Assembly (NCBI GenBank): GCA_964351475.1
Contig: CAYGOB010000001.1
Span: 4,459 to 68,458, forward strand
DNA from: an uncultured Candidatus Saccharibacteria bacterium
Lineage (GTDB): Bacteria; Patescibacteriota; Dojkabacteria; SC72
Reading direction: 5' to 3'
Length of the DNA: 64,000 nucleotides
The position numbers were made by a program, and so were the translations under genes. Shown here one piece after another: positions 1-64,000 of the stretch. Below the pieces are notes generated by a model that saw only the letters and a list, made by a program, of their open reading frames with translations, was not told where the DNA came from and searched no databases. Positions within the stretch are counted from its first letter, which is position 1, and each line of letters opens with the position of its first letter.

Positions 1-2
1 GA

Positions 3-1298
3 TTTACTCTCTATACACCCTTAGGTGGAGGTACTGGGGTAGATGGCACCAATGAGGTTTACCTCATAGATATGAAAGGAAATGTAGTACATACATGGAC
101 GGTAGAGCATGCTCCAGGTCTTTACGGCTTCTTACTACCTAATGGGAATCTTTTGTATGGTGGAAATACTCGAGAATTACAACCAACACCAGGAGGTGGT
201 GGAGGTGGAACAATTCAGGAAATAGATTGGGATAGTAATGTAGTTTGGGAGTATACAGGTACTGAGATAAGTAAATATATGCATCATGACTTTGACAAAC
301 TTCCTAATGGAAATATTCTTGTTTTAGTATGGGAAGAGATGAGACCTGAGAATATGGACAGGGTAAAAGGTGGTTTAGAGGGAGAAGAGTTTGTAGATCC
401 TGAAACTGGTGAAAAGAAGATATGGTCTGATGCAATATATGAAATAGATTATGAAACAAAAGAAATAGTTTGGCAGTGGCATGCGGAAGAGGAATTGGTA
501 ATAGAAGATTACCCTTTGTCCCCATTAAATAATAGACATGAGTGGACACATGCAAATTCTGTTGTATATCTTCCGGAAGGGAATCCTTACAATGGTAAAC
601 CTGCTGTTATGACAATGTTTAGACAGCCTGATTTAGTAATAATAATCGACTATGCTACAAAAGATCTGTTATGGGAATGGGGCCCTGGTGAAATAAAGGT
701 ACCACATGACCCTACATTGCTTGACAATGGAAACATACTTCTCTTTGACAACGGTATGCAAAAACCAGACACCATGAGAAGTGGTATACCAGCATCTAGA
801 GTTCTAGAGGTTAACCCTAATACAAATGAAATAGAGTGGGAATACACAGGAGATGGTCTTAGAGGTTTTAGATTTTTCTCAGGAGTTATTAGTGGGGCTC
901 AGAGATTACCAAATGGCAACACCCTAATCTGTGAAGGAGTACCAGGGAGAATCTTTGAGGTAACAAGGGGTGAGAAGATAGAGTACGGTGAAGATACACC
1001 TGACGCTATGAGGGACCAACTATTTGATAATGAAATCGTATGGGAATATCACAATCCATTCTACAGTCCTAACCAAGTAGAAAATGCTGTTTTCAGAGCA
1101 TACAGATACGATATAGATGATATTGATTGGCCTGTTGATATGCCAGACCCTAATCCACAAGAGAGTACTGAAGAAACAGAGGGTATTTCTCTGCTAGATG
1201 AGGAAAACAGAACTCTACTCTTGGTTGGTGCTATTGCAGGATTAAGTGTGCTACTAAATGTCTACCTTTTACTAAACAAGAAGAAAAATGAAAAGTAA
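3..1298 (+). CDS. Arylsulfotransferase (ASST)-like beta-propeller protein, 5' partial. C-terminal TM anchor.
   Basis: The frame is open to the window edge upstream of the M at 72. Recurring PNGN/DNGN/LPNGN propeller motifs (LPNGNILVL, LDNGNILLFDNG, LPNGNTLICEG) are typical of the ASST family. C-terminal hydrophobic helix LLLVGAIAGLSVLLNVYLLL plus a KKKNEK tail. Confidence 0.6.
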   Translation, partial: FTLYTPLGGGTGVDGTNEVYLIDMKGNVVHTWTVEHAPGLYGFLLPNGNLLYGGNTRELQPTPGGGGGGTIQEIDWDSNVVWEYTGTEISKYMHHDFDKLPNGNILVLVWEEMRPENMDRVKGGLEGEEFVDPETGEKKIWSDAIYEIDYETKEIVWQWHAEEELVIEDYPLSPLNNRHEWTHANSVVYLPEGNPYNGKPAVMTMFRQPDLVIIIDYATKDLLWEWGPGEIKVPHDPTLLDNGNILLFDNGMQKPDTMRSGIPASRVLEVNPNTNEIEWEYTGDGLRGFRFFSGVISGAQRLPNGNTLICEGVPGRIFEVTRGEKIEYGEDTPDAMRDQLFDNEIVWEYHNPFYSPNQVENAVFRAYRYDIDDIDWPVDMPDPNPQESTEETEGISLLDEENRTLLLVGAIAGLSVLLNVYLLLNKKKNEK

Positions 1299-1785
1299 TA
1301 AATGGTTAATAATAGTAGGGATTGTTGTTCTCATTTGTTCTTCAGTTGGTCTGTACTGGTATTTCTCAGGCAATCCATTCTCTCAGAAAACAATCAATAT
1401 ATATATGTTTTACTCTGAGGATGACAGACAAAGTAGTCGTGCTAGGGCATTTGTAGAAAACTATGTAGATAAGCATGAAAATGTAGAGCTAATCAAATAT
1501 GACGTTTGGAAAGATCCTGAGGCAAGAGAAATAATAGACACATTAGATAAAAGAGTTGATATACAGGGCTGTGGAATTCCGCTTGTTATTGTTGGGGAAA
1601 AGGGTGTCATAGGTTATCTCTCCGATGGGGTGAGTGGAAAGAAGATTATTGATATAATAGAGAGTTGTGGCAATGACTGTTATATGGAATTAGACGACAT
1701 TGAAAAGCTAGACCTTGAATACGAACCATCCGTTGCCCCAATAAACCGACCAGAGGATGAAAACAAAGGAGCAGATGTATGCTAA
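1288..1785 (+). CDS. Membrane-anchored thioredoxin/glutaredoxin-fold protein with no canonical CxxC.
   Basis: N-terminal TM helix. Grx-like beta-alpha-beta layout (INIYMFYSE...VELIKYDV...GIPLVIVGEKGVIGY). Cysteines present as CGIP and CGNDC. Overlaps the stop of the ASST-like gene by 11 bp. Confidence 0.4.
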   Translation: MKSNKWLIIVGIVVLICSSVGLYWYFSGNPFSQKTINIYMFYSEDDRQSSRARAFVENYVDKHENVELIKYDVWKDPEAREIIDTLDKRVDIQGCGIPLVIVGEKGVIGYLSDGVSGKKIIDIIESCGNDCYMELDDIEKLDLEYEPSVAPINRPEDENKGADVC

Positions 1786-2467
1786 AAAAATCTTAATAAT
1801 TGAAGATGATAAGGATATATCGGAGTTGATAAAACTGTACTTATCAAAAGAGGGATATATCTGTTTTCAAAATTATACGGGACAAGGAGTATTAGAAAGT
1901 ATTGTAAAAGAATCCATAGACCTAATTATCCTAGATATTATGCTCCCTACTTCTAATGGGATTGAAATAGCAAAGGAGATTCGTAAAGAGTTTTCCACAC
2001 CAATAATATTTGTAACTGCAAGACAGGAAGACGACGATAAAATAACAGGACTTCAAATAGGGGGTGATGACTATATTACAAAGCCTTTTAACCCAAGAGA
2101 ATTAACAGAAAGAGTAAATTCAATATTTAGAAGGTTAGAGAACAAATACAGAGAATTAGGCTCTATGAATCTTTCTTTAGATTTAGATAAAAAGCTCGTT
2201 AAGATAAATGGTAAGAAAATTGCTCTACCACATAAAGAATTTAAACTGTTCTCTATTCTTTTTACAAATCCTAACAGAGTATTCTCAAGAGAACAGTTGA
2301 TTGAAAGAGTATACATAGATTCTGGAGAGGAAGTTTTTGACAGAGCTATAGATGTCCTTGTCTCTAGATTAAGAAAAGAAATATCAGATGAAAAAGGTGA
2401 GATAATTAAAACAGTAAGAGGTTTAGGATATAAGTTTGTGGATGAAAAAGATGAAGATAAAGTTTAA
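1757..2467 (+). CDS. OmpR/PhoB-family response regulator (receiver plus winged-helix domain).
   Basis: KILIIEDDKDISELI, LDIMLP (phospho-acceptor Asp region), DDYITKPFNPRELTERV, C-terminal RGLGYKF winged-helix signature. Confidence 0.9.
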   Translation: MKTKEQMYAKKILIIEDDKDISELIKLYLSKEGYICFQNYTGQGVLESIVKESIDLIILDIMLPTSNGIEIAKEIRKEFSTPIIFVTARQEDDDKITGLQIGGDDYITKPFNPRELTERVNSIFRRLENKYRELGSMNLSLDLDKKLVKINGKKIALPHKEFKLFSILFTNPNRVFSREQLIERVYIDSGEEVFDRAIDVLVSRLRKEISDEKGEIIKTVRGLGYKFVDEKDEDKV

Positions 2468-3548
2468 TATAAAAATAATAGCAGCATTGCTTGTAACTGT
2501 GGTGTTAACAATTGCTGTAATAAGTGTTTTAAGTAACTACTACATAAGAGAAAACTTCTCCATATTCTGTGAACATTATGGTCATGAAATACCACAATGT
2601 TTAAGAGATAGTGCAGGGCAAAGTTTTTTGAAATCTATCCAACAATCTCTTCTTGTAGCAGGAGCAATAGGTATACTGTTTTCATTTTTACTTGGAACTT
2701 TCATAACTAAAATTCTTTTAAAACCTATTAAAGAAATAATTAAGGTTAGTTCTAGTTTTTCTTCAGGAAAATATTCAGAGAGAATTAATATTAAGACTAA
2801 TGACGAGTTTTCTGATTTAATAGAGGTGGAGAACAAGCTTTTTGAGAATGTAGAAAACCAAGAGATATTAAGAAAGGATTTAGTTGCAAATTTCTCTCAT
2901 GAGATAGCTACTCCTTTAACAAATATCTACGGATATATTCAAGCATTACAGGAGGGGGTAATAAAGGGGGACAAGGAGAAAGAGAGAGTATTAAGTCTCA
3001 TAAAAAGAGAAACAGAGAGATTGATAAAACTTTCTAATGAGACAAAGAATCTAGCACTTCTAGAATCTGACAATGCTCAATATAATATTACAGAAGTTAA
3101 TCTAAGTAATTTAATTGAAGATGTAGTAGATCTGTTTAAACAAGGGGCTGACAGAAGGGATGTTAAGATTAAAGTAGAGAGAAAAGATTCAAGAGCCTCA
3201 AATATCTTAGTAAGGGTTGATAGTGATAAAATTAAACAAGCAATTGGTAATATTTTAGATAATGCTATTAGGTATTCGCCTAAAAACTCGGTTGTTAAAA
3301 TAGGTGTTAAGTTAGAATCTGATTTTGTATTCATTAGTATAAAGGATGAGGGTGTGGGGATAGCCAAGGAGGAGCTTAAGAATGTTTTTGAGAGGTTTTA
3401 TAAAATTAGGTCTTCTAAAACAAAGAGTGAGGGTACAGGTATAGGTTTAACAATTGCAAAAAAGATAATAGAGGCACATGAAGGAGATATAGATATAATA
3501 AGTAAGAAAGGAGAGGGTACAACTGTTAAGATACAGTTACCAATTTAG
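2436..3548 (+). CDS. Sensor histidine kinase (HisKA plus HATPase_c).
   Basis: Two N-terminal TM segments. H-box FSHEIATPLTNI. G-boxes GTGIGLTIAKKIIEAHEGDI. Overlaps the response regulator 3' end, operon-style. Confidence 0.9.
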   Translation: MWMKKMKIKFNIKIIAALLVTVVLTIAVISVLSNYYIRENFSIFCEHYGHEIPQCLRDSAGQSFLKSIQQSLLVAGAIGILFSFLLGTFITKILLKPIKEIIKVSSSFSSGKYSERINIKTNDEFSDLIEVENKLFENVENQEILRKDLVANFSHEIATPLTNIYGYIQALQEGVIKGDKEKERVLSLIKRETERLIKLSNETKNLALLESDNAQYNITEVNLSNLIEDVVDLFKQGADRRDVKIKVERKDSRASNILVRVDSDKIKQAIGNILDNAIRYSPKNSVVKIGVKLESDFVFISIKDEGVGIAKEELKNVFERFYKIRSSKTKSEGTGIGLTIAKKIIEAHEGDIDIISKKGEGTTVKIQLPI

Positions 3549-3572
3549 ATAGATAAGTTTGTTAATAGAATT

Positions 3573-4247
3573 ATGACAGAAGGAGTCTTTAAAAAAACAA
3601 TGAGGTTTGTTTTTTCTGTTCCGTCTATCCTTATATTGTTAGCAGTATTATTAATATCATATGTTTTAATATCATCAAGCTTAGAATCTTCATCTGTAAA
3701 ATCTAACCCTGATGTTCTTGCAGGAACGACAATTACTGTAGCAGTTTGTCCAACTTACTATGATTCTGTAAATAATTTAGGAGATGAATATATGGTTGTA
3801 AGAACAGAGAGTACTGCAGAGAGTTTGTTGTTGTTAGATTCTAAGAGGGTAGATTTTGCTATTGGTGGTAGAACACTTATGCCTGAGGAAGAGCATTTAG
3901 AATATACCGTATTGGATGACAAGGAGAGGTTTTCTTTTCTTTTTAAGGAGGGCATTGTAATTATGGAGGAAAAATTAAGGGGTATGGTTGTTTACACAGA
4001 CCAGGATGTTGATTTAATTAAAGAAATTTTTGGTATTACAGATGTAAAAGAGGTAGAGGATGTGTATGAGTATGTACAGGAGTTTGTAGTAATAACTAGT
4101 TGGTATAATACAGATTATAGTAAAGGAAATATTGTTCATTTATTAGATAGTAATGGAAAGAGGAATTATAATTCTAGAATACCTATTCTTTATTACAGGC
4201 AAGAGGGTGATGTAGAAGGGTTTGATTTAACTAGGATTGATATTTAA
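3573..4247 (+). CDS. Hypothetical exported protein downstream of the two-component pair.
   Basis: N-terminal signal anchor (ILILLAVLLISYVLISS). No recognisable catalytic motif. Confidence 0.4.
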   Translation: MTEGVFKKTMRFVFSVPSILILLAVLLISYVLISSSLESSSVKSNPDVLAGTTITVAVCPTYYDSVNNLGDEYMVVRTESTAESLLLLDSKRVDFAIGGRTLMPEEEHLEYTVLDDKERFSFLFKEGIVIMEEKLRGMVVYTDQDVDLIKEIFGITDVKEVEDVYEYVQEFVVITSWYNTDYSKGNIVHLLDSNGKRNYNSRIPILYYRQEGDVEGFDLTRIDI

Positions 4248-4271
4248 ATGAAGGGTTAATTCTAGGGTTAT

Positions 4272-4348
4272 ACAGGTCTATAAGGAACCAGAGGATAATG
4301 GCGGGATAAACACGCCTGGAATCTAAAGGGAGACAAATAAGACAGTAT
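4272..4348 (+). repeat. Interspersed promoter-bearing repeat, copy A.
   Basis: acaggtctataaggaaccagaggataatggcgggataaacacgcctggaatctaaagggagacaaataagacagtat. Lies 44 bp upstream of the tandem-repeat protein gene. Confidence 0.7.
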
Positions 4349-4391
4349 GGGAAAGTATGGAGATGTGTTATGTTTGTGATATAATACCCCT

Positions 4392-5351
4392 ATGGACAAT
4401 CTAGAAATGTTTGAATTTGAAACAAATAATGGAGATCAAGGGAATTTAAGTCTGAATCAGCAGTCTGAAATGACCTCCGAAATAGATTCTTCTTTAGCAT
4501 TTATCACGGAAAGTAAATATATATCCGAGGAAAGAGCTTTGGATGAAATAGAAAATCTTCTTTCAGAGGATAGTAGTAAATATTGGGTTGTAAGTGGATT
4601 GGCAGGTCTAGATTCAGAAAGGGCATGGAGAATCAGGGAGAGAGTTCTTTCAGAAACGGGGAAGAAGGGCCCAGTGGTAGCAGGCTTAGCGGGGCTGGAT
4701 TCAGAGAGAGCTTGGCAGACGAGAGAGAGATTTCTCTCCGAGGGAATTTTCAAAGGTTGGGTTGCTGAAGGTTTGGCAGGTGTTGATTCAGAGAGAGCTT
4801 GGCAGATGAGGGAAAGTATAATGGGAGGAAGCTGGTTAAATAGATATTGGATTTGGGTTGCGGGTGGTCTAGCAGGTTTAGATTCTGATCAAGCGTGGCG
4901 GATGAGAAAAAATCTAATGTCAAGGAGGATAAGTGGATCTTGGATGGCAAAGGGATTAGCAGGGTTGGATTCTAATAGGGCATGGAGGATGCGAAGAGAA
5001 CTTTTACGAAAGGGTGCAGACAAACGCTGGGTGGCCGGTGGTTTGGCAGGTTTGGACTCTGAGAAGGCATGGTGGATGAGAGAGAAGCTTATCGAAGAGG
5101 GAGCAGATAAAGATTGGGTAGCAAGGAGCTTAGCGGGTTTAGATTCAGAGAGAGCCTGGCAGATGAGAGAGAGATTTTTCTCTGAGGGTGTGCGCAAAGA
5201 CTGGATTGCACTTGGCTTGGCAGGATTGAACTCGGATAGGGCGTGGTTGATGCGAGAGAGACTCATCAAAGAGGGAGCAGATAGAGGATGGGTCGCAATG
5301 GGCTTAGTAGGAGAAGGTTCAACATTTGTATGGCAATTAAAGAAGACTTAG
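4392..5351 (+). CDS. Tandem-repeat protein: 8.5 copies of a 29-aa W-x-x-GLAGLDSERAW-x-MRE-x-L unit (87-bp period), probably alpha-solenoid. Family not recognised.
   Basis: Repeats are seen directly (VVSGLAGLDSERAWRIRERVL..., VAGGLAGLDSEKAWWMREKLIEEGADKDW, and so on) from about 4590 to 5351. Antisense ORFs 4457-4753 and 4889-5269 are repeat artefacts. The region is visibly G+C-richer than its flanks. Confidence 0.6.
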   Translation: MDNLEMFEFETNNGDQGNLSLNQQSEMTSEIDSSLAFITESKYISEERALDEIENLLSEDSSKYWVVSGLAGLDSERAWRIRERVLSETGKKGPVVAGLAGLDSERAWQTRERFLSEGIFKGWVAEGLAGVDSERAWQMRESIMGGSWLNRYWIWVAGGLAGLDSDQAWRMRKNLMSRRISGSWMAKGLAGLDSNRAWRMRRELLRKGADKRWVAGGLAGLDSEKAWWMREKLIEEGADKDWVARSLAGLDSERAWQMRERFFSEGVRKDWIALGLAGLNSDRAWLMRERLIKEGADRGWVAMGLVGEGSTFVWQLKKT

Positions 5352-5439
5352 ATGTTTGCGGTAATTGGTTTAACATTTACTTCCCGTAAGGTCCTAAAAT
5401 TCTAATAACAATCCACATAAGCATTCCTGAGTATATTAC

Positions 5440-5515
5440 ACAGGTCTATAAGGAACCAGAGGATGTGGTGGGACATATACGTCTGGAACCTAAAACGAGA
5501 CAAATAAGACAGTAT
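5440..5515 (+). repeat. Interspersed promoter-bearing repeat, copy B (orphan: no downstream + strand gene).
   Basis: acaggtctataaggaaccagaggatgtggtgggacatatacgtctggaacctaaaacgagacaaataagacagtat, followed by aaaaaagggggag. Confidence 0.7.
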
Positions 5516-5658
5516 AAAAAAGGGGGAGATTCTTGTCTAAATAATTCTTGTTTTTTATTATACCTTTATACACAAACACAAAATTCAAAATGTTAACTTT
5601 TTCTTTGCGTTTGATTCCGTCTAAACGGTTGATTTTTGTTATAGAAATTTAAGATACT

Positions 5659-5684
5659 AACCACTAGTAGGTGGTTTTTTAATT
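5659..5684 (+). terminator. Rho-independent terminator-like hairpin plus T-run.
   Basis: aaccactagtaggtggtt (7-bp stem, 4-nt loop) followed by tttttaatttt. Lies 145 bp downstream of repeat copy B and just outside the 3' end of the minus-strand permease gene. Confidence 0.5.
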
Positions 5685-5757
5685 TTAATAACAATATTAT
5701 GAGAAATGAAGGAACATTAAAAATAGTTAAAGAGATATATGCATCGAGAGTACGACC

Positions 5758-7623
5758 CTATTCATATCTTAAAGCATTAAGAGCTGATATCTTTTTAACT
5801 CTTCTAGCTGGGAATATACCAGTAATTAGACCTACAATTAGGGAAATAAGTAGTATTATTAGTACTAGGGAAATAGGAATGTAGGAGACATCAATACCTT
5901 CAAAACCTCTAAATGCTGAGAACATACTTAACAAAAGACTTAGTGATTTTCCACATAACCAACCCAAAATTAAACCTAGTACCCCTCCTATGAGTCCCAT
6001 AATCATAGACTCTGTAAGGAATAATTCAGATACTTCTTCGGCTTTCATTCCCATAGTTTTCATCAAACCAATTTCTCTAGTTCTTTCTAAAAGAGATACA
6101 GTCAAGGTATTAAACATACCTAAAGAAGCTACGGTTAATGCAATCATACCTACTATAGCTAAGATTATTCTAAATGTAGCAAAAAGAGATCTAATTTGTG
6201 ATACTGTATCAACCACGGACCTAGTAATATATCCCATGGACTCAATAGTATTTCTTGTACTTTCTAAATTATCTGTATCATTCACAACCACTCTTAACTG
6301 AGAATAGTTTGATATCCCTAACTGTCTTAAATCTACAAATGGGACATAAAATAATGGTGTAGACTCATCAGGTATTACACCCAAAATAGTATATTCAGTA
6401 GGTACAGACTCAATTTTCTCTATCTCACTTTCTAGTAAATCACCAACTACTACATATGTTACTTCAAATGTTTTACCTAAAGCATCATTTTCTTCCAAAT
6501 TTAACATCTTTAACATAGACCTGTTTACCACAGCCTCTCTTTCTCCATCAGGTAGTGCAACCCTCTTTAACTTGTATGTGGCTCCTGTTTCAAGCTCCTC
6601 TTCTATCTCTACCCAAGGAAGGGCATTTGTAATACCTAAGACATCTACATATCTTGGGACAAGCTCTTTTATTGTAAGCTCCGGAGTATTTTTGACATAC
6701 CCGACTCTTTGTACTTGCCTATTATTCGCCCTCTGCTCCATATATGTACCCTCACTCTCCTCCCACATATAGAATGTACCCTTGATGTAATCAAAATAAT
6801 CCTTCTTTATTAGTTCCCCATAACTTACACCTTCTACTCTTCTTGTATAACCAATTAATTCCTTTTCATCCTCCAAATTGTCATATACCTCTATCCAAAC
6901 TTCAGGGTCAATTTTGTATGACACATCATTTTCACCAACAAACTCAGATACTCCTTTAACCGCATCTGACTCCACTATCTCTACCACAGTATCATTACTC
7001 TCAAACAATTTACCACTTGTAGGTTGTAAAGCAGATTGTTTAAGATAGTCATGAGTTACTCCATACACAGCCATATCAGATACAGAAGATTTGTAATTCA
7101 CTCTCCCAACTACAGATATCAAAGGTAATGCCTGCTCTACATGAGGTAAATCACTTATTTGAGAAATAGTCCTATCATCAATGTTTAATAATCCTCCTGG
7201 TTGTACAGATACATCAGCTTGTCTCATCTCATTTAAACTCGCAACCCTAGTTATTACTAACTCCTGAAGTCCATATCCAATAGAGACTAAGAATACAATT
7301 GCCCCTATACTAACAGATATCCCCCCTATGGTAATAAGGGTTCTTGCTTTCTTAGCATTCATATTATGCAAAGAAAGCCTAATTAGTTCTAACCTTGATA
7401 TTGTCTCCCCATTATTACTATCTAAAAACTTTCTTAAGAACTCATATGCTGGATGAAATATCTCAGAGGCATCTTTTTTAACAATAGATTTAAATATTTT
7501 TGTGTTTAGTAAACTCTCAAAAAGAAAGATTGTAAGATACAAAATTAGAAGGATGATAAAGGATACAGAATGCCAGATACTATTAAGAATCTCTTTTGTT
7601 TTTACTAATACTTTTTCTCTCAT
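5758..7623 (-). CDS. MacB/FtsX-type ABC transporter permease with a large extracytoplasmic domain.
   Basis: C-terminal FtsX signature [34 protein letters not shown]-terminal TM, then a roughly 400-aa periplasmic domain, then 3 C-terminal TM helices. Start overlaps the stop of the upstream ATPase (ATGA). Confidence 0.85.
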   Translation of the reverse strand: MREKVLVKTKEILNSIWHSVSFIILLILYLTIFLFESLLNTKIFKSIVKKDASEIFHPAYEFLRKFLDSNNGETISRLELIRLSLHNMNAKKARTLITIGGISVSIGAIVFLVSIGYGLQELVITRVASLNEMRQADVSVQPGGLLNIDDRTISQISDLPHVEQALPLISVVGRVNYKSSVSDMAVYGVTHDYLKQSALQPTSGKLFESNDTVVEIVESDAVKGVSEFVGENDVSYKIDPEVWIEVYDNLEDEKELIGYTRRVEGVSYGELIKKDYFDYIKGTFYMWEESEGTYMEQRANNRQVQRVGYVKNTPELTIKELVPRYVDVLGITNALPWVEIEEELETGATYKLKRVALPDGEREAVVNRSMLKMLNLEENDALGKTFEVTYVVVGDLLESEIEKIESVPTEYTILGVIPDESTPLFYVPFVDLRQLGISNYSQLRVVVNDTDNLESTRNTIESMGYITRSVVDTVSQIRSLFATFRIILAIVGMIALTVASLGMFNTLTVSLLERTREIGLMKTMGMKAEEVSELFLTESMIMGLIGGVLGLILGWLCGKSLSLLLSMFSAFRGFEGIDVSYIPISLVLIILLISLIVGLITGIFPARRVKKISALNALRYE

Positions 7624-8363
7624 TGTTTAATCTTTCTTAGATTATTCATTACCTCTTTTGTATTTGTTTTTTCATACACCTTAATTATCTTCCCATCAAA
7701 CATACTAACAGTTCTCTTTGCGTATGATACGTACTCAAGATTGTGTGTAACCATAATCACAGTCTTTTTTTGCTTCTTGTTTAATTCTGTTAGTATATTC
7801 ATTAATTCTTCTCCAGATTGGTAATCTAAGTTACCTGTAGGCTCATCAGCAATAATTATCTCTGGATCGTTTACCAATGCTCTTGCAAGAGATACTTTCT
7901 GTTGTTGTCCACTTGATAGTTCTGAAGGTAGGTATTTGGACCAATCTGTCATTCCTAATTTGTCTATTTTTTCTCTAGCAATTTCCATACCTTTAGACCT
8001 TTCTTCTCCTAGTAGTAATAATGGAAAAAGTACATTTTCTTCTACAGGTATAGATTTGATCCAGTTGGTTTGTTGATATACCATACTAATATATTTTTTT
8101 CTTAATTTGTTTCTTTCTTCTTCTGTACTACCGTTGTAGAGGTGTTTACCTTTAAAAAAGATATTTCCTTTTGTTGGTTCTTCTAAGCCTAGTATTATGT
8201 GTAACAGAGTAGATTTACCACATCCTGATGGTCCGAATATTATAATAAAGTCACCATCTTGAATATCCAAAGATATGTCTTTTAATACAGGGATATCTTG
8301 GTCTCCAACGGTAAAGGATTTGTAGAGGTTTTTTATTTCAATTATTGAGTCAGTTTTCATCAT
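7620..8363 (-). CDS. ABC transporter ATP-binding protein (MacB/LolD-like).
   Basis: Walker [10 protein letters not shown]. Signature LSSGQQQKVSLARAL. Walker [13 protein letters not shown]-loop VTHN. Confidence 0.9.
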   Translation of the reverse strand: MMKTDSIIEIKNLYKSFTVGDQDIPVLKDISLDIQDGDFIIIFGPSGCGKSTLLHIILGLEEPTKGNIFFKGKHLYNGSTEEERNKLRKKYISMVYQQTNWIKSIPVEENVLFPLLLLGEERSKGMEIAREKIDKLGMTDWSKYLPSELSSGQQQKVSLARALVNDPEIIIADEPTGNLDYQSGEELMNILTELNKKQKKTVIMVTHNLEYVSYAKRTVSMFDGKIIKVYEKTNTKEVMNNLRKIKQ

Positions 8364-8443
8364 TCTTAATAATATATATGAATTATTGAATTAGGACAAG
8401 ATTTTAGTTTGATATTGTATACATTCTATAATATATTATATCT

Positions 8444-11400
8444 ATGATTAATGCCCTAAAAGAATATTTTTTAAAGCCAAGATTTCATATATCTAGGTTT
8501 GAGTTTAATTTAATAGGAACACTGTTTTTAACAATAGGATTGGTAGTAGGTACATATTTAGGATTGTACAATGTATTTAAGGGATTAAGAGCATTTAATG
8601 ATACTATACATGTATGGGAGTATAGTGAAGAGAATATATCAGAATATATATATGATGATAGTATAGTAGGTATTAATGATGAAGGATTGTATGCACCATC
8701 TAATAGGTTAGAGAATGGAGGGTTTGAGGAGGGGTTGGGGGGGTGGAGTAAGAAGGGAGAATATATCCTTAATGATGAATTTACTACAGATAGAGTAGCA
8801 GGAGAGGTAGATGGTACATCTGCTGAACCTACTGGGGGAACAAGGACGGTAATTGATTCGGAAGATTTTATTTCTATAGGAGAAGGAGTGTTAAATGTTG
8901 CGGGTGGAACTGGTACTGAAGGAGACCCAGGTCTTTGGTATCCCTTAGCAATAACCAGGATCCCAGGGAGAATGATTGTAGGTACAATAAATCTGTCAAC
9001 ATTAGGAAACACTCGTTTTGGTTTTGACCTTAACACAAGTGGAGGAATTAATTTTGGTATTAATTTTGGGAGTTCTAGTAGTTTGGCTCTTTACGATGGT
9101 TTATCTTCAGTAAACGTTGGGAGTGCATTATCTACTGATACGAATTATCAACTTGCAGTTATTTTACGTTCCACTGGTACATATTATTACATTAAGGGTG
9201 GGACTTTTGTTAACTGGACTCTATTATGGATAAGTGATAATGCCTCAAATAGCACTGTTTATCCCACAATTGTAGGTAGAACTGGAATTTTCACCGCTGA
9301 CAATATCCGTATCCCCACCCAAACCTGGCTACCTACCCCCTTAGTACATGATACATTTACAAGAGTTAATGGTAATGTAGGTAGTAGTGAAATAGTAGGG
9401 CCAGATGGACAAGAAACACCACAGTTACAATGGAGTTCAGGAGAGATAGAAGATAATAGGATGGTTATTAGACCAGAGTTAGGGGAGGAGGTTATCGTAA
9501 ATGGGGATATGTCTTCTTCAGAGGGTTGGAGTGTAGGTTCAGATTGGTCAATAGCCGACGGCATTGCTTCCAAAGTTGCTGGTACTACGAACCAGAATAT
9601 CTCCCAAGGTGTTCTTACTTCGGGATTATGGTACCAGGCAGTTTGGACACTAGAACGTTCAGCTGGTTCTTTCTGGGCCATGTTTGGTACAACTGCTTTG
9701 ACATATAGTCACACTACCTCTGGGACTTTTACTGAAACAGCACGGGCAAATGGGGGAACAGCAGGTATACGTGGACAATCTGTGGCGGAAGGCTCGGTGG
9801 ATAACGTCTCGTATAAACCCCTTACCCTCTCCTCCCTCTTTTCTACAGTTTCAACTTCGGATGCGGATGTGATTGCGGATGTTAATATAACAGTAACCGC
9901 AGGGACACAGGCGGGATTGGTACTGAATTTGGATAACACTTCAAGCCCTGCTAACTTCATCATTGTATATACAAATGGAACCCAAATCCGTGTAGATGAG
10001 GTTGTGAATGGTGTTTATACAAATAAACAGACTACATCATCCACTTTTACATCTGGGAATTTAAGAGTAATTAAAGATGGTACTAAATACAGAGTATATT
10101 ACAACAATGTATTGGTAGGTACTGAACAAACAATAACAGATGAAAGTATAATAAATAATACTAATCATGGACTATTTTCAACCTACGAAGGTAATAGCTT
10201 TGATAATTTTACAATATGGCCAAGAACAGGATTTACAGATGCACCATTTGAAGAATTAACACCAAGTATAGATACAGAAATAAAATACAAAGGTACTAAT
10301 TCAGTAAAACTTCAAACAGGGGGAGTGGATGCTAACTATTTACAAACAACAAACCTAGGAGATACAGAGATATATACATTAACAGGATATGCATATACAG
10401 ATGGTAGTGAAGTAAGTAGTGAAGATATTAGTTTGTATTATGATAATGACATACTAGAAACAAGATATATAGATATGGGAGAAGGATGGTATAAGTTAGA
10501 AGGAGAAGTAATAGGAGAGGATAGTGAAAAGAGTTTTGGAGTAAGAGTAAAAGCAAATAGGACAGTATATATAGATGAGTTTAGTTTGTATAGAAAGATA
10601 AATAGGATAGATAATGGTATGTTTATAAATGGGTTAGAGGGGTGGAATGAGCAATCACCTAGCGACATAGAAGATCTATTAACATGGATAGATTTTTCAG
10701 ACAAAGATACATTATTTATTAATACAGGGGGGACAACTCCTGTTAATGTAGACGGAGATTTAATATATAGGGTAGCAGATAAAAGTGATGGAAATGATTA
10801 TTGGTATGCTATTAGTGCTGGGGTAAGACCTGTATATAAGGAGAACCAGCTCAATGGATTAAGTGCAGCACATTTTCCTGCTGGAAATTATTTAAGAACG
10901 ATTAATAGTTATGGTACTTATAATAAATCCATATTTACAGTAGCAAGACTTTTAATAGATGAAAACAAAAGAAATCTTTACAACAGGGTGTCATATAATT
11001 TTTGGACGCGTGATGGTGCGATACATCTTGGCAGAGATAGCTATATATCTGTGCCTGCTGTTTCTGATACAAACTACATAATTACTGCTTTATGGGATAC
11101 AGGTTCTAATGCTAGGTTAAGGCTCAATCGGGGGATAGAAGAAGCTACAGGAATTGCGGAAGGTTGGGCTTCAAATTATATGTGGCATCTTATGTCTACA
11201 GCAGCTGAAGAAGGAGGAGAAGGATACATATATGAAAGCATTATTTATGACAGGATATTATCAATCGAAGAGTATACAGCAGTTGAGTCATATCTTAATA
11301 ACAAGTGGTTTCTAAACTCTTCTCTCTCAACCACCACCAAATACACCGGTCCCTCCTCCGCCCAACTTCAAACATCAGACTCTGATGCTACCTTCGTCCA

Positions 11401-14400
11401 ATACCTAAACCTAGCTAACACCGACACCTACACCCTTACTGCATACGCATATACAGACGGTAGCCCAGTAACAACCGATGACATTAATCTGTACTTTGAC
11501 AATGACATACTCCCTACAACCTTTTTAGATGCAGGTAATGGTTGGTACAAACTAACAGCTACTCTAACAGCAACAGACTCTTACAAAGCCTTTGGAGTAC
11601 AAGTAAAAGCAAACAAAACAGTAAATGTAGACAATTTTAGTTTAGACAGAGGAGAGCGATATGTAATATATACATCCAATGCATACACAAATGAAACAAT
11701 GACAAGTTGGGATACCTTCTGTGAAGGAGATTTGGAATACCAAACCTGTACCCCTGACTCAACACAAGAAGGCTACTCAGAAATCAGATACCAACTCTGT
11801 ACAGACGATGGGTCAGTGTGTGAAAGTGAAAACAAATGGCAATACTGGAATGGTACAGAGTGGGTAGTAGCAACTGATTTGGACATACACAACAACAGTG
11901 CAAGTGATCTAACCCAACAAGTAATGCAAACAATAGATACGGAAAACAAAAAACTCTCTGTTAAAACAATACTAACCTTTGATGGATACAATCCTCCCAT
12001 ATTACCTAAGGTATCCATAGGACTGAGTGCAGATACAATACCACCAGAGACAAATGCAAGTAACCTAATCATGAAAACACAACCAGGAGGAAGAACCATA
12101 ACTAACGAAGGCTGGAACAATACTCTAATGCCATACATTACCTGGACCCAAGGAGCAGACAACAAAGGAGGCTCAGGCCTTAAAGGCTACTGTGTATACC
12201 TAGGCCAAGATCAAACTGCAGACCCTCAAACTAGTAAAGGAATACTAGGAGAATCTCCAGTAGACTTAGAAACCTCCACCTGTGGATTCATAGTAGAGGA
12301 TAATATACTAGATCTAAGTAATACAGACTACCATTCAGAACCATGGCTAACTAGTTCAACAGAACCCTACTACCTAAAAGTAAAAGCCATAGACAGAGGA
12401 AACAATGTGTACGAAGGAGAAAGTGAAACCTTTACATTCTACATAGATACAACACCTCCTACTAATGTATCCTTCCTTTCTTGTGCTTCAGGTAATTTCT
12501 CTAATGCTTTGGATATGAATTTCTCTTGGCCAACAACAGCAGGCCCAGAAGCAAAAGATGATTACTCAGACATACTAGGTTGGCAATACAAGCTTAATGA
12601 TATTAATGCACAGTGGAAAGGTACTCAAACACACACAGGATTAGAAATTGAATACATACCTCTTGGTCAATCAATATATACCCTTAAACAAAGTGATGCA
12701 GAAACAATCATATCAGGAAGTAATGTAGTTTACTTTAGAAGTGTAGACAATGTAGGTAACTTTTCATCAGGAGCAACCATTAGAACATGTAGCATATCCT
12801 ACGGAGGAGCAGCTCCTAACTTTGAAGATACAGACAAAGTAACAATTACTCCTAATATATCCCAAGACAACCAATACTCTTTAAGCTGGCCAAGTGCCAC
12901 CCCCGCTCCAGAAACCCAAGTATCTAAATACTACTACATGATAAATACAGCTCCTCCCTCAACACTTTCAACCTTAGAAGCAAACCCAGCAACATACATT
13001 AACAATTCAACATCAACAGCAGTACCTTTAAGAGCACTCCCTAATGTAAACAAAGGAGTAAATACAGTGTATGTAGTTTCTGTAGATAACAGTGAGATAC
13101 CTAACTACTCTCCAAGTAATTACATAACAGGAACATTTACTCTTAATTCAACAGACCCAGACAATGTAGGAGATTTAGTAGCATCAGACTCATCCATAAA
13201 GTTAAAATCTCAATGGAATGTAACCCTAACTTGGGTAGTACCAGAATACAAAGGAGCAGGTAATTTAACGTATGAGATATACAGGTCAACTAATGGAGTA
13301 GACTTTACACATGTGGGATCAACCTCAGGACTTTCATATGTAGATAGTGCACCTCAGTCACGTATGTATTTTTACAAGGTATATACTAAAGACGGAGCAA
13401 ATTCTTTAAGTTCAGGGAGCAATGCAGTATCCATAACACCAACAGGAAGATGGACAACGCCACCAGAACTCATATCCGAGCCTGAGGTAGAGAATGTAAC
13501 AACACAAAGAGCAACGATAGTGTGGTCTACATCTAGGTCAGCAGACAGTAGAATTCAGTTTGGAACACAGAGTGGTAAGTATGCAGATGTAGAACCTTCA
13601 ACACCTAATCATGTAACCTCTCATGTAATGTCTCTTTCAGGATTAACCCCTAATACAACATATTTTTACAGAGCAAAATGGACAGATGAGGATGGTAATG
13701 TAGGTATTTCAGAAGAAAAAACATTTACAACAGCACCACCACCGGTAATTAAACAAGTAGAAGTAAGAAATATTGGATTAGAGTCTGCAGTAGTTAACTT
13801 TACATCAGAGGGAGCTTCGGGAGTTAAGATATATTACGGAAGAACATCCTCTTTTGGGGGAATTAGAGAGATATCAACCTCTAGTTTAGAGTCTACCTAT
13901 TCAGTAGAACTCTCTGATTTAGAGGACGGTACTAGATATTACTTTAAGATTAATACTTTAGATGTGGATGGTAGTGAATACGACAACCAGGTTAACGAGT
14001 TCCAAACCTTACCTCGTCCTCGAGTAAGCAATGTAAGATTACAACAGGTATCAGGTACAGCACAAAGTACAATACTAGTAACATGGGATTCAAATACAGA
14101 GATATCATCCATAGTGACATACTGGCCAGAAAACAATCCATCTCAAGCAAGAGATGAGGTATCAGTAGAGTTAAAGAAAGGAGAACACAGAATGATGATT
14201 AGAGGATTAGAACCTACAACTGCATACAATCTCCAAGTAAAAGGAAGAGACAAGATGGGTAATGAGGCTGTATCAGATACCCAAAGATTTACAACAGCAA
14301 CAGATACAAGACCTCCAGTAATTACAGATTTAAGAGTAGAAGGTTCAACCATCCCTCCATTTGCAACAACAGCCCAACAGACCTCAGTACAGATAGTGGT

Positions 14401-14692
14401 ATCATGGACAACAGATGAGCCAGCTACAAGTCAGGTAGAGTTTGGAGAGGGTACAGGTAGTACGTATGCACAAAGAACACAGAAGGATTCTAATTTTAGT
14501 TACAATCATACAGTAGTAATATCTAACTTAGTACCATCTCAGGTATATCATCTTAGAGCAGTATCAGAGGATATGGCAGGTAATGTAGGGTATTCCATAG
14601 ATGTAGTAACAATAGCACCTAAGGTAACAGACAATGCCCTAGATTTAGTAATACAGAATTTAATGGAGACATTTAGATTTTTAAGAAGGTAG
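8444..14692 (+). CDS. Giant (2082 aa) signal-anchored surface protein. It has an N-terminal ConA/LamG-like region, two CBM-like jelly-roll modules, an Ig/Fn3-like central region and four C-terminal purple-acid-phosphatase-N-type Fn3 domains.
   Basis: N-terminal TM (LIGTLFLTIGLVVGTYLGLY). Two internal paralogous modules (KYKGTNSVKLQTGG...FGVRVKANRTVYIDEFSL and KYTGPSSAQLQTSD...FGVQVKANKTVNVDNFSL). Four repeats of the type ATIVWSTSRSADSRIQFG...YFYRAKWTDEDGN...TFTTA. The C-terminal ~1000 aa are collinear with ORF 21535-24630. Confidence 0.8.
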   Translation: MINALKEYFLKPRFHISRFEFNLIGTLFLTIGLVVGTYLGLYNVFKGLRAFNDTIHVWEYSEENISEYIYDDSIVGINDEGLYAPSNRLENGGFEEGLGGWSKKGEYILNDEFTTDRVAGEVDGTSAEPTGGTRTVIDSEDFISIGEGVLNVAGGTGTEGDPGLWYPLAITRIPGRMIVGTINLSTLGNTRFGFDLNTSGGINFGINFGSSSSLALYDGLSSVNVGSALSTDTNYQLAVILRSTGTYYYIKGGTFVNWTLLWISDNASNSTVYPTIVGRTGIFTADNIRIPTQTWLPTPLVHDTFTRVNGNVGSSEIVGPDGQETPQLQWSSGEIEDNRMVIRPELGEEVIVNGDMSSSEGWSVGSDWSIADGIASKVAGTTNQNISQGVLTSGLWYQAVWTLERSAGSFWAMFGTTALTYSHTTSGTFTETARANGGTAGIRGQSVAEGSVDNVSYKPLTLSSLFSTVSTSDADVIADVNITVTAGTQAGLVLNLDNTSSPANFIIVYTNGTQIRVDEVVNGVYTNKQTTSSTFTSGNLRVIKDGTKYRVYYNNVLVGTEQTITDESIINNTNHGLFSTYEGNSFDNFTIWPRTGFTDAPFEELTPSIDTEIKYKGTNSVKLQTGGVDANYLQTTNLGDTEIYTLTGYAYTDGSEVSSEDISLYYDNDILETRYIDMGEGWYKLEGEVIGEDSEKSFGVRVKANRTVYIDEFSLYRKINRIDNGMFINGLEGWNEQSPSDIEDLLTWIDFSDKDTLFINTGGTTPVNVDGDLIYRVADKSDGNDYWYAISAGVRPVYKENQLNGLSAAHFPAGNYLRTINSYGTYNKSIFTVARLLIDENKRNLYNRVSYNFWTRDGAIHLGRDSYISVPAVSDTNYIITALWDTGSNARLRLNRGIEEATGIAEGWASNYMWHLMSTAAEEGGEGYIYESIIYDRILSIEEYTAVESYLNNKWFLNSSLSTTTKYTGPSSAQLQTSDSDATFVQYLNLANTDTYTLTAYAYTDGSPVTTDDINLYFDNDILPTTFLDAGNGWYKLTATLTATDSYKAFGVQVKANKTVNVDNFSLDRGERYVIYTSNAYTNETMTSWDTFCEGDLEYQTCTPDSTQEGYSEIRYQLCTDDGSVCESENKWQYWNGTEWVVATDLDIHNNSASDLTQQVMQTIDTENKKLSVKTILTFDGYNPPILPKVSIGLSADTIPPETNASNLIMKTQPGGRTITNEGWNNTLMPYITWTQGADNKGGSGLKGYCVYLGQDQTADPQTSKGILGESPVDLETSTCGFIVEDNILDLSNTDYHSEPWLTSSTEPYYLKVKAIDRGNNVYEGESETFTFYIDTTPPTNVSFLSCASGNFSNALDMNFSWPTTAGPEAKDDYSDILGWQYKLNDINAQWKGTQTHTGLEIEYIPLGQSIYTLKQSDAETIISGSNVVYFRSVDNVGNFSSGATIRTCSISYGGAAPNFEDTDKVTITPNISQDNQYSLSWPSATPAPETQVSKYYYMINTAPPSTLSTLEANPATYINNSTSTAVPLRALPNVNKGVNTVYVVSVDNSEIPNYSPSNYITGTFTLNSTDPDNVGDLVASDSSIKLKSQWNVTLTWVVPEYKGAGNLTYEIYRSTNGVDFTHVGSTSGLSYVDSAPQSRMYFYKVYTKDGANSLSSGSNAVSITPTGRWTTPPELISEPEVENVTTQRATIVWSTSRSADSRIQFGTQSGKYADVEPSTPNHVTSHVMSLSGLTPNTTYFYRAKWTDEDGNVGISEEKTFTTAPPPVIKQVEVRNIGLESAVVNFTSEGASGVKIYYGRTSSFGGIREISTSSLESTYSVELSDLEDGTRYYFKINTLDVDGSEYDNQVNEFQTLPRPRVSNVRLQQVSGTAQSTILVTWDSNTEISSIVTYWPENNPSQARDEVSVELKKGEHRMMIRGLEPTTAYNLQVKGRDKMGNEAVSDTQRFTTATDTRPPVITDLRVEGSTIPPFATTAQQTSVQIVVSWTTDEPATSQVEFGEGTGSTYAQRTQKDSNFSYNHTVVISNLVPSQVYHLRAVSEDMAGNVGYSIDVVTIAPKVTDNALDLVIQNLMETFRFLRR

Positions 14693-14824
14693 TATGGCTA
14701 TCTAGAGTTGATATATACAATAATATTGTTAAAAGCAAATTACTAAATATAATTTGATTTTTAATAACTTAGTTTTTAGATCTCGAAATAATCAAGGTTT
14801 AACAACCTTTCTAAGGGGTAGTAC

Positions 14825-14901
14825 ACAGGTCTATAATGAACCAGAGGTTATTGATGGGACATGCATGTCTGGAACCTAAAATGAGACAAAAGAGACAGTG
14901 T
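14825..14901 (+). repeat. Interspersed promoter-bearing repeat, copy C.
   Basis: acaggtctataatgaaccagaggttattgatgggacatgcatgtctggaacctaaaatgagacaaaagagacagtgt. Upstream of the NUDIX gene. Confidence 0.7.
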
Positions 14902-14948
14902 AAAAAAGGGGAAAAAAAGGTGTCCAACTTTTGATATAATGGACATAC

Positions 14949-15431
14949 ATGATAAAGACTATTACTAAATCCAAAAATCCTAATTTAACAAGACCCAGGA
15001 TTTTGCTCGTAGTTCGAATGATTATCATCAATAATGGAAAGATACTCCTTATACAAAGAAGTGGTGAAGAATCTAACAATCCTCTTAGATGGGAAATTCC
15101 AGGAGGGAAGTTAGATAAAGGTCAAGATTTAACACAAGCTGCAACAAGAGAGATGATAGAAGAGGTTGGTCTATTTGCAATCCCAGTTAAACAACTTGTA
15201 TTTTTTGATTCTGATATCAGTAGTAACAATAAATATAAAGGAATTCCGTATATTCAGTTGGCTGGACTTTATGCTTCCGAAGGTAATAAGGTACGAATCT
15301 CAAAAGAACATGAAGACTACAAATGGGTTACTCTAAGTAATTCTCTTAAATTAGACCTAACTGAATTTACTAGGAAAGCACTGTTAGCATGGGAGGTAGA
15401 TATCATGAGGTTTTTGTCCAAGAAGAAATGA
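14949..15431 (+). CDS. NUDIX hydrolase.
   Basis: Nudix box GGKLDKGQDLTQAATREMIEEVG (G-x5-E-x7-REUxEExGU). The true start may be the internal M at 15018 (MIIINNGKILLIQR). Confidence 0.8.
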   Translation: MIKTITKSKNPNLTRPRILLVVRMIIINNGKILLIQRSGEESNNPLRWEIPGGKLDKGQDLTQAATREMIEEVGLFAIPVKQLVFFDSDISSNNKYKGIPYIQLAGLYASEGNKVRISKEHEDYKWVTLSNSLKLDLTEFTRKALLAWEVDIMRFLSKKK

Positions 15432-15446
15432 GATGTAATCTGAAGG

Positions 15447-15468
15447 TATACACATGCCTGGAACCTAG
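15447..15468 (+). repeat. Partial, degenerate copy (D) of the interspersed repeat, right half only.
   Basis: atacacatgcctggaacctag, immediately followed by tataat. Lies 35 bp upstream of the orn start. Confidence 0.45.
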
Positions 15469-15502
15469 TATAATTAAATCATTAATTTGATTAAGGGTTA
15501 AT

Positions 15503-16042
15503 ATGTCTCAAGTAATAGATAAATTAGTATGGATAGATTTAGAAACAACGGGATTGAGTATTAAGAAGGATAAAATTATTGAAATAGCAGTATTGATAAC
15601 AGATACCCAATTAAATCTTCTAGATGAGAAGGGTTATGTAGCTTTTGTAAATATAACTGACAAAGATATTGCTCTAATGGACGATATTGTAAAAGAGATG
15701 CACACTAAAAATGGGGTGATTGATATGTGTAAAAAATCTTCCTTTACAATAGAGGATATAGATAAAGGAGCCGTGGAATACATATCTAAATTTGTTCAAA
15801 AAAATGAAGCTCCACTTTGTGGTAATAATATCGCTTTTGACAGATCTTTTATTGAATATAATATGCCATTACTTGTTGACTACCTTCATTACAGAAATAT
15901 AGATGTTACTACTATTAAGCAGTTAAGTCAGATTTGGAGAAACGATGTTTGTAAAAAGACAGATTCAACTCATGAAGCAATGGATGATATAAAGGAGAGT
16001 ATAGAAGAATTAAGGCATTATAAAGAAAAATTTTTTGATTGA
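15503..16042 (+). CDS. orn: Oligoribonuclease (DEDDh 3'-5' exonuclease).
   Basis: LVWIDLETTGL...IIEIAVLITD (Exo I motif). GNNIAFDRSFI (Exo II). HEAMDDIKESIEEL (Exo III, DEDDh). Length 179 aa, typical of Orn. Confidence 0.85.
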   Translation: MSQVIDKLVWIDLETTGLSIKKDKIIEIAVLITDTQLNLLDEKGYVAFVNITDKDIALMDDIVKEMHTKNGVIDMCKKSSFTIEDIDKGAVEYISKFVQKNEAPLCGNNIAFDRSFIEYNMPLLVDYLHYRNIDVTTIKQLSQIWRNDVCKKTDSTHEAMDDIKESIEELRHYKEKFFD

Positions 16043-16052
16043 GTATAGTGGA

Positions 16053-16128
16053 TGGGTCTAAGAGGAACCTAAGGGATTTGGCGGGACATACACGTCTGGA
16101 ATCTAAAATGAGACAAAAGAGACAGTAT
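16053..16128 (+). repeat. Interspersed promoter-bearing repeat, copy E (left half degenerate).
   Basis: gggtctaagaggaacctaagggatttggcgggacatacacgtctggaatctaaaatgagacaaaagagacagtat. Confidence 0.65.
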
Positions 16129-16150
16129 CATAAATAGGGTAGTGTGATAT

Positions 16151-16393
16151 TTAATCTTCTATATTAGGACGAAGAATCCAATGAAGGGTTCGAACTTGAT
16201 CCGACATGTGTGGTACGTCTCTAAAGAATTTGTCAGGGGAATCCCAAATGAACTGAGCGGCGTTTCTAATTCTTGTCTCAAGGGGTAAAATATTGGTATC
16301 CTCTGCTTTTATCCCCAAAACTTTTTCAACATCCTCAATTTTTTGAATAGTGTTTCTGCAATCTTTTGGTTCAGTTTTTTCCCAATTTTCCAT
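16151..16393 (-). CDS. Hypothetical small protein (80 aa).
   Basis: Clean ORF with mixed composition. No recognisable motif. Confidence 0.35.
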   Translation of the reverse strand: MENWEKTEPKDCRNTIQKIEDVEKVLGIKAEDTNILPLETRIRNAAQFIWDSPDKFFRDVPHMSDQVRTLHWILRPNIED

Positions 16394-16450
16394 ATTTATA
16401 AGAATTAAGATTATATTGATATTAAGAATATATCAAAAACGGAGGAATTT

Positions 16451-16512
16451 GTCAGTGGAACAACTCAATAATGGCGGGACATACACGTCTGGAATCTAAA
16501 GTAAGATAGTAT
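16451..16512 (+). repeat. Interspersed promoter-bearing repeat, copy F (left half degenerate).
   Basis: tggaacaactcaataatggcgggacatacacgtctggaatctaaagtaagatagtat. Lies 64 bp upstream of the sortase gene. Confidence 0.65.
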
Positions 16513-16575
16513 TACAGGAAAGTGCCTTGTTAATAATAACCATTTAGTATCGTGTTATAATTTAGCATAATACTA

Positions 16576-17172
16576 ATGAAAACCTTAAAACTTTTAAAAA
16601 AGTTAAACCTAATTTTCTCCATTATAATAGTTGTTATTGCTATTTATATTCTAATATATCCTCTTATACCAGAAATAGCTTTTAGAATGAGTGCTAATAA
16701 ATTCCAGGGATATGCATATCAATCTACAAAGACGATAGAAGTTTTACAAGAGGAAGCTAAAGAACTTCCTCCAATACCTGAAGATAATAGACTTGTTATT
16801 CCTAAAATCTATGTAAATGCTCCAATAGTAGATGGAGAAGATGAGTCAGTCTTAGATTTTGGTATGTGGCGTATTCCAAATACAAGTACTCCAGACAAAG
16901 GGGGCAATACAGTTATTGCTGGTCACAGAACTCTGTATACAAGTGGTCCAGATACCTTATACAATTTAGATAAGATTGAAATAAATGATTTACTATTGGT
17001 ATATTGGCAAGGTAAGGAATATGTATATAAGGTTTATGATATTACAGAGGTGAGTTCGGAGAGTATGGAAATTTTAGATAATACAATAGATTCAAGAATT
17101 ACTTTATTTAGTTGTACACCAAAATGGACATCAGAACAAAGATTGGTAGTAAAAGCCACTCTTCAACAATAA
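16576..17172 (+). CDS. Sortase-family transpeptidase.
   Basis: N-terminal TM. Catalytic His in VIAGHRTLY. TLxTC-type Cys motif ITLFSCTP. Conserved Arg near the C-terminus (EQRLVVKA). Confidence 0.8.
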   Translation: MKTLKLLKKLNLIFSIIIVVIAIYILIYPLIPEIAFRMSANKFQGYAYQSTKTIEVLQEEAKELPPIPEDNRLVIPKIYVNAPIVDGEDESVLDFGMWRIPNTSTPDKGGNTVIAGHRTLYTSGPDTLYNLDKIEINDLLLVYWQGKEYVYKVYDITEVSSESMEILDNTIDSRITLFSCTPKWTSEQRLVVKATLQQ

Positions 17173-17265
17173 AATCTAGGATCATTTTTGAATTAATAAC
17201 TCTTGTATTTAGAACAATTCTAGTCTCTATTGGAATCCTATATATTATTCGACATTCTCAAAATA

Positions 17266-18231
17266 TTATCTCTCTTTGGAAGTTCTTGACGAGAACATAG
17301 TTTCTCTTCGAGATAATACCAACAGAAGGGTAGAGATACCTGCAAGTACTAATATTACTATATTCCATGTAATTCCTTTTGTACTTAAAGTAGTACCATT
17401 TGTACCTGGTAATTTAGCGGTAGTATCTGTGCTTGTGTCTGTGGTTGTGGTCGTGGTTGCAGAGGCTACACATATCTCACTAGTAATAGTATCTGAATCT
17501 AATGTAACCGCAGCATTTCTAGCTAATAATCTTCCATAAACTGTTACGTCGGTGGTAGCAGAGATTGATGTTAATGCCATTATGGTTCCTACAAACGTTG
17601 AGCCTGTACCAAGTGTTGCAGAACTTGTAACTTGCCAGAAAACATAACATGATTGAGCACCATTTATAAGTCGGACTTCACTGCCAGAAGCAGTTACTAA
17701 ATCTGAAGAAGCTTGAAAAATGAAAACTGCATTTGGATCTCCCTGAGCATCAAGTATTAATGGGCTCTCAGCTGTTATATTTGCGGTTGTAGCATTTCCA
17801 AAAGCATAAACACCTGAAGTTAAGGTTTGTCCACCAAGTTGGTTATCTACATCAGTAAATGTTTGAGTTGGTGTTCTACCAGCAGCATCAAGATAGGCGG
17901 TTGTAAGATCGTTTTTAGCTTGAGTTAACAAATCAGGATTATTTACTGATCCTGCAGGTCCGGATGCATCTACAGAATAAATAGTTCCAGTTACTTCCTC
18001 AGCTGTTAGACCAGCATAATTACTACCAGAGGCAGGACTTAAACCAACATCTCCTGTAATAATAGAAGTTGGAATATTCGTAATTTCTGTACCAGCTAAA
18101 ACTGCAAAACTTTCAGCAGTACCAAGATTTACTGTTGTTAGTGCAGTTTGAGCATTTACAAGTTGAATTCCAATTATAGCAATAACAAAAGATACAAGCA
18201 TTGTTATTGAAATCTTACTAAATGTTCTCAT
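17266..18231 (-). CDS. Ice-binding-like (DUF3494) surface protein with a Thr-rich stalk and a C-terminal cell-wall sorting signal.
   Basis: Signal peptide. DUF3494 signature AESFAVLAGTEITNIPTSIITGDVGLSPASG. Linker ATTTTTTDTSTDTT. Then KLPGTNG motif, hydrophobic helix ITWNIVILVLAGISTLLLVL and positively charged tail SRRETMFSSRTSKER. Convergent with the sortase gene. Confidence 0.75.
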   Translation of the reverse strand: MRTFSKISITMLVSFVIAIIGIQLVNAQTALTTVNLGTAESFAVLAGTEITNIPTSIITGDVGLSPASGSNYAGLTAEEVTGTIYSVDASGPAGSVNNPDLLTQAKNDLTTAYLDAAGRTPTQTFTDVDNQLGGQTLTSGVYAFGNATTANITAESPLILDAQGDPNAVFIFQASSDLVTASGSEVRLINGAQSCYVFWQVTSSATLGTGSTFVGTIMALTSISATTDVTVYGRLLARNAAVTLDSDTITSEICVASATTTTTTDTSTDTTAKLPGTNGTTLSTKGITWNIVILVLAGISTLLLVLSRRETMFSSRTSKER

Positions 18232-18336
18232 TGAAAAGCCCCACTAAACTTATTAATTACAACATAATTGTAATCTTTTATATTTTAAGGGTTTTAAGGA
18301 GAAATGTCAATTTTTGAAGGTTTTCTACTAATGATT

Positions 18337-18391
18337 GATATTGGCGGGACATACACGTCTGGAACCTAGAATGAGACAAATAAGACAGTAT
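18337..18391 (+). repeat. Interspersed promoter-bearing repeat, copy G (right half plus a short left stub).
   Basis: gatattggcgggacatacacgtctggaacctagaatgagacaaataagacagtat, followed by aaaaaggggaggg. Upstream of the DGR target gene. Confidence 0.7.
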
Positions 18392-18514
18392 AAAAAGGGG
18401 AGGGTATATGTCTCAAATTTGTTTTTTGAACCTTTTGTGAATAAGTTGGGATGCAAGTATGCAACCGACACATCTTCTTGCAAAATATTTTTATTTCTTG
18501 TAAATTATACTAGG

Positions 18515-19393
18515 ATGCAAAAAACAAACAAGAATAAAGAGATGACCAAGTTAGAAACAGTACTAATTATTTTGATAGCCATAGCAACTATTGGATCATT
18601 TCTGGCAGGAAGGGCAGTAGCAGAACAACATGAGGGTACTCCTAAAGCAGATTCAACCTCAATAATAAAACAACTATCCGATGACCTTACAGCACTAGGA
18701 TACGGTTCAACTGAACCAGGTAGTTGGGGCAATGCTGGTGAAATGTGGAATAGGATATATTCAGCAGGAGTATGGGTACCATCTTTAGCAGATGCTCAGG
18801 ACTCAGATGTAGTATCTGGAAAACAATTCTATTCAGGCTCTGACCGCACATTGAGAACAGGCTCTTTTCAAACTATAGATTGGGAGAAACAATCTCTACT
18901 TCAAATGGATAACAGGGATAGTACAGACTATGGAGAGACAAGTAGTTGGGACAAGACTAATAATAGCCCAGAGGTTTGGTATGATGAGGTAACAGGTTTG
19001 TATTGGAGTGCAAGTCAGGGTAGTATGGCAAATGATTTTGTAAGGTCTACCTGTGATTTTTACACTACAGTCCCAAGAGGAGATTATAATGGGGGGGATG
19101 AGAGTTGTGATGCCGCAATAAATCATTGTGCAACATTGAGCCTAGCTACACATACAAATGCTTCAGCAAAGACAGATTGGTATTTACCATCTCAGATAGA
19201 GTTAATGCAGGCATACATAAATGGAATATACAAGAAGACCAGTACTGGTTGGGTTACTACAAGCCAATTTTGGTCTAGTACCGAGTTTCAGAGTTATCCT
19301 ACTATTGCATGGGGCACTTACCTAGGTAATGGACAGACGAGCCCTCATACTAAGACCACGAGCCTCGCTGTTAGGTGTGTTCTCCGGGATTAA
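18515..19393 (+). CDS. DGR target (variable) protein: signal-anchored, with a C-terminal DUF1566 (Lcl-C / C-type-lectin-like) domain carrying the variable region.
   Basis: DUF1566 signature DWYLPSQIELMQAY...FWSSTE...AWGTYLGNG...TSLAVRCVLRD. The track ORF starts at 18335 inside repeat copy G, so the start is more likely the M at 18515 (MQKTNKNKEMTKLETVLIILIAIATIGSFLAG). The last 123 nt are homologous to the TR. Confidence 0.8.
   Translation: MQKTNKNKEMTKLETVLIILIAIATIGSFLAGRAVAEQHEGTPKADSTSIIKQLSDDLTALGYGSTEPGSWGNAGEMWNRIYSAGVWVPSLADAQDSDVVSGKQFYSGSDRTLRTGSFQTIDWEKQSLLQMDNRDSTDYGETSSWDKTNNSPEVWYDEVTGLYWSASQGSMANDFVRSTCDFYTTVPRGDYNGGDESCDAAINHCATLSLATHTNASAKTDWYLPSQIELMQAYINGIYKKTSTGWVTTSQFWSSTEFQSYPTIAWGTYLGNGQTSPHTKTTSLAVRCVLRD
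19267..19389 (+). other. DGR variable region (VR) at the 3' end of the target gene.
   Basis: 123-bp homology to 19721-19843. About 19 of 20 mismatches fall at positions that are A in the TR. The last 41 bp (19349-19389) are identical to the TR. Confidence 0.85.
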
Positions 19394-19483
19394 ATACTAT
19401 AGGGCGTTTGGTTGTGGGTATTTTAAATATTTCCCCTTTTTCTTTTTGTAATACCTATTTTAAAATCAAAACAACGCCCGATT

Positions 19484-19505
19484 TACAGTGTATTTATACA
19501 CTGTA
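19484..19505 (+). terminator. Perfect 9-bp palindrome hairpin downstream of the VR (tacagtgta-ttta-tacactgta) followed by an AT-rich tract.
   Basis: Seen directly. Weak intrinsic terminator for the target gene, or the DGR VR-proximal structural element. Confidence 0.35.
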
Positions 19506-19720
19506 ATTTAAAATTTAAAAAATTCCTTGCAACATACTAATTAATATGCAACAATTATCATAAGCAAGATCTTACAATCTCAACTCCAAAGATGAGCAAT
19601 GGGTTGTGAGGGAGGCATAATATTTAATCCTACTTGCTGTACCTATTAGGTAATGTTATACAAAGAATCTTCTGTTTAATACATCAGGTTCTTGGTGGAT
19701 TTAAAAATTAGCAAGTTTAG

Positions 19721-19843
19721 ATTTTGGTCTAGTACCGAGAATCAGAATAATACAACTAATGCATGGAACACTAACCTAAATAATGGAAATACGAACAATA
19801 ATACTAAGACCACGAGCCTCGCTGTTAGGTGTGTTCTCCGGGA
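19721..19843 (+). repeat. DGR template repeat (TR).
   Basis: Homologous to the VR. The TR is dense in AAT/AAC codons and reads FWSSTENQNNTTNAWNTNLNNGNTNNNTKTTSLAVRCVLRE in the VR frame. Track ORF 19692-19892 is this TR, not a gene. Confidence 0.85.
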
Positions 19844-19852
19844 GAAGATATT

Positions 19853-20215
19853 ATGCCTCAGGCAAATAATACAGACAAACCCTTATATTTAGCTGTGTAC
19901 AAGCTCATTATCTATCTGTATAGTATAGTTCACAATCTTCCAAAAGAACATAAGTATAGATTAGGAAATGACATCATAGACATTAGTTGGAAGACCCTAG
20001 ATTCCATAATGTACACAAATACATTAGGAAACGAAGATAAACATATCCAGATAAAGAAAACCTTAGCAATATTTAATACCTTAAAATATAGGTTAAGGGT
20101 TTTAAGTGATTTAAAACTCTTAAGTCATAGGCAATATGCACACATAATTAAACAAACGGTAGAAATAAATAAAATGCTAAGGGGTTGGTACAATTGGTCT
20201 AAAAAACTTGTATGA
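19853..20215 (+). CDS. avd: Avd-like accessory variability determinant (small four-helix-bundle protein).
   Basis: About 121 aa, basic and helical (YKLIIYLYSIVHNLPKEHKYRLGNDI...LKLLSHRQYAHIIKQTVEINKMLRGW). Sits immediately 3' of the TR, the position typical of DGR avd. Start chosen at the M after a GGGAGAAG SD-like stretch. Confidence 0.55.
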   Translation: MPQANNTDKPLYLAVYKLIIYLYSIVHNLPKEHKYRLGNDIIDISWKTLDSIMYTNTLGNEDKHIQIKKTLAIFNTLKYRLRVLSDLKLLSHRQYAHIIKQTVEINKMLRGWYNWSKKLV

Positions 20216-21382
20216 GTCTTGAGGTTCTAAATAGGACTTCAGTATCCCAAAATGCTTTTCATATATATTCTTCCTTAAACGATACGAGTTACTCCATCTT
20301 AGGTGTCCAAAAGTAGAGTTAATACTTGTACAGATAGATTCAAGATCTTCTTTAGAAGGAGGTAATTTAATCTGGACAGCCTCTTCAATACAAAAACGTC
20401 TGTTTATGAGAAAACCGTTATTAAAGTAATGTAATTTTTTCTTCAGATTTCCAACTGTCCTGTTTCTGGATAGTATATATTCTGGTCTAATAACATATCC
20501 TACAAAATCAATCCCCTGATACACGCTACCATAGGTGGTTTTTTCTTTCTTTGTATTTAGTTTTAATTTTTCTAAAAGAAAATTCTCTGTTAGTTTCTCT
20601 GCTTTTTGTAATTCTTTTATGTTATTACTAATCAAAAGCATGTCATCGGCGTATCTTAAATAGTATTTGATTTTTAATTGACGCTTAATGAATTGATCTA
20701 CTTCATTTAGATACAAATTAGCAAAAAACTGTGAAGTCAAGTTCCCTATAGCTAAACCTTTCTTTTTGGGTATAGTAAAGAGGCTTTTACCTTTGGGTAG
20801 AAGCTGTAAGAGTGTTTTGTCTCCCTGTAATTCGAAGTCTTGGCAGGGGTTGTGATAAATGATCTTCATAGAAAGCCACGTTAGGTCGTCAATATCTTTT
20901 GTTGGCATAGGAAGTTTTGAGAGATCCTTCAAAAGTATTTGAGCAAGTATATCTTTATCTATGGAGTAGAAGAAACTTCTAATATCCATTTTAAGGTAAT
21001 ATGCTTTAGAGGTATTATTATGTGTGATCTTATTAAGAAAACTAGATGTTCGTTGAACACCTAGTAAGCCACCTTTATTTTTTCTACAAGCAAGAGAGTC
21101 AAAGATAAATTTTTTATCTATTTCATCTTGAATGTACATGATTAGTAAGTGATGAATAATTCTGTCGTTAAAGTAGGCGGCAAATATTTCACGAATGGTA
21201 GGGTAAGATATTACAAAGCATGAGGAGGTCCCTATTTCATAACTTTTTTCTCTGAGAGCAGTTGATAGGATGTGGAGGGTGTCTTCATAATCTAATTCAC
21301 AATAGAGTGCATGATTACTATTTCTTTTGCCTTTTCTACAAGAATAATATGCTCTAAGTAAGGATGAGAGATTAAAAATCAT
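20177..21382 (-). CDS. DGR reverse transcriptase.
   Basis: RT motifs: LAIGNLTSQFFANLYLNEVD (the DGR-specific I/LGxxxSQ motif 4, in place of the group II intron QGxxxSP) and YLRYADDMLLI (YADD catalytic box). 401 aa. Adjacent to the TR/avd. Confidence 0.9.
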   Translation of the reverse strand: MIFNLSSLLRAYYSCRKGKRNSNHALYCELDYEDTLHILSTALREKSYEIGTSSCFVISYPTIREIFAAYFNDRIIHHLLIMYIQDEIDKKFIFDSLACRKNKGGLLGVQRTSSFLNKITHNNTSKAYYLKMDIRSFFYSIDKDILAQILLKDLSKLPMPTKDIDDLTWLSMKIIYHNPCQDFELQGDKTLLQLLPKGKSLFTIPKKKGLAIGNLTSQFFANLYLNEVDQFIKRQLKIKYYLRYADDMLLISNNIKELQKAEKLTENFLLEKLKLNTKKEKTTYGSVYQGIDFVGYVIRPEYILSRNRTVGNLKKKLHYFNNGFLINRRFCIEEAVQIKLPPSKEDLESICTSINSTFGHLRWSNSYRLRKNIYEKHFGILKSYLEPQDSYKFFRPIVPTP

Positions 21383-21534
21383 CTCTGATATTATATCATT
21401 AGGTCCTTGGGATTAACACAAAACTAATTTTCTTCTATTTGCCGTACTCTATTTTTAAAAAGACTCAATGTGTTAAACTCTATATAGTCTGTATTCTTGT
21501 CTTTTAAGCGATCTAATGCTAAACTTTTTCTAAC

Positions 21535-24500
21535 ATGAAAAAACCTGTCCGGATAAATATAAAAATACCAGCATTAACGTTACTCCTCTTCGCTATTATA
21601 GGTATATCAATATTCTTCCTCTCCAGAGTATATGCTACCAACCAAACTCCAATTAAAGGAAGTGCTACTGTACTAAATACCTCTAATGAAATATTCTTTA
21701 CCTCTAGTGTATATGGAGCTAACGTAGTAATATCGGATCCAGACCCCGAAGATGAAAACAAACGTACAATCTCTGGATATGCATGGTCTCAAGATATTGG
21801 GTGGATAAAGTTTACTGCAGGAGAATCCCCTGGGGTATTTGTAGATTATGCAACAGGACAAGTAAGTGGTTCTGCCCATGTAATGAACACAGGTAATGAA
21901 ATTAAATTTGATTCTAACAACAGTAATACAATTGTTAATACAAATACTGGAGTATTTAGTGGATATGTTTGGTCTGAGGATGTAGGGTGGATAGATTTGG
22001 GAACAGACCAAGTATATGTCCAAGACACACTACCTCCTCACAACCCAGATGAAATATCAATATATTCAGATGGAAGTAGAACAAAAGAGATTGTGATTTT
22101 GGAAGGAAATGTTTACAACTACAGTAATCCCCATATAGAGTGGGAAGAACCCATAGATCCCAGCACAGAATCTCACGGTTATCAGTCTAGTGGCATATCA
22201 GGATACTACGTATATTGGGGGCCAAGTAATACAGCTATACCCACAAGCTCAGGTACTTTTCAAACAGATAATTACATAGATGTAGAAGTAACCCAAAGTG
22301 GTATGCACTACTTAAACATTCAAGCAGTAGACAATCACGGAAATATACATACCAATCCTGAACATGAATATACTGTTTTAGAGTACAAAGCAGACATTAT
22401 TCCCCCAACCAATGTTAAATACATAACTACACCAAGTGGAAATTTTGGAAATGTTAATGACATGTTCTTTAGTTGGCCAAGTGCTCCAGGAGTAGCAAGC
22501 AGTGATGAAAATGGAATACTCGGATGGCAGTACAGTCTTAACGATGTCAGCAGTTGGACAGGAACCCACGAAAGTGAAAGATTTGACCTTGAGTACATAC
22601 CATTTGAAGATACTACCTACTCCCACTACTTTACAGAAGAAAAAGACCTGGGAAATATGGTAGTAGGTAACAACATCATATATTTTAGAACCATAGACAA
22701 TGCAGGCAATTTTAGTGGGTATATATCTGGAGGAATCTCATACGGAGGTTTGGCTCCTACCTTTGGAGAAGAACACAATGTGACTGTAACTCCCAACACC
22801 AACACCTCTAACGAATTCTCTCTCTCATGGCCCTCTGCCACACCAGAGGAGGGAAGAACCATAGTCTCATATTACTATATGATAAATAGAACACCTCCTA
22901 GCACATACAATACTTTAGTAGACAACCCCTCTCTTTATGTCCCTGTTACAACAACATCTGTATCTACAAGGATGTTAAACGGAGCCGTAAAAGGAAGCAA
23001 CACAGTATATGTCGTAGCTGTAGATGACTTAGATGGATACTCTCCAAGCAACTTTATTACTGGCACATTTACCCTTAACAGCACTCTCCCAGACCCTGTA
23101 ATTAACCTAAGTATAGCAGACACCTCAATACGTGAAGCCAAACTATGGAGAGCAAGTTTAACTTGGGAGGCTCCTGCTTACAAAGGAGATGGTAACCTCT
23201 CCTACGTTATACAAAGAAGCCTAAATGGTAGTACATGGGCTACGGTAGGTTCAACAACAGGAACGTCATTTTCTGACATTGTCCCAGAAAGTAGAACATA
23301 CTATTACAGAATAGGGGTCTCTGATGGTTCTGACCAAAGCATAGCAAATCCAACCCCCTCAACCACAGTATCCTCCTTTATTCAAGGAAGATACACAGAA
23401 GCACCAGAGTTACTCTCTGGAATCATAGTATCTAATGTCGGAACAAGAAAAGCTACAATATCGTGGGTAACAAGTAGAGAAAGTGATACTAAAATTGCAT
23501 TCGGACTAAGTAGTAATGACTACTTTGAAGAAGAAGTATACAGTTCAAAACAGGTAACAGAGCATGAAATAACGCTACATAATCTCCAACCTGAAACGAC
23601 ATACTACTTCAAAGCCAGATGGACAGACCAAGACGGCAATACAGGAGAAAGCAAAGAAGTCTCCTTTAGAACAACTGACTCTCCCCAAGTTTACTCTTCA
23701 AATGTAGATATGGTTGGGCTAGATTATGCCATAATATCCTTTGAGGTCTTTGGTGCTAGCAAAGCAGCCGTAGTATATGGAAGGTCTCTAGCATATACAG
23801 CAATTGAAGAGATAAACACCTCTCCTGCAAGAAGCAAATACTCTGTAGTTTTGGAAGACCTAGACGATGGGGTTGAATACAATTTCAAAATTAGGTTAAC
23901 AGATGCAGATGGATATATCTATGACTCCATAGAAAACAACGTCTTTAGAACACCTCCTAGACCACAGATATCGAATGTACGAGTACAAGAATTAAGAGAG
24001 GTAGCAAGTCCCACAGTCGTATTTAGTTGGGAAACAAATACACATACTAACTCAATAGTTAGATTTAGAGAAGATTTTGAAGGTGCAAGAGAAAGAGACC
24101 AAGTAAGTATGGAAAAAATAAAGGGAGAGCATGAGATGACATTAACAGGACTGGATTCAGAAACCCCATATATTGCCTATGTAGAAGGAGTAGATGACTA
24201 TGGTAACAAAGCAGTATCCGAGGGCGTGAGATTTACTACCGATGTAGATACCAGGCCGCCTAAAATATTGAATGTGAAAATTGAGCAGGACTTACAAGGT
24301 CGCTCTGTACAAACTGACAGAAGCAGAAGTGCCCAATTCATTATTAGTTGGGAAACGGATGAACCAGCAACAAGCAAGATAAATTATGGAGAAGGAGGGG
24401 GAGGAGCATATACCTCTAGTTCAAGATTAGACCAAGAGTACAGAATGAAACATCTTGTCATAGTATCTGGTCTAACACCTTCAAAAGTATATAGTTTAGA

Positions 24501-24630
24501 AATTGAATCCACCGATCCATCAGGAAACACAGGCAGATACGGTCCACTAGTATCCATAACTCCAAAATCTGCTAATACTGTTTTAGAAACAATACTCAAT
24601 ACTATGTCAAATATGTTTAATATATTCTAA
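21535..24630 (+). CDS. Large (1031 aa) secreted Fn3/PAP-N-repeat surface protein, paralogous to the C-terminal half of ORF 8444-14692.
   Basis: Signal anchor (ALTLLLFAIIGISIFFL). Collinear similarity to 8444-14692, for example IPPTNVKYITTPSGNFGNVNDMFFSWPS...GWQYSLND...YFRTIDNAGNFS...SYYYMINRTPPSTY...TGTFTLNST, and four ATISWVTSRESDTKIAFG-type domains. Its stop overlaps the start of the downstream ABC gene. Confidence 0.8.
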   Translation: MKKPVRINIKIPALTLLLFAIIGISIFFLSRVYATNQTPIKGSATVLNTSNEIFFTSSVYGANVVISDPDPEDENKRTISGYAWSQDIGWIKFTAGESPGVFVDYATGQVSGSAHVMNTGNEIKFDSNNSNTIVNTNTGVFSGYVWSEDVGWIDLGTDQVYVQDTLPPHNPDEISIYSDGSRTKEIVILEGNVYNYSNPHIEWEEPIDPSTESHGYQSSGISGYYVYWGPSNTAIPTSSGTFQTDNYIDVEVTQSGMHYLNIQAVDNHGNIHTNPEHEYTVLEYKADIIPPTNVKYITTPSGNFGNVNDMFFSWPSAPGVASSDENGILGWQYSLNDVSSWTGTHESERFDLEYIPFEDTTYSHYFTEEKDLGNMVVGNNIIYFRTIDNAGNFSGYISGGISYGGLAPTFGEEHNVTVTPNTNTSNEFSLSWPSATPEEGRTIVSYYYMINRTPPSTYNTLVDNPSLYVPVTTTSVSTRMLNGAVKGSNTVYVVAVDDLDGYSPSNFITGTFTLNSTLPDPVINLSIADTSIREAKLWRASLTWEAPAYKGDGNLSYVIQRSLNGSTWATVGSTTGTSFSDIVPESRTYYYRIGVSDGSDQSIANPTPSTTVSSFIQGRYTEAPELLSGIIVSNVGTRKATISWVTSRESDTKIAFGLSSNDYFEEEVYSSKQVTEHEITLHNLQPETTYYFKARWTDQDGNTGESKEVSFRTTDSPQVYSSNVDMVGLDYAIISFEVFGASKAAVVYGRSLAYTAIEEINTSPARSKYSVVLEDLDDGVEYNFKIRLTDADGYIYDSIENNVFRTPPRPQISNVRVQELREVASPTVVFSWETNTHTNSIVRFREDFEGARERDQVSMEKIKGEHEMTLTGLDSETPYIAYVEGVDDYGNKAVSEGVRFTTDVDTRPPKILNVKIEQDLQGRSVQTDRSRSAQFIISWETDEPATSKINYGEGGGGAYTSSSRLDQEYRMKHLVIVSGLTPSKVYSLEIESTDPSGNTGRYGPLVSITPKSANTVLETILNTMSNMFNIF

Positions 24631-26777
24631 TGCCAAAAAAGAAACTAATAAGTGTTAAAAATATAAATAAGAGCTTTCTCCTAGGTAAAAGAAGAAACAA
24701 TGTTCTTAAAGATATAAATCTAGATATCTATTCTGGTCAACTAACAAATATCTTTGGACCATCAGGATGTGGTAAATCTACACTTCTAAACGTCATCATG
24801 GGTATAGAGAAGCCAGATACAGGCATTGTAAAGATACATGACGAAGATCTATGGAAGAAAAACACCGACGAACAAGCAGACATAAGAAAAAGAGAAATTG
24901 GAATAGTATATCAACAACAAAACTGGGTAAGGTCATTGACAGTCATAGAAAACGTTGCTCTTTCTGCACAGCTCTTAGGGTTTGGTAAGGCAGAATCCTT
25001 ACAAAGGGCACAAGAGGTATTAAAAGAAGTGGGAATGTTTAAATTTAGAAACTTCTACACCTCAGAACTCTCCTCAGGAGAACAACAAAGGGTTGGTTTA
25101 GCAAGAGCCCTCATAGCCGACCCAGAAATTATCCTAGCAGATGAGCCAACAGGGAACCTGGATACAGAAAATGGGGATGAGGTTGTTAAAATATTGAAGA
25201 GTTTAGCTAAAAAAGGCAAAGCTGTAGTTTTAGTAAGTCACAATCCCGAATATTTGGACACTTCTGACACTATAGTAATTATGAAAGATGGCTATATCAT
25301 TGACTCTCTCAAACAACAAGAGGGAATTGTAAAAAAAGTTAGAACTATTTTAGCCCAAACAGAATTAAACAACGAAGAGAAAATCTTTGAAAATGCTAGG
25401 AGCAAACCAAACATATCTCAACCATACTATCCCACAGAAACCCTATTTGAGAAAATCAAAGTATATTCTAGGTTAATTTACAGCTTCTTTTACAAATCTT
25501 TGCTACTTTTTGTAATATCTGCTCTTACAATTTTCAATCCTACTAAAGCAGAAGAATTTAGAAAGAAAGCAACTGTTACAGGGGAGAATAATATCCCTAT
25601 CCTAGATCTAACAGAGCTCTCTTTTAAAAACCTTTTCTTTAAAAAATTCAGAACGGTAGTAACAATATTGGGAGTAGGATTAGGTACGGGTTTTGTAGTT
25701 TTACTTCTCTCACTGGGTTACGGTATGGAGAGGTTAGTTATTGATCAGATAACAGCGGCAGAAGACTTAAGTCAGGTTGATGTTTTTCCTAAAGTTGGAA
25801 GCCAATTAGAACTAACCGATGCACTTATTGAGAAGATTGCAGGTATATCTGGAATAGATACAATATATAGAATAAAAAACTTCCCAGGGAGGATAGATTA
25901 CAAAGGCTCTACAGTAGATGTAGTAGTGTATGGAGTAGAGTTTGAATATTTAGAAAATTCTCCTGTTAGAAAAGTGGCAGGTGAATTCTTAGAAGAAGAG
26001 TCAGACAAATACTCTGCAATTGTTAACAAAGAATATGTTGATTTACTAGGGTTGTTGGGGGATGACGTAGTAGGAGAGAGATTAGATTTAAGTGTCATTC
26101 AGTCCATGCCACAGGAAGACAGTGAGCCTCAAAACATTCTAGCCCAGGTATTAGGTGTTGTTGAAGATGATTCTCCTCCTGTCGTATATCTTAAAATGGG
26201 CTCAGTTAGGGACTATACCACTGATGAGTATTCTGAATTGACAATAGTTGTTAACAGAGATGTTTCCTTGGAGGTAGTTAGAAAGCAGATAGAGTCTTTA
26301 GGGTTAGAGACTTTTTCTGTAATGGATACAATAGAGCAAGTACAAAACATTTTCACCTATGTAAGATATGGGTTGTTAGGTTTTGGGGTATTGGCTTTTG
26401 CCATAGCATTTTTAGGTATGATAAATACATTGGTTGTTTCATTACTTGAAAGAACTAGAGAGGTTGGGTTATTAAAAATTATTGGTATGAAGAGAAATGA
26501 TATTAGGTTTTTGTTCATAATTGAGTCTATGTTTATTGGACTTTTGGGGGGTATAACAGGTGTTATTCTGGGTGTTCTTGGTGGATATTTAGTATCTATA
26601 CTGATATATCTTTTCTCAATGTCAAGAGGTGTAGAGTTTATGATAATTTCATCTTTCCCCCTCCTTATGATGATACTTGTTGTTTTTTGTACAACGATGT
26701 TAGGTTTCTTTACAGGTCTTTACCCAGCAAATAGGGCTGTTAAGATACCTCCTCTTGATGCAATTAGGTATGAGTAA
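24630..26777 (+). CDS. MacB-type ABC exporter, fused ATPase plus FtsX-permease.
   Basis: N-terminal Walker [10 protein letters not shown], signature [15 protein letters not shown], Walker [13 protein letters not shown]-terminal FtsX signature [31 protein letters not shown]. Translationally coupled to the upstream gene (TAATG). Confidence 0.85.
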
Positions 26778-26988
26778 AGAGTTTATGAACGGATTAGATT
26801 GTTTTAAACTATACCTGTACGATAGAAAGAACTTTTAGTTAGGGTACATAAGGCTTTCACCTTCGAACCGAGAGCTCTTAAAAACATCTCTTTTTTGACT
26901 ATTTTCATCCACCAGACCTTATTTTTGAGAACATCTCTTTTTTAGCATTAAATAACTCAATCCCCATAAGGGTTTTAAAACATAGTGT

Positions 26989-27015
26989 ACAGGTCTATAA
27001 GGAACCAGAGGATAT
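26989..27015 (+). repeat. Left-half-only copy (H) of the interspersed repeat, directly abutting the 3' end of tRNA-Asp.
   Basis: acaggtctataaggaaccagaggatat, then tggcgg, which is the reverse complement of the tRNA CCGCCA 3' end. Confidence 0.6.
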
Positions 27016-27092
27016 TGGCGGAATGGACGGGACTCGAACCCGCAGCCTTCGCAGTGACAGTGCGATGCTCTAACCAATTGAGCTACCACTCC
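27016..27092 (-). tRNA. tRNA-Asp (anticodon GTC).
   Basis: The reverse complement folds as GGAGTGG / TAGCTCAATTGGTTAGAGC / TCGCA-CTGTCAC-TGCGA / AGGCT / GCGGG-TTCGAGT-CCCGT / CCATTCC-G-CCA. CCA is encoded. Confidence 0.85.
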
Positions 27093-27141
27093 TTACAGCC
27101 AAAAAGTATATCAAACTATACCTAAAATAACAACAAAACCC

Positions 27142-27465
27142 TTACTCAATATACTTCTCTATACTCTCCATATAACTATCCTTGTTCATAGCCCCTATCA
27201 ATCTCTCTACAATCTCTCCATTTTTAAAAACAAATACCGCAGGTATACTCATAATCTCATACTCCTGACCCAAAGAACTCTCCTCATCAACATTAACCTT
27301 GCCTACCTTAACTTTACCTCCCATCTCCTTTGCTATTTCCTCCATCATTGGAGTAACCATATGACAAGGACCACACCAAGGAGCCCAAAAATCTACTAAT
27401 ACAACCCCATTAAAATCTAAAACCTCTTCCTTAAAATTCTCTTTAGTTAAATGTAATACTGACAT
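27142..27465 (-). CDS. trxA: Thioredoxin.
   Basis: WAPWCGPCHM active site. 107 aa. Confidence 0.9.
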   Translation of the reverse strand: MSVLHLTKENFKEEVLDFNGVVLVDFWAPWCGPCHMVTPMMEEIAKEMGGKVKVGKVNVDEESSLGQEYEIMSIPAVFVFKNGEIVERLIGAMNKDSYMESIEKYIE

Positions 27466-27540
27466 GATATATAATATTAAAACTTAAAAACACTGTAATA
27501 TGGGCATTTACTCATATAACTAGTATAATACCATTATACC

Positions 27541-28629
27541 ATGAACAAAGTAGACATTAAAAAAGAAAAAACCTTAGCAATTAAAAAAGCCGTTGAGATA
27601 CTCAAAAACGGTGGGTTAATAGTATACCCAACTGAAACATGCTACGGACTAGGAGGAGATGCTACTAACCCTAAAGCATTAAAAAAGATAATGCGGTACA
27701 AAAAATTAAGAGGATCTAAACCAATATCCATAGCAGTAGCAAACAAACAAATGGCTCAGAGGTATGTAAAAATAAATGAGATGGCAGACAATATATACAA
27801 AAATTACCTACCAGGTCCCATTACAGTAATATCTATGAGTAAAGGCAAACTAGTTCCTCCAGTAGTATCAATACAAGGAGCAGTAGGTGTAAGATATCCT
27901 GACTATGACTTTACCTTAGACGTAATTAAACAGTTCGGTAAACCCATCACAGCTACTTCAGCTAATGTATCCTACAGATCTGCACCTTACAATATTGACA
28001 AATTAATAGAGAATTTACCTAAAAAAAGCTTAGAGTTAATAGATCTGTTTCTGGATGCTGGAAGTTTACCTAAAAATGACCCATCCACAGTACTAGATAC
28101 TACAATGAATCAATTAAGTGTTTTAAGACAGGGAAAACTAGAATTTGAAGATGCATTAATTAAAAACAAAAAGATTGAAGAAAAAGAAACTAAAACAACT
28201 CAAGAAACCATCGACTTAGGAAAAGAATTTACAGAAAAACATCTCAAAGGAGAGCAACCCATAGTAGTAGCCCTAAGTGGGGAGTTAGGAGCAGGTAAAA
28301 CACAGTTTGCAAAAGGAGTAGGTCAAGCTTTAGGAGTAGAGGAAATTGTTAACTCTCCTACATATACAATAATAAATGAATACAATTACAAAAAAGGAAA
28401 TGAAGAAAAAATATTAGCACATATGGATACATGGAGATTACAGGATAGTGAATTGGATAAATCGGGGTTGATTGAGAATCTAGAACAAGGAAATATTGTT
28501 CTAATTGAATGGGCAGACAAGTTCTACCAAGAGATAGCAGCAATATGTGACAATATGAACATACCAATATACAAAGTCACTATTAAATACATATCATTAA
28601 ATGAAAGAAGTATTGAAATCTATGAATAA
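27541..28629 (+). CDS. Fused t6A biosynthesis protein: N-terminal TsaC/YrdC (threonylcarbamoyl-AMP synthase) and C-terminal TsaE (YjeE P-loop ATPase).
   Basis: YrdC motif KKAVEILKNGGLIVYPTETCYGLGGDATNP. TsaE motif VALSGELGAGKTQFAKGVGQALGV...VNSPTYTIINEY. Confidence 0.75.
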   Translation: MNKVDIKKEKTLAIKKAVEILKNGGLIVYPTETCYGLGGDATNPKALKKIMRYKKLRGSKPISIAVANKQMAQRYVKINEMADNIYKNYLPGPITVISMSKGKLVPPVVSIQGAVGVRYPDYDFTLDVIKQFGKPITATSANVSYRSAPYNIDKLIENLPKKSLELIDLFLDAGSLPKNDPSTVLDTTMNQLSVLRQGKLEFEDALIKNKKIEEKETKTTQETIDLGKEFTEKHLKGEQPIVVALSGELGAGKTQFAKGVGQALGVEEIVNSPTYTIINEYNYKKGNEEKILAHMDTWRLQDSELDKSGLIENLEQGNIVLIEWADKFYQEIAAICDNMNIPIYKVTIKYISLNERSIEIYE

Positions 28630-29731
28630 TAAATCATTAATACTAGCATTTGACACAAGTTGTGACGACACCTCAGTTGCCGTTCTAAGAGGCCCTAGAG
28701 TACTCTCTAGTGTTGTATCTTCCCAAGTGGATATCCATGCTAAGTGGGGTGGTGTAGTCCCAGATATTGCAAGAAGAGAGCATGAGAAGAATATCCCTAT
28801 GGTCTATGGAGAAGCTCTCAAGAAGGCTAAGGTTAGTATTGAAGATATTGAATATATTGCCTGTACATACGGCCCAGGTTTAGCTATAGATTTGGAAGTA
28901 GGTTTAAATTTTGCAAAAGATTTAGCAATTAAACATAACAAACCATTCATACCTGTAAACCATATGGAAGGACACCTACTTTCAGGATTATTAGAAAATT
29001 CTAAAGGTAAATCTTTTACCAAGGATGTTGAGAAAGCAAAAGAGGAAACAAAAACAGAAATGAGAGGGGTTGTTAGTGAGGAATTTTTTCCTGCATTAGG
29101 ATTACTAATATCAGGTAAACATACAGAGTTAATATATGTAAAAGAGATTGGTAAATACAAAAAACTTGGTCAAACATTAGATGATGCAGTAGGGGAGGCT
29201 TTTGATAAAGTAGGTAGAATTCTTAATTTTGGTTATCCAGGGGGACCTACATTAACAGAGTTTGCAAAGAAAGGTAAGGCAGGAGATATTGTTTTTCCAG
29301 TACCTATGAAGAATTCTAATGATTTGAATTTTAGTTATTCAGGTTTAAAAACAGCAGCACTTTACAAAAGTAAAGAGTTAAGAGAGGATGATGTGCCTGA
29401 AAAAGAATGGATATATGATTTTTGTAGAGGTTTTTTAGATGCAATTATTGAATCATTAATTATTAAATTGGAATTGGCAATACAGGAGTATGGGGATGTG
29501 AAAAGTGTGTTTGTGGGTGGTGGAGTGTTTAACAGTGAGGAGATTATTAGAGAAATCGGTAGGGTAGTAAGGTTATATGATTTGAAATATGTATATCCTG
29601 CTAAGGAGTATAGAGGGGATAATGCAGCTATGGTTGGGTTAGTTGGATATAACAAATCTCTAAGGGGTGAAGTTCTTAAAGAAGATACAGAAATTAAAGA
29701 AGTGGACAGAGAGCCAAGGTTATCCCTTTAA
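28601..29731 (+). CDS. tsaD: tRNA N6-adenosine threonylcarbamoyltransferase TsaD (Kae1/YgjD family).
   Basis: LILAFDTSCDDTSVAVL N-terminus. HMEGHL metal-binding motif. GGGVFNS. Contains an insertion of about 35 aa. Confidence 0.85.
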   Translation: MKEVLKSMNNKSLILAFDTSCDDTSVAVLRGPRVLSSVVSSQVDIHAKWGGVVPDIARREHEKNIPMVYGEALKKAKVSIEDIEYIACTYGPGLAIDLEVGLNFAKDLAIKHNKPFIPVNHMEGHLLSGLLENSKGKSFTKDVEKAKEETKTEMRGVVSEEFFPALGLLISGKHTELIYVKEIGKYKKLGQTLDDAVGEAFDKVGRILNFGYPGGPTLTEFAKKGKAGDIVFPVPMKNSNDLNFSYSGLKTAALYKSKELREDDVPEKEWIYDFCRGFLDAIIESLIIKLELAIQEYGDVKSVFVGGGVFNSEEIIREIGRVVRLYDLKYVYPAKEYRGDNAAMVGLVGYNKSLRGEVLKEDTEIKEVDREPRLSL

Positions 29732-30997
29732 TATCTCCTCAATCTCCAACAATCTATTATATTTAACAATCCTCTCTCCTCTAGAAGGTGCTCCAAATTT
29801 ACAATATTGTGCAGGTGTAGCTATTACTAAATCAGCAATAAAATCATCATTAGTTTCTCCACTCCTATGAGATATTACAGCACTCATTCCATTATCTATA
29901 CTCATTCGTATAGCATCTAAAGTCTCAGATACAGTCCCTATCTGATTTAATTTAATTAAGACACTGTTTATTGCTTTTTCATTAATCCCTTTCTTTATCC
30001 TCTTCGTATTTGTAGTTAACAAATCATCCCCTACAACCATATATTTATTTCCAAACTCTTTTGTAAATTCTACCCATCCATCCCAATCATCCTCATATAA
30101 CGGATCCTCTATAGATGCCATAGGGTATTTAGAATACCACTCTCTTTGTAATTTAATAAACTCCTCTCTGTTTAAAACCTTGTTTTCTCTTCTAAGTTGA
30201 TATAGTTTTTTTTCTTTGTTAAAAAATTCAGACGCAGCTATATCAAGTGCAATACTGAAATCTTCTTGAGGTTTGTATCCGCTTTCTTGTATTCCCTGTA
30301 ATATGGTATCAAAAGCCTCTTCATTGCTTGAGAGTTCTTTTGGAGCATAACCACCCTCTAAACCTAGACCTACGGAATATTTCTTAGAATCCAAAATGTC
30401 ATGTATGGTATGAAATATCTCTGCGCTTGCTCTTAGGGCTTTACTAAAGGTTTTAAATTTCTCCATATTAGGTACAAGCATATACTCCTGGATATCTGTA
30501 GACCAATTACCATGCTTAGCCCCTTCCATCATCAGTATCTGTGGGGTAGGAAGCTTAAAGTTTTTCTTATCATATTCCTCCTCCCAGTAGGTCATACCAA
30601 GGTATTCGTACAGTTCTAGACCAAACGCATTAGATACTGCCCTTGCAAATGCCATAGAGCATGAAAGTATTGAATTCCCTCCTAAATTCTTTTTAAGTTC
30701 TGTACCATCTGTATCTATGAGTAATTGGTCAAATTCTCTTTGGCTAGTAAATTCTTTACCTACTAGTAAGTCCTTTATTTTAGTATTTACAATCTCTACT
30801 GCTTTTAGTACTCCTTTTCCCTCATACCTTTCACTATCTTCATCTCTTAATTCAATAACTTCTGTCTTTCCTGTAGATGCTCCACTAGGGACATCTGCTC
30901 TTCCTTTCTCTCCACTTAAAATCTCTATCTCTGTGGATATTGTAGGAACTCCATTAGAATCTAGTATTTCTCTTGCATGTACGTTTTTTATCTTCAT
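29720..30997 (-). CDS. eno: Enolase (phosphopyruvate hydratase).
   Basis: MKIKNVHAREILDSNGVPTISTEIEIL...GRADVPSGASTGKTEVIELRD...RYEGKGV. The track ORF extends to 31210, but that N-terminal extension overlaps tRNA-Leu. The start was reset to the M at 30997. Confidence 0.9.
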   Translation of the reverse strand: MKIKNVHAREILDSNGVPTISTEIEILSGEKGRADVPSGASTGKTEVIELRDEDSERYEGKGVLKAVEIVNTKIKDLLVGKEFTSQREFDQLLIDTDGTELKKNLGGNSILSCSMAFARAVSNAFGLELYEYLGMTYWEEEYDKKNFKLPTPQILMMEGAKHGNWSTDIQEYMLVPNMEKFKTFSKALRASAEIFHTIHDILDSKKYSVGLGLEGGYAPKELSSNEEAFDTILQGIQESGYKPQEDFSIALDIAASEFFNKEKKLYQLRRENKVLNREEFIKLQREWYSKYPMASIEDPLYEDDWDGWVEFTKEFGNKYMVVGDDLLTTNTKRIKKGINEKAINSVLIKLNQIGTVSETLDAIRMSIDNGMSAVISHRSGETNDDFIADLVIATPAQYCKFGAPSRGERIVKYNRLLEIEEILKG

Positions 30998-31122
30998 AGA
31001 ACTGTAGGTAATATTATGTAGTACATTTTGCATCAAAAGAGAGATTTTTGCAATAAATCCCAGGTCTGTCCCTCTAGAGATTGAGTTTGTGTGTTGGGTT
31101 TGATAGAATTGCTGTATAATAT

Positions 31123-31209
31123 GCCGGGGTGGTGGAATTGGCAGACACGCTACCTTGAGGTGGTAGTGGGATTTATACTCCCGTGCAGGTTCAACTCCTG
31201 TCCTCGGCA
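31123..31209 (+). tRNA. tRNA-Leu (anticodon GAG), type II with a long variable arm.
   Basis: GCCGGGG / anticodon stem-loop CTACC-TTGAGGT-GGTAG / variable arm TGGGATTTATACTCCC / T arm GCAGG-TTCAACT-CCTGT / CCTCGGC-A. No encoded CCA. Confidence 0.8.
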
Positions 31210-31221
31210 TGTGTTCATTAA

Positions 31222-31295
31222 GGGCGATTAGCTCAGCTGGCTAGAGCATCTCGTTTACACCGAGAGGGTCATAGGTTCGAATCCTATATCGCCCA
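31222..31295 (+). tRNA. tRNA-Val (anticodon TAC).
   Basis: GGGCGAT-TA-GCTC-AGCTGGCT-AGAGC-A-TCTCG-TTTACAC-CGAGA-GGGTC-ATAGG-TTCGAAT-CCTAT-ATCGCCC-A. Confidence 0.85.
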
Positions 31296-31481
31296 TTTCA
31301 CACCCCCTACCTTTGACTTAGCTTAAAACCCTTAGAGTGTCAAGCACTATATGTGTTTTCCACATCAAATTTAATATTCTATGGGTTAACCCAATACTTT
31401 TATCTAACAATATTGCCAACCCCCTCCCTAATATGTACAATAAAGTAGTTAAAAACACTAAATTATTTTTAATCTACTTTT

Positions 31482-31787
31482 ATGACAATGGGTAGAATAA
31501 TAGCAACCCTCATAGGATGTTTAATACTCGCAGTAATAGCAGGCCTTATTACTAGAAACATTATAGTTGCTATTACATTCCCATTCTTACTTGTAGCATT
31601 TCTTTTAATGTGGAGAAACCTAAAACAAACTACACCAAAGGAAGAAGTAAATAAGGAGCAGAAAATCCAAAACCCTCTACAATCTGAAGTTGTAGAAAAA
31701 CAAGAACCACAAGAAGTACAAAATACTCCAGCCCCGGTATCTACAACATACCCTCCAAGACAAGCAAACCCTCCAACCTACAATTGA
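31482..31787 (+). CDS. Hypothetical small membrane protein with a Pro/Gln-rich tail.
   Basis: Two predicted TM helices. Confidence 0.3.
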   Translation: MTMGRIIATLIGCLILAVIAGLITRNIIVAITFPFLLVAFLLMWRNLKQTTPKEEVNKEQKIQNPLQSEVVEKQEPQEVQNTPAPVSTTYPPRQANPPTYN

Positions 31788-32254
31788 CTAGTACAGAAAG
31801 GACACCTAGTAGCCTTAGGTTTAATCTCTGTCCTACAATAAGGACATAATCTCTTTTTCTTCTTTTCTTCTTGATCTTTCTTATTCATCCTATTTATAAT
31901 CTTAGCTGCTTGGTATGTAATTAAGAAAAGAATAAATGCCGTAATTAGAAAAGATATAAACTCACTAATAAAATTACCGTAATGAATTACTACTACACCA
32001 GCCTCCCTTGCTAATTCCAAAGATTCAAAATTATTCTTACCAAGAACCCAATACAAACTGGTAAAATCAATACCTGAGGTAAAGTAACCAATAGGAGGTG
32101 TTAAAATGTCATTTACTAAGGAATTAATTACATCCCTAAAAGCACCCCCAAGCATAATACCAACTGCAGCTCCTAGTGTAGCTTCTTTAAATGCAAAATT
32201 TTTAAATTCCTTTCTTAATTTCCCAACCTTCTTTGTTACTTTCGTCTTAGTCAT
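31778..32254 (-). CDS. mscL: Large-conductance mechanosensitive channel MscL with a C-terminal zinc-ribbon extension.
   Basis: EFKNFAFKEATLGAAVGIMLGGAFRDVINSLVNDILTPPIG...VIHYGNFISEFISFLITAFILFLI. C-terminal CPYCRTEIKPKATRCPFC. Confidence 0.8.
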   Translation of the reverse strand: MTKTKVTKKVGKLRKEFKNFAFKEATLGAAVGIMLGGAFRDVINSLVNDILTPPIGYFTSGIDFTSLYWVLGKNNFESLELAREAGVVVIHYGNFISEFISFLITAFILFLITYQAAKIINRMNKKDQEEKKKKRLCPYCRTEIKPKATRCPFCTSQL

Positions 32255-33464
32255 TTCTATGCTGTCTTAACTTAAATATTAAATATATTGCTGTAGAAAG
32301 AGCCATAAAACCATATACAATAGCCTGATTAAACATCACCATATCTAAATTCTCATTTCTAAATATGAAAAATGCAATTTGAAGAGCTGTTGCAATAACT
32401 AAAATATATAGATAATTAAAATACTCCTTTGAAATGAAATAATTAGCAGCCATATATACAAATGCAAAAGCAGTCATACAAAGACCAAAACCGCCAATGT
32501 AACCACTTACCATAGAATACTGACTTCCTACAGTAAAATTTACAATTAAACCATTAAACAAGAAAAACAGAAGAGAGATAAATAAGCCAATTGAAATGGA
32601 TAAAGCAAGAGATATCATTAAACTTTTCTTTTGACTCTTTTCTACCTCCTCGTTAGTTAATCTGGCAAACAGTACAGAAGCAGTCATTATTGATGCAAAA
32701 TATACTAGTTTTCCAAGTATAGATACGGCTGAAAACTCTGCTCTAAATTCAGGATTTACCAAAGGAAGACTTAACATGAAAGGACCACTTAAAAACAGAA
32801 AAGAAAGGGTAATTAGGATGACTTCTTTAAAATCAATGTTTACTTTCTCGTCTCTTTCTTTCTTAAACCTAACTACTGGGAGTATAACAATTGTTGTTAA
32901 AATAGCAGGAACAGAGTTTGCCAGAATTAGAAGAGGAACAGATCCTCCCATTCTAATAGCAATCCACCCCATTGCAAACCTAAGAATTGTTTCTAAAAGT
33001 AAGATTAGGTTTACGGTAGTAATTCTTTCTTTCCCTAATAATAGACCTTTACCTACGGGACTAACAAAAGCAAAGAACATTGTTATAGCAAGAAACAGAA
33101 TTATTTCTGTGGGAATATTTGCAATATCAGCAATAACTCCTCGGCTCAAGAAGAAGAGTGTAGAGAAGACGACCCCAAGTATTGAAAAGATAATAAAGGA
33201 ATACCATTTGTAGTGATCTAGGTTGGCTCCTTTGTTTTTTGCTACTGCCTTGGTAACTACAGACTGTATTGCGACAGCAGGAACCTGCACCAAATATATT
33301 ATTCCTAGGGCTGCACTAAATGTGCTAAAGACAGTTTGATCTGTATATCTAGCAACAAATATATTAAAAAGGTAGTTCAAAATCCCTATAATTCCACCTA
33401 GTATTGTAGTCAAAAAAAGATTTTTAACAAAAATACTTTGTTTAGTAGATAGTGTCATGTTCAT
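32247..33464 (-). CDS. Polytopic membrane protein of the oligosaccharide/polysaccharide flippase (MOP/Wzx-like) type.
   Basis: About 12 predicted TM helices. Basic loops (RFKKERDEK). Confidence 0.45.
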   Translation of the reverse strand: MNMTLSTKQSIFVKNLFLTTILGGIIGILNYLFNIFVARYTDQTVFSTFSAALGIIYLVQVPAVAIQSVVTKAVAKNKGANLDHYKWYSFIIFSILGVVFSTLFFLSRGVIADIANIPTEIILFLAITMFFAFVSPVGKGLLLGKERITTVNLILLLETILRFAMGWIAIRMGGSVPLLILANSVPAILTTIVILPVVRFKKERDEKVNIDFKEVILITLSFLFLSGPFMLSLPLVNPEFRAEFSAVSILGKLVYFASIMTASVLFARLTNEEVEKSQKKSLMISLALSISIGLFISLLFFLFNGLIVNFTVGSQYSMVSGYIGGFGLCMTAFAFVYMAANYFISKEYFNYLYILVIATALQIAFFIFRNENLDMVMFNQAIVYGFMALSTAIYLIFKLRQHRND

Positions 33465-33509
33465 ATTTGTACTATAATATCACAAGATAATATTACACAT
33501 TTTACCACT

Positions 33510-34631
33510 ATGATTGAAGTAATAGTAGCATTAATAGGAGGAATTTTACTAGGAATAGGTTTTTTTTACATACTAAAAAGAGGACAAGGAGCTAGTAGTG
33601 AAGATATCTCTGAGAGTATACAAGTAAAGCTTGATGAATTAGTACCTAAAGCCTTGATGGAAGCAAATGAGTATTTAGTAAGAACTGCAAGAGAGTCTCT
33701 TAGCTCGGAAACTAAACAGAGTAGAGTAGATTTGGAAAACAAAAGGGAAGAAATCTCTAGAATGGTTAAAGGTATGGAAGAGTATCTTAAGATAGCTGAA
33801 AAGGAAAGGATTAATACATACGCTACTTTAAAAAATTCTGTAGAGGAGAGTAGGAAGATAACAGAACAACTTTCTGTTAGTACAGAGAATCTTAAAAAGG
33901 TTTTATCAGATAACCAAGTAAGAGGTCAGTTTGGAGAGAGAGTAGCAGATGACCTTTTACAGATGGCTGGTTTTGTAAGGGGTGTAGATTATGAATTTAA
34001 TAAAGCTCAAGAGGGTTCTAAAACACGTCCTGACTTTGCAGTGTTCTTGCCTGACGGTACAAGAATAAATGTGGATTCTAAATTCCCTTATGCTAATTTA
34101 CAAAAGATGTCTAATACTGAAGATAAGGGTATGAAAGAAAAATACATGAAGGATTTTGAAAGGGATGTTAAAGAAAAAATTAAACAGGTTACCTCTAGGG
34201 ATTATATTAATCCTGAGGATAAAACTGTTGACTTTGTAATACTGTTCATACCTAATGAAATGATATTTTCCTACATCTATGACAAGATGCCAGAGCTTTC
34301 TCAGGAAGCTATGGCAAGTAAGGTTGTGCTTGCAGGTCCATTTAGTTTTACAGCAATATTAAGAATGATAAGACAGTCTTACGAGAATTTTAGGGTACAG
34401 AAAAATATTTACAATATAATTGGTCATGTTAAATCTTTTGAGAAAGAGTTTGACACTTTCTCAAGTGAGTTTTACAAGATAGGGGATAGAATAGGGTCTT
34501 TGAGAAAACAATATGACACAGTAAGCACTACGAGGTTTAATCAATTAGAAAGGAAAATAGATAAGGTTAAAGAAGAGGGTATGGGAGTGGAAGAAGGAAA
34601 GCAGAGGAAATTGCTAGAGGAAGTAAAGTAA
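33510..34631 (+). CDS. rmuC: DNA recombination protein RmuC.
   Basis: N-terminal TM plus coiled coil. Conserved core RGQFGERVADDLLQMAGF...RPDFAVFLPDG...VDSKFP...DFVILFIPNE. Confidence 0.8.
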   Translation: MIEVIVALIGGILLGIGFFYILKRGQGASSEDISESIQVKLDELVPKALMEANEYLVRTARESLSSETKQSRVDLENKREEISRMVKGMEEYLKIAEKERINTYATLKNSVEESRKITEQLSVSTENLKKVLSDNQVRGQFGERVADDLLQMAGFVRGVDYEFNKAQEGSKTRPDFAVFLPDGTRINVDSKFPYANLQKMSNTEDKGMKEKYMKDFERDVKEKIKQVTSRDYINPEDKTVDFVILFIPNEMIFSYIYDKMPELSQEAMASKVVLAGPFSFTAILRMIRQSYENFRVQKNIYNIIGHVKSFEKEFDTFSSEFYKIGDRIGSLRKQYDTVSTTRFNQLERKIDKVKEEGMGVEEGKQRKLLEEVK

Positions 34632-34681
34632 TAATCCAACATATTTGGAAATAAACCACAATATATGCTAACTTATATGTA

Positions 34682-35272
34682 ATGAAACCTGCCACTTTTA
34701 GAACAATCTTAGGCACTAGTCCAATACTACTCTCTGCACCTCATGTGTATCCACACAAAAGACCTAAACTAAGTATGGCATACAAGATAGGTGAACCTTT
34801 AACAAACAATATTGTAGAAGAGGTATGTAAGCAAGTTAAAACCTTTGGAATAGTTCTTACAGATGAGTCAGAGTACGACTTTAATTATCATAAGATTGAA
34901 ACAAATCCCTACAAACAAGAGGTTAAGAAAATTGTTGAAGATAATAAAATAGAATATTTTGTAGATATACATGGTCTAAAAGATGGTAACAATTATGATG
35001 TTGCAATTTATTACCCCACTAAATTCTCAAAATCAATTAGATTAGCCAGATCAATAAAAGAGGGATTAGATAAATATGCTCTAAGGGGTATAAATATAGT
35101 TATTTTAAGATTTCCAGACGGTCCTCAGGAGACCCTAGGGGAATATGTAGCTTCTAATTTAAGAGTTCCTTCTGTTCAAATAGAGATAGCTAGATACATT
35201 AGAGAGAAAAAAAATCTAAGAGAGGCCTTTATCCAAAATCTAGGAGAAGTATTAGAAGGCTTGGTAATATAG
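34682..35272 (+). CDS. Hypothetical protein.
   Basis: No recognisable motif. Confidence 0.35.
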   Translation: MKPATFRTILGTSPILLSAPHVYPHKRPKLSMAYKIGEPLTNNIVEEVCKQVKTFGIVLTDESEYDFNYHKIETNPYKQEVKKIVEDNKIEYFVDIHGLKDGNNYDVAIYYPTKFSKSIRLARSIKEGLDKYALRGINIVILRFPDGPQETLGEYVASNLRVPSVQIEIARYIREKKNLREAFIQNLGEVLEGLVI

Positions 35273-35368
35273 AAATTATTATCGGTTAATTAAATAGACA
35301 ACTTTTCACTTTGACCTATCCAGTTTACTCTGTTATTCTGAATAGTAATAATTTTAAGATAAACAACA

Positions 35369-36412
35369 ATGCCAACAACTAAAAAGACAAAAACCGTGAA
35401 AAAAACAAGCAGTAAAGAAGCTTCAAAACAGATAGATTCTCCTAAGAATAAAGCAATAGATGTAGCTGTTTCCCAAATAGAAAAGCAATTTGGAAAAGGT
35501 TCCATAATGAAACTAGGGGGAGATAAGAAAATAGATATAGATGTAATATCTACAGGAGCGCTTTCCTTGGACATTGCTCTTGGGATAGGAGGGGTACCTA
35601 AGGGGAGGATAGTAGAAATATATGGGCCGGAATCATCTGGTAAAAGTACCCTAGCACTTCACATATTGGCAGAAGCTCAAAAGAAGGGAGAGGCTGTTGC
35701 TCTCATAGATGCAGAGCATGCTTTTGATCCAACATATGCTAGGAATATTGGTGTGGTGCTAGATGATCTTTACATCTCTCAACCAGATTTTGGAGAACAA
35801 GCTCTTGAAATTCTCGAGACCTTAGTAAGATCTGCAGCCTTTGGTGTAGTAGTAGTAGACTCAGTAGCAGCTCTTACCCCTAGAGCAGAGATAGAGGGGG
35901 ACATGGGAGATAGTCATATGGGTTTGCAGGCCAGGTTAATGTCTCAGGCATTAAGAAAAATTACGGCTGTAACTAGTAAGACAGGAACCACTGTAATCTT
36001 CATAAACCAACTAAGAATGAAGATTGGAATAATGTTTGGAAATCCAGAAACAACAACAGGTGGTAGGGCTCTTAAGTTTTACGCTTCCATCAGATTAGAT
36101 ATTAGACAGAAAGATAAAATACTTAAGGATGGAAAGATAATTGGTCATGTTAGAAAAGTTAAAGTTGCTAAAAACAAAATGGCACCTCCATTTAAAGAAG
36201 CAACTTTTGACATGATATATCCTTTCGGTATAGACAAAGAAAGTAGCATTATAGATGCAGCCTTGGAAGTAGGAGTTGTAGAAAAGAAAGGATCATGGTT
36301 TAGTTATGGAGATCTTCAATTAGGACAAGGTAAGGAAGCAGCAGCAGACTTTTTGAGGGAAGATAAAAAGATTAAAGCAAAAATTGTAAAAGAGGTAAAA
36401 GCAAAGATTTAA
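35369..36412 (+). CDS. recA: Recombinase RecA.
   Basis: [35 protein letters not shown] (Walker A). Lys-rich N-terminal extension. Confidence 0.95.
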
Positions 36413-36414
36413 TA

Positions 36415-37068
36415 ATGAAAGTAACCAAACTATCCTCTCAAAAGAAAGATAGTTCTAGGGTCAACATGTACATAGACGAGGAATTCTTCTGTGGACTTTC
36501 GCTAGATGCCCTTTCGAAATTCAATATACATGATGGTAAAGAATTAGACCCAGAAGAATTAGAAAATATTCTTTTTGAGGAATTAAAATCCAGATTTTCA
36601 CAAAGAGCTCTCTCATACATATCCAGAGCAATTAAAACAGAATTCCAACTTAGAAGATATCTAAGAACACTTTCAATTAAAAAAAGGGGTACTTGGTACA
36701 AAGAGATAGAGAAAGAACAACTTGAAAGAATATTTAATGAAGTAATAGAAAAATTAAATGAGTATGGATACATAGATGACGAACAATTTTCAGAGCAGTT
36801 TATACTTTCAAGAATAAAAAACAAACCTAGGGGTAAAATAATCCTAGTATCAGAGCTAATGTCTAAGGGTGTTGATAAAGAAATTGCTAGAAAGAAGGTT
36901 GATGAATTAATAGAAGATGAATTTGAAGTTTTGAAAGAAACATATAGGAAGAAATTTAGAGAAGAAAATATTACAATTAGGGATAGAAAGAAAATAGATT
37001 TTTTAAAAAGAAAAGGTTTTAGTTGGGATTTAATTGAAAAGTTAATTAAAAATGAGTCTGAAGAGTGA
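36415..37068 (+). CDS. recX: Regulatory protein RecX.
   Basis: Immediately 3' of recA. About 217 aa, helical-repeat composition. Confidence 0.6.
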   Translation: MKVTKLSSQKKDSSRVNMYIDEEFFCGLSLDALSKFNIHDGKELDPEELENILFEELKSRFSQRALSYISRAIKTEFQLRRYLRTLSIKKRGTWYKEIEKEQLERIFNEVIEKLNEYGYIDDEQFSEQFILSRIKNKPRGKIILVSELMSKGVDKEIARKKVDELIEDEFEVLKETYRKKFREENITIRDRKKIDFLKRKGFSWDLIEKLIKNESEE

Positions 37069-38791
37069 GAGAGAGTGGGTACTCCCCAAAGAAAAAACAA
37101 AAGATGTAGTAGAACATATACTCAAGGAAAGAGATATTAAAGAAAAGGAAATATTTCTTAACCCAAATATTGAGGATATTCCTAACCACAAAAAATTACA
37201 TGACACTAAGTCTGGAGCTAAGAAGATTGTTGAACATATTAAGAAAAGAAACAAAATAGTAATCCATGGAGATTATGATGCAGATGGAATATGTTCAACC
37301 AGCTTGCTGTGGGATTTTTTATACAGAGATGTTTCTAAGTTTTTAGAAAAAGAAATAGATGTTCTCCCATATATCCCAGACAGGGTAGAGCAGGGTTATG
37401 GTCTTACTAAAGATTCTCTGGATGACGTTTTTAATTTAGGAGCTAAGTTGGTAATTACCGTAGATTGTGGGGTTAGGGACAAAGAATTAATACATGAGTT
37501 TATGCAGGAAAAAGATTTAGATTTTGTAGTTACAGATCATCATCTTCCTCCAGAGGATTTGTTAGAAAGTAAAGAGCAAAAAAAAGAGAAGGAAAAGGAC
37601 AAAGAAGACAAAAAAAAGAAGAAAGAGGAAATACGATATCCCTTAGTACACCAAATGTATCCGGGATATGAATATCCTTACACAGAAATATGTGGAACCT
37701 CTGTAGTGTATTTCCTTATTCAACAAATTCGTGACTTACTAGATATGCCCAAAGATCTTAAATATGGTTTAGACCTAGTCGCTTTAGCTACCGTTACAGA
37801 TGTAATGCCTCTTTTAGATGTAAATAGAGTTTTTGTTAAAGAAGGTTTAGAGGAAATAAACAAAGGTAAGAGATTAGGACTAAGAATGTTAGCTCTAAGA
37901 GCAGGTATAGAACCAAATGAAGTACAGTCATATCATCTAGGTTTTGTTCTTGGTCCAAGAATTAATGCTTCTGGGAGAATAGCTTCTCCTATGGAAGCTG
38001 TACGATTATTAGTTAGTAATGATGAGAACCAATGTAAAGAGATAGCAAATCTTTTAGAAACAACCAATTTTGAAAGACAAAAAATGACCACTGAAATATT
38101 TGAACAAGCAAAAGAAGAGATTAAAGAGAGTGAGGATAATTTACTCTTTGTAATAGGCAAAGATTGGCACGAAGGAATTATTGGTTTAGTTGCGGGTAAA
38201 TTACAACAACTGTATTACAGGCCTGTTGTAGTTGCTACTAAAAGTGAAGGAGTTATTAAAGGCTCTGCTAGGAGTATTAAGGGTTTTAATATTACTAATG
38301 CCTTTGACAAATTTAAAAAACAGTTAGAGAGATATGGTGGACATGAATTAGCAGCAGGTTTTAGTGCTACCGAAGAAAAGATAGAAACATTCAAAAAGAG
38401 TTTAGTAGAGTATGCGAATAAGGAGATTACTAAGGAACAGCTACAACCTAAGTTGGATATAGAGATACTTTTAGGGAGTGAAGATGTAACCAAGGATTTA
38501 GTAAATGAATTAAAGAGATTAGAACCTTTAGGGTTTGGTAATCCCAAACCTATGGTTTGTTTGAAGGAGCTTTTAATTAAAAGTAAACAGGTTATTGGAA
38601 AGGATGGTAATCATCTTAAATTGTTTGTAGGCGATAAGAATACAGAACCTCTCACACTATTACTCTTTGGTTGTGGTGATGACGTGGAGATATTAAAAGA
38701 AGGAGATAGTATAGATGTAGTAGGTTATCCTGACATTAACGTATGGAATGGGAGAGAAAGTATGCAGTTTAATGTAAAAGAGTGGAGATAG
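37052..38791 (+). CDS. recJ: Single-stranded-DNA-specific exonuclease RecJ (DHH/DHHA1), with a Lys/Glu-rich insertion.
   Basis: VIHGDYDADGICS (motif I). VTDHH (DHH motif). C-terminal GGHELAAGFS (DHHA1). Insertion KEQKKEKEKDKEDKKKKKEE. Confidence 0.85.
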   Translation: MSLKSEREWVLPKEKTKDVVEHILKERDIKEKEIFLNPNIEDIPNHKKLHDTKSGAKKIVEHIKKRNKIVIHGDYDADGICSTSLLWDFLYRDVSKFLEKEIDVLPYIPDRVEQGYGLTKDSLDDVFNLGAKLVITVDCGVRDKELIHEFMQEKDLDFVVTDHHLPPEDLLESKEQKKEKEKDKEDKKKKKEEIRYPLVHQMYPGYEYPYTEICGTSVVYFLIQQIRDLLDMPKDLKYGLDLVALATVTDVMPLLDVNRVFVKEGLEEINKGKRLGLRMLALRAGIEPNEVQSYHLGFVLGPRINASGRIASPMEAVRLLVSNDENQCKEIANLLETTNFERQKMTTEIFEQAKEEIKESEDNLLFVIGKDWHEGIIGLVAGKLQQLYYRPVVVATKSEGVIKGSARSIKGFNITNAFDKFKKQLERYGGHELAAGFSATEEKIETFKKSLVEYANKEITKEQLQPKLDIEILLGSEDVTKDLVNELKRLEPLGFGNPKPMVCLKELLIKSKQVIGKDGNHLKLFVGDKNTEPLTLLLFGCGDDVEILKEGDSIDVVGYPDINVWNGRESMQFNVKEWR

Positions 38792-38795
38792 TTTT

Positions 38796-40130
38796 TTAGG
38801 TTTTTGCAATTAACTTTCCTAATCTGTTTGGAGTATTTGGCAAATAGGTTGTTTCTAAAACACTTGTGTAATCTAGCATCTTCATCAAAAGTCTCTCAGT
38901 ACCAATTGCAAAACCTCCGTGTGGAGGACAGCCATATTTAAAGTATTCAAAATACTCTTCTAGGGTATCTAGCTCTATACCTCTTTCCTTAGCATTTTCT
39001 TTTAAATTCTCTATCCTGTGTTCTCTTTGTGCTCCTGTTGTTATTTCTACACCATTCCAGAAGAGGTCGTACCCTAAAGCAAATTTAGGATTGTTAGGGT
39101 CCTTCATATGGTAAAAAGCTCTACTTTCATGAGGGTATTCAGTAACAAAAACAAATTCACAACCTGTCTCCTCCTTAACTATTCGAGAGAGTTCTCTTTC
39201 TTCCTCTGGAGAAAAGTCCCCATCACTTTTACTCTGTATTTTTTCTTTTGCTAATTTTTCTTTAGCTTCTTTAACCGTTATGTATTCAAAATCTCCTTTA
39301 GGGATAGTGATATCAAGCTCGAAAACCTCTTTAATTCTCTCTCCGTACTCTTCCTTAATATCCAATAACATAGATTTGATCATTTCTTGTTCAAATACAC
39401 AAAGCTCTTTATATGAATCAATATACGCAATCTCTACATCAAAACTAGTATATTCTGTTAGATGTCTTGTGGTAAATGATTTCTCTGCTCTAAATACAGG
39501 TCCTACATTAAAGACTCTCTCCATGTCTGCTGCTATAGCCATTTGTTTATGGAATTGTGGAGATTGAGCAAGGTAAGCTTTCTTGTCAAAATATTTAACT
39601 TCAAAAACACTTGCACCAGATTCGCTAGCTGCACTAATTATTCTTGGAGCTTGTATTTCCTTGAAATCTTTTTCAATACAAAACTCTCTAAGCTTATTTG
39701 TCATTAATGTTGCGATGGACATCATTAGGTTGTTTTTTGTGGACCTTAGATCTATCCATCTGTAATCTAACCTGATATCCAGAGCAGACATGTTATCGTT
39801 GTGTTCACCCTCTATGACTATTGGTAGGGGAGCTTTAGAAAGGGAGTCTATATTTATATCTACTATTTCAATTTCATAACCCTGTTCTACTTGTTTGGCT
39901 TCCTTTACTTTTCCGGTTATATCTACAACCGATTCTAAAGTTAGGGGTTTAATCTTATTAATTAAATCTTGATTATTCTCTGCTAAGGCTACAGTTTGTA
40001 TTTTGCCTGTTCGGTCTCTTATTATTAGAAAAACAATCTTCCCCTGATCCCTTATTGTGTCAACCCTTCCTCTTATTCTAACTTCTTTTCCTATGTAACC
40101 TTTTAGTTGTGCAATTAATGTTCTATTCAT
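38796..40130 (-). CDS. Class IIb aminoacyl-tRNA synthetase of the AsnRS / archaeal-type AspRS kind.
   Basis: N-terminal OB fold (VRIRGRVDTIRDQGKIVFLIIRD). Motif 2 FRAEKSFTTRHLTEYTSFDVE. Motif 3 GCPPHGGFAIGTERLLM. Confidence 0.8.
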   Translation of the reverse strand: MNRTLIAQLKGYIGKEVRIRGRVDTIRDQGKIVFLIIRDRTGKIQTVALAENNQDLINKIKPLTLESVVDITGKVKEAKQVEQGYEIEIVDINIDSLSKAPLPIVIEGEHNDNMSALDIRLDYRWIDLRSTKNNLMMSIATLMTNKLREFCIEKDFKEIQAPRIISAASESGASVFEVKYFDKKAYLAQSPQFHKQMAIAADMERVFNVGPVFRAEKSFTTRHLTEYTSFDVEIAYIDSYKELCVFEQEMIKSMLLDIKEEYGERIKEVFELDITIPKGDFEYITVKEAKEKLAKEKIQSKSDGDFSPEEERELSRIVKEETGCEFVFVTEYPHESRAFYHMKDPNNPKFALGYDLFWNGVEITTGAQREHRIENLKENAKERGIELDTLEEYFEYFKYGCPPHGGFAIGTERLLMKMLDYTSVLETTYLPNTPNRLGKLIAKT

Positions 40131-40204
40131 TCTCAGACTTTTTAAAAAATGTAGATTAATTTAAGCATATTATATATTATTAAATATTTCTTTAATAGTT
40201 TTTA

Positions 40205-41521
40205 CTAGAAGAAACCACTCTCTTCTACAATTTCTGGTTCTGGTAATATTACCTCATCTTGCACAATCTCATAATTTATCGCGGGATAGAAGAAGTCAAA
40301 AAGACCTTTAGTATCATTGTCAAAGATGGCTTCTCCAGATACCACATAAACTGGTTGTAGAAACTCTAACTCTCCTCTGTCTTCGTAGTAAACCACAAAG
40401 ACATCAAATACTAGGAACTTCTTAACTCTTTTTGGAGTATACTCAATCACATCATCACCATCTACTTCAAAAAGGTACACTAAACTACCTTCTCCAGACT
40501 GTACTTTTTCAATAGCAACTTGGGGAGAAAGAAGTTCATATGTTCCACAAGCTTCGACCTGTATTGGCCAGTAGATATACTCTATTTGGTAAACACCTTT
40601 AAGAGTGGTGCTTCTTTGACTTTTATCTTCTGCCCCTATATATACCGAGATATTACTTCTTTGAGTTTGTGGGAAAGAGACCAAGGTATTAAAAGTATAT
40701 ATTTCAATTCTTTGGTCATTAACGATGGGAGTCTCTACTACTGGAGGTTCTGGAAACTTTCTGTTAAGTGTTTGTACCATACTGTTTGCCCCTACAATAT
40801 TTGAAGGTATTGTTATCATAGACTTACTTCTAACAAAATCAATTCTAATTAAATCTGCTTCAGCAGCAGCAGAAGCTTTACTAAAAGAACCATCAGGATT
40901 AACCCTTATGTAAGTAGTCCGGTGATTACCTTTCGAATAATCCTCTGAATAAAGACCAAGAGACCTTAAGGCGTTAGCTGCCTGAGACCTAGCTTCTTGT
41001 TCAGAAGGTAAAATTCCCTCTCTAGAGATTTCCCTTACCCTAGAAGCCTCTGTCCTCAATGTAAAGTTTAAGTTTTTTGCTAACACCTCTAAAGTTCTTC
41101 CTGTTTCTCTGTCTACCCAAACATAACTCTCTGTTCCTCTTCTAATTACTGCATCAGGATCAAAATCTAATTTGTTTGCTAAAACTTTTGCATCTGCCTG
41201 AGAGCTAAGAGATTGAACGGGATTGTTAAATCTATAGACATTAATAATTTCAGGTAAAGAATCTATTTTCCCAGTATCAGTATCAATTTGAAACACCATT
41301 TCAGAACCCTCTGCTAAGTCTAGGGTAGGGATTTCTAATCTGTGTGGAAGAAATTCGTCTTTTGTTTCAGTACAGGCATAATTAGCCGTAAGATATTGAG
41401 GAGGCATAACCCCCTCTCTTCGTAGGGTTAGCAGTAAAACAATTACTGTAAACACAACAAATGCGCCTAATGCAATAACGCCAAACCTTTTTGTCCAGAA
41501 TGCTGCCTCAGTTAAAGTCAT
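40205..41521 (-). CDS. Hypothetical signal-anchored extracytoplasmic protein.
   Basis: N-terminal TM (FGVIALGAFVVFTVIVLLL). No catalytic motif recognised. Confidence 0.4.
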   Translation of the reverse strand: MTLTEAAFWTKRFGVIALGAFVVFTVIVLLLTLRREGVMPPQYLTANYACTETKDEFLPHRLEIPTLDLAEGSEMVFQIDTDTGKIDSLPEIINVYRFNNPVQSLSSQADAKVLANKLDFDPDAVIRRGTESYVWVDRETGRTLEVLAKNLNFTLRTEASRVREISREGILPSEQEARSQAANALRSLGLYSEDYSKGNHRTTYIRVNPDGSFSKASAAAEADLIRIDFVRSKSMITIPSNIVGANSMVQTLNRKFPEPPVVETPIVNDQRIEIYTFNTLVSFPQTQRSNISVYIGAEDKSQRSTTLKGVYQIEYIYWPIQVEACGTYELLSPQVAIEKVQSGEGSLVYLFEVDGDDVIEYTPKRVKKFLVFDVFVVYYEDRGELEFLQPVYVVSGEAIFDNDTKGLFDFFYPAINYEIVQDEVILPEPEIVEESGFF

Positions 41522-41578
41522 GATATAATCTTAACAGTACTTAAATATTGTATCAACCATAATATTACCAGTATTATT

Positions 41579-43198
41579 ATGAGAACAAAAGAGCAAAATA
41601 TTCAGTTAGCACAAAAGCTTTTCCCCAATGTGGAAAAAACTCCTGAGGATGTAATTAAAAAATACCCAGAGCGAAAAGTTAAAGGTTTGGTGTTAAGATT
41701 TGCCCCAAGTCCTACAGGATTTATGCATATTGGGAATGTATTTACTGGTTTAACATGTACAAAGTTAGCAAAGCAAACTGATGGAGTGTCAATATTAAGA
41801 ATAGAAGATACAGACAAAGAAAGAGAGGTGGAAAATGGAGTTTCTCAAATAGTTAATGGACTTAAGGGATTTGGCGTAGAGTTTGATGAAGGTATGTTGG
41901 ATGACCAAGACGAAAGGGGCAAGTATGGTCCATATATTCAAAGTAAAAGGTTAGAGATATATAAAATTTTTGTTAAAGACTTAGTCTCAAAGGGTTTTGC
42001 ATACCCATGTTTTCTTAAAGAAGAGGAACTTGAAGAAATTAGAGAAAAACAGAAAGAATTAAATATTAGGACCGGTTGTTATGGTAAATGGGCTAAGTGG
42101 AGAGATGCTAATTTGGAACAAATAGGGGAGATGTTAGATAGGGGAGAGGAATTTGTAATTAGATTGCATTCTACAGGGGATAGTGAAAAAACATTTAACA
42201 TAAAAGATTTGGTTAAGGGAGGAGTTACCTTAAGAGAAAATGACATGGATGCAGTATTACTTAAATCTGACGGTTATCCTACATATCATTTCGCACATCC
42301 AATAGATGACACATTAATGAGAATAACGCATATTATTAGAGGAGACGAATGGTTTTCATCCTTACCTTTGCATGTAGAACTTTTTGACAAATTAGATTTG
42401 CCTCTTTTAGCTTACGCTCATCTCTCTCCTCTTATGAAGTCAGAAAATGGTAAGAAAAGAAAATTAAGTAAAAGAAAAGATCCTGAATTTGCAGTGTCTT
42501 ACTACATTGAAAAAGGATATCCAAAGAAGGGTATTATTGAATACCTTCTTAATATTGCAAATTCCAACTTCTATGACTGGAGGGTACAAAACCCTGAAAA
42601 GGATTTAGATGAGTTTGAATTAAAGATTGAGAAATTTAATAGCTCAGGTGCACTCTTTGATATAAATAAATTAGACAATACCTGCAAGAACTACATAGCT
42701 ACACTTACAGCTCAAGAAGTTTACGACAAAGCTTTTGTATGGACTAAAAGTTTTGATAAGGAAATATATTCTTTAATGGAAGAGAACAAGCAGTACTGTA
42801 TTAATATTTTCAACATTGAAAGAACAGGAGATAAAATTAGAAAAGATTTAGTTAAATACGAAGATGTTAGAGACCAGTTAACTATCTTTTTTGAAGAGTT
42901 GTTAGAAAAGGAAAAAATAGAGGATGTATCTCAAAAAGTAGAGCAAGAAAAACAGGTTGAGATACTAAATAAATATCTAGAAGTCTTTGATGTAAAGGAT
43001 AATCAAGAAGAATGGTTTGAGAAGATAAAAGACATTTCAAAGGAATTAGGTTTTGAAAAGGTAGGTGATGTAGCAATGGTACTAAGAGTTGCAGTAACAC
43101 ACAGAACAAAAACACCTGATCTTTATCAGATAATGAATGTTTTAGGGGAAGGAAAAGTGAGGGAAAGGATTCAGAGATATATCGATATAATGATATAA
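41579..43198 (+). CDS. gltX: Glutamate--tRNA ligase (GluRS) with a C-terminal extension.
   Basis: VLRFAPSPTGFMHIGNVFTGL (HIGH-type motif). KLSKRK (KMSKS). Immediately followed by tRNA-Gln. Confidence 0.85.
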   Translation: MRTKEQNIQLAQKLFPNVEKTPEDVIKKYPERKVKGLVLRFAPSPTGFMHIGNVFTGLTCTKLAKQTDGVSILRIEDTDKEREVENGVSQIVNGLKGFGVEFDEGMLDDQDERGKYGPYIQSKRLEIYKIFVKDLVSKGFAYPCFLKEEELEEIREKQKELNIRTGCYGKWAKWRDANLEQIGEMLDRGEEFVIRLHSTGDSEKTFNIKDLVKGGVTLRENDMDAVLLKSDGYPTYHFAHPIDDTLMRITHIIRGDEWFSSLPLHVELFDKLDLPLLAYAHLSPLMKSENGKKRKLSKRKDPEFAVSYYIEKGYPKKGIIEYLLNIANSNFYDWRVQNPEKDLDEFELKIEKFNSSGALFDINKLDNTCKNYIATLTAQEVYDKAFVWTKSFDKEIYSLMEENKQYCINIFNIERTGDKIRKDLVKYEDVRDQLTIFFEELLEKEKIEDVSQKVEQEKQVEILNKYLEVFDVKDNQEEWFEKIKDISKELGFEKVGDVAMVLRVAVTHRTKTPDLYQIMNVLGEGKVRERIQRYIDIMI

Positions 43199-43207
43199 TA
43201 GGCACAT

Positions 43208-43281
43208 TGCCGGATCGTCTAATGGTAGGACGGCGGTCTCTGAAACCGTTAATCCTAGTTCGAATCTAGGTCCGGCAACCA
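43208..43281 (+). tRNA. tRNA-Gln (anticodon CTG).
   Basis: TGCCGGA-TC-GTCT-AATGGTA-GGAC-G-GCGGT-CTCTGAA-ACCGT-TAAT-CCTAG-TTCGAAT-CTAGG-TCCGGCA-A-CCA. CCA is encoded. Confidence 0.8.
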
Positions 43282-43282
43282 T

Positions 43283-43891
43283 ATGATAAGTAATAAAGAT
43301 TTAATAAAAAGTTTAGAGGAGGGAGGAGTTTTAAAAAGCAAACATATTAAAAAAGCTTTTTTAAACATTGATCGCAAAGATTTTGTTACAGAAGAATACA
43401 AGGATCTTGCATATATGGACACAGCATTACCCATAGGTTATAGTCAGACCATATCTCAACCATATACAGTTGCTTTTATGTTAGAACTTTTAGAACTCAA
43501 ACAAGGACAAAAGGTTTTAGATATTGGGACTGGTAGTGGATGGAGTACAGCGTTGCTTTCAAACATCGTAGGAAGTACGGGTTGGATTCAGGGAGTAGAA
43601 AGAGTGGAAGGGCTGATTGAATTTGGAAGGGGAAATATTAAAAAATACAATATTGATAATGCACAGATTTTTAAAACTGAGGGGAATATAGGTGTTCCTG
43701 GAGAAGTTTTTGACAGAATTTTAGTTTCTGCAAGTGCAGAAGAGTTTCCTGAAGAATTATTAAACCAATTAAAGGATGATGGTATAATAGTTATACCTAT
43801 TAAAGATTCTATATTTAAATTTAAAAAAATCTCAAACAAAGAAATATTGAAAGAAGAGTATTATGGATTTTCTTTTGTTGAGTTAAAATAA
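43283..43891 (+). CDS. pcm: Protein-L-isoaspartate O-methyltransferase.
   Basis: YSQTISQPYTVAFMLELLELKQGQKVLDIGTGSGWSTALL (PIMT SAM-binding motif). Confidence 0.85.
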   Translation: MISNKDLIKSLEEGGVLKSKHIKKAFLNIDRKDFVTEEYKDLAYMDTALPIGYSQTISQPYTVAFMLELLELKQGQKVLDIGTGSGWSTALLSNIVGSTGWIQGVERVEGLIEFGRGNIKKYNIDNAQIFKTEGNIGVPGEVFDRILVSASAEEFPEELLNQLKDDGIIVIPIKDSIFKFKKISNKEILKEEYYGFSFVELK

Positions 43892-43892
43892 T

Positions 43893-44492
43893 ATGGATAC
43901 AATAAAAATGGAAGGGACAGGTTATACAGATAGGAGCTATGAGGATAATGTTACAAAAGATGCTTGGTCTACTTGTGGATTAGAACCAAATAGAAAAAAC
44001 AAAATTGTTGATGAAATAATAGAGAAAAATCCTTTGAAGCTACTCTTTGATGAGAGAAATGACTCCAGCCTTGAGCTAATGTTAGATTATGTTAAGGAAG
44101 CAAAGAAGAGTGTAGATTCCTTTACGGAAGTATTACCTACTGCTGGAGAGTTATCAGAGAATAAGGAACTTGTAATGCTATTTAGAACTACATCAAAGAT
44201 AGTAGGTGCTGGAGAACAGTCTCCTTTTAATGAACTAAGTCTCATAGTCGGTTGTAAAGGAGTTTTTCTAATAAGGAATTTAGGGAAATACGGCAAAAGA
44301 ATCTCTGAGGGAAGTATAGATGTCTCTCATCCAAGTGAAGGGGGAGTATCCAAGAATCCAATAAGTGTAGATCCTGAGGTTAGAAAGATGGTAGAAACTT
44401 TTGAACAAAATCCTTCTGTTGAAAACAAAGGGAAACTTCTAGAGGCTTATGAGAAAATAAACTCTGTTGTATCAAGAACATCTAGCTCTTAG
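43893..44492 (+). CDS. Hypothetical protein.
   Basis: No motif recognised. Confidence 0.3.
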   Translation: MDTIKMEGTGYTDRSYEDNVTKDAWSTCGLEPNRKNKIVDEIIEKNPLKLLFDERNDSSLELMLDYVKEAKKSVDSFTEVLPTAGELSENKELVMLFRTTSKIVGAGEQSPFNELSLIVGCKGVFLIRNLGKYGKRISEGSIDVSHPSEGGVSKNPISVDPEVRKMVETFEQNPSVENKGKLLEAYEKINSVVSRTSSS

Positions 44493-46347
44493 TAGTCTCT
44501 ATTGTCCTCTCAAAACTTTCTAGATTCTCTTTGACACTCTCTATCCCTCTTTCCCAAATATCTTTTTTAGTAATATCTATACCCATTCCTTCAAATAATT
44601 CTCTTGGAGACTTTGTACTACCAGATTTCAAAAATTGTTTAACTAGTTCTACATTCTTTTTATCTTCTTTCACCAAACCCTGAAGCCCCTTAGAAATTAA
44701 TAATCCACTAGCATATGAGTAAACATAAAAAAACATTCTAAGATGACTCCAATATATCCAACCATTCTTCATTCCTTCATCCTCCTTAACAGCATCTCCT
44801 AAATATGCAGACATATGCTTAGTAAATAATTCAGAAATATATTCCTTACTTAAATACCCCTTTTTACGAAAATCTTTATGTAATTCTTTTTCAAAATTGT
44901 AAAACGCTACCTGTCTAAAGATTGAGGATATATCTGAATTAAGCTTTTGAGCTAGAATAGTAAATCGAAGTTCCTCATTTGCTCCCTTCAATATCTCCTC
45001 TAACACAAAGTCCTCAAAAAAAGTGCTAGCAACCTCTGCTAAGGATGTAGGATACCCACAGTTAAGAGAATTTTGGACCTTTGACATCTCAGAGTGAATC
45101 CCATGCCCACTCTCATGAGCGATGGTAAGAACGTCATTAAGTTTATCCTTGTGGTTTAAAAGTATGTAAGTAGGTAAGGACTTTCCAGAGGAAGTACAGA
45201 AAGCTCCACCAGATTTCTTCGCTTTGGGAAACACATCATACTGTCCACTATCCGTGAATTTTTTGATGATATTAGCAAAAAGAGAGTCAATATTTTCAAA
45301 AGTACTTGTAATTAGTTCCATGGAATCCTCATAGGGATAATCAGAATCAATCTCTCCTAGGGGAACATTCCTTTCATGATACTCAAGGGTTTTTTGTCCA
45401 AGAAGATCAGCTTTTAATTTGTAATACTTTTTTGAAACATCAAAATTATTTGTAACAACTTCTAGCAGTGTGTCTACGACCTTAGAATCAATATCGTCTG
45501 AGATATGACGAGCTAAATCTGGACGAGAAAGCCCTCTATACTCGTCATTAATCTTCTTGCTCTCCAATATGGAATTAATTTCAAACTCTGCTATCTCTGA
45601 ATATTTCTCATTTATCCTGTTAAATTCTTTAGCAGCATAATCTCTAACCTTCTTGTTTTTTGAATCTAAATACTTAAAAACTTCGCTGTATGGAATCTTT
45701 TTATTATTCCCTTTTTCATCTATTATTTTCAGTTCTTGCTTGCTAAGTAGCTCTTCCAGCATATTGGCCCAATTTGAAAAAGAAGCCTTACTTGTTAGAG
45801 TAAAGATATTCTCTTCCTTCTCGCTTAATAAGTATTTTGAAGAAAGAAATAACTGTTCTAGGTGGTGCTTGTACTCTTTTATGTGTGTGGAGTTAGTAAA
45901 AGTGGTGTATAACTTAGGATCTATCTTAGAGACATTTAGTTCAAAGAACTGTACCTCATTAGAAAGTTTTACTGCAGTATCACGAACTTTATTTAGCTTC
46001 CCTTTAACATCAACATCTGTTTGGTCAAGTGCGTTCTTCAGGCCTAAGTAATACAGGGGTTTGTCACAGAAAGCATTTCGTTTATGTAAGTTTTCGTAAT
46101 CATCAAGAGCCTCTTTTAACGTTTTCGGTTGTTTAACGTACTCTTCATTGCTCTTCCATTTTTTACAAAAAGAAGAAACTAGCTTTTTACTTCTCTCTAT
46201 GTCTTCTTTAATTTTGGGGTCTTGGGGTGATTTATACAGTAAATCTAAATTCCATTTGGTTTTCATATTGTCATTATATCCTAATAGGTCAGGCTTGGAA
46301 AACCTATAGCGATTAGTTCTGTTTAATTTGATTGTTATATCAATCAA
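44482..46347 (-). CDS. pepF: Oligoendopeptidase F (M3B metallopeptidase).
   Basis: HESGHGIHS zinc-binding HExxH motif. About 620 aa. Confidence 0.85.
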   Translation of the reverse strand: MIDITIKLNRTNRYRFSKPDLLGYNDNMKTKWNLDLLYKSPQDPKIKEDIERSKKLVSSFCKKWKSNEEYVKQPKTLKEALDDYENLHKRNAFCDKPLYYLGLKNALDQTDVDVKGKLNKVRDTAVKLSNEVQFFELNVSKIDPKLYTTFTNSTHIKEYKHHLEQLFLSSKYLLSEKEENIFTLTSKASFSNWANMLEELLSKQELKIIDEKGNNKKIPYSEVFKYLDSKNKKVRDYAAKEFNRINEKYSEIAEFEINSILESKKINDEYRGLSRPDLARHISDDIDSKVVDTLLEVVTNNFDVSKKYYKLKADLLGQKTLEYHERNVPLGEIDSDYPYEDSMELITSTFENIDSLFANIIKKFTDSGQYDVFPKAKKSGGAFCTSSGKSLPTYILLNHKDKLNDVLTIAHESGHGIHSEMSKVQNSLNCGYPTSLAEVASTFFEDFVLEEILKGANEELRFTILAQKLNSDISSIFRQVAFYNFEKELHKDFRKKGYLSKEYISELFTKHMSAYLGDAVKEDEGMKNGWIYWSHLRMFFYVYSYASGLLISKGLQGLVKEDKKNVELVKQFLKSGSTKSPRELFEGMGIDITKKDIWERGIESVKENLESFERTIETTKS

Positions 46348-46469
46348 ATCATTTTCGCGGCTTTTCTTTTGAAGGGTGTTTCTAAAATTTTCTCTACAGG
46401 ATAGCAGAAACTCTTGAAGCTAATCGCTATAGGACCAGTAGGGCAGACCTCTTGTGATATAATCGAAGG

Positions 46470-49391
46470 ATGATGGTTGAAAAGTTAAAAGATGTAAATC
46501 CAAAACAAGATTTTGTACGGATGGAAAAGGAACTTCTTAAGAGGTGGGAAGAGGATGGTGTCGTGCAAGGGTATTTGGAAAAGAACAAGGATTCTGAAAA
46601 GCATTTCTCTTTCATAGATGGGCCGATCACTGCGAACAACCCTATGGGTGTACATCATGCATGGGGAAGAACTTACAAGGATTCTATGCAGAGATACAAG
46701 AACTTAAAGGGTTTTGAGCAAAGATTCCAGAATGGGTTTGACTGCCAAGGGCTTTGGGTAGAGGTTCAGGTGGAAAAGGAATTAGGTTTTAACAGCAAGA
46801 AGGATATTTTGGATTACGGTATGGACAATTTCACCAACCAGTGTGTTGCGAGGGTAAACAAGTATGCGGGTGTTCAGACGGAGCAATCTAAGAGATTAGG
46901 TATGTTCATGGATTGGGAAAACAGCTATTACACGATGTCTGAGATGAATAATTTATATATATGGAATTTTTTAAAGAAATGTCATAAGAAGGGATTAATA
47001 TATAGGAGTAAATCTTCTACAACATGGTGCCCAAGGTGTGAGACGGGTCTTTCTCAGCATGAGCAAGCGGATGCTTATCAAAACATTGAAGATACAGCGG
47101 TATATGTTTTCTTTAAATTGAAGAATGCCTCAAAGAGTGAGCAAGTAAGTGAGGAATATGTTTTGGCATGGACTACTACACCATGGACTCTTTCGGCCAA
47201 TGTTCTTTTGGCAGTGAACTCCGAATTAGATTATGTTAAAACCCAGATAGATGACAAGAGTGTCTATTTAGGAAGAGATGCAGCAGATAGATTAGGTCTG
47301 GAGGATTTAGAAGATATTAAAGCAAAAGAATTACTAGGAAGGGAGTATGAATCACTGATGGATATCCCCGCTCAGGGTGGAGTAAAACATTATATTGTAG
47401 AGTGGGATCTGGTTGACTCAGAGAGTGGTTCTGGAGTTGTACATATTGCTCCTGGATGTGGTCAAGAAGACTTTGAGTTAGGGCAGCAATTAGGTGTCTC
47501 TTCTCTTTCCCCCCTAGACACCTCTGGTCATTTTGAAGATGGCTATGGATTTCTTACTGGAAAGTATGCTCATGATACTGCAGATTTAGTTATAGAGCAT
47601 TTAGAGAAGAAGGGTTTACTCTTTATGACTGAGGTTTATGAACACAGTTACCCTCATTGTTGGAGGTGTAAAACAAAGTGTTTATTTAGATTAGAGGATA
47701 ACTGGTTTATTAATATTGACAAAATAAGGGGGGATCTCAAAAGGGAAGCTCAGAAAGCAAAATGGATGCCTGAGTTTGTTGGTAAGAGGATGCAGGATTG
47801 GTTAGACAATATGGATGATTGGATGATTAGTAGGAAAAGATTTTATGGGTTAGCACTTCCTTTCTACGAGTGTACTAAATGTGACACTTTGCATGTTGTA
47901 GAGAGCAAAGAAGAACTAAAGGAGTTAGCGGTAGAACCTGAATTGGTTGATAAACTACCTAGTGTACACAGGCCTTGGATAGATGAAATAAAAATCAAAT
48001 GTCCTAAGTGTGATCAGGAAGTTGAGAGAGTTGTAGATGTTGGGGATTGTTGGTTAGATGCTGGTGTGGTTCCATTTTCTACCCTTAAATATTTAGAGGA
48101 TAGGAAATACTGGGAGAAATGGTACCCTGCCGAGTTTGTAGTAGAAATGATAGAGCAGGTAAGGCTTTGGTTTTACTCTATGCTTGTATTCGGTGTCATA
48201 TTTGAGGATAGAATACCTTATGAGAGAGTTTTAGGATTTGCAGAAGTAAGAGATGAGAATAACAAGAGAATGAGTAAGACAGCACATAACTACATTCCTT
48301 TAGATGAAGCAGCTGATAAGGTAGGCACAGATTTAATAAGATGGAATTTTTTAACTTCCTCAGTTGGTGCAAACATACGTTTTGGTTTTAAGATATTAGA
48401 TGATGTAAGAAGGAGATTTTATATTCCTCTTTGGAACACATATAACTACTTTGTTACCTATGCAAAATTACATAATTGGGATTACTCAAAATATGATGTA
48501 AAGAAGGTAGAGAATGTAATGGATAAATGGATAGTCGCTAAAACAAAAAAATTAGTAAGAGATGTTGCTTCATATATGGATGAGTATGATATGGCCTCTT
48601 CATCAAGAGAAATAGAGGCTTTCATAAAAGATCTTTCTCAATGGTACATTAGAAGATCTAGGGATAGGTTTAAGGAGGGAGATTCTGATGCAATTGGGAC
48701 TCTTCACTATGTCCTTTTGACAATATCTAAATTAGTTGCCCCGTATGTTCCATTTGTAGCCGATGAAATATATTCAAATATTGCAATTAACCTGGAAATA
48801 CCTGGTAGTAAGAGGTCGGTACACTTGGAGGATTATCCTGAGGTTAAAGCAAAGGAGATAGACAGTACTCTTGTAGATCAAATGAAAACTGTAAGGGAAA
48901 TATGTTCCAACGGTTTGAAGGCTAGAGAAATGTCTAGGCTAAGTTTAAGACAACCATTAAATAAAGCATATATAGGTTTTAAGGATGAATATGTACAGGA
49001 AATTGTAAGAGAGGAGCTTAATCTTAAAGAGGTAGAGTATTCTAAGGAACCTGTTGAGGGTAAAGGTATTGTAACAGTAGGGGAACATGAACTTTATGTC
49101 TCCCTAGATACTAATATGACCAAAGACTTACAAAGAGAGGGCATAGTTAATGACTTCCTAAGGAAGTACAGGAATTTCCGAAAGAAGAATGGATTTAGAA
49201 TGGGTGATGTAATAGAGATTGTTATATCAATGGAGGGTGAAAACAATGAGATATTAGAAGAGTTTGTAGAGAAGAACAAAGAAGAGATGGTAGTTAAGAC
49301 AGTGGATTTTGTTAGTGAAATGCATGATCCTGATGGCGAATTTGAAGTTGCAAAAACAAGGATACTGATAAAAGGCAAAAAGTACATCTAA
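46470..49391 (+). CDS. ileS: Isoleucine--tRNA ligase.
   Basis: GFDCQGLWVE (compare GWDCHGLPIE of IleRS). CPRCETG zinc knuckle. KRMSKTAHN (KMSKS). The HIGH region reads GVHHAW, which is atypical. Confidence 0.8.
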   Translation: MMVEKLKDVNPKQDFVRMEKELLKRWEEDGVVQGYLEKNKDSEKHFSFIDGPITANNPMGVHHAWGRTYKDSMQRYKNLKGFEQRFQNGFDCQGLWVEVQVEKELGFNSKKDILDYGMDNFTNQCVARVNKYAGVQTEQSKRLGMFMDWENSYYTMSEMNNLYIWNFLKKCHKKGLIYRSKSSTTWCPRCETGLSQHEQADAYQNIEDTAVYVFFKLKNASKSEQVSEEYVLAWTTTPWTLSANVLLAVNSELDYVKTQIDDKSVYLGRDAADRLGLEDLEDIKAKELLGREYESLMDIPAQGGVKHYIVEWDLVDSESGSGVVHIAPGCGQEDFELGQQLGVSSLSPLDTSGHFEDGYGFLTGKYAHDTADLVIEHLEKKGLLFMTEVYEHSYPHCWRCKTKCLFRLEDNWFINIDKIRGDLKREAQKAKWMPEFVGKRMQDWLDNMDDWMISRKRFYGLALPFYECTKCDTLHVVESKEELKELAVEPELVDKLPSVHRPWIDEIKIKCPKCDQEVERVVDVGDCWLDAGVVPFSTLKYLEDRKYWEKWYPAEFVVEMIEQVRLWFYSMLVFGVIFEDRIPYERVLGFAEVRDENNKRMSKTAHNYIPLDEAADKVGTDLIRWNFLTSSVGANIRFGFKILDDVRRRFYIPLWNTYNYFVTYAKLHNWDYSKYDVKKVENVMDKWIVAKTKKLVRDVASYMDEYDMASSSREIEAFIKDLSQWYIRRSRDRFKEGDSDAIGTLHYVLLTISKLVAPYVPFVADEIYSNIAINLEIPGSKRSVHLEDYPEVKAKEIDSTLVDQMKTVREICSNGLKAREMSRLSLRQPLNKAYIGFKDEYVQEIVREELNLKEVEYSKEPVEGKGIVTVGEHELYVSLDTNMTKDLQREGIVNDFLRKYRNFRKKNGFRMGDVIEIVISMEGENNEILEEFVEKNKEEMVVKTVDFVSEMHDPDGEFEVAKTRILIKGKKYI

Positions 49392-49557
49392 GTCGGACTT
49401 AGTCATAAATCCTTACTATTACAATAACTATTAAGGTTTTCTACTAGGAATTTAATATACTATAAGCTCTCTAAGATAGTTGACAGAGCTTTAAATAGGT
49501 GATAAATTTTAAATGTACTTTAACAGTCTTGAGTTTTTAACTCATGCTATGCGAGGT

Positions 49558-49930
49558 GTTGTAGGTTATTAGAACCTTCCTTCATTTCTACTTCCTTCGG
49601 GTTGTAGGGCATCCCTTTTCTGCTTGCAGGATTGCGATGTTTTGATGTTCCGGTGTAGGTCCGGCTCCTTGCTTGTGCAGGATGTTGTTGGTTATTAGAA
49701 CCTTCCTTCTTCTTACTTCCTTCGGGTTGTAAGACACTGCTTTTTTGCTTGCATTAATGTAGTGTTTGATGTTCCGGTGTAAGTCCGGCATCCTGTTTAT
49801 GTAGGGCGTTGTAGGTTATTAGAACCTTCCTTCTTCTCATTTCCTTCGGGATTTGGGGCATCTCTTTCTATTTATAGTTTGCGATGTTTGGAGCTCCGGT
49901 GTAAGTCCGGCGTCCTGCTTTTTTGTTTCT
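49558..49930. repeat. Tandem direct repeat, 3 units of about 124-126 bp at roughly 80-85% identity.
   Basis: Each unit runs gttgt(a/t)ggttattagaaccttccttc...ttccttcggg...ttgcttgca...tgttccggtgtaggtccggc..cctg.tt. Lies in the convergent intergenic region between ileS and cdnL. Track ORF 49588-49791 (minus) is inside it and probably spurious. Confidence 0.8.
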
Positions 49931-49943
49931 TAATTGGTGAAAT

Positions 49944-50468
49944 TTACTCTTCTACTTCTTCTATCTCTATCCCCGTCATGTCAGTGAATCTCTCAGAGGC
50001 TGTTTTGAGTGTAACACCTCCAGATACTGCTAATTCTCCAACAATATTCCTTATAGCTCCCTCTAATTGCTTTTCTATGGTTATAGGTATTAATCTTCCT
50101 TCCTTCTTTCTTTTCTTTTTTACATAATTACAATACTGGATAATCTGTATAGAAGCACCTAACTCAGAACTTTCTTCTAAATCTTTGAACACCTTAATCA
50201 TCATATTGAAATCCTTAACCTTAGGGTTAATCTCAGGAGTTTTCTTTAGTATTTTAATTCCCTCCTCTATCTTCTTTGTTGGTAAAATTCTTCTAATACC
50301 TAAATTCTCTACATTGTCTACAGGAGTAGATATACTTAAAGGATTAGTTACTAATTCAAATTCAAAATACTTCTTTTTTTCTCCATCAAACTCTATTTCC
50401 TTTTCTCTTTTAATAACACCAGCTCCGTGTGAAGGGTAAAAAACTTTTGATCCGACTTTAAACTCCAT
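49944..50468 (-). CDS. CarD/CdnL-family RNA-polymerase-binding transcription factor.
   Basis: N-terminal FKVGSKVFYPSHGAGVIKREKEIEFDGEKKKYFEFELV (CarD_TRCF RNAP-interacting domain). 174 aa. Confidence 0.75.
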   Translation of the reverse strand: MEFKVGSKVFYPSHGAGVIKREKEIEFDGEKKKYFEFELVTNPLSISTPVDNVENLGIRRILPTKKIEEGIKILKKTPEINPKVKDFNMMIKVFKDLEESSELGASIQIIQYCNYVKKKRKKEGRLIPITIEKQLEGAIRNIVGELAVSGGVTLKTASERFTDMTGIEIEEVEE

Positions 50469-50526
50469 AAAGCGCCTTCTTTTAATATTAATTCTCTATT
50501 ATATCACGAAAATGATATAATTTTAT

Positions 50527-51558
50527 ATGAACATACTGGTAATTGGGGGGGGTACAGGTTCTACGGTAGTCCTAGAAGGAATAAAGAGATATAAGGAGTT
50601 GAAGTTAAAGGTCATTGTTGCAATGATGGACGACGGAGGAAGCAACGCTGTGGTCCGAGATGAATTTGGACTCTTGCCCCTTAGTGATGTTAGGAAATCA
50701 ATAATTGCTCTTGCAGATACCCAGAGTAATGAAGTTTTGAGAGATCTCTTTACATATAGATTCCATGACTCAGAAAGTATGCAAGGACATACATTGGGGA
50801 ACCTTCTTATGATTGCAATGACAGATATTATGGGCTCAGAAATAGGGGCAATTGAAATGTTTAAAAACATGTTTAATGTAAGAGGGGATATCATTCCTGT
50901 TACTTTAGATGATGTCAGATTAGTGGCAGAGTATGACGATGGAAGTAAGATAGTGGGGGAACATCGCATTGATGACCCTGAAGTTCATAAGAATATAATT
51001 AAATTCTATTTAGACTCCCCAGCAAAAGCCCTAGATTCTGCCCTAGAAGCCATAAGAAAGGCTGACTTCATAATCTTGGGACCTGGAGACCTATATACTA
51101 CTTTAATCCCTAATCTTTTAGCAGAAGGTGTTTCCGAAGAAATAAAGAAGTGTAAAGCTAAAATAGTTTTTATTTCTAACCTAATGAGCAAGATTGGTCA
51201 AACCAGAGATAAAACACAAAGTGACATTTTAAATATTATTGAAGGGTATCTAGAGAAGAAAATAGATTATATTTTAATAAACAGTGGAAAACTACCTCAA
51301 GAAGCATACCAAAGATATATCGAAGATGGAGAACACATAATTGAAGACGATTTACACGATGGAGATGGTAGGGTAATTCTTAGAAAAGATCTTATAGGGT
51401 CTGAACCTATCAAGAAACAGAAGGGAGATAAACTTAAGAGAAGTTTTATCAGGCATGACAGCAAGAAATTAGGAAAACAACTTTATTCGATATTCAATAG
51501 TGAAAAGAATAGTTTATTTAGGATAATTAATTCACTTCTTAGCTATTACAAGGATTAA
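50527..51558 (+). CDS. YvcK/CofD-family (UPF0052) gluconeogenesis-factor-like protein.
   Basis: NILVIGGGTGSTVVLEGI...VIVAMMDDGGSNAVVRDEFGLLPLSDVRKSIIALAD. Confidence 0.8.
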   Translation: MNILVIGGGTGSTVVLEGIKRYKELKLKVIVAMMDDGGSNAVVRDEFGLLPLSDVRKSIIALADTQSNEVLRDLFTYRFHDSESMQGHTLGNLLMIAMTDIMGSEIGAIEMFKNMFNVRGDIIPVTLDDVRLVAEYDDGSKIVGEHRIDDPEVHKNIIKFYLDSPAKALDSALEAIRKADFIILGPGDLYTTLIPNLLAEGVSEEIKKCKAKIVFISNLMSKIGQTRDKTQSDILNIIEGYLEKKIDYILINSGKLPQEAYQRYIEDGEHIIEDDLHDGDGRVILRKDLIGSEPIKKQKGDKLKRSFIRHDSKKLGKQLYSIFNSEKNSLFRIINSLLSYYKD

Positions 51559-52239
51559 CTCCTCACTAGGTTCTTGCAATTTATCTCCATCCTGAAAATA
51601 CTCTAACCTGAAACTATTTCTTTTTAGTATCTTCAAAAGATTTTCAATATTTTGACCTTTAGAGGGATGGTACTCAATAAACATATTTTTAATATTTTTA
51701 AAGCAATCACTTTCGTCCAACTCCTTTAATATCTCTAGCTCAACACCCTCTACATCTAGTTTTACTAAATCAACAGTTTTCTTAATGTATTTACTTAATG
51801 GTTCTGTTTTAACTTCTATAACCCTACTTTTCTGTTTTCCATTCCAAGCATTCTTTCTAAAACTAGCAGTGGAGAATGCTCCATAACCAGAACTGTCAAT
51901 GTGTAAATTCCTTTTTGAAGAATTTTTTCCAAGAGCAATATTTAAAATAGTTACATTTGTAAGATTATTGTAAAAAATATTCTCCTCTAACAAAGGAAAA
52001 ACATTGGGATTAGGTTCAAAGCAGATTATTTTTGAATTAGGGTATTGTGCCTTAAAATACAAAACGGAAAGACCGATGTGTGAACCAACATCCAGGATAT
52101 TTATAGTATTCTCCTTCTTACACTTAAGGTCAATCGAATATATTTCATCTTGAAAGATTTCTTTCTTGAGAGTTTGTAATTCAGGCTTGTTGAAATATGT
52201 AACTTTGTACTTGCCAATATTGGCTATCTTAGGAGTCAT
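51532..52239 (-). CDS. FkbM-family SAM-dependent methyltransferase.
   Basis: ILDVGSHIGLSVLYFKAQYPNSKIICFEPNPNVFPLLEEN. Confidence 0.7.
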   Translation of the reverse strand: MTPKIANIGKYKVTYFNKPELQTLKKEIFQDEIYSIDLKCKKENTINILDVGSHIGLSVLYFKAQYPNSKIICFEPNPNVFPLLEENIFYNNLTNVTILNIALGKNSSKRNLHIDSSGYGAFSTASFRKNAWNGKQKSRVIEVKTEPLSKYIKKTVDLVKLDVEGVELEILKELDESDCFKNIKNMFIEYHPSKGQNIENLLKILKRNSFRLEYFQDGDKLQEPSEELILVIAKK

Positions 52240-52281
52240 TGTGAAAGTATATCAGAAAGAGAAGTATGCTTAATATCATAG

Positions 52282-52872
52282 TTAATTCCCTATCTGGTTC
52301 ATTACGAAAGTTACGTTTTGAGCCCACTTTACAGCATTTGGAGGACAGTAGTAGGGGGCAATCAATTGTGGCGTGGTTAAACCTCTAGAGTAGTATCTAG
52401 AAATACCAGCAGATACAGTCCATATCCCCTCAGTCCAATTTTCAAAAGACATTTTACCCCAACCCCATGCATTATGAGGTCTAAAGGTGTGTTTTCCACC
52501 ACCAGATTCAATAACTGAGATAGCGGCTATGATTCTGTAGTCAATGTTGTAGTGATCTGCAGCTTTTACAAACTCCTCAGCATAAGCTGCTAGGGGAGCG
52601 TGTCTTCCTACAAGATACTTCCTAACATTTTCTACTTTTTGAGCATCTGGTACATAAGTAGGAGTTCTGTTTATAACAAATTCTTTTACTATCATATTTT
52701 CCTCTATTTCTACACTAGTAGAAATAGAAAGATTTCCTATACCAGAAGTCTCATTAGCTTCTACGTAGTTAACTGGTACATGGCTTGATAAATTGTTTAT
52801 CATGACAGCCCCAAACAGTATTCCTGTTATAACGGCAAGTGTCTTATTTCCCTTTATGAGCAGGTTTTTCAT
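52282..52872 (-). CDS. Hypothetical secreted protein, possibly a lysozyme/transglycosylase-like peptidoglycan hydrolase.
   Basis: Signal anchor. Motif IAAISVIESGGGKH...NAWGWG, reminiscent of the SLT-type E-S catalytic dyad. Confidence 0.35.
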   Translation of the reverse strand: MKNLLIKGNKTLAVITGILFGAVMINNLSSHVPVNYVEANETSGIGNLSISTSVEIEENMIVKEFVINRTPTYVPDAQKVENVRKYLVGRHAPLAAYAEEFVKAADHYNIDYRIIAAISVIESGGGKHTFRPHNAWGWGKMSFENWTEGIWTVSAGISRYYSRGLTTPQLIAPYYCPPNAVKWAQNVTFVMNQIGN

Positions 52873-52989
52873 AGTATTATTTTTAAAATATTAGATAATA
52901 CCAACTACATTATACCACAAACTACCCTATAGTATCCACCCGTACATAATTACTTCCCATGTAGGATTTTATGTTAATATATCTATGTT

Positions 52990-54684
52990 ATGAGTAAAAA
53001 TATATACATGAGAGAACCGCAAAGACCAAAAAGATCAATTAGTATAGGTAAACTCTTTTTTCTTTCTCTTGTAATATCTTTCTTCCTTCTCTTTTTTACC
53101 TTATGGATAACAGAAGGCTCTGACTTTACAAATGCTCTTAGATATGTTTTTGGACCTAAAAATTTTGTTATCTATGACACATACACACTCTCCTTTGATG
53201 GAAGTATTCCACAGGAGTATGTAGAAAAAGTCACGGAGAGTTTAGAAAAATTAGAATATAATGGAAAAAGAAGATTTGAGATTAGAGATAGGAATGCAGA
53301 CATACAGCTTTCCAGAGAGAAACAAGAAGATGCAGAGGAAATTTTTAGTAAACAACTTATTCCCGTAGGACATTTGTATTCCCTTGTTAATAATATTAGT
53401 AAAGAAACTTTGAATGATTTTAATCTCTTTATTTTAGATTCAACGTACAGGGAATTTTTAAAACAGGATTATAATATAGAAGTTTCCTTATTAAATTCCT
53501 ATGATGATTTAGTAACAAAGTTAGCTGAGGATGATAGGAATATTGGGATGATAGAGTTTAATGACTTAGACTTTAGAGTAAAGATTTTAGAGATGGATAA
53601 TAACTACTATCTTGAGGATCAAAGTGCTTCTGTACCTATCAATTTCTATGCCAAATTAAAGGATAAGGTGGATGACTTTGTAATCGCAATTCTTTCAAGA
53701 AATACAGGATTAGGTAATGGGTCTTGGAGGGAAGATAGGTTAGCGAAGGTTAATATGGGGGGGGTAGTTGCAATTACAAGAGGTTTAGCTCTTAAGATGG
53801 ATAATATTGGGGATAATGCATATCCTGCAAGGGAAATAGGAGATTTTCTTGCAGATGCAGACCTTACACATGTTTCAAATGAGGTGTCTTTTGTTCCTGG
53901 TTGTAAGTCATACTCAGGTTTGAGTTTTTGTTCAAGGCCTGAATATATTGAAACTTTTCAAAAGGCAGGAGTAAATATTGTTGAATTAACAGGGAATCAC
54001 AATAATGATTTTGGTAGCCAATACAGTACAGAAACAATAGAATTGTATAAGAATTTGGGTATAAGATATTTTGGTGGAGGTTTGGACAAGGATGATGCTA
54101 GTGAAATTTTGTATGAGGAAGTAAATGGTTCGACAGTAGCGTTTATAGGGTACAACTACTATGACACGATATACCCTAGTATAGCTTTGGCAGCAGAAAA
54201 TAGGGCAGGAGCAAATTCCTATTCAGAGGAGAAAATGAGAAATGATGTGAGGAATGCAAGAGAGAAGGCAGATGTTGTAATTGTTACATTCCAATTTCAA
54301 GAGTGTTGGAGTTATCCTCCTACGGATGTTATTTATCCTTTGTGTTACAAACCTCTTTCAAATCCTGACCAAAAGGGCGTTTTTAGGATGGCTGTAGATT
54401 TTGGTGCAGATATTGTAATAGGTAGTCAGGCTCATCAACCTCAAACTTATGAATTGTATGGGGATGGTGTAATCTTTTATGGTACTGGCAATCTCTTTTT
54501 TGACCAAAACATATGGATAGGTACAAGGCAGGGTTTGATTCTTTCCCATTATGTTTATGAAGGTAAACTAATTCAATCTAGAATAACCCCTATATATATG
54601 GGTAAGGATGATTTAATGCCTAGGTTAGCTACTCAGGAGCAGGGAGATTTATTGTTGAAATTATTAAAAGAGGCTAGAGAGTAA
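52990..54684 (+). CDS. CapA/PgsA-family metallophosphoesterase-like membrane protein (poly-gamma-glutamate capsule synthesis family).
   Basis: N-terminal TM. CapA core VAITRGLALKMDNIGDNAYP...ADADLTHVSNEVSF...FQKAGVNIVELTGNHNNDFG. Confidence 0.65.
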   Translation: MSKNIYMREPQRPKRSISIGKLFFLSLVISFFLLFFTLWITEGSDFTNALRYVFGPKNFVIYDTYTLSFDGSIPQEYVEKVTESLEKLEYNGKRRFEIRDRNADIQLSREKQEDAEEIFSKQLIPVGHLYSLVNNISKETLNDFNLFILDSTYREFLKQDYNIEVSLLNSYDDLVTKLAEDDRNIGMIEFNDLDFRVKILEMDNNYYLEDQSASVPINFYAKLKDKVDDFVIAILSRNTGLGNGSWREDRLAKVNMGGVVAITRGLALKMDNIGDNAYPAREIGDFLADADLTHVSNEVSFVPGCKSYSGLSFCSRPEYIETFQKAGVNIVELTGNHNNDFGSQYSTETIELYKNLGIRYFGGGLDKDDASEILYEEVNGSTVAFIGYNYYDTIYPSIALAAENRAGANSYSEEKMRNDVRNAREKADVVIVTFQFQECWSYPPTDVIYPLCYKPLSNPDQKGVFRMAVDFGADIVIGSQAHQPQTYELYGDGVIFYGTGNLFFDQNIWIGTRQGLILSHYVYEGKLIQSRITPIYMGKDDLMPRLATQEQGDLLLKLLKEARE

Positions 54685-55375
54685 GTCTTTCCAAAGTATT
54701 AAGAATTCTCATGATTTTGTTATATTTTATTCTATGAATCTTTATAAAGTAGGAGCTAGATCCATTGTTTTTATAAGATAAAGTCTCTGACTTCTCCTTT
54801 CTCTTTTTTAAAACACATATTTCAAATCTTTCTAAGAATTCATTATCAAGAATTTTTCGATTATGAGTGACAACATGTTTAATATAATTTTGATAAGTTT
54901 TTTTAGTAGGATTACCTAAAAAATTCTCTGCGTAAGTTTTTCCAATTTCTGCATTATGGATAGGAAGAAGTATGGGCATTTTGTTTTCATAACTGAGTTT
55001 TCTAGCATATTCTGGAGCACTTATTGTTACATCAAAGAATTTTTCAGATTTTCCTTCTTTGAGTATAAAATCTCTACCGTCTAAGTCTTCTTGGGCATTT
55101 GATGTAGTAATTAGAATGTTTTTTTGTAAGCAATTATTACATGCTAGAAGAAAACAACCTTCATGAATAAAACCGTCATAAAAGAGAGCTTCATTGTCGT
55201 TTTCATACCAGTTGCAAATATCGTCACTCCTTTCTTCTAAAAGATATTGGTATCTATGCAAGTCCTGATCAGAATACTGTGCAGAGGAATGTCGCCTAAT
55301 TAAAATATCTAGTGTTGTTAGTATTAGGGTAGGGACTTTTGTTTCTAGTTCAATCTTAGTGTTTGTAGTTTCCAA
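54674..55375 (-). CDS. Hypothetical protein.
   Basis: No motif recognised. Confidence 0.3.
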   Translation of the reverse strand: METTNTKIELETKVPTLILTTLDILIRRHSSAQYSDQDLHRYQYLLEERSDDICNWYENDNEALFYDGFIHEGCFLLACNNCLQKNILITTSNAQEDLDGRDFILKEGKSEKFFDVTISAPEYARKLSYENKMPILLPIHNAEIGKTYAENFLGNPTKKTYQNYIKHVVTHNRKILDNEFLERFEICVLKKRKEKSETLSYKNNGSSSYFIKIHRIKYNKIMRILNTLERLTL

Positions 55376-55442
55376 TATATTACATTGTACAAAAAAGGGA
55401 TTGATGATACAACCCCTTTTTTCGGACTATAAGTTAGCGGGA

Positions 55443-55892
55443 TTACTTTATCTCTATCTCTCTAGGTTTAACCTCATCTGCTTTAGGAAGTTTAATGGTT
55501 AATACACCATCCTTAAATTCAGCATCAGCATCATCAGGGTTAACCTTTGTAGGAAGATTAAAACTTTGTTGGAAAGAACTTTCCATACTTCTTAGGTAGT
55601 AATTTCTTTCCTTTTCCTCCTTCTCTTCTTCTTTACTCTGTCCACTTATGGAAATATTATCTTCATTTATTGTAATTTTAACATCATCCTTTTTAATACC
55701 CGGAAGTGCCATTTTTACAAATATATCATCCTTCTCTTCCCATATGTCAGCAGAAAGATTGGACAATGAAGATTGTGTTGTAAAGAAGTCATCCCATACA
55801 GTAGGTGCAAAGAAGTCGTCAAAAATTGACCTAAATGGAGTGTATGTAGAAGGATATGACCTTTTACTATCATCTCTTTTTATAATTTTCAT
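55443..55892 (-). CDS. Hsp20/alpha-crystallin small heat-shock protein.
   Basis: Alpha-crystallin domain ...DVKITINEDNISISGQ...YLRSMESSFQQSFNLPTKVNPDDADAEFKDGVLTIKLPK. Confidence 0.85.
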   Translation of the reverse strand: MKIIKRDDSKRSYPSTYTPFRSIFDDFFAPTVWDDFFTTQSSLSNLSADIWEEKDDIFVKMALPGIKKDDVKITINEDNISISGQSKEEEKEEKERNYYLRSMESSFQQSFNLPTKVNPDDADAEFKDGVLTIKLPKADEVKPREIEIK

Positions 55893-55967
55893 ATTTACCT
55901 CTACTTAAAATTTAAATATATAGCAAATAGTAACATTGAGTGCTAATGTTTGTCAAGGGGTATGTAC

Positions 55968-58100
55968 TTATTGAGGTATTTTAATGAAAATGCCTTTTTG
56001 ACGAGATAGAGGAATATTTTCTCCATACACATCTCCAGCATTATCTCTTAAAGTATAATCAAAAATATTTTGATCATTATTCCATATAGCTATCTGTTTA
56101 ATGAATGAATACTCAGTATCTAGAAGTAATCTGGTTGATGTAGAAGAGGTGTTTTTAAACTGTGTAGTTGGTATTAAATTCCAACCCGTTAATTTAGGAA
56201 GGTCTATCTCTTTTGGTATATCTAATGTTTGTACTGAAATTTCAATATCCTCTATTGCAATTACCATATATACTTCAGAAGGTTCTAGATTAAAATCCTC
56301 TCCACTTATTTGTCCGTTTTCATTCTTTACAATTTTCTCCCATATATCATTTCTAAAAAGCCCTACAGCTAAGATATTGCCATTGGAGTATTCTATTAAT
56401 TCTTTTGCACTACCTATTTGTACATCACTACTATTTACAATCAATGAGGCTTCATAAAAATTTACACCTTTTAGTATGTTTATTCTTGTATATTTCTCTT
56501 CACAATCTCTTTCTGCAATATTCTCTAAAATTAAACCTTGACAATCTTTTTCTTCTGAAAATTCAAGAAAGTCATTAAAAAGGCAACAGATCTTTGGTTC
56601 TGGTTCTGATTTAGTCTCTGTCTTAGGAGTTATAACTTTTCCTCCTACGGTACATACTTGACCTATCTGAGCATCTTTGGTGTTTTCTCCTGGTTTAATA
56701 TTATATTTCCATATACATGTACAGTATGTATTCCACCCAAGAGCTTCACATTTCTTATCTACCTCTGGAGAAATTCTTCTACCATCATTACCTATTCCAG
56801 TAATATCTAACCATTTCCTAGTAGTTTGTGTAGAACTTAAGGATGATGGAGTACCCTTACTATTACAAGAATTGTACGTAGTGTTGGTTGTTGCACTAGC
56901 ATAACTACAAGCGTTAGGCTGTGCACTTACATTAATGGGCCATGTTAACTTTTTATTTGTATACCAACCATAGACTTCGTTTATCTTGGTCATGTATCTA
57001 TAACCTCTTTCAAAGTGACTGAATGTGGTACAACCTCCTGTTAGAAATCTTGCTCCCCACATTATTACTGCTTTATCTAAGGTAGGGTTGTATGCTTGTT
57101 CAAAAGTAGGGTCCCATACACAGGCATTGCCAGTGTATGAAGGTTGAGCTATGTTTTTAAGAAAATGTTCTATCTGTTTGTCAAAATTGGCAACAGGTAC
57201 AGAAGGATGATTATGTATTCCGAAGTCTTCTACATTTGATACGTTTGCATAATTGCTCCCTCCAGATTCGTTAGACCATATCGCTATGGCAAATGCAGGA
57301 TCTACACCATACTTTAAAGCTCTGCAATATACATCTTCATAACACTCGTTAGGATATCCTCCCTTTGGACAAGATGCCACCCACCTATTTAATATGTTCG
57401 TAACCGTACCTTTAGAAGGAGAGGTAGAAACATTAACCCGAACACCTGTTTTACAGTTAGCTCCAGTTTGGGCATATACAGAAGGAGGTATTAGGTCAAT
57501 TAATTTTGTTTGTAATTCATTTTTTGTAATATAGTTAGTGTATATGGAAGTAGTATATTCTTTTCCTTTAGTATCTAACGCCCATGTCCCATGGTATTGT
57601 GTGTTTCTAATATATTTGTCTCCCTCTACATCTATTAGTACTAGTGCTCTATCAATATCTTGTCCTGTTACTATTACAGGTAATTTAACTTCATCAGCGA
57701 TATCTTTTGTCCTAAATGAATAATCTTCATCCCAAACCCTATTTTCACTTTCTATTCTAAAAAGATACTCTGTATTTGGTTTTAGATTACTAAGAGTAGT
57801 GTAATGTACTCTTTTTTCAGAAAGAATATCTTCAGGAATAATGGATTGAGTAACTTCTGTGTAAAGACCAGTATCTTCTTTTTCCTTAAATGATAGTCTT
57901 TGTATACTCTCAGGATTTGCTTTCCAATATATTTGAGCTTCTACTGTAGAAATGTTTGCTACGATTACTTCTGTTGGTTTTTGAGCAACAATTCTTTGTT
58001 CATGGATATTTTTGTAAAGAAGATAGATTGTTGGTATTAGTAGGAATATACCGATTGTGAAGAGAACAAGATATTTGGATTTATTTTTAAGAGGTTTCAT
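55968..58100 (-). CDS. Large (710 aa) signal-anchored extracytoplasmic protein with an N-terminal PAP-N/Fn3-like domain and a central lysozyme-like region.
   Basis: TM LVLFTIGIFLLIPTIYLL. Fn3-like EVIVANISTVEAQIYWKANPES...NTEYLFRIESENRVWDEDYSFRT. AIAIWSNESGGSNY motif similar to ORF 52282-52872. Confidence 0.5.
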   Translation of the reverse strand: MKPLKNKSKYLVLFTIGIFLLIPTIYLLYKNIHEQRIVAQKPTEVIVANISTVEAQIYWKANPESIQRLSFKEKEDTGLYTEVTQSIIPEDILSEKRVHYTTLSNLKPNTEYLFRIESENRVWDEDYSFRTKDIADEVKLPVIVTGQDIDRALVLIDVEGDKYIRNTQYHGTWALDTKGKEYTTSIYTNYITKNELQTKLIDLIPPSVYAQTGANCKTGVRVNVSTSPSKGTVTNILNRWVASCPKGGYPNECYEDVYCRALKYGVDPAFAIAIWSNESGGSNYANVSNVEDFGIHNHPSVPVANFDKQIEHFLKNIAQPSYTGNACVWDPTFEQAYNPTLDKAVIMWGARFLTGGCTTFSHFERGYRYMTKINEVYGWYTNKKLTWPINVSAQPNACSYASATTNTTYNSCNSKGTPSSLSSTQTTRKWLDITGIGNDGRRISPEVDKKCEALGWNTYCTCIWKYNIKPGENTKDAQIGQVCTVGGKVITPKTETKSEPEPKICCLFNDFLEFSEEKDCQGLILENIAERDCEEKYTRINILKGVNFYEASLIVNSSDVQIGSAKELIEYSNGNILAVGLFRNDIWEKIVKNENGQISGEDFNLEPSEVYMVIAIEDIEISVQTLDIPKEIDLPKLTGWNLIPTTQFKNTSSTSTRLLLDTEYSFIKQIAIWNNDQNIFDYTLRDNAGDVYGENIPLSRQKGIFIKIPQ

Positions 58101-58165
58101 TAATGATTATGATATCAAAGGGATGTGTTAAAGTACATATTAAGAAGTTATTTAAGAGTAAGCAA

Positions 58166-59452
58166 TTATTCAAAATATTGTGTGTTTTTATCCCAAAGAC
58201 CAATATCCCTTTTTAAGAATTCTTCAGACGGAAATTTAGGATATGTGTAGAAATCAGTAGAACCATTTATTTTGTCTCTCATTCCCTTCTGTTTGTATCG
58301 TAAATAAAAATCATGGTAATACTCCAAGGTTTTTAATTTTTTTTGTATGCTGTCCTCATCTCCAAGGCCTACTTGTTTTAAATCTATCTCATTTTCTTGT
58401 TGAGTTACGGGATTTATGTAGGAGAATTTTATAAAGTCCCTAAAAGGAAGCTCTGGTATCTGCCAATGTTCTATAGATTTAACATTTCTTCTTTTAGACA
58501 AAACCTTTTTATTTTTAAAGGTAAGTGGTTTTTTAGTTGTTTTTTCTTTAGGATATCTTAGATCCCAGTCAGAAGTTTGAGTGTCAAGTTCATATACTTC
58601 ATCTGCAAATTTCGTAAATACAGCCAAGGCCATCATGAAGACTTGTAAGTTTTCTTCATATCCTTTTTCTTTGTAAAATTCTCTACCAGTTTTGTAATCT
58701 ATAATATGGATAGGGGTATCTGAAGAAGGGGTAATTCTAATCTCATCTATATTTGTACAAATTTGTATATTTGTTTCAGGGAAGTATGTATTAAGAACGA
58801 GTGGGACTTCGTTCATGACAAGAGTTTTTGTTGGGTCAATATTGTCTTGCTTTTCTATAAAACTTTCTCTTGTAAGATTAAAAACTCCTGGAGCGATTAA
58901 ATCTCTTTCCCATATTCTTTTTACTTGGGTTGGTGTAATTCTGCATCTTTTGCCATTTGGGAGGAAGTTTTGTCCATTAAGCCTCCATATATTCCAGAAG
59001 TCTTGTGCATTGTCTAAAGGATTTTGTGTTAAGGATTCATCAAGTGTCATGTTTAGTATTTTAAGTAGTCCTTCGTAGTATTCTTCATCTTTAAAGGGAA
59101 ATATTGTTTTAATATCTTCTAATTCTGGAACTTTATTAAAAACAGAGGCTCTGTAAAAAAGTGAGTTTGCATAGGTTAGGTTATGAAGGTGTGTACCCTT
59201 GATACTATCTTTTGCATTTTCAAGTTCTTTGTCTTCTTTGAATGGTTTATTACTATTTAACATTGTGAGAAATCTTGTTTCTAGTGTTTCTCCAGTTAAT
59301 TTTTCTCGCTCTTGTAGTCTTTTGTATTGGTAATGGTAATGAATGATGGTTTCCAATGAGGAGGGAGTTATTCTAGACCCTGTATCTTCTTTTTGAATTT
59401 GTTCTGTTTTGAATCCTTCTAAATCTAGGGCAGCTTGAATGTATTCAGGCAT
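58166..59452 (-). CDS. Hypothetical protein, possibly a PD-(D/E)XK-family nuclease.
   Basis: Candidate motif ...SSDTPIHIIDYKTG (D...D-x-K). Otherwise unrecognised. Confidence 0.3.
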   Translation of the reverse strand: MPEYIQAALDLEGFKTEQIQKEDTGSRITPSSLETIIHYHYQYKRLQEREKLTGETLETRFLTMLNSNKPFKEDKELENAKDSIKGTHLHNLTYANSLFYRASVFNKVPELEDIKTIFPFKDEEYYEGLLKILNMTLDESLTQNPLDNAQDFWNIWRLNGQNFLPNGKRCRITPTQVKRIWERDLIAPGVFNLTRESFIEKQDNIDPTKTLVMNEVPLVLNTYFPETNIQICTNIDEIRITPSSDTPIHIIDYKTGREFYKEKGYEENLQVFMMALAVFTKFADEVYELDTQTSDWDLRYPKEKTTKKPLTFKNKKVLSKRRNVKSIEHWQIPELPFRDFIKFSYINPVTQQENEIDLKQVGLGDEDSIQKKLKTLEYYHDFYLRYKQKGMRDKINGSTDFYTYPKFPSEEFLKRDIGLWDKNTQYFE

Positions 59453-59485
59453 ATTAAATAGTATACATCATATTATTACTATTCT

Positions 59486-59965
59486 TTAACAATTACTTCT
59501 ATTAAAAATATGTTCTAAACCTTCTGTCATGGAGCAGTATTTTTCTAAGTCTGTGATGAAAAATATCTCAGCAAGAAGGAAGTGATCAGACAGACACAGA
59601 GTTTTTAAGCTTATTGTTTTACTTTCGTTAACATTTTCTACTGAAAAATCCTCACGGTCTCTTAACAGTGTGAATACAAGGGCTTCGGTTTTAGTTATCT
59701 TCTGTTTTGAGAGAGATTTAAGATACTTTGTAGTTTTTTCCTGTTTACAAACAAATTTAGGGTACTCTATTACTTTGGGGTCAATATATTTGTGGTAGAG
59801 ATCTTCATAATCTTCCATCTCATTGTTATCAACAATTTCTCGAATTAAGGAATAATCTTCTAGGGTAAGGTTCCCTTGATTGCTTTCATAGTGATTATAA
59901 TCTTCTTCGTAGAGGGAATAGTCTTTGTGAACAGTTGTAGGTAGCAACTCAATCTGTTGAAGCAT
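59486..59965 (-). CDS. Hypothetical protein, cotranscribed upstream of 58166-59452.
   Basis: 34-bp gap on the same strand. No motif recognised. Confidence 0.3.
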   Translation of the reverse strand: MLQQIELLPTTVHKDYSLYEEDYNHYESNQGNLTLEDYSLIREIVDNNEMEDYEDLYHKYIDPKVIEYPKFVCKQEKTTKYLKSLSKQKITKTEALVFTLLRDREDFSVENVNESKTISLKTLCLSDHFLLAEIFFITDLEKYCSMTEGLEHIFNRSNC

Positions 59966-60028
59966 ATTGAAAGTCTAGCAACATACTTTCTAAAAGACAA
60001 GGATGTTGCTCCTATGATATATTAATCT

Positions 60029-60742
60029 ATGGAATTTGTACTTGTAAGTCTAGTTTTTGTACTAGCAGGAATAGGAGCAGAAGTAGTTGGTTTCGGAATA
60101 TCTGCAATATCTATGGCTTTATTGCCTTTGTTTTTACCTCTAGAAGTAGCAATCCCCTTGGTAGCTATAATTTCTGTAGTTGCTACAGGGGTAGTAGCAT
60201 ACCGTACTAAGGCTAAGGGTTTAACAGAAATTCTAATTCCTCTTTTTATAGGTTCTTTGTTTGGTATTCCTCTTGGTTTGTATTTTCTTCAAATAGTTCC
60301 TGAGAGGACACTGTTATTAATATTGGGTTTAATATTAATATTTTCTAGTGTGTATAGTCTATTAGGAAAGGAGATTAAACTTAATTTTGATAGAGTAACT
60401 GGGATATTAGTTGGCTTCCTAGCAGGGGTATTTGGAGCTTCAATAAATGTTAATGGTCCTTTAGTGGGTATGTATTTTACTACCAATGAAAAGATTTCTA
60501 AGCTCAAGAATAAGGATCTAATTACCACATACATGTTTTTTACAGGATTATTTGTAATTTTAGGACATTACTTAGTAGGTAGGATAGATAGGGAGGTAGG
60601 GGTATATACCTTAATTGTACTTCCTGCACTGTTTATTGGTTTACAGTTGGGTAAGGTTATTTTTGAAAAGATTCCGGTAAAGGTATTAAGAACGATTATC
60701 TTTCTTTTTGTACTTGGGGCTGGAATCAAGTTGTTGTTTTAG
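60029..60742 (+). CDS. TauE/SafE-family (DUF81) membrane exporter.
   Basis: Eight hydrophobic helices. Gly-rich repeats AGIGAEVVGFGISAISMALLPLF / LAGVFGASINVNGPLVGMYF. Confidence 0.75.
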   Translation: MEFVLVSLVFVLAGIGAEVVGFGISAISMALLPLFLPLEVAIPLVAIISVVATGVVAYRTKAKGLTEILIPLFIGSLFGIPLGLYFLQIVPERTLLLILGLILIFSSVYSLLGKEIKLNFDRVTGILVGFLAGVFGASINVNGPLVGMYFTTNEKISKLKNKDLITTYMFFTGLFVILGHYLVGRIDREVGVYTLIVLPALFIGLQLGKVIFEKIPVKVLRTIIFLFVLGAGIKLLF

Positions 60743-60753
60743 AAAATCTCTTT

Positions 60754-60996
60754 CTATTTGTGAAGTACTCTTCCTAAGAAGATAACTATAGCAGCTCCAA
60801 TAATAGCAACAATTAGACTATAAAAGTTAAAACCAGTTATTCCTGTAAATCCTAGTAAGTTCATTATAAACCCTCCTAGAAATGCTCCAATAATACCTAA
60901 AATGATATCCTCGAGTAATCCGTGCGAACTACCCATAATCATTCCTGCTATCCATCCTGCTAATGCTCCTAAGACAATCCATAATATAATATTCAT
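60754..60996 (-). CDS. GlsB/YeaQ/YmgE-family stress-response membrane protein.
   Basis: MNIILWIVLGALAGWIAGMIMG...IILGIIGAFLGGFIMNLLG. Confidence 0.8.
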   Translation of the reverse strand: MNIILWIVLGALAGWIAGMIMGSSHGLLEDIILGIIGAFLGGFIMNLLGFTGITGFNFYSLIVAIIGAAIVIFLGRVLHK

Positions 60997-61041
60997 ATTT
61001 ATAATTAATAAATTTAATTTTCTAACAGAAAGAAAAAGTAA

Positions 61042-61440
61042 TTACTCTACTTGTGCTCTTCCTGAAAGTATTTGAATAAGTTTTACAATTCCCCAAGCTA
61101 ATAGTAGGTAGAAAAGAATTGCAATTATTGTTGCTGGCTCAAAAATTGAAGTTGTCTCTAACCCTTCAGATAATCCAGTACTAAATATTCCAGCAAAAGG
61201 GACTACGAATATTCCTGTTATTCCATATATTAAAGCTACAAAGCTATTTAATGCATTTGCACCAAATAACTTTAGGATGAAACGAAACACTAAAAGAATG
61301 TTTAGAGCCCCAAAGAAGAAATATATTAAATATTGAACAGTTTGGAAACTTGTTGCTTTGGTTTCTACCGCTGTTATCTCGGTCTGTGCCACCTCATTAT
61401 TACCCTCTGTCACTACCGTTTCTCTTATTACTTTATCCAT
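61042..61440 (-). CDS. Hypothetical membrane protein (YggT-like topology).
   Basis: Three or four hydrophobic helices. Confidence 0.35.
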   Translation of the reverse strand: MDKVIRETVVTEGNNEVAQTEITAVETKATSFQTVQYLIYFFFGALNILLVFRFILKLFGANALNSFVALIYGITGIFVVPFAGIFSTGLSEGLETTSIFEPATIIAILFYLLLAWGIVKLIQILSGRAQVE

Positions 61441-61771
61441 ATCTTTACCCTCTTATATAAACTTAAATATAAATTAATTACTAAGAAGAAATTCTTAAAT
61501 TTCTACGATAGGTTTCTTTATTACTGTTTCCTTTGGTAAATAATTAAGAAGTGCTTTTTCTACAAAGGTTGTTAATGTTAACCCTTCAATTATTGCTTGT
61601 GCTTTTGTGTATTTAACAATTTGGGGATTAATAAATAGGGTTACTCTTTGTTTTGTTTTAGTTGACATACTACATATACTACACCTAGTTGTAGCAAGGT
61701 CAATAGCTTATAGTTAAGGCAAAGGGAAGGATATTCTCAATACAAACAGAACTATAAATTAGCGGGATGAA

Positions 61772-61843
61772 CTCCGCGGGAAGGACTCGAACCTTCAACC
61801 GAACGGTTAACAGCCGTTTGCTCTACCATTGAGCTACCGCGGA
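61772..61843 (-). tRNA. tRNA-Asn (anticodon GTT).
   Basis: The reverse complement folds as TCCGCGG-TA-GCTC-AATGGTAG-AGC-A-AACGG-CTGTTAA-CCGTT-CGGTT-GAAGG-TTCGAGT-CCTTC-CCGCGGA-G. No encoded CCA. Confidence 0.85.
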
Positions 61844-61894
61844 TTATTAAATGACAGGTCAATTATATATATACAAGGTTATTTCTGCAAGAAC

Positions 61895-62347
61895 CTATCT
61901 ACTGGGTATACCTCTAAGTGCAAGAAGTTTCTTTTCTAGCATATCAAGCATTACTCTATTACTATGAATATCATTATAAGGATAATATTTTATCCCATAT
62001 AGTCTCCCTTCTATATCTTTTTCTTGAAAATACTTTATTTCCTCTTTGTTAATTCTCTTACTATTTAATTCTTCTGCATAAAGATCAAATTTTCTAAGTA
62101 ACTTCTCATCTCTCTCACTCATATTCCAAAGATGATCTAGATCTAGGGTTGTTATAGAGAGCATTCCAGAGGGAAGAAGAAAAACCCTATCTTCTTTTGC
62201 AAAGGTTTCTTCCTTTCTGGGATTAGCTTTTTCTAGATAGATTTTACTATTTGAGATGTTAAGTACTTCAAAGAGTTCAGGGTAAGCATCGTATACCTGC
62301 TCGTTGTTTGCAATAATTGGGATGAACTCACTTTCAGGTTTGTCCAT
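61895..62347 (-). CDS. Hypothetical protein.
   Basis: No motif recognised. Confidence 0.3.
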   Translation of the reverse strand: MDKPESEFIPIIANNEQVYDAYPELFEVLNISNSKIYLEKANPRKEETFAKEDRVFLLPSGMLSITTLDLDHLWNMSERDEKLLRKFDLYAEELNSKRINKEEIKYFQEKDIEGRLYGIKYYPYNDIHSNRVMLDMLEKKLLALRGIPSR

Positions 62348-62410
62348 AATTGGAATTTATCTTCCTAAAATTATATTATATTAATATATCTAAATTAATC
62401 ACCCATTACA

Positions 62411-63001
62411 ATGTTAGAAGAAAAAATAGAAGTAAAATATGTAGGTATGGACTCTTCAGATTCATTAAAGGAATATATTCTAGAAAAAATGAAAAAGAAA
62501 GAAGCTCTTCTAGAAGATGCCACATCCATAGAGATATTCTTTAAGAATAATAAACACAGTAGAGGTGTAGAAGAAGATTTTAGAATAGACATTAATGTAA
62601 ATTTACCTAACTCACCAGTTAGGGTAGAAGAAAAGGGAGCAGATATGTATGCAAATATTGACCTTGCTATAGATACATTAGACAGAAGATTAAAGAGATA
62701 TAGTGATAGGAAGGAACATTGGGAAGGTATTAAGCCATGGAAGATATTAGAAGCAGAGGCAGCCTTAGAGGCTCTTACAGAGCAAGTAGAGAATGAGGTT
62801 GAGGATTACTCTGACTATGTATCTGGAATAGTTAAAAGAAAGGTAGTTAAGGACATGGATCCCATATTAGAGGCTGAGGCTATAGAGAGAATGGAATTGT
62901 CAGGTTACGATCAGTATCTTTTTAAAAATAAGAGTACAGGTAAAATATCCATGATATACAGAAGAAACTATGGGGGTTACGGTTTAGTAGAACCAGAGTA
63001 G
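62411..63001 (+). CDS. hpf: Ribosome hibernation-promoting factor, long form (HPF / RaiA family).
   Basis: N-terminal KIEVKYVGMDSSDSLKEYILEKMKK. C-terminal dimerisation domain MELSGYDQYLFKNKSTGKISMIYRRNYGGYGLVEPE. Confidence 0.85.
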   Translation: MLEEKIEVKYVGMDSSDSLKEYILEKMKKKEALLEDATSIEIFFKNNKHSRGVEEDFRIDINVNLPNSPVRVEEKGADMYANIDLAIDTLDRRLKRYSDRKEHWEGIKPWKILEAEAALEALTEQVENEVEDYSDYVSGIVKRKVVKDMDPILEAEAIERMELSGYDQYLFKNKSTGKISMIYRRNYGGYGLVEPE

Positions 63002-63085
63002 GGGGTAGTGTACAAAGTCCTAAGTGTAAATAAAAAGGGAGACGTATGTGTCTCCCTTTAACTTCCTTTTAAATATTTCCTTTAA

Positions 63086-63898
63086 CTACTCTGCTTGGGT
63101 TGCAGTTCCTTCAAGTAAGTTATTTACAATATTTGTAGTAATAGTTAAGAAACCATACTTTGGTTTAGAAGTAGAGTTATCTTGTATTCTGTATTCATTT
63201 CTCTTTTCATTTAACCAACCAGCTTTTCTATTCTGTACTTCCTGTTGTATGAAAATCTCTTCTGTTTGCTCTTTGTATTGTTCAAAGTTCAATAATTCTC
63301 CCTCTTCTAACTGTGCTGTTTCTTCTGGGAATATTACATCACTATATTGACTAAAGAAATCTTTAACATCTTCCTCAGCATATTCTAACTCTGGAGCAAG
63401 TATTGCAGTAGCAAGTAAGTCCACCTCTATTTGCTCTCTTAATTCTTCCTCTGTAATATTGTTAGCTTCTAGAGCACTCTCATACATCTCTTGACCACCA
63501 ATACTCTCTATTATTCTCTCTATCTCCTGATCAATCTCTTCCTTTGAGATAGAAACATCTGCCTTCTTTGCTTCACTCCTAACTATCTGGTCCTCTATTA
63601 ACTGAGAAGCTACAGCAGAACCATATGCTGTTTCTAATCTGTTATGCCATTCACTCTTAGGAATTCTAACACCATTAACTACAGCAACACTGTAATCGTT
63701 ATTAAAGTATTGAACAGCTAGGTCTATTAGAGCTAGTGATACAATTATTAATACAACTATACCGACTACTTTAAGAGCAGGTTGTAAACTTCCCATATTT
63801 TCTATTTTAGGAAGTTTAACTTTTTTAATATCAAGTTTCTTTGATATTTCTTTTTGGGGTGCAGTTTTCTCTTTAGTACTTTTCTTACTTTTAGGCAT
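63086..63898 (-). CDS. Signal-anchored SurA-N-domain-like periplasmic chaperone. No clear PPIase domain.
   Basis: TM IVVLIIVSLALIDLAV. Acidic helical region resembling a SurA/PpiD N-terminal chaperone module. Confidence 0.4.
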   Translation of the reverse strand: MPKSKKSTKEKTAPQKEISKKLDIKKVKLPKIENMGSLQPALKVVGIVVLIIVSLALIDLAVQYFNNDYSVAVVNGVRIPKSEWHNRLETAYGSAVASQLIEDQIVRSEAKKADVSISKEEIDQEIERIIESIGGQEMYESALEANNITEEELREQIEVDLLATAILAPELEYAEEDVKDFFSQYSDVIFPEETAQLEEGELLNFEQYKEQTEEIFIQQEVQNRKAGWLNEKRNEYRIQDNSTSKPKYGFLTITTNIVNNLLEGTATQAE

Positions 63899-64000
63899 TA
63901 CTTTATGTTATGTAAAATTTAATATGACTAGTTTAACAAAATATTTGAGATTTGGGAAGAAGGGGGGTTATAGTTCGAAGGTTAGGTGTACGTATATAGT

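Follow-up and report, generated by a model that had tools for sequence, protein, structure and literature searches.

Candidate-phyla bacteria are rich in diversity-generating retroelements (DGRs), and as a DGR the locus described here is ordinary. In the DGR of BPP-1, arranged as mtd-avd-TR-Sp-brt, sequence is transferred from a template repeat (TR) to a variable repeat (VR) with changes specific to adenine, and the system includes Avd and a reverse transcriptase (RT) with an IGxxxSQ motif. The VR lies at the 3' end of the gene for a ligand-binding protein with a C-type-lectin fold, and a constant 3' block bounds the variable tract. Synthesis of cDNA is primed by the DGR RNA itself, A56 of Sp base-pairing with the 3' end of the TR (Handa et al., bioRxiv 10.1101/2023.10.23.563531), and the Rfam motif RT-10 has been placed in the TR-brt spacer of BPP-1 (Weinberg et al. 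2017, PMC5737381). A second point of comparison is the Legionella pneumophila DGR (LdtA), taken together with the 'CLec2 / DUF1566' target class; LdtA is described as a lipoprotein of the outer membrane (Wu et al. 2018, PMC5758913). The same survey describes TR and RT as sometimes occupying different strands, and the cassettes of candidate-phyla (CPR) bacteria as mostly of unusual order, B3 being TR-(avd)-RT (Wu et al. 2018, PMC5758913).

We analyzed a stretch of 64,000 nucleotides, referred to here as the window, and conclude with high confidence that it carries a complete DGR, chromosomal and recently active, of an uncultured bacterium of the candidate phyla (Dojkabacteria/WS6-like). Its TR repeats, in an invariant and adenine-rich form, the final 40 codons of the gene for a surface protein that is membrane-anchored and C-type-lectin-like. 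The parts of the locus are the following.

18515..19393, + strand: target gene, an ORF of 292 aa with a membrane-anchor helix at the N terminus and a DUF1566/Lcl_C C-type-lectin-like domain at the C terminus
19267..19389, + strand: VR, in exact alignment with the TR; six distinct sequences on contigs with an identical RT
19286-19349, + strand: diversified tract in the VR, flanked by constant blocks at 19267-19285 (5') and 19350-19389 (3')
19402..19506, + strand: inverted repeats 3' of the VR, namely GGGCGTT (19402-19408) with AACGCCC (19473-19479) around a loop of ~64 nt, and a perfect 10-bp hairpin (19483-19506)
19564..19716, + strand: conserved structured RNA module of ~150 nt directly 5' of the TR, recognized from DNA conservation, compensatory changes, and covariance models
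19721..19843, + strand: TR, with 45 A, mostly in AAY codons; variable tract the same on all sister contigs
19803..19843, + strand: TR copy of the 41-bp 3' block (identical VR copy, 19349-19389), an IMH-like boundary and homology region whose 5' part is in the transferred tract
19853..20215, + strand: avd, 120 aa, starting 9 nt past the TR; its last 39 nt are shared with the 3' end of the RT gene
20177..21382, - strand: DGR-type RT, 401 aa (Pfam RVT_1), opposite in strand to the TR, VR, and avd

The locus resembles BPP-1 in its adenine-specific transfer, its Avd, the IGxxxSQ motif of its RT, the position of the VR at the 3' end of a gene for a C-type-lectin-fold protein, and the constant block bounding the variable tract. 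It differs in gene order (target-TR-avd, with the RT on the opposite strand), in that avd follows the TR after 9 nt, without the 140-nt spacer, and the structured RNA instead precedes the TR, in the lack of an IMH/IMH* sequence difference, and in its target, which is a bacterial DUF1566/Lcl_C protein rather than a phage tail fibre. With the Legionella LdtA DGR and its class (Wu et al. 2018, PMC5758913) it shares the VR consensus FWSST...AW...G...K...VRCV, a chromosomal surface-protein target, and the presence of Avd, but the protein is anchored by an N-terminal helix, the RT is of a candidate-phyla lineage, and the cassette has another order and other strands. The host group and the compact cassette with Avd are those of the CPR DGRs (Wu et al. 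2018, PMC5758913); however, the order target-TR-avd with a convergent, overlapping RT gene, which is conserved in the Dojkabacteria-like clade, differs from B3. A scan of genome contigs gave only 14 loci; the survey of relatives was built on a metagenome scan with an RT alignment. Several unusual gene orders occur among the surveyed loci.

RTs of the DGR lineage have IGxxxSQ in place of the QGxxxSP of group II RTs, together with a catalytic YxDD. The RT of the window, whose gene ends 334 nt from the TR, carries IGNLTSQ, which aligns with IGSLTSQ of bRT, and YADD. Among solved structures its closest match was the Bordetella phage bRT (8ub7; E = 4.5e-25), with group II intron RTs at 5e-7. Residues corresponding to bRT R74 and I181 are retained in it, and I212, G213, S217, Q218, and Y244-D246-D247 are invariant in 22 relatives. 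A retron, Drt, or group II identity was not indicated by NCBIfam, a collection without a curated DGR-RT model, as the scores were far under the cut-offs (60 bits versus a cut-off of 235 for retron St85, 57 versus 200 for Drt3a, and 75.5 versus 300 for group II). The avd product matched Pfam bAvd (E = 3.9e-15; 56.7 bits versus a cut-off of 40) and, under the cut-off of 80, NCBIfam DivGenRetAVD (NF033474; E = 1.7e-17; 63.6 bits). An Avd gene is typical of the commonest architecture class of DGRs. The ATG at 19853 was chosen as the avd start because relatives conserve ATGCCTC there, with GTG in the same column in locus L011; the start site is kept in relatives. The GTG at 19829, which would give 128 aa and begin inside the TR, was rejected.

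Adenine-specific differences between the repeats

The VR and TR align without gaps at an offset of 454, with 18 mismatches (19267-19389 against 19721-19843). Tabulated by TR base, these are confined to A (17; A>T 6, A>G 6, and A>C 5) and T (a single T>G at TR thymine 19790), with none at TR C or G. An earlier note on this DNA had aligned the repeats by eye and reported one mismatch at a TR T and none at C or G, which the exact alignment reproduces; the adenine pattern it described is also borne out, while its estimates of about 20 differences in total and about 19 at A become 18 and 17. The translations that it quoted for the VR and the TR are both correct. Given 45 A in the 123 TR bases, the probability of at least 17 of 18 mismatches falling at A is 5e-8, and for the variable tract by itself, where 32 of 61 bases are A, it is 1.3e-5. 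Codon positions 1 and 2 of AAY-type codons take 16 of the 18 changes; 39 of the 43 in-frame TR adenines occupy these codon positions, and 11 of the 12 variable codons read AAT or AAC in the TR. Of the 78 non-A positions of the TR, 77 match at the VR. Elsewhere in the window no more than 35 match, and no further VR copy (remote target) was found there.

Sister contigs showed how the repeats vary in nature. An identical 401-aa RT is encoded on all contigs returned, which come from 10 metagenome samples, and the flanking genes are alike among them. The eight contigs carrying both repeats, together with the window, hold six distinct VRs, as compared between samples in assembly consensus sequences, not reads. 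TR adenines account for 90 of the 95 VR/TR differences across these six, and the TR variable tract is unchanged among the sister contigs. Further adenine-site variants, which the earlier note had proposed to look for in sister genomes or reads, are present. Four contigs with one TR allele (L004, L008, L009, and L010) have VRs that differ at 13 to 21 A-sites. The TR 3' block has two alleles among the contigs, which are therefore not all one clone, and TR polymorphisms are copied into the VR. Relatives at ~60% RT identity have the same cassette and A-specific VR/TR pairs. Components, adenine specificity, and natural variation together support the assignment of the two segments as the VR and TR of a DGR. 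We consider the element recently active because an identical RT and an unchanged TR tract accompany six VRs with 90 of 95 differences at A. One RT and one TR variable tract with six VRs across samples make this a clean natural case of current activity.

Two other explanations were weighed against these data. The first is that no retroelement is involved, the 'TR' being either a decaying duplicate (a pseudogene fragment) drifting to A or a silent cassette for RecA-type gene conversion. The genome is AT-rich, and a duplication could yield direct repeats 454 bp apart, but drift would not explain why only a single base, on a single strand, is affected (P = 5e-8), or why the TR holds constant at positions where the VR, in different samples, has become T, G, or C. 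Conversion from one donor cassette could not produce six different recipients, and the adjacent DGR-type RT and Avd are kept with the repeats across relatives of ~60% identity. This explanation is so improbable that it can hardly be entertained. The second is that the DGR diversified its target in the past and is now inactive, the VR differences being old, vertically inherited alleles. The two alleles of the TR 3' block fit that possibility in that the contigs are not one clone; however, every contig returned encodes an RT of 100% identity, all components are intact, polymorphisms of the TR have been copied into the VR, and the 13 to 21 A-site differences arise within one TR allele and among the same flanking genes. 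A fossil element is accordingly very unlikely.

The last 41 bp of the VR and TR are identical (19349-19389 = 19803-19843), as the earlier note had observed, and the block occurs exactly twice in the window. That note took it for an IMH-like priming region. A boundary role like that of IMH is retained in part, but the block is neither wholly undiversified and untransferred nor, in our reading, the site of priming. We regard it as only partly IMH-like for several reasons. In one sample (L004) its leading A, 19803, has changed; strain polymorphisms inside it (19814 and 19818-19819) co-vary, TR and VR agreeing on each contig; and the relative L025 carries A-to-N substitutions within its corresponding block, at sites equivalent to 19812-19813. 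In addition, part of the block shows coding conservation, cDNA priming is the work of the DGR RNA (Handa et al., bioRxiv 10.1101/2023.10.23.563531), and the best candidate for a priming duplex, 19846-19859 with 19612-19625, is found just outside the block. Since the 3' part of the block codes for the highly conserved residues VRCVxRD (K276 lies further 5'), its constancy is partly due to selection. Comparison with IMH/IMH* pairs, which had also been suggested, gave no sequence difference of the BPP-1 type; the TR equals the VR to the last homologous base, and the flanks alone differ.

Structured RNA module 5' of the template repeat

The elements of the module, and of the TR 3' flank with which it pairs, are listed here.

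19570-19611, + strand: H1 stem-loop
19612-19625, + strand: 'primer-side' strand
19626-19631, + strand: invariant linker AAUCCU
19632-19639 with 19709-19716, + strand: H2, its 3' strand separated from the TR by 4 nt
19640-19652, + strand: H3 hairpin
19659-19697, + strand: H4 long stem-loop
19698-19708, + strand: A-rich linker
19846..19859, + strand: TR 3' flank, AGAUAUUAUGCCUC, which includes the avd start codon and pairs with 19612-19625; candidate template-side strand

The DNA of the module is conserved among loci whose RTs are ~60% identical. In the MAFFT alignment A4, 97.1% of cells were paired and 13 pairs showed compensatory changes, compared to 4.8 +/- 1.6 in shuffles (0 of 500 reached 13) and 2 to 4 in slid controls. 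Compensatory changes were seen in 34 of 40 pairs in the model-fitted alignment, covariance-model alignments being fitted to the model structure. Covariance models placed the module next to the TR in further candidate-phyla loci, and in all 15 loci with an independently found TR it adjoins the TR 5' end on the TR strand, whatever the gene order. Rfam gave no match for the module at E <= 5 on 19380-20260, RT-10 did not match the locus in the window, and at gathering thresholds only tRNAs were returned. Because there was no Rfam match, the module is not RT-10 or another catalogued RT-associated motif.

The primer-side strand and the TR 3' flank form a 14-bp long-range helix (19612-19625:19846-19859) that appears in the single-sequence fold, with five pairs showing compensatory changes and 92.9% of cells paired. 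As a candidate template:primer-like duplex, it would enclose the TR as a loop. All or nearly all of 300 shuffled primers gave weaker duplexes in the Dojkabacteria-like clade and in loci L073, L043, and L033. It was no better than shuffled controls in eight more distant loci, and for this reason it is not claimed clade-wide. Past ATGCCTC there was no DNA conservation 3' of the TR, the first 40 nt of avd being poorly conserved, and a non-coding spacer RNA immediately downstream of the TR is absent, as avd begins after 9 nt. An alternative pairing of two AAGATCTT-like palindromes, in H1 and H4, was dropped since it is not conserved in the window sequence.

In retron msr-msd RNA the structured non-coding part lies 5' of the template, and a duplex of the 5' region with the 3' flank brings the priming nucleotide to the template 3' end. 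The topology of module, template, and flank duplex is alike here; unlike a retron, the locus has another RT family, an Avd partner, a template that copies a gene segment, and a product that would serve retrohoming. The order of RNA elements known from BPP-1 (stem-loop, primer strand, duplex by the TR 5' end, short hairpin, long stem-loop) also recurs, although H1 to H4 were mapped to the BPP-1 elements (Handa et al., bioRxiv 10.1101/2023.10.23.563531) by order and size only. We propose, giving it an even chance of being right, that an RNA scaffold that recruits RT and Avd and primes cDNA lies 5' of the TR here and in a large clade of candidate-phyla DGRs. This would be a circular permutation of the BPP-1 avd-TR-Sp arrangement, similar to the msr-before-msd order of retrons, in which the duplex between module and TR 3' flank sets the start for the RT and the duplex ending 4 nt before the TR sets the end.

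From the BPP-1 mechanism, we infer RT activity, transcript ends, and a priming site as follows. A transcript of the + strand, covering ~19560-19860 or longer, would bind the RT and pentameric Avd, with H1 proposed as the Avd-binding and H4 as the RT-binding element; the RT would have its own mRNA, transcribed from the - strand. Through the duplex 19612-19625:19846-19859, possibly lengthened by UCCU (19628-19631) paired to GGGA (19840-19843), a nucleotide of the upstream module, predicted at about 19620-19631, would come to lie beside the TR 3' end, and cDNA synthesis would be primed in cis. The RT would then copy the TR, misincorporating opposite adenines, until halted by H2, which would put the cDNA 3' end near 19717-19721. 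The cDNA would replace the VR by way of the constant blocks at both ends, with the 3' block (19803-19843) as an IMH-like boundary. The predicted outcome is rapid variation of ~12 surface residues of the lectin-like domain.

A real DGR could also be combined with a 5' block of another kind, namely a promoter and 5' leader (for example, one hiding the avd ribosome-binding site and AUG) rather than an Sp equivalent, with the primer elsewhere, such as within avd or in trans. The 3' strand of the long-range helix does hold the avd start codon, next to GGAG, the duplex is not significant in the eight distant loci, and putative stem-loops downstream of the TR have been reported for many DGRs, candidate-phyla ones included (Handa et al., bioRxiv 10.1101/2023.10.23.563531). 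However, module and duplex persist where the TR 3' flank does not begin avd: that flank runs antisense to the 3' end of avd in L073 and L033, while L048, L039, L049, and L068 are arranged as avd-module-TR. The poor DNA conservation of the first 40 nt of avd beyond ATGCCTC, and the exact coincidence of the helix end with the end of VR/TR homology, also argue against a leader, which we think somewhat unlikely.

The scaffold layout 5' of the TR is possibly undescribed. We call it so because there is no Rfam family for it and because published surveys sought elements downstream of the TR; in the literature examined, no description of an RNA module 5' of the TR was found. Many candidate-phyla DGRs leave too little space behind the TR for a spacer, or carry the TR on one strand and the RT on the other; the module offers a testable answer to how a priming-competent RNP might assemble in them. 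If the proposal is true, such a scaffold would leave the DGR genes unconstrained in order and strand, so that an RT gene could, for instance, be convergent with avd. A covariance model of the module could improve the annotation of DGRs and of the TR strand in metagenomes.

Target protein and its surroundings

The VR occupies codons 252-291 of the 292 in the target gene, which is likewise called at 292 aa on sister contigs. Pfam Lcl_C matched the product above its cut-off (E = 1.2e-12). The AlphaFold model (pLDDT 89.4) has an N-terminal helix, and its best match in the PDB was the C-terminal domain of Legionella Lcl (8q4e), followed by many C-type-lectin-like domains. The neighbor of the target gene is a conserved giant-fibronectin-protein/MacB transporter operon. 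A cell-surface role is suggested for the diversified protein because it is membrane-anchored and lectin-like and is encoded beside this operon. The host organism is thought to live attached to hosts.

A consensus scan for promoters and terminators over 18200-21600 gave 16 sites, compared to 14.2 +/- 4.5 in shuffles, and thus no excess. The inverted-repeat region 3' of the VR had a DNA fold z of -3.5. In the window and in relatives the inverted repeats begin 10 to 17 nt past the VR, and the stems co-vary among relatives (GGTCTTGG/CCAAGACC in L011, GGGTTC/GAACCC in L027, and short hairpins in L028, L030, and L031). Long loops of about 64 nt separate the VR-downstream inverted repeats in four loci. 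Only 34% of DGRs have a GC-rich inverted repeat just past the VR (Wu et al. 2018, PMC5758913). The repeats at 19402-19506 are candidates for a post-IMH inverted repeat, a terminator of the target gene, or both.

The repeat pair and its natural variation

The region has a single long direct repeat, 19267-19400 versus 19721-19854 (134 nt, 84%). An exact ungapped alignment of the variable repeat (VR, 19267-19389) with the template repeat (TR, 19721-19843) gave 18 differing positions. At 17 of them the downstream copy, TR, has A and the upstream copy, VR, has T (6), G (6), or C (5); the remaining difference is T>G at 19790, and no C or G of the TR differs. Given 45 A per 123 TR bases, the probability that at least 17 of 18 differences fall on A is 5e-8, or 1.3e-5 when the comparison is restricted to the variable tract. 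The earlier note's counts (about 20 differences, about 19 at A) were slightly high, but tabulation by TR base agrees with its adenine-specific pattern, with no TR C or G and one TR T differing. The identical 3' block of 41 bp that it reported was borne out, with exactly two occurrences in the window, and the rest of its observation was correct. A third VR-like copy was sought within the window and not found. The VR lies in frame at the extreme end of the target ORF, with 16 of the 18 changes at codon positions 1 or 2 and AAT or AAC as the template codon at 11 of 12 changed codons.

Genes and spacer of the cassette
18515-19393, + strand: target ORF, 292 aa; Pfam Lcl_C (DUF1566), E 1.2e-12; last 40 codons are the VR
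Between target ORF and TR, + strand: non-coding spacer, 331 nt
19853-20215, + strand: bAvd gene, 120 aa, 9 nt 3' of TR; Pfam bAvd, E 3.9e-15
21382-20177, - strand: reverse transcriptase (RT), 401 aa, convergent with avd; 39-nt overlap with the avd 3' end

Against the NCBIfam model for Avd of diversity-generating retroelements (DGRs), the Avd protein scored E 1.7e-17, under the model's cut-off. The RT carries the DGR hallmark IGNLTSQ together with YADD. Its nearest solved structure is the Bordetella phage DGR RT (bRT; 8ub7, E 4.5e-25), compared with 5e-7 for group II intron RTs, and the residues aligned to R74 and I181 of bRT are conserved and invariant across 22 relatives. In the AlphaFold model of the target (mean pLDDT 89.4), the N-terminal helix is consistent with a membrane anchor, and the best structural match to the C-terminal domain is the Legionella Lcl C-terminal domain, followed by many C-type-lectin-like domains.

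Twenty-three public contigs encode an RT protein identical to that of the window. Ten of these were retrieved, and the eight carrying both repeats were compared with the window. Six distinct VRs were found, each with 13 to 21 differences from its own TR, and across them 90 of 95 differences were at TR adenines. At least one VR was altered at 31 of the 45 TR adenines, often to different bases, whereas the TR variable tract was identical in all contigs compared. This check of sister genomes for further A-site variants thus gave what repeated mutagenic retrohoming would be expected to produce. VR variation at TR adenines with an unchanged TR variable tract excludes drift of a duplicated fragment. 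Judged by its sequence, this is a real DGR with all its parts and recent activity; it belongs to the candidate-phyla type, and its target is of the DUF1566 class. The earlier note was right to read the repeats as a DGR, given the A-specific differences, the presence of all components, and the natural VR variation. The same cassette, each time with its own VR/TR pair (10 to 14 of 11 to 14 differences at A), occurs in relatives whose RTs are approximately 60% identical and which, where named, are labelled Candidatus Dojkabacteria or candidate division WS6.

Non-adenine differences also recur, making up about 5% of the total. Both the window and L010 (ML8), a locus with the identical RT, have T>G at 19790; two other such loci have C>A at 19796 and T>G at 19818 (L008, JGI 3300001533 MLSed) and G>T at 19765 (L004). 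Either ordinary mutation or RT error at bases other than A may account for them.

The shared 3' block

Seven of the eight adenines in the 41-bp block (TR 19803-19843, VR 19349-19389) were unchanged in all six VRs, whereas the rate of change at variable-tract adenines was about 44% (90 of 6 x 34). With independence assumed, 42 unchanged block instances are expected with P ~1e-11, indicating that the block is protected. However, it is not simply outside the copied tract. Its first A (19803) was altered in L004, and in L025, one of the 60% relatives, template AAT (equivalent of 19811-19813) became GCT in the VR. Two block alleles occur among the contigs (C/T at 19814, CT/TA at 19818-19819), and TR and VR share the allele within each contig, with the exception of L008, whose VR has G at 19818. 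In every relative TR equals VR up to the same final GGGA. The block sequence itself varies from one relative to another, which indicates concerted evolution.

We conclude that the block serves for homology and as a boundary at the 3' end, and that the limit of transfer lies inside it, not at its 5' edge. The earlier note's "IMH-like priming region" therefore holds in the sense of a constant 3' boundary, but not as a segment wholly outside the copied tract. In the VR/TR alignments of the window and relatives, no IMH/IMH* sequence difference of the kind found in BPP-1, the Bordetella phage DGR, was seen, and TR equals VR to the last shared base. Some of the best-conserved residues of the protein family are encoded here: VRCVxRD by the 3' part of the block, and a nearly invariant K further 5'. 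Selection accounts for part of the block's constancy, and a requirement for exact homology during integration probably contributes.

A structured RNA 5' of TR

Among loci with approximately 60% RT identity, the 5' half of the VR-TR spacer cannot be aligned, but the ~165 nt adjoining TR are highly conserved. RNAalifold and manual inspection gave the following elements in this RNA module (19564-19716).

Elements of the RNA module
19570-19611, + strand: H1 stem-loop
19612-19625, + strand: strand after H1, pairing with 19846-19859 (14 nt starting 3 nt past TR)
Between that strand and H2, + strand: invariant AAUCCU
19632-19639 with 19709-19716, + strand: H2 helix; its 3' strand ends 4 nt before TR
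+ strand: H3, a short hairpin; then H4, a long interrupted stem-loop; then an A-rich linker

In a MAFFT alignment of eight loci, fitted to no model, 97.1% of cells were paired and 13 of 52 pairs had compensatory changes, compared to 4.8 +/- 1.6 in shuffles (0/500) and 2 to 4 with slid partners. The long-range helix accounts for five of these 13 pairs. A covariance model and a second-round model found the module in 24 of 98 related loci searched (99 sources with the window). In the model-fitted alignment, 34 of 40 pairs had compensatory changes and 96.4% of cells were paired, versus 32 to 48% in slid controls. In all 15 loci with an independently detected TR, the module lies on the TR strand directly against the 5' end of TR, regardless of the order and orientation of avd and RT, including avd-module-TR-RT in L068. 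Complementarity between the post-H1 segment and the TR 3' flank was kept with quite different sequences in three loci (L073, L033, and L043), where it beat 300 of 300 shuffled primers; the figure was 299 to 300 of 300 in the Dojkabacteria-like clade. It was moderate in five further loci and not significant against shuffled primers in eight distant ones.

The palindrome AAGATCTT is at the H1 base (19565-19572), and a second copy, AAAGATCTTT, is in H4 of most relatives (L011, L028, L030, and L031). The window H4 reads AAAGAATCTTCT, with compensating changes. The palindromes are a possible protein-binding or kissing site.

The BPP-1 RNA required for cDNA synthesis consists of an upstream avd segment, TR, and the spacer Sp. 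Sp begins with an Avd-binding stem-loop. Next is the primer strand, which pairs with the TR 3' end and primes from A56, and then one strand of the "cPRT Stop" duplex, whose partner is just upstream of TR. These are followed by a short stem-loop that contains adenosines, a "thumb ring" that is single-stranded, and a long stem-loop that binds RT (Handa et al., bioRxiv 10.1101/2023.10.23.563531). The window RNA shows the same series: H1 comes first, then a strand pairing with the TR 3' flank and, after a linker of 6 nt, a strand pairing with the segment just upstream of TR; a short hairpin, a linker, and a long stem-loop complete it. In contrast to BPP-1, where the series follows TR, the entire series precedes it, resembling msr before msd in retrons. 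The analysis somewhat favors a circular permutation of the BPP-1 layout, and the mapping onto individual BPP-1 elements, made from order, size, and position, is on balance likely. The long-range duplex begins 3 nt past the last base common to TR and VR; cDNA synthesis would be expected to start at this duplex and to stop at H2.

The main rival explanation is that the conserved block is a leader controlling avd translation, in line with the fact that the long-range duplex includes the avd AUG. Against this, both module and duplex are retained in loci whose TR 3' flank is no avd start. No Rfam match to the conserved RNA was found, including RT-10, a motif placed in the BPP-1 spacer (Weinberg et al. 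2017, PMC5737381). Handa et al. sought such elements only within 40 nt upstream and 100 nt downstream of TR (10.1101/2023.10.23.563531), and we found no description of the upstream module in the papers covered, Paul et al. 2017 not among them. The structured RNA 5' of TR is thus uncatalogued, and it suggests a permuted, retron-like layout. If confirmed, the layout would amount to a new form of the DGR mechanism that many candidate-phyla DGRs share.

Cassette order and genomic setting

We surveyed the architecture of 100 loci encoding relatives of the window RT. The order RT> <avd <TR <VR is kept in the Dojkabacteria-like clade (at least 59% identity), and more distant candidate-phyla relatives have four others.

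Cassette orders in distant relatives
RT> avd> <TR <VR
RT> <TR <avd <VR
VR> TR> avd> RT>
VR> avd> TR> RT> (the BPP-1 order)

According to Wu et al. 2018 (PMC5758913), most CPR DGRs depart from the usual gene order, and TR need not share a strand with RT; an opposite-strand RT is therefore not new in principle. In all clade members the avd and RT 3' ends converge with an overlap of 36 to 39 nt (20177-20215; equivalents in L025 to L031), so the two mRNAs would be partly antisense to each other. L011 (CAYQYH010000062.1) is labelled "uncultured Candidatus Saccharibacteria" and has the cassette and RNA module of the Dojkabacteria-like clade (62% RT identity, same order), which may reflect mis-binning or transfer. 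Two tandem module copies (920-1184 and 1444-1708) with repeated TR-like sequence lie upstream of one avd in L046, and a 5-kb stretch of L013 holds two RT/avd cassettes that differ in architecture (1421-1610 and 4845-6260).

Nearby genes encode a sortase, an ice-binding-like secreted protein, two giant fibronectin-III proteins, and a MacB-type ABC transporter. The cassette always adjoins an operon for a ~1030-aa fibronectin-III surface protein and the MacB-type transporter (8444-14692 and 21535-26777; L025 to L031), and a 2082-aa paralogue of the surface protein is also in the window. The cassette is upstream of the operon in the window and downstream in relatives, where the target gene comes directly after the transporter. 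This position on the other side of the same operon makes the element look chromosomal and vertically inherited in this lineage. Just upstream of the target, the sortase gene (16576-17172) and the ice-binding-like gene (PF11999; 17266-18231, - strand), whose product has a Thr-rich tail and C-terminal anchor, form a cell-surface gene cluster.

An inverted repeat starts 10 to 17 nt past the VR end in every clade locus (19402-19506 in the window; L011, L025, L027, L028, L030, and L031). Four loci have a co-varying 6- to 8-bp stem around ~64 nt, followed by conserved CCGATT; three have a 6- to 11-bp hairpin with a 7-nt loop, and the window has a perfect 10-bp hairpin at 19483-19506. These repeats could be a DGR target-recognition hairpin, a terminator, or another small RNA.

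Follow-up and report, generated by a model that had tools for sequence, protein, structure and literature searches.

The window, i.e., the whole 64,000-nt stretch of DNA analyzed here, carries all the parts of a DGR, distributed over both strands. The target gene (18515–19393, + strand) encodes a protein with an N-terminal membrane helix and a C-terminal Lcl_C (DUF1566-type) domain, the latter matched by Pfam PF07603 (Lcl_C) at 1.7e-12 over residues 215–349 of the long target ORF. The start of this gene is uncertain: the ORF opens with TTG at 18335, callers on other contigs choose 18371 or 18515, and the calls on contigs L095–L103 measure 340, 292, and 283 aa. The VR (19267–19389, + strand) makes up the last 41 codons of the gene, lies within the Lcl_C domain, and forms a 123-nt direct repeat with the TR (19721–19843, + strand), 454 nt away. 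The TR is followed on the same strand by avd (19853–20215), which encodes 120 aa from its ATG in an ORF open from 19829, and then by the DGR reverse transcriptase (RT) gene on the − strand (20177–21382; 401 aa). The two genes converge, and their 3′ ends overlap by exactly 39 bp (20177–20215, both strands, both stop codons counted), the length that the original prediction had given as approximate. A second RT, avd, TR, or VR was not found in the 64 kb by a TR-pattern scan, tblastn, or a profile search of every six-frame ORF.

Both gene assignments rest on profile matches. Pfam bAvd (PF22296) recognizes Avd at 4.8e-15 and 56.4 bits, above its cutoff of 40, and NCBIfam DivGenRetAVD scores 63.6 bits, under its cutoff of 80; on other contigs, avd is called as 120 or 128 aa. 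The gene has a Shine–Dalgarno sequence, GGGAG, at 19840–44, and only 9 nt lie between the TR end and the avd ATG. The RT (ORF 21382–20177) matches RVT_1 at 3.6e-17 and contains the motifs IGNLTSQ and YADD, the former an instance of the I/LGxxxSQ signature that is specific to DGRs. Among solved structures, it is closest to 8ub7_A (a reverse transcriptase of 328 aa; E 4.5e-25), which we take to be the Bordetella bRT, whereas group II intron and other RT structures reach 5e-7 at best, placing the protein in the DGR clade. The original prediction had TR and avd on the + strand and RT on the − strand, and it allowed that the two gene calls might be mis-stranded or that a second, + strand RT might lie nearby. 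Both strands are upheld by the Pfam matches (RVT_1, bAvd), and the 64 kb hold no such RT. With the sole RT antisense to TR and avd, two transcription units are required, as had been proposed.

Between VR and TR, 17 TR adenines and a single further position, T19790, are mismatched; mismatches directed to TR adenines imply a + sense template RNA, in agreement with the original reading. Both repeats end in a 43-nt invariant, relatively GC-rich 3′ segment, beyond which the flanks diverge at the ends examined as IMH and IMH*. The DGR is active in nature, since VRs are rewritten at adenines in otherwise identical genomes. Twenty-three contigs from many samples encode one and the same RT protein, and eight VR copies from different samples, all beside a 100% identical RT, comprise six distinct sequences, with 31 of the 37 variable positions falling on TR adenines. 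For instance, contig L098 has no difference from the window in 400 nt of the target gene, the spacer, the structured RNA domain 5′ of the TR (described below), the TR, avd, and 600 nt of RT, yet its VR differs from that of the window at 24 of 123 positions and, relative to its own TR, solely at 16 adenines. The TR itself shows no differences among copies of the window-matching strain; in a second strain, three TR substitutions are mirrored in the VRs of that strain. The arrangement is not an assembly artefact, because it recurs in at least 10 independent metagenome assemblies with the identical RT protein; the organism is present in assemblies ERZ27247823, ERZ27247798, and ERZ27247803 and in the JGI 33000775xx samples. 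We conclude that the element is probably an active chromosomal DGR, organized as two converging transcription units, of a CPR (Patescibacteria)-type bacterium, an assignment based on the labels of related contigs.

The layout is shared with related genomes. The three closest lineages, L001 (Saccharibacteria) and L015 and L002 (Dojkabacteria), have RTs 59–62% identical to the window RT, the same VR-TR-avd-(RT) order, and an avd/RT overlap of 36 bp, so the convergent overlap, whose conservation the original prediction had proposed to check, is conserved. A homologous target gene is present in L015 and L001, and their VR/TR differences, 12 and 15, respectively, are confined to adenines. More broadly, 19 of 70 related cassettes have the RT antisense to the TR, and every one of these belongs to a single group of a quick neighbour-joining RT tree computed without support values; judged from these sequences, the opposite-strand RT is an inherited trait of the whole group. 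Twelve loci of the same RT group have a VR-avd-TR-(RT) layout, with an antisense RT and no avd/RT overlap.

Conservation of the overlap could mean that it is a control device maintained by selection, in which polymerase collision, or avd/TR and RT antisense RNAs overlapping at their 3′ ends, would throttle the DGR. This would fit an overlap of 36–39 bp in all four lineage members. It would also fit the RT-sense strand, where the 650 nt beyond the RT stop codon contain no terminator-like hairpin in any of three loci (the window, L015, and L002), so that RT transcripts might run antisense through avd, the TR, and the RNA domain 5′ of it. However, the same RT group keeps an antisense RT without any overlap, e.g., in the 12 VR-avd-TR-(RT) loci, and the coding content of the overlap also argues against selection. 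The RT tail motif FRP..P occurs only in the overlapping lineage (the window, L001, L002, and L015) and corresponds to the conserved avd GW..W codons read backwards (TGG to CCA), whereas the avd GW..W motif is kept also in the non-overlapping relatives L003, L004, and L005. Because the tail consists of reversed avd codons and is unconserved outside the lineage, the overlap looks like a by-product of compaction, and we consider a control function improbable.

The region between the target gene and the TR holds a further conserved component. The original prediction had treated the ORF-free gap at 19.39–19.72 kb as the place of a promoter for the TR RNA; a candidate promoter does lie inside it, but the gap is not just promoter space, and a conserved structured RNA, fused to the TR, takes up roughly half of it. 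This domain of ~165 nt (19561–19726, + strand), supported by covariation, sits directly 5′ of the TR. It begins with a 5′ hairpin, P1/P2 (19570–19611), followed by strand a (19612–19625), the tetranucleotide TCCT (19628–31), the 5′ strand of P3 (19632–39), the P4 hairpin (19640–52), the long P5 hairpin (19659–97), an A-rich linker (19698–19708), and the 3′ strand of P3 (19709–16), which ends 4 nt before the TR. Strand a forms a 14-bp helix with strand a′ (19846–19859, + strand), a segment that contains the avd start codon (19853–55), and TCCT pairs with the last four nucleotides of the TR, GGGA (19840–43). The a:a′ helix encloses P3–P5 and the entire TR.

The domain is a block of DNA conserved between loci whose RTs are ~60% identical, and its helices covary. 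In alignment A5, which was fitted to the covariance model and therefore favours the structure, 37 of the 41 pairs of the domain show double changes, and 92.7% of cells are paired, vs. 67.5% in shuffles and 37–49% in slid controls. When the 3′ half of the RNA was aligned with MAFFT alone, one sequence was misaligned and only P5 was recovered. A single-sequence fold recovers all helices (z = −2.7). The covariance model R1 matches directly 5′ of the TR in several cassette layouts, and in most loci with a known TR, the 3′ end of its match coincides with the TR start or falls only a few nt away; in distant loci, the E-values are weak (0.01–5). Rfam 15 gave no match at the element when the whole window was searched at gathering thresholds, nor for the element and 12 relatives at permissive E-values, including window positions 19350–20300 at E up to 10. 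The structured RNA 5′ of the TR appears to be undescribed.

The helix bridging the TR was evaluated by comparing duplex energies. Strand a of the window forms a duplex of −25.7 kcal/mol with the TR flank vs. −13.5 kcal/mol with the VR flank. Between loci, the sequences of the a:a′ helix vary yet remain complementary, and the register of the helix varies too. When the pairing tests used the model alignment or P3 as an anchor, cognate a:a′ duplexes averaged −16.8 kcal/mol vs. −7.8 kcal/mol for non-cognate ones, with the cognate partner first in 9 of 10 loci, and an automated version placed the cognate partner among the top three in 19 of 66 loci, where ~3 were expected. A broad test of 115-nt upstream windows against the TR flank was noisy and ranked the window itself 15th.

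Candidate promoters were found in both regions where the original prediction had expected them, near 21.4–21.5 kb for the RT and in the 19.39–19.72 kb gap for the TR, both of them consensus matches only; a generic sigma-70 scan of 18200–21800 returned 16 promoter-like sites vs. 14.9 expected, i.e., not above chance. The candidate TR-avd promoter (19528–19556, + strand) consists of TTGCAA (19528–33), a 17-nt spacer, and AACAAT (19551–56), with TG at 19548–49, and directly precedes the start of the conserved RNA. Similarly, AT-rich −10-like hexamers lie 2–7 nt 5′ of the conserved GCAAGATC in L001, L015, and L002. For the RT, the predicted promoter is an extended −10 (TGATATAAT; 21390–21398, − strand) located 7 nt before the RT ATG, and in L001, the aligned upstream region carries TAGTATAAT at a distance of 8 nt from the RT ATG. 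A −10 element at this distance would imply a leaderless or nearly leaderless RT mRNA. A generic terminator scan of the same 18200–21800 interval returned three terminator-like sites vs. 1.8 expected and was likewise uninformative. One terminator-like hairpin considered for avd (20525–20549) was discarded because it is not conserved in L001 or L002, and no conserved terminator emerged for either transcription unit.

With promoter predictions this weak, and with target gene, TR, and avd all on the + strand, the TR RNA might have no promoter of its own and be made by read-through from the target gene, giving a target-TR-avd operon next to a separate RT unit. Two features of the spacer speak against this arrangement. 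Firstly, two AT-rich hairpins follow the VR (19402–19510, + strand), beginning 9 and 90 nt past the VR stop codon: a long imperfect one (19402–19479) and one with a 10-bp stem and a 4-nt loop (19483–19510). Their region (19390–19530) folds at −33.1 kcal/mol, with z = −4.79 and none of 200 shuffles as stable. The sequence of these hairpins is not conserved in L001 or L015; they could act as a target-gene terminator, a homing hairpin, or both. Secondly, sequence conservation among relatives starts abruptly at 19559–19563, directly past the −10-like hexamers, while the remainder of the spacer is unalignable. Read-through as the source of the TR RNA is thus unlikely in our judgment.

The conserved RNA could also be read as a translational leader or riboregulator of avd that stands outside the reverse-transcription RNP. 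In support, strand a′ of the window, L015, and L002 lies across the avd initiation codon, and the folded RNA should therefore prevent translation of avd. However, the domain adjoins the TR and not avd: it lies between avd and TR in avd-TR-RT cassettes (L050, L087, L031, and L064), and it precedes the TR also where an antisense avd (L017 and L018) or an antisense RT (L019 and L042) is downstream, while in L001, the avd ATG is ~30 nt beyond a′. A role confined to avd therefore has very little to recommend it. Another reading is that the layout arose by a recent rearrangement or mis-assembly, or belongs to a decaying element, with diversification carried out by an RT elsewhere. The close relative L002 does have an RT without residues ~21–79 and an IS200-like transposase gene upstream. 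This reading is nevertheless scarcely credible: all 23 contigs encode the same intact RT, VRs vary at adenines while the surrounding sequence is unchanged, the whole RT group has inherited the layout, and the 64 kb contain no other RT.

The reading that we prefer involves two transcription units that meet at the avd/RT overlap. On the + strand, a transcript starting near 19560 would comprise the ~165-nt structured domain, the TR, and avd. The domain would grip the TR at both ends, with P3 placed 4 nt upstream and strand a plus TCCT on the TR end, where they would pair with the last 4 nt of the TR and the next 14 nt. With the TR held at both ends by the 5′ domain, the functional DGR RNA would extend over ~19561–19859 and need only ~16 nt 3′ of the TR. 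On the − strand, the RT would be translated from its own, probably leaderless, mRNA, and RT and Avd would assemble in trans on the TR RNA. The TR would then be copied with errors at adenines, and the cDNA would replace the VR in the Lcl_C-type surface protein. We infer that the 5′ domain may do the work of the ‘Sp’ RNA of the Bordetella phage, relocated from 3′ to 5′ of the TR; such a move would leave the RT gene free to sit on either strand.

A more specific, and more tentative, version of this proposal, to which we give a little under an even chance, is that the DGR RNA of this CPR lineage is a circular permutation of the Bordetella-type RNA, in which the protein-binding, priming, and stop elements all stand 5′ of the TR. 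By analogy, strand a would be the primer strand, P3 the stop duplex, P4 the short stem-loop, P5 the RT-binding stem-loop, and P1/P2 the Avd-binding stem-loop. Synthesis of cDNA would be primed in cis by the upstream strand 19612–19631, paired to the TR end and its flank (19840–19859), and would stop at P3 (19709–16). A TR module that is self-contained and independent of what lies downstream may have allowed the repeated shuffling and inversion of avd and RT in these genomes.

The strand arrangement alone adds little, because RT and template RNA are already on record as not needing one transcript; natural data now back this independence, with VRs rewritten at adenines despite an RT gene that faces the opposite way. 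Of greater use is the covarying, conserved RNA 5′ of the TR, together with the helix that bridges the TR. Mechanistic models to date assign all functional RNA to the 3′ side of the TR, and conservation surveys covered only 40 nt upstream. The folded 5′ RNA may explain why a layout with the RT on the opposite strand works. If the domain does the job of Sp RNA, it would provide a natural permuted version for testing which RNA–protein contacts are essential, account for the architectural plasticity of CPR DGRs, and offer a compact ~300-nt unit, made up of domain, TR, and tail, for possible transfer into engineered diversification systems.

Comparison with catalogued DGRs narrows the claim, made in the original prediction, that the architecture is atypical. 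The description holds against the Bordetella phage prototype, but an opposite-strand RT has been recorded before: the main text of Wu et al. 2018 (PMC5758913) notes that TR and RT can be on different strands and sorts cassettes into families A–E with 48 variants, and that of Yan et al. 2019 (PMC6642488) distinguishes 122 cassette patterns, among which G5, with an inverted RT, is more than 20 times rarer than the canonical one. The main text of neither paper contains VR-TR-avd-(RT) with a convergent avd/RT overlap, or a structured RNA 5′ of the TR. L015 corresponds to GenBank contig LDZU01000026.1 and may already be included in the supplementary tables of Wu et al. or Yan et al. Unlike the canonical B1 cassette of Wu et al. 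(avd-TR-RT on one strand), the window has TR-avd with the RT on the opposite strand; and unlike their CPR-typical B3 cassette (TR-(avd)-RT, with avd inverted), it inverts the RT and keeps avd co-oriented with the TR. A true B3 cassette is found in L003 at 4779–6347. Sister CPR cassettes of the VR-TR-avd-RT type (L003, L005, L021, L032, and others) share the order of target-VR, 5′ RNA domain, TR, and avd, as well as the a:a′ and P3 helices, with RTs 38–44% identical. Their RT gene is co-oriented with avd and located downstream of it, with an 8-bp avd/RT overlap in L003, whereas the window RT is inverted in place.

The BPP-1 DGR (mtd-avd-TR-brt) resembles the window in its RT, bRT being the closest among solved structures, in its Avd partner, in adenine-only TR/VR differences, in a ligand-binding surface protein whose gene has the VR at its 3′ end, and in RNA helices that flank the TR and tie its two ends. 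In BPP-1, all parts are on one strand, and a 140-nt structured Sp RNA lies 3′ of the TR, between TR and brt (bioRxiv 10.1101/2023.10.23.563531; Weinberg et al. 2017 RT-10 motif, PMC5737381). In contrast, the window has the RT on the opposite strand, the avd ATG within 10 nt of the TR, and the structured RNA 5′ of the TR; the 9-nt gap between TR and avd holds no BPP-1-type RNA, and 19350–20300 has no Rfam match. Handa et al. (bioRxiv 10.1101/2023.10.23.563531) resolved by cryo-EM an Avd-binding stem-loop, a template:primer duplex, a cPRT Stop, a Thumb Ring, and a bRT-binding stem-loop, and reported Avd-binding stem-loops 3′ of the TR in many DGRs, including those of CPR, a finding that counts against the reading preferred here. 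The equivalence with the window RNA is one of topology, with no detectable sequence homology: the 5′ and 3′ ends are placed differently, the stop-like P3 is formed wholly upstream of the TR, and while the Bordetella phage RNA primes from adenosine A56, the putative primer nucleotide here is not conserved as an adenosine, and no conserved priming adenosine is evident. If one RNA is circularly permuted, both have the same set of helices in the same cyclic order, i.e., a hairpin, a primer-like strand, a stop-duplex strand, a short stem-loop, a single-stranded stretch, a long stem-loop with internal loops, the second stop-duplex strand, the TR, and the template strand.

The DGR comprises a target ORF with an Lcl_C domain (Pfam scan) that ends at 19393 on the + strand, a VR (19267–19389, +), and a TR (19721–19843, +), the last two being 123-nt direct repeats 454 nt apart. 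Downstream lie avd (19853–20215, +; bAvd match of 56.4 bits, cutoff 40) and, on the − strand, the RT (21382–20177; RVT_1 match, 3.6e-17), which converges on avd and shares 39 bp with it (20177–20215). These coordinates, checked by mapping ORFs, scanning with Pfam, and searching for repeats, bear out the original prediction that the TR and avd lie on one strand, the RT on the other, and that the 3′ ends of the two genes overlap by about 39 bp. Over 123 nt, 17 mismatches between VR and TR fall on TR adenines and one falls elsewhere; the template RNA is therefore + sense, as had been read from the A-directed mismatches. The alternative of a second RT on the + strand found no support: the 64 kb was scanned for the TR pattern, searched by tblastn, and translated in six frames for a profile search of every ORF, and RT, avd, TR, and VR each turned up only once.

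Natural variants carry the evidence for activity. Twenty-three contigs, drawn from many samples, encode the identical RT protein, and at least 10 of them have the same gene order. Eight copies with both repeats have six distinct VRs, varying at 37 positions, 31 of which are TR adenines. Contig L098 is identical to the window over 400 nt of the target gene, the VR–TR spacer, the structured RNA 5′ of the TR, the TR itself, avd, and 600 nt of the RT, whereas its VR differs at 24 of 123 positions and shows 16 mismatches to its own TR, exclusively at adenines. A second strain (L097, L099, L100, and L103) has TR bases unlike those of the window at positions 94, 98, and 99 (window 19814–19819) and three substitutions in avd; its VRs match their own TR at 94 and 99 and carry a non-window base at 98. 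The TR substitutions are mirrored in the VRs, and thus non-adenine TR changes are copied into the VR. Judged from sequence variation, this pattern across strains is what TR-to-VR transfer with adenine mutagenesis leaves behind, and the cassette works although the RT sits on the opposite strand.

The majority of DGRs lie on one strand (Wu et al. 2018, PMC5758913), and the inverted-RT cassette G5 is >20-fold rarer than the canonical one (Yan et al. 2019, PMC6642488). The observation is confirmed and its interpretation supported, but both surveys had already documented opposite-strand RTs: the layout belongs to a minority class on record, and is typical for its own lineage. A scan of one-genome-per-species and metagenome contigs yielded 94 loci, in which avd was located by profile and TR/VR by adenine-biased repeats. 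The three closest lineages, L001 (Saccharibacteria), L015, and L002 (Dojkabacteria), with RTs 59–62% identical, have in common the order VR-TR-avd-(RT), with brackets denoting an inverted gene, and a convergent overlap of 36 bp, which answers whether the overlap is conserved in related genomes; the L002 contig breaks off before the VR. The RT of L002 (2900–3708) is damaged, without residues ~21–79, and an IS200/REP-type Y1 transposase-like ORF (162 aa) lies just upstream of it; the copy may be decaying, or the assembly may have a gap, but the locus still has its avd, its overlap, and its structured RNA 5′ of the TR.

The RT is antisense to the TR in 19 of the 70 cassettes with a detectable TR, the 19 including a few near-duplicate contigs and being ordered VR-avd-TR-(RT) (n = 12), VR-TR-avd-(RT) (n = 3), VR-TR-(avd)-(RT) (n = 3), or otherwise (n = 1). 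A quick neighbour-joining RT tree, built without support values, gathers all 19 into a single group whose sister is made up of co-directional VR-TR-avd-RT cassettes. This grouping makes the inverted RT look like an inherited lineage trait, with avd moved and flipped later within the lineage. Inside the overlap, the RT tail FRP..P is the avd GW..W codons read in reverse; relatives lacking the overlap have the avd motif and do not keep the RT tail, which argues that the overlap is probably a by-product of compaction. A Paceibacterota contig (L003) harbors two DGRs 1 kb apart (1238–3282 and 4299–6347) with different layouts: VR-TR-avd-RT in one and, in the other, VR-TR-(avd)-RT, which Wu et al. 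call B3.

The window is cellular chromosomal DNA (RecJ, GltX, IleS, and five tRNAs; GC ~35%). The region just upstream of the target gene (16576–18231) encodes a sortase (Pfam 3.9e-26) and, from the other strand, an ice-binding-like protein whose C-terminus bears an LPGTN-type sorting signal and a membrane anchor; because these adjoin the target gene, the DGR is placed in a cell-surface gene cluster. A 2082-aa ORF (8444–14692, +), with only a faint match to a MXYO-CTERM-anchored protein family, is probably another giant surface protein. The divergent neighbor of the RT is a large surface protein (21535–24630, +) without a VR; its N-terminus has a membrane helix, and the protein also contains SGYxWxxxxGW repeats together with FN3 / purple-acid-phosphatase-N domains. 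Such a neighbor also occurs in L001 (160–408, an antisense trace) and in the Moranbacteria contig L004/L027 (L004 3200–4858), the window and L004 proteins matching with a BLASTP E of 3e-10.

The RT had been expected to need its own promoter at 21.4–21.5 kb, and a perfect extended −10, TGATATAAT, is predicted there by sequence match (21398–21390, −), 7 nt before the ATG; L001 has TATAAT 8 nt before its RT ATG. This spacing, together with the lack of a Shine–Dalgarno upstream of the window RT, suggests a leaderless RT mRNA, arising from a region shared divergently with the surface-protein gene. The 19.39–19.72 kb gap, proposed as space for the TR promoter, does contain a promoter-like motif (19528–19556), but it also holds two stable hairpins after the target stop codon (19402–19510; z = −4.8) and, beyond the motif, a DNA block that from ~19561 is strongly conserved in L001, L015, and L002, the remaining spacer being unalignable. 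A search for conserved terminators found none in either transcription unit; the two transcripts must share at least 39 nt at their 3′ ends, and antisense read-through may cross avd and the TR.

RNAalifold predicts that the conserved block (19561–19726) forms a 5′ hairpin and, after it, a three-way junction, and compensatory changes are seen. A covariance model made from four sequences (window, L001, L015, and L002) gave full-length matches in L017 (7e-10), L067 (2e-7), L003 (1.6e-4), L032, and L050, and weaker ones in L018, L026, L021, L087, L031, L064, and L045. In most loci with a known TR, the match ends at the TR start or a few nt off, and this adjacency holds in several layouts; one of them, canonical avd-TR-RT, has the element after avd and before TR. 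In a 15-sequence alignment, which favors the structure because it was fitted to the model but leaves large margins, 92.7% of cells are paired versus 67.5% in shuffles, double changes occur in 37 of 41 pairs, and sliding partners by 1–3 columns lowers pairing to 37–49%; an independent MAFFT alignment also backs helix P5. Rfam 15 gave no match in this region at E up to 10, nor in 12 relatives at E up to 1, and no description of the domain was found in Rfam or the DGR literature examined.

The unpaired bases that separate the 5′ hairpin from helix P3 are complementary to sequence just 3′ of the TR, forming a helix that bridges it. In the window, GAGGCATAATATTT (strand a, 19612–25) pairs with AGATATTATGCCTC (strand a′, 19846–59), and TCCT (19628–31) with the final TR bases GGGA (19840–43). 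The sequences vary by locus with complementarity kept, e.g., GCACAGA/TCTGTGC in L001, GGCTAAAAAT/ATTTTTAGCC in L032, GGTTAAAATTC/GAATTTTAACC in L026, and a perfect 13-bp helix in L019. Cognate duplexes average −16.8 kcal/mol versus −7.8 for non-cognate ones, ranking first in 9 of 10 loci; in an automated P3-anchored test, 19 of 66 loci had the cognate among the three best (~3 expected), with no signal in Clostridia relatives. Strand a forms a duplex of −25.7 kcal/mol with the TR flank versus −13.5 with the VR flank, and the minimum-energy fold of 19561–19862 alone recovers all helices. In the window, L015, and L002, strand a′ directly follows the avd Shine–Dalgarno and contains the avd start codon (19853–55 in the window), which is not the case for the start codon in L001. 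As a′ holds a downstream start codon, DGR RNA folding and translation of the downstream gene may be mutually exclusive. The equivalent strand of L087 has an ATG near the start of the RT match.

The interest of this locus is raised by natural evidence of an active layout and by a conserved 5′ RNA domain with a TR-spanning helix. In Bordetella phage, the 140-nt Sp RNA lies 3′ of the TR and consists, in order, of an Avd-binding stem-loop, primer strand, stop-duplex strand, short stem-loop, adenosines and single-stranded ring, and long RT-binding stem-loop, with a second stop strand just 5′ of the TR and the template strand at the TR 3′ end (Handa et al., bioRxiv 10.1101/2023.10.23.563531). The window RNA runs from the P1/P2 hairpin through strand a, the P3 5′ strand, the short P4 stem-loop, a linker, the long P5 stem-loop with internal loops, an A-rich linker, and the P3 3′ strand to the TR and strand a′. 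The match is topological only, and the window lineage has no conserved priming adenosine, but the cyclic order is equal, with the ends shifted. On the basis of this order, we propose that Sp functions would sit 5′ of the TR in the window lineage. If true, this would explain why the TR can be directly followed by avd or RT, sense or antisense, how an RT encoded on the other strand can serve in trans, and why TR/VR homology has its edges at P3 (4 nt upstream) and a′ (2 nt downstream), in a permuted counterpart of the Bordetella phage RNA.

Follow-up and report, generated by a model that had tools for sequence, protein, structure and literature searches.

The window analyzed here, a stretch of 64,000 nucleotides from a Dojkabacteria genome, contains a tRNA-Asp(GTC) gene with an encoded CCA on the minus strand at 27016–27092 (identified with ARAGORN and Rfam), and a set of repeated sequences to its left. 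A full repeat joins a left half (arm L) to a 25-nt right half, core C (TGGCGGGACATACACGTCTGGAACC), and continues into a further arm, R. The six copies of C start at 4299, 5466, 14852, 16079, 16472 and 18342, and the left half, taken as a 27-mer, has four occurrences in the window at up to two mismatches, with none expected in shuffled sequence. As an earlier note on this DNA had observed, all of the copies are confined to the stretch between 4.27 kb and the tRNA. The rest of the window has none, and extending the contig leftward by 8.7 kb yielded no further sites and no recombinase. At the tRNA itself, ACAGGTCTATAAGGAACCAGAGGATAT (26989–27015) lies directly 5′ of TGGCGGAATGGACGGGACTCGAACC, the reverse complement of the tRNA-Asp 3′ end, and the fusion of a half-repeat to the CCA end that the note had described is present exactly there. 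Its account of the left arm holds for the junction but not for the length: conservation covers a unit of about 60 nt (26954–27015), which in half of the family extends to about 190 nt (26830–27015). The features, including the cassettes that we propose below, are as follows:

4272–4354, plus strand: site c1, leftmost, at the distal edge of the island, with a partial left arm (4272–4298), core C (4299–4323) and the promoter-side arm R (4324–4354)
5409–5527, plus strand: site c2, with left arm (5409–5465), core (5466–5490, hexamer TGGTGG) and R (5491–5527)
14795–14913, plus strand: site c3, with left arm (14795–14851), core (14852–14876, decayed hexamer TGATGG) and R (14877–14913)
16039–16134, plus strand: site c4, with a left arm of another subtype (TAAGAGGAACCTAAGGGATT), core (16079–16103) and R
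16457–16506, plus strand: site c5, with only the proximal 15 nt of the left arm (GGAACAACTCAATAA), core (16472–16496) and a truncated R
18342–18400, plus strand: site c6, left end of the 8.7-kb tRNA-proximal cassette, with core (18342–18366) and R and no recognizable left arm
4299–27015, plus strand: proposed island of six cassettes (from Pfam annotation and site positions)
4299–5465: cassette 1, a repeat protein
5466–14851: cassette 2, an ABC/FtsX transporter and a 2082-aa protein
14852–16078: cassette 3, NUDIX and RNase T proteins
16079–16471: cassette 4
16472–18341: cassette 5, a sortase and an ice-binding-like protein
18342–27015: cassette 6, a diversity-generating retroelement (DGR), a 1031-aa protein and an ABC-FtsX transporter
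26830–27015, plus strand: right-end module of the tRNA-proximal cassette, about 190 nt conserved in about 120 sites
26861–26869, plus strand: block CTTCGAACC of this module
26902–26915, plus strand: block TTTTCATCCACCAG of this module
26962–26977, plus strand: hairpin and T-run of this module
26982–26996, plus strand: block ATAGTGTACAGGTCT of this module
26992–27015, plus strand: element-side half of the junction, GGTCT N4 GGAAC N10 (within the left half of the earlier note)
27016–27021: TGGCGG hexamer, the putative crossover region, formed by the tRNA CCA, the discriminator and CC on the other strand
27016–27092, minus strand: tRNA-Asp(GTC) with encoded CCA, anchor of the island (ARAGORN, Rfam)

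The two sides of the tRNA differ. On its far side, related genomes share the same arrangement of the genes for thioredoxin, TsaC/TsaE and TsaD, whereas the content of the left flank is different in every genome compared, so that an intact tRNA 3′ end stands between one conserved and one variable flank, as is expected of a tRNA-anchored island. We read the half-repeat at tRNA-Asp, as the best interpretation, as the end junction of a 23-kb island of six gene cassettes. An OmpR-type regulator and a kinase lie immediately to the left of the island, and a RecA gene is present in the window. The window ORFs scanned against Pfam include no recombinase of any kind, nor do the genes called over the 8.7 kb leftward (L047), and the window holds recombinase-less cassettes only. 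Its arrangement is repeated in independent assemblies of the same population; look-ups of the window proteins returned the same arrangement every time with no cassette polymorphism, no gain or loss of a cassette was seen among near-identical contigs, and none of the window's own cassettes was found elsewhere.

The system is not private to this genome and is present in many Dojkabacteria. An nhmmer profile of arm L alone identified 272 sites in 148 loci, and the fusion of arm L to the tRNA-Asp CCA end is found in three other genomes (found via C) and in 31 contigs from metagenomes. Assembly from short reads can produce false joins at repeats, though the junction sequences are still local evidence, and the sample is biased towards conserved copies because most loci were recovered with patterns from the repeat itself. 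Its features are as follows. First, the tRNA specificity is narrow, with arm L adjoining the CCA end of 30 of 33 tRNA-Asp genes, all five tRNA-Ser(GCT) and all three tRNA-Ser(GGA), but none of 17 other tRNAs, and the arm is absent from a tRNA-Asp that has no encoded CCA (L123). Second, none of the 71 loci with at least two sites has them in mixed orientation (median spacing 1185 bp); genes within the cassettes lie on either strand and the sites are co-oriented regardless. Third, 238 of the 259 full cores begin with TGGCGG, the hexamer carrying 1.89 bits per position. It is followed by C, by an entire tRNA-Asp or tRNA-Ser, by the last 24–25 nt of tRNA-Asp or by rarer variants (the 259 comprise 148 cores of type C, 72 tRNA-Asp-like, nine tRNA-Ser, 22 type D and eight others). 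Fourth, conservation of the site runs from about −36 to +25 around TGGCGG, the information profile being high at −36 to −19 and −15 to −10 and falling sharply after +25; within the right-end module, the CCACCAGG block lies a constant 109–112 nt ahead of the junction. Finally, arm types and core types assort independently, and the arm subtype of site c4 is also present in L019 and L026. The cargo across the family, with unrelated genes enclosed between successive sites, is typical accessory material: toxin-antitoxin pairs, restriction-modification systems, surface proteins and small enzymes.

The earlier note had also described C as a weak mimic of the tRNA-Asp end, with equal length, the same position in the full copies and 17/25 identity, and these particulars are all borne out. 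The ungapped, junction-anchored score of 17/25 has P ~3e-5 against random 25-mers of the window, but any CCA-encoding tRNA would supply eight of these 17 matches (TGG and GAACC), the middle 17 nt match at 9/17 (P ~0.02), and C matches the ends of other tRNAs at 14–16/25. The similarity is thus weak by itself (P ~0.02) and the score alone is insufficient; the idea of a mimic stands instead on positional equivalence, equal length and intermediate sequences that connect C with the tRNA-Asp-end cores. In relatives, near-exact copies of the last 24–25 nt of tRNA-Asp occupy the position of C within arrays, whereas the window holds the diverged C only, and the tRNA-fragment core of one locus (L007) corresponds to the tRNA-Asp allele of another lineage rather than its own. 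C probably derives from the tRNA end. It has only weak dif-like symmetry and no match in the viral contigs scanned.

Movement of cassettes is seen in relatives. A 1.45-kb cassette is 99.9% identical in three assemblies (L159, L131 and L069), where it is bordered by different arms on the left and different cores on the right, with divergence starting from TGGCGG on both sides. Cassettes therefore move as units with breakpoints inside this hexamer, to which the breakpoints are confined. A pair of LD-carboxypeptidase cassettes had seemed to show the core travelling with the cassette to its left, a reading overruled by the nucleotide-level breakpoints of the 99.9% cassette.

The earlier note had suggested looking for a tyrosine integrase nearby, outside the window. 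None was found: Phage_integrase (Pfam) has no match in any protein scanned, and phmmer searches of 1014 ORFs with XerC, lambda Int, gamma-delta resolvase and IS200 TnpA queries also gave no match. The enzyme associated with the junction, in relatives and neither in nor near the window, is a large serine recombinase (Resolvase, Recombinase and Zn ribbon domains; detected only by clustering plus Pfam), whose closest relatives of solved structure are the SPbeta and TP901-1 integrases. It is co-oriented and on the island side in 9–11 loci. Of 16 junctions flanked by at least 4 kb, five have it and the other two thirds do not. Where present (about one third of islands), it sits 1–8 kb from the tRNA junction in a terminase-bearing element. 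Loci retrieved independently by way of recombinase homologues have arm L fused to tRNA-Asp 3–4.6 kb downstream (L170, L172–175), and the GGTCT N4 GGAAC N10 motif ends serine-recombinase elements in L170, L172 and L176. In another Patescibacteria genome, the element encoding a 64%-identical homologue ends in GGGTCTTGGAGCAACC followed, farther on, by the junction with TGGCGG, at a tRNA-Ser, and a single 724-kb contig (JBMNHC01) contains a cassette array, a recombinase element and the fusion of arm L to tRNA-Asp within one 31-kb region. The left end of the recombinase element was not found within 10 kb.

The block at 4.3–27.0 kb is probably an additive island that grew through successive events of conservative site-specific recombination, each at the tRNA-Asp CCA end. 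On the left, a cassette begins with a 25-nt core, which is either C or a tRNA 3′-end copy; arm R often follows and would double as the promoter upstream region for the first cassette gene. On the right, the cassette ends with arm L, its proximal 24 nt being GGTCT N4 GGAAC N10 and its conserved extent ranging from about 60 to, often, about 190 nt. In a circular cassette, arm L would be joined to the core via TGGCGG. Recombination within this hexamer and its counterpart at the tRNA (the complement of the tRNA's CCGCCA 3′ end) would insert the cassette, leaving its arm L fused to the tRNA, as at the junction in the window (site c7), and setting its core against arm L of the previous cassette, to give the full repeats. 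We propose that C resembles the tRNA end because both fill the same half-site of the recombination site. The enzyme of insertion is likely to be the phage-type large serine recombinase, encoded on terminase-bearing elements of the same family, about 20 kb in size, which would act in trans on cassettes that lack it. Its catalysis of insertion is inferred, as are the circular forms of cassettes and any activity of the system in this genome today. The sites are best read as att-type junctions, and the first of the two origins offered in the earlier note, serial integration with tRNA-Asp as the attachment site, is favored by the conservation of the junction, the copies of the tRNA end, the breakpoints in TGGCGG and the linked serine recombinase.

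Several observations count against this explanation. No recombinase was found among the scanned ORFs of the window or in the genes to its left, and two thirds of the islands with sufficient flank likewise have none. No gain or loss of cassettes was seen among near-identical contigs of its population, and none of its cassettes was found elsewhere. The half-sites are not imperfect inverted repeats; GTCT(N0–4)GGAAC has the same orientation on both sides with no dyad symmetry, and direct, non-inverted half-sites are unusual among serine-integrase sites. Tandem insertion would require recombination of hybrid or attP-like junctions, which to our knowledge canonical serine integrases do not recombine. 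Lastly, the conserved right end of about 190 nt is far longer than a serine-integrase site needs. Attachment sites of large serine recombinases measure about 40–50 bp, with exchange at a central dinucleotide.

A different view is that the repeat is purely a cis-regulatory intergenic module (a terminator hairpin, activator or UP sites and a promoter) maintained by selection, with incidental contact to tRNA-Asp. In its favor, arm L opens with a hairpin and T-run behind the preceding gene, R is followed in many copies by an extended −10 box (TGnTATAAT) and, 5–10 nt on, by the ATG of the next plus-strand gene, and an OmpR-type regulator and a kinase adjoin the island. Nonetheless, the orientation of the sites is constant regardless of that of the neighboring genes, R is missing while arm L and the core are kept where the next gene is on the other strand, the core may be a 24–25-nt copy of a tRNA end or an entire tRNA, and moved cassettes break within TGGCGG. 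We regard a purely regulatory module as unlikely; a promoter role for R is compatible with serial integration and is no rival to it. Readings of GGAAC and CGTCT as ECF-sigma or sigma-54 promoter elements have the wrong spacing.

It is similarly improbable that the cassettes are shuffled without a dedicated recombinase, by RecA-dependent homologous recombination (for example after natural transformation) between the 60–190-nt repeats. These are long and similar enough to be substrates, most islands, including that of the window, have no recombinase, and the window encodes RecA. However, the flanks of the 99.9% cassette differ on both sides as far as the 6-nt TGGCGG itself, so there is no long identity for homologous exchange; moreover, neither the specificity for tRNAs ending in CCGCCA nor the sharp boundary of the 25-nt core is expected from this process, and serine-recombinase elements terminate in the same junction.

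It is very doubtful that the units encode small, tRNA-derived RNAs on the minus strand that end in CCCGCCA and share the tRNA-Asp trailer for 3′ processing. The minus strand of each unit does end in CCGCCA followed by the trailer of tRNA-Asp, a promoter-like TTGAGA/TAGACA-17-TATACT lies upstream within R on that strand, and the sequence is near-invariant between species. Rfam 15, searched over the whole window at the gathering threshold and in E-value mode over 14.7–18.5 and 26.7–27.15 kb, matches only tRNAs, the best other match at the repeat being a faint permuted tmRNA (11 bits, E=4) against a threshold of 47; a 20-bit sub-threshold match sits on the tRNA gene. Against such genes, no Rfam family is matched and no tRNA-like fold is predicted (the T-stem of C plus R cannot pair, and ARAGORN is silent), folds of four single copies on both strands have z-scores of −0.3 to −2.8 and inconsistent structures, and RNAalifold gave neither a consensus structure nor covariation for 38–40 diverse copies on either strand. 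Many cores, furthermore, consist of nothing more than a 24-nt tRNA fragment, beyond which the DNA is unrelated. Descent of R from the tRNA body was also considered, but only a GACAGT hexamer aligns, with a gap and without significance.

The second origin offered in the earlier note, in which the native tRNA-Asp trailer gave rise to a dispersed element (here taken as MITE-like), is most improbable: the arm at the tRNA is matched in three other window copies at up to two mismatches and there is a weak terminal inverted pairing of ACAGGTCT with AGACAGT (an 8-nt match only), but the copies form one co-oriented array beside the tRNA rather than being dispersed, and the flanks of c1–c3, inspected by eye, have no target-site duplications. 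The arm also terminates recombinase-bearing elements at tRNA-Ser in another lineage and is missing from the CCA-less tRNA-Asp (L123), and because of these two facts arm L appears to be the end of incoming elements and not a native trailer.

The islands have counterparts among known systems. Tycheposons of Prochlorococcus, 474 of 501 of which carry a tyrosine recombinase (Hackl et al., bioRxiv 10.1101/2020.12.28.424599), share with the cassette islands an adjacent full-length tRNA at which new elements enter and push older ones away, partial tRNA copies between neighboring elements, and material that mostly lacks an integrase, carries niche or defence cargo and is in part phage-satellite-like (bioRxiv 10.1101/2020.12.28.424599). 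The Dojkabacteria islands differ in that the enzyme linked to them is a large serine recombinase, most units comprise one or two genes (about 1.2 kb) and have a conserved end of 60–190 nt and a shared promoter arm, the junction lies at the very CCA end, and the commonest ‘partial tRNA’ is the diverged 25-mer C. Integrons and recombinase-less attC clusters (CALINs) are similar in their long arrays of co-oriented cassettes, most with one gene and each delimited by a structured recombination site (60–140 nt), in insertion at one privileged end, in toxin-antitoxin cargo and in the many arrays with no nearby recombinase. Although the co-oriented array of short cassettes is present here, no IntI tyrosine recombinase with an adjacent attI and Pc promoter was found; the R″/R′ boxes and GTTRRRY of attC are absent, no GTTRRRY/RYYYAAC pair was found on reading the aligned sites, and there is no attC pairing or conserved fold. 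The cassettes here carry their own promoter, and the anchor is a tRNA end and not attI. With prophages of the serine-integrase type (phiC31, Bxb1, TP901-1 and SPbeta) the islands share the domain architecture of the enzyme, a recombinase gene near one end of a terminase-bearing element, and a conserved site of about 50–60 bp with exchange in a very short segment. They differ from them in half-sites that are not obviously inverted and in a tandem insertion that needs an already hybrid site, and we know of no such prophages that build arrays of tiny satellite cassettes.

The SCC and SCCmec elements of staphylococci use large serine recombinases (Ccr) to target the 3′ end of rlmH, and are tens of kilobases in size; they occur as tandem elements with short direct repeats copying the target between them, and include many recombinase-less pseudo-elements, presumed to be mobilized in trans. 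A serine recombinase, a target at a gene 3′ end, a tandem array, target-copy repeats and recombinase-less units are thus common to both, but the target here is a tRNA rather than rlmH, and the recombinase is nearest to phage integrases (SPbeta SprA, TP901-1) and is found with a terminase and a ParB-methylase module. The best reading is that the cassette islands represent a novel version of the tRNA-seeded additive island, akin to tycheposons, SCC elements or integrons; literature searches turned up no account of arrays like these in either Dojkabacteria or Patescibacteria.

Little is known about gene gain and loss in candidate-phyla bacteria, whose genomes are tiny. The location of their accessory genes (here surface proteins, a diversity-generating retroelement, transporters and toxin-antitoxin pairs) and the movement of these genes between lineages would be explained by a conserved cassette system, and the left arm with TGGCGG is a simple signature by which such islands can be found in metagenomes. 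As a candidate serine integrase whose natural target is defined (tRNA-Asp or tRNA-Ser, at the CCA end), the recombinase is a possible tool for genome engineering, and the islands are a natural case of recombinase-less cassettes that apparently depend on a helper element. Much more tentatively, and with more doubt than confidence, we suggest that Dojkabacteria, and perhaps other Patescibacteria, may possess an integron-like form of gene capture built on a phage-type large serine recombinase, in which cassettes of one or two genes, each with a tRNA-end-like half-site, a leaderless-gene promoter and a 190-nt tail (possibly a packaging signal for a terminase-bearing helper), would be inserted in trans and in succession at the CCA end of tRNA-Asp or tRNA-Ser and would make up the main accessory gene pool of these bacteria.

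The 27-mer ACAGGTCTATAAGGAACCAGAGGATAT lies directly against the 3′ end of the tRNA-Asp(GTC) gene with no spacer between them, and, allowing up to two mismatches, it is found again at positions 4272, 5440 and 14825, where none would be expected by chance. At these three positions it is followed directly by a 25 nt core (C), TGGCGGGACATACACGTCTGGAACC, and three further C cores start at 16079, 16472 and 18342; in the window copies C is itself followed directly by a segment, R, of sequence TAAAATGAGACAAATAAGACAGTATAAAAAGGG. The earlier note had described a half-repeat fused to the tRNA-Asp 3′ end and full copies carrying C, and this description is correct. All seven sites (c1–c6 with core C, and c7 at the tRNA) are intergenic and in one orientation, and neither the remainder of the window nor the 8.7 kb beyond its left end contains additional copies. 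Some sites have decayed, with hexamers TGGTGG and TGATGG in place of TGGCGG and arms lost or truncated at c5 and c6, so the island they delimit may be partly fossil. The picture is matched in four independent assemblies of the region. Between them the sites delimit six accessory-gene blocks, listed with the junction and the components of a diversity-generating retroelement (DGR).

Features of the window island.
26989–27015: ACAGGTCTATAAGGAACCAGAGGATAT, abutting the tRNA-Asp 3′ end
27016–27092, minus strand: tRNA-Asp(GTC), CCA encoded
Block 1: repeat protein
Block 2: ABC/FtsX transporter and a 2082-aa protein
Block 3: NUDIX and RNase T
Block 4: 0.4 kb
Block 5: sortase and an ice-binding-like protein
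Block 6, tRNA-proximal: DGR, a 1031-aa protein and ABC-FtsX
19267–19400 and 19721–19854: DGR variable/template repeat pair, 84% identical
19829–20215: DGR Avd
20177–21382, minus strand: DGR reverse transcriptase

To the right of tRNA-Asp are housekeeping genes (thioredoxin, TsaC/TsaE, TsaD, enolase, RecA and aminoacyl-tRNA synthetases), and across genomes the genes on this far side are syntenic while the island side is different in every genome. The DGR is complete (18335–21382) and lies within the tRNA-proximal cassette; its target gene ends in a C-type-lectin-like region (Lcl_C). A 319-aa protein encoded at 4392–5351 consists of 29-residue repeats (..GLAGLDSERAW..), specified by 87-nt tandem repeats, and has no Pfam match. 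A separate unit of ~124 nt is present in about three tandem copies (83% matches; 49548–49920) in the spacer that separates the genes for isoleucyl-tRNA synthetase and a CarD-like protein, and has no match in Rfam.

Scanning one genome per species for C identified 33 loci, 32 of them in MAGs of Dojkabacteria and other Patescibacteria (some deposited as Saccharibacteria), and a left-arm pattern scan of metagenome contigs identified at least 120 loci; the majority of loci were retrieved by patterns drawn from the repeat. An nhmmer profile built from only the 60 nt left of C reports 272 sites in 148 loci, among the loci listed. At every readable junction the arm is followed by TGGNGG (TGGCGG in 238 of 259), and then by one of several partners. 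Short-read contigs can be mis-joined at repeats, but the junction sequences themselves are local evidence, and one 724-kb contig, described below, bears out the arrangement.

Partners following the hexamer, among the loci listed.
C-type core: 148 sites
tRNA-Asp-like core: 72 sites
Type D core, TGGCGGAGGATATGGAATGACTTCC: 22 sites
tRNA-Ser: 9 sites
Other: 8 sites

R comes after roughly three in four C-type cores, and a tRNA-Asp-like core is either a complete gene or just its final 24–25 nt with unrelated DNA beyond. Information content stays high between −36 and +25 relative to the junction and drops from ~1.0 to 0.34 bits past +25. The fourth core type, D (TGGCGGAGGATATGGAATGACTTCCGAA), is present in L004, L005, L011, L020, L023, L024 and 16 metagenome loci, and matches none of the tRNAs found in these loci though it occupies the tRNA-end position.

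The choice of tRNA is narrow. Among tRNA genes predicted by ARAGORN in all loci, the arm abuts 30 of 33 tRNA-Asp(GTC), 5/5 tRNA-Ser(GCT) and 3/3 tRNA-Ser(GGA), but none of 17 others (Tyr, Leu, Val, Arg, His, Gln, Asn), and the abutted tRNA-Asp and tRNA-Ser genes all end in CCGCCA. Of the five tRNA genes in the window (27016, 31122, 31222, 43208 and 61772), only tRNA-Asp and tRNA-Gln encode CCA, and the tRNA-Asp of related locus L123, which has no cassette arm, also has no encoded CCA. Both observations fit arrival of the junctional TGG with the element, which may thus have supplied the encoded CCA of tRNA-Asp.

The resemblance of C to the tRNA-Asp end, called a weak mimic in the earlier note, is weak if taken alone. 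Anchored at the junction, 17 of 25 positions are identical (P ~3e-5 against random window 25-mers), a score that overstates the resemblance because eight of these matches (TGG and GAACC) come with any CCA-encoding tRNA; the middle 17 nt match at nine positions (P ~0.02). C matches tRNA-Asp alleles at 15–18 of 25 positions and other tRNA ends at up to 16. Comparative evidence lends it weight. Intermediates exist (e.g. TGGCGGGATATACGGGTATGGAACC, of which 21 positions match C and 20 match the tRNA end), which suggests that C descends from a copy of the tRNA end. C would take the tRNA end's position because both are the same half of a recombination site.

Could the sites simply be promoters or terminators? 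Genes within a cassette lie on either strand and the arm and core are kept whatever the gene orientation, which argues that the site is a recombination site and not an expression signal. R, which is present only where the next gene is co-oriented, very likely serves expression in addition. In many copies R is followed by an extended −10 box (TGnTATAAT) with a start codon 5–10 nt later, both in many related loci and in the window:

4355–4394: extended −10 box after R
14914–14951: extended −10 box after R
16507–16578: extended −10 box after R

This arrangement suggests leaderless mRNAs transcribed from a cassette-borne promoter. A minus-strand promoter-like sequence (TTGAGA/TAGACA, 17-nt spacer, TATACT) also lies inside R at 5511–5539, 14897–14926 and 18387–18416, facing the core; the −10 hexamer ahead of tRNA-Asp is likewise TATACT.

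Several features bear on how cassettes move. First, none of the 71 loci with two or more sites has mixed orientations, and the sites are spaced at a median of 1185 bp (quartiles 969 and 1850 bp). Second, arm subtypes and core types assort independently, and the tRNA-fragment core of locus L007 matches another lineage's tRNA-Asp allele, not its own. Third, many of the 114 complete cassettes have close relatives in other loci among unrelated neighbors. The clearest example is a 1.45-kb cassette, carrying two small genes but lacking a recombinase, that is 99.9% identical in three assemblies (L159, L131 and L069). On its left side the three arms differ as far as TGGCGG, and on its right side its own arm is identical through TGGCGG with divergence from core position 7, beyond which lies another tRNA-fragment cassette, the tRNA-Asp gene itself or a third core. 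The unit of exchange thus extends from within one TGGCGG to within the following one, and the core belongs to the right-hand cassette and the arm to the left-hand one. Because identity ends at a 6-nt segment on both sides, these alignments favor site-specific over homologous recombination.

Neither a tyrosine recombinase nor a transposase was found among the proteins scanned, nor was the tyrosine integrase sought on the suggestion of the earlier note. When 1014 ORFs from the loci were clustered and then compared with Pfam, a large serine recombinase emerged (~433 aa; Resolvase, Recombinase and zinc-ribbon domains); its closest relatives of solved structure are the integrases of phages SPbeta and TP901-1. 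It is present in 9–11 loci, always co-oriented with the sites, on the island side and 1–8 kb from the arm/tRNA-Asp junction, and at 5 of 16 junctions having at least 4 kb of flank. As an independent test, loci were retrieved through recombinase homologues and not through the repeat. The recombinase again lies 3–4.6 kb from an arm/tRNA-Asp junction in two lineages, one represented by P0006 on a 724-kb Dojkabacteria contig (L170) and the other by P0005 (L172–175). In each it is part of an element that also encodes a ParB-methylase, a small HTH protein, a large terminase subunit and a variable restriction-modification module. L176, from another Patescibacteria genome, carries the same module with a recombinase homologue of 64% identity, and there the element terminates at the CCA end of a tRNA-Ser (GGGTCTTGGAGCAACCAAGGGTGTT/TGGCGGAGGG...). 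The 724-kb contig carries a four-site cassette array (L017) just distal to the recombinase element, as expected if the newest arrival adjoins the tRNA, with array, element and tRNA junction all within 31 kb. The mobile module (ParB-N6-methylase, small HTH, large terminase subunit, variable R-M genes, large serine recombinase and often DUF2779) is conserved across Patescibacteria:

L170, 1–15951: mobile module
L172, 1–14091: mobile module
L176, 2187–10825: mobile module

Recombinase homologues number in the thousands, sharing 60–93% identity. About 11 kb left of the window island, a DUF2779 gene occupies the opposite strand and has no neighboring recombinase (L047 461–1894, contig k141_612511); similar genes flank the serine recombinase in other genomes, and this one may be what is left of an autonomous element.

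Approximately half of the sites (~120 related sites among the loci listed) share a right-end module of ~190 nt (window 26830–27015), which is more than a recombination site needs. It has invariant blocks CTTCGAACC and TTTTCATCCACCAGG, the latter always 109–112 nt from the junction, and CCUGGUGG, on its minus strand, shows complementarity to the CCGCCA end. Searches for an RNA fold and for a match in Rfam were both negative for the module, which could be a packaging or accessory-protein site.

Taken as a whole, we consider site-specific serial integration the probable reading. The full repeats would be junctions of adjacent cassettes (one cassette's right arm, then the hexamer, then the following cassette's core), c7 would be the tRNA-proximal junction at which the last cassette's right end is joined to the tRNA via TGGCGG, and the window island would comprise six recombinase-less cassettes; we infer the link to the serine recombinase, circular intermediates and mobilization in trans. 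There are misfits, among them the long right-end module and the type D cores without a matching tRNA. The GTCT..GGAAC sequences either side of the hexamer are direct, not inverted, and canonical serine integrases avoid already hybrid sites, recombination of which tandem insertion requires, although laxer site use has a precedent in the staphylococcal Ccr enzymes. Tests for the defining properties of an integron were negative (no IntI, no attC), as were those for a MITE; integrons/CALINs are, with SCC composite islands, functional analogues. Full-text literature searches found no description of such a cassette system in Dojkabacteria or Patescibacteria. Among described concepts, the nearest is the tRNA-seeded additive island of Prochlorococcus, in which tycheposons enter at a tRNA and stack with partial tRNAs between them, mostly as integrase-less material (10.1101/2020.12.28.424599). 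The Dojkabacteria cassettes differ from these in enzyme class, in being very small and promoter-bearing, in their long conserved end, and in a junction placed exactly at the CCA end.
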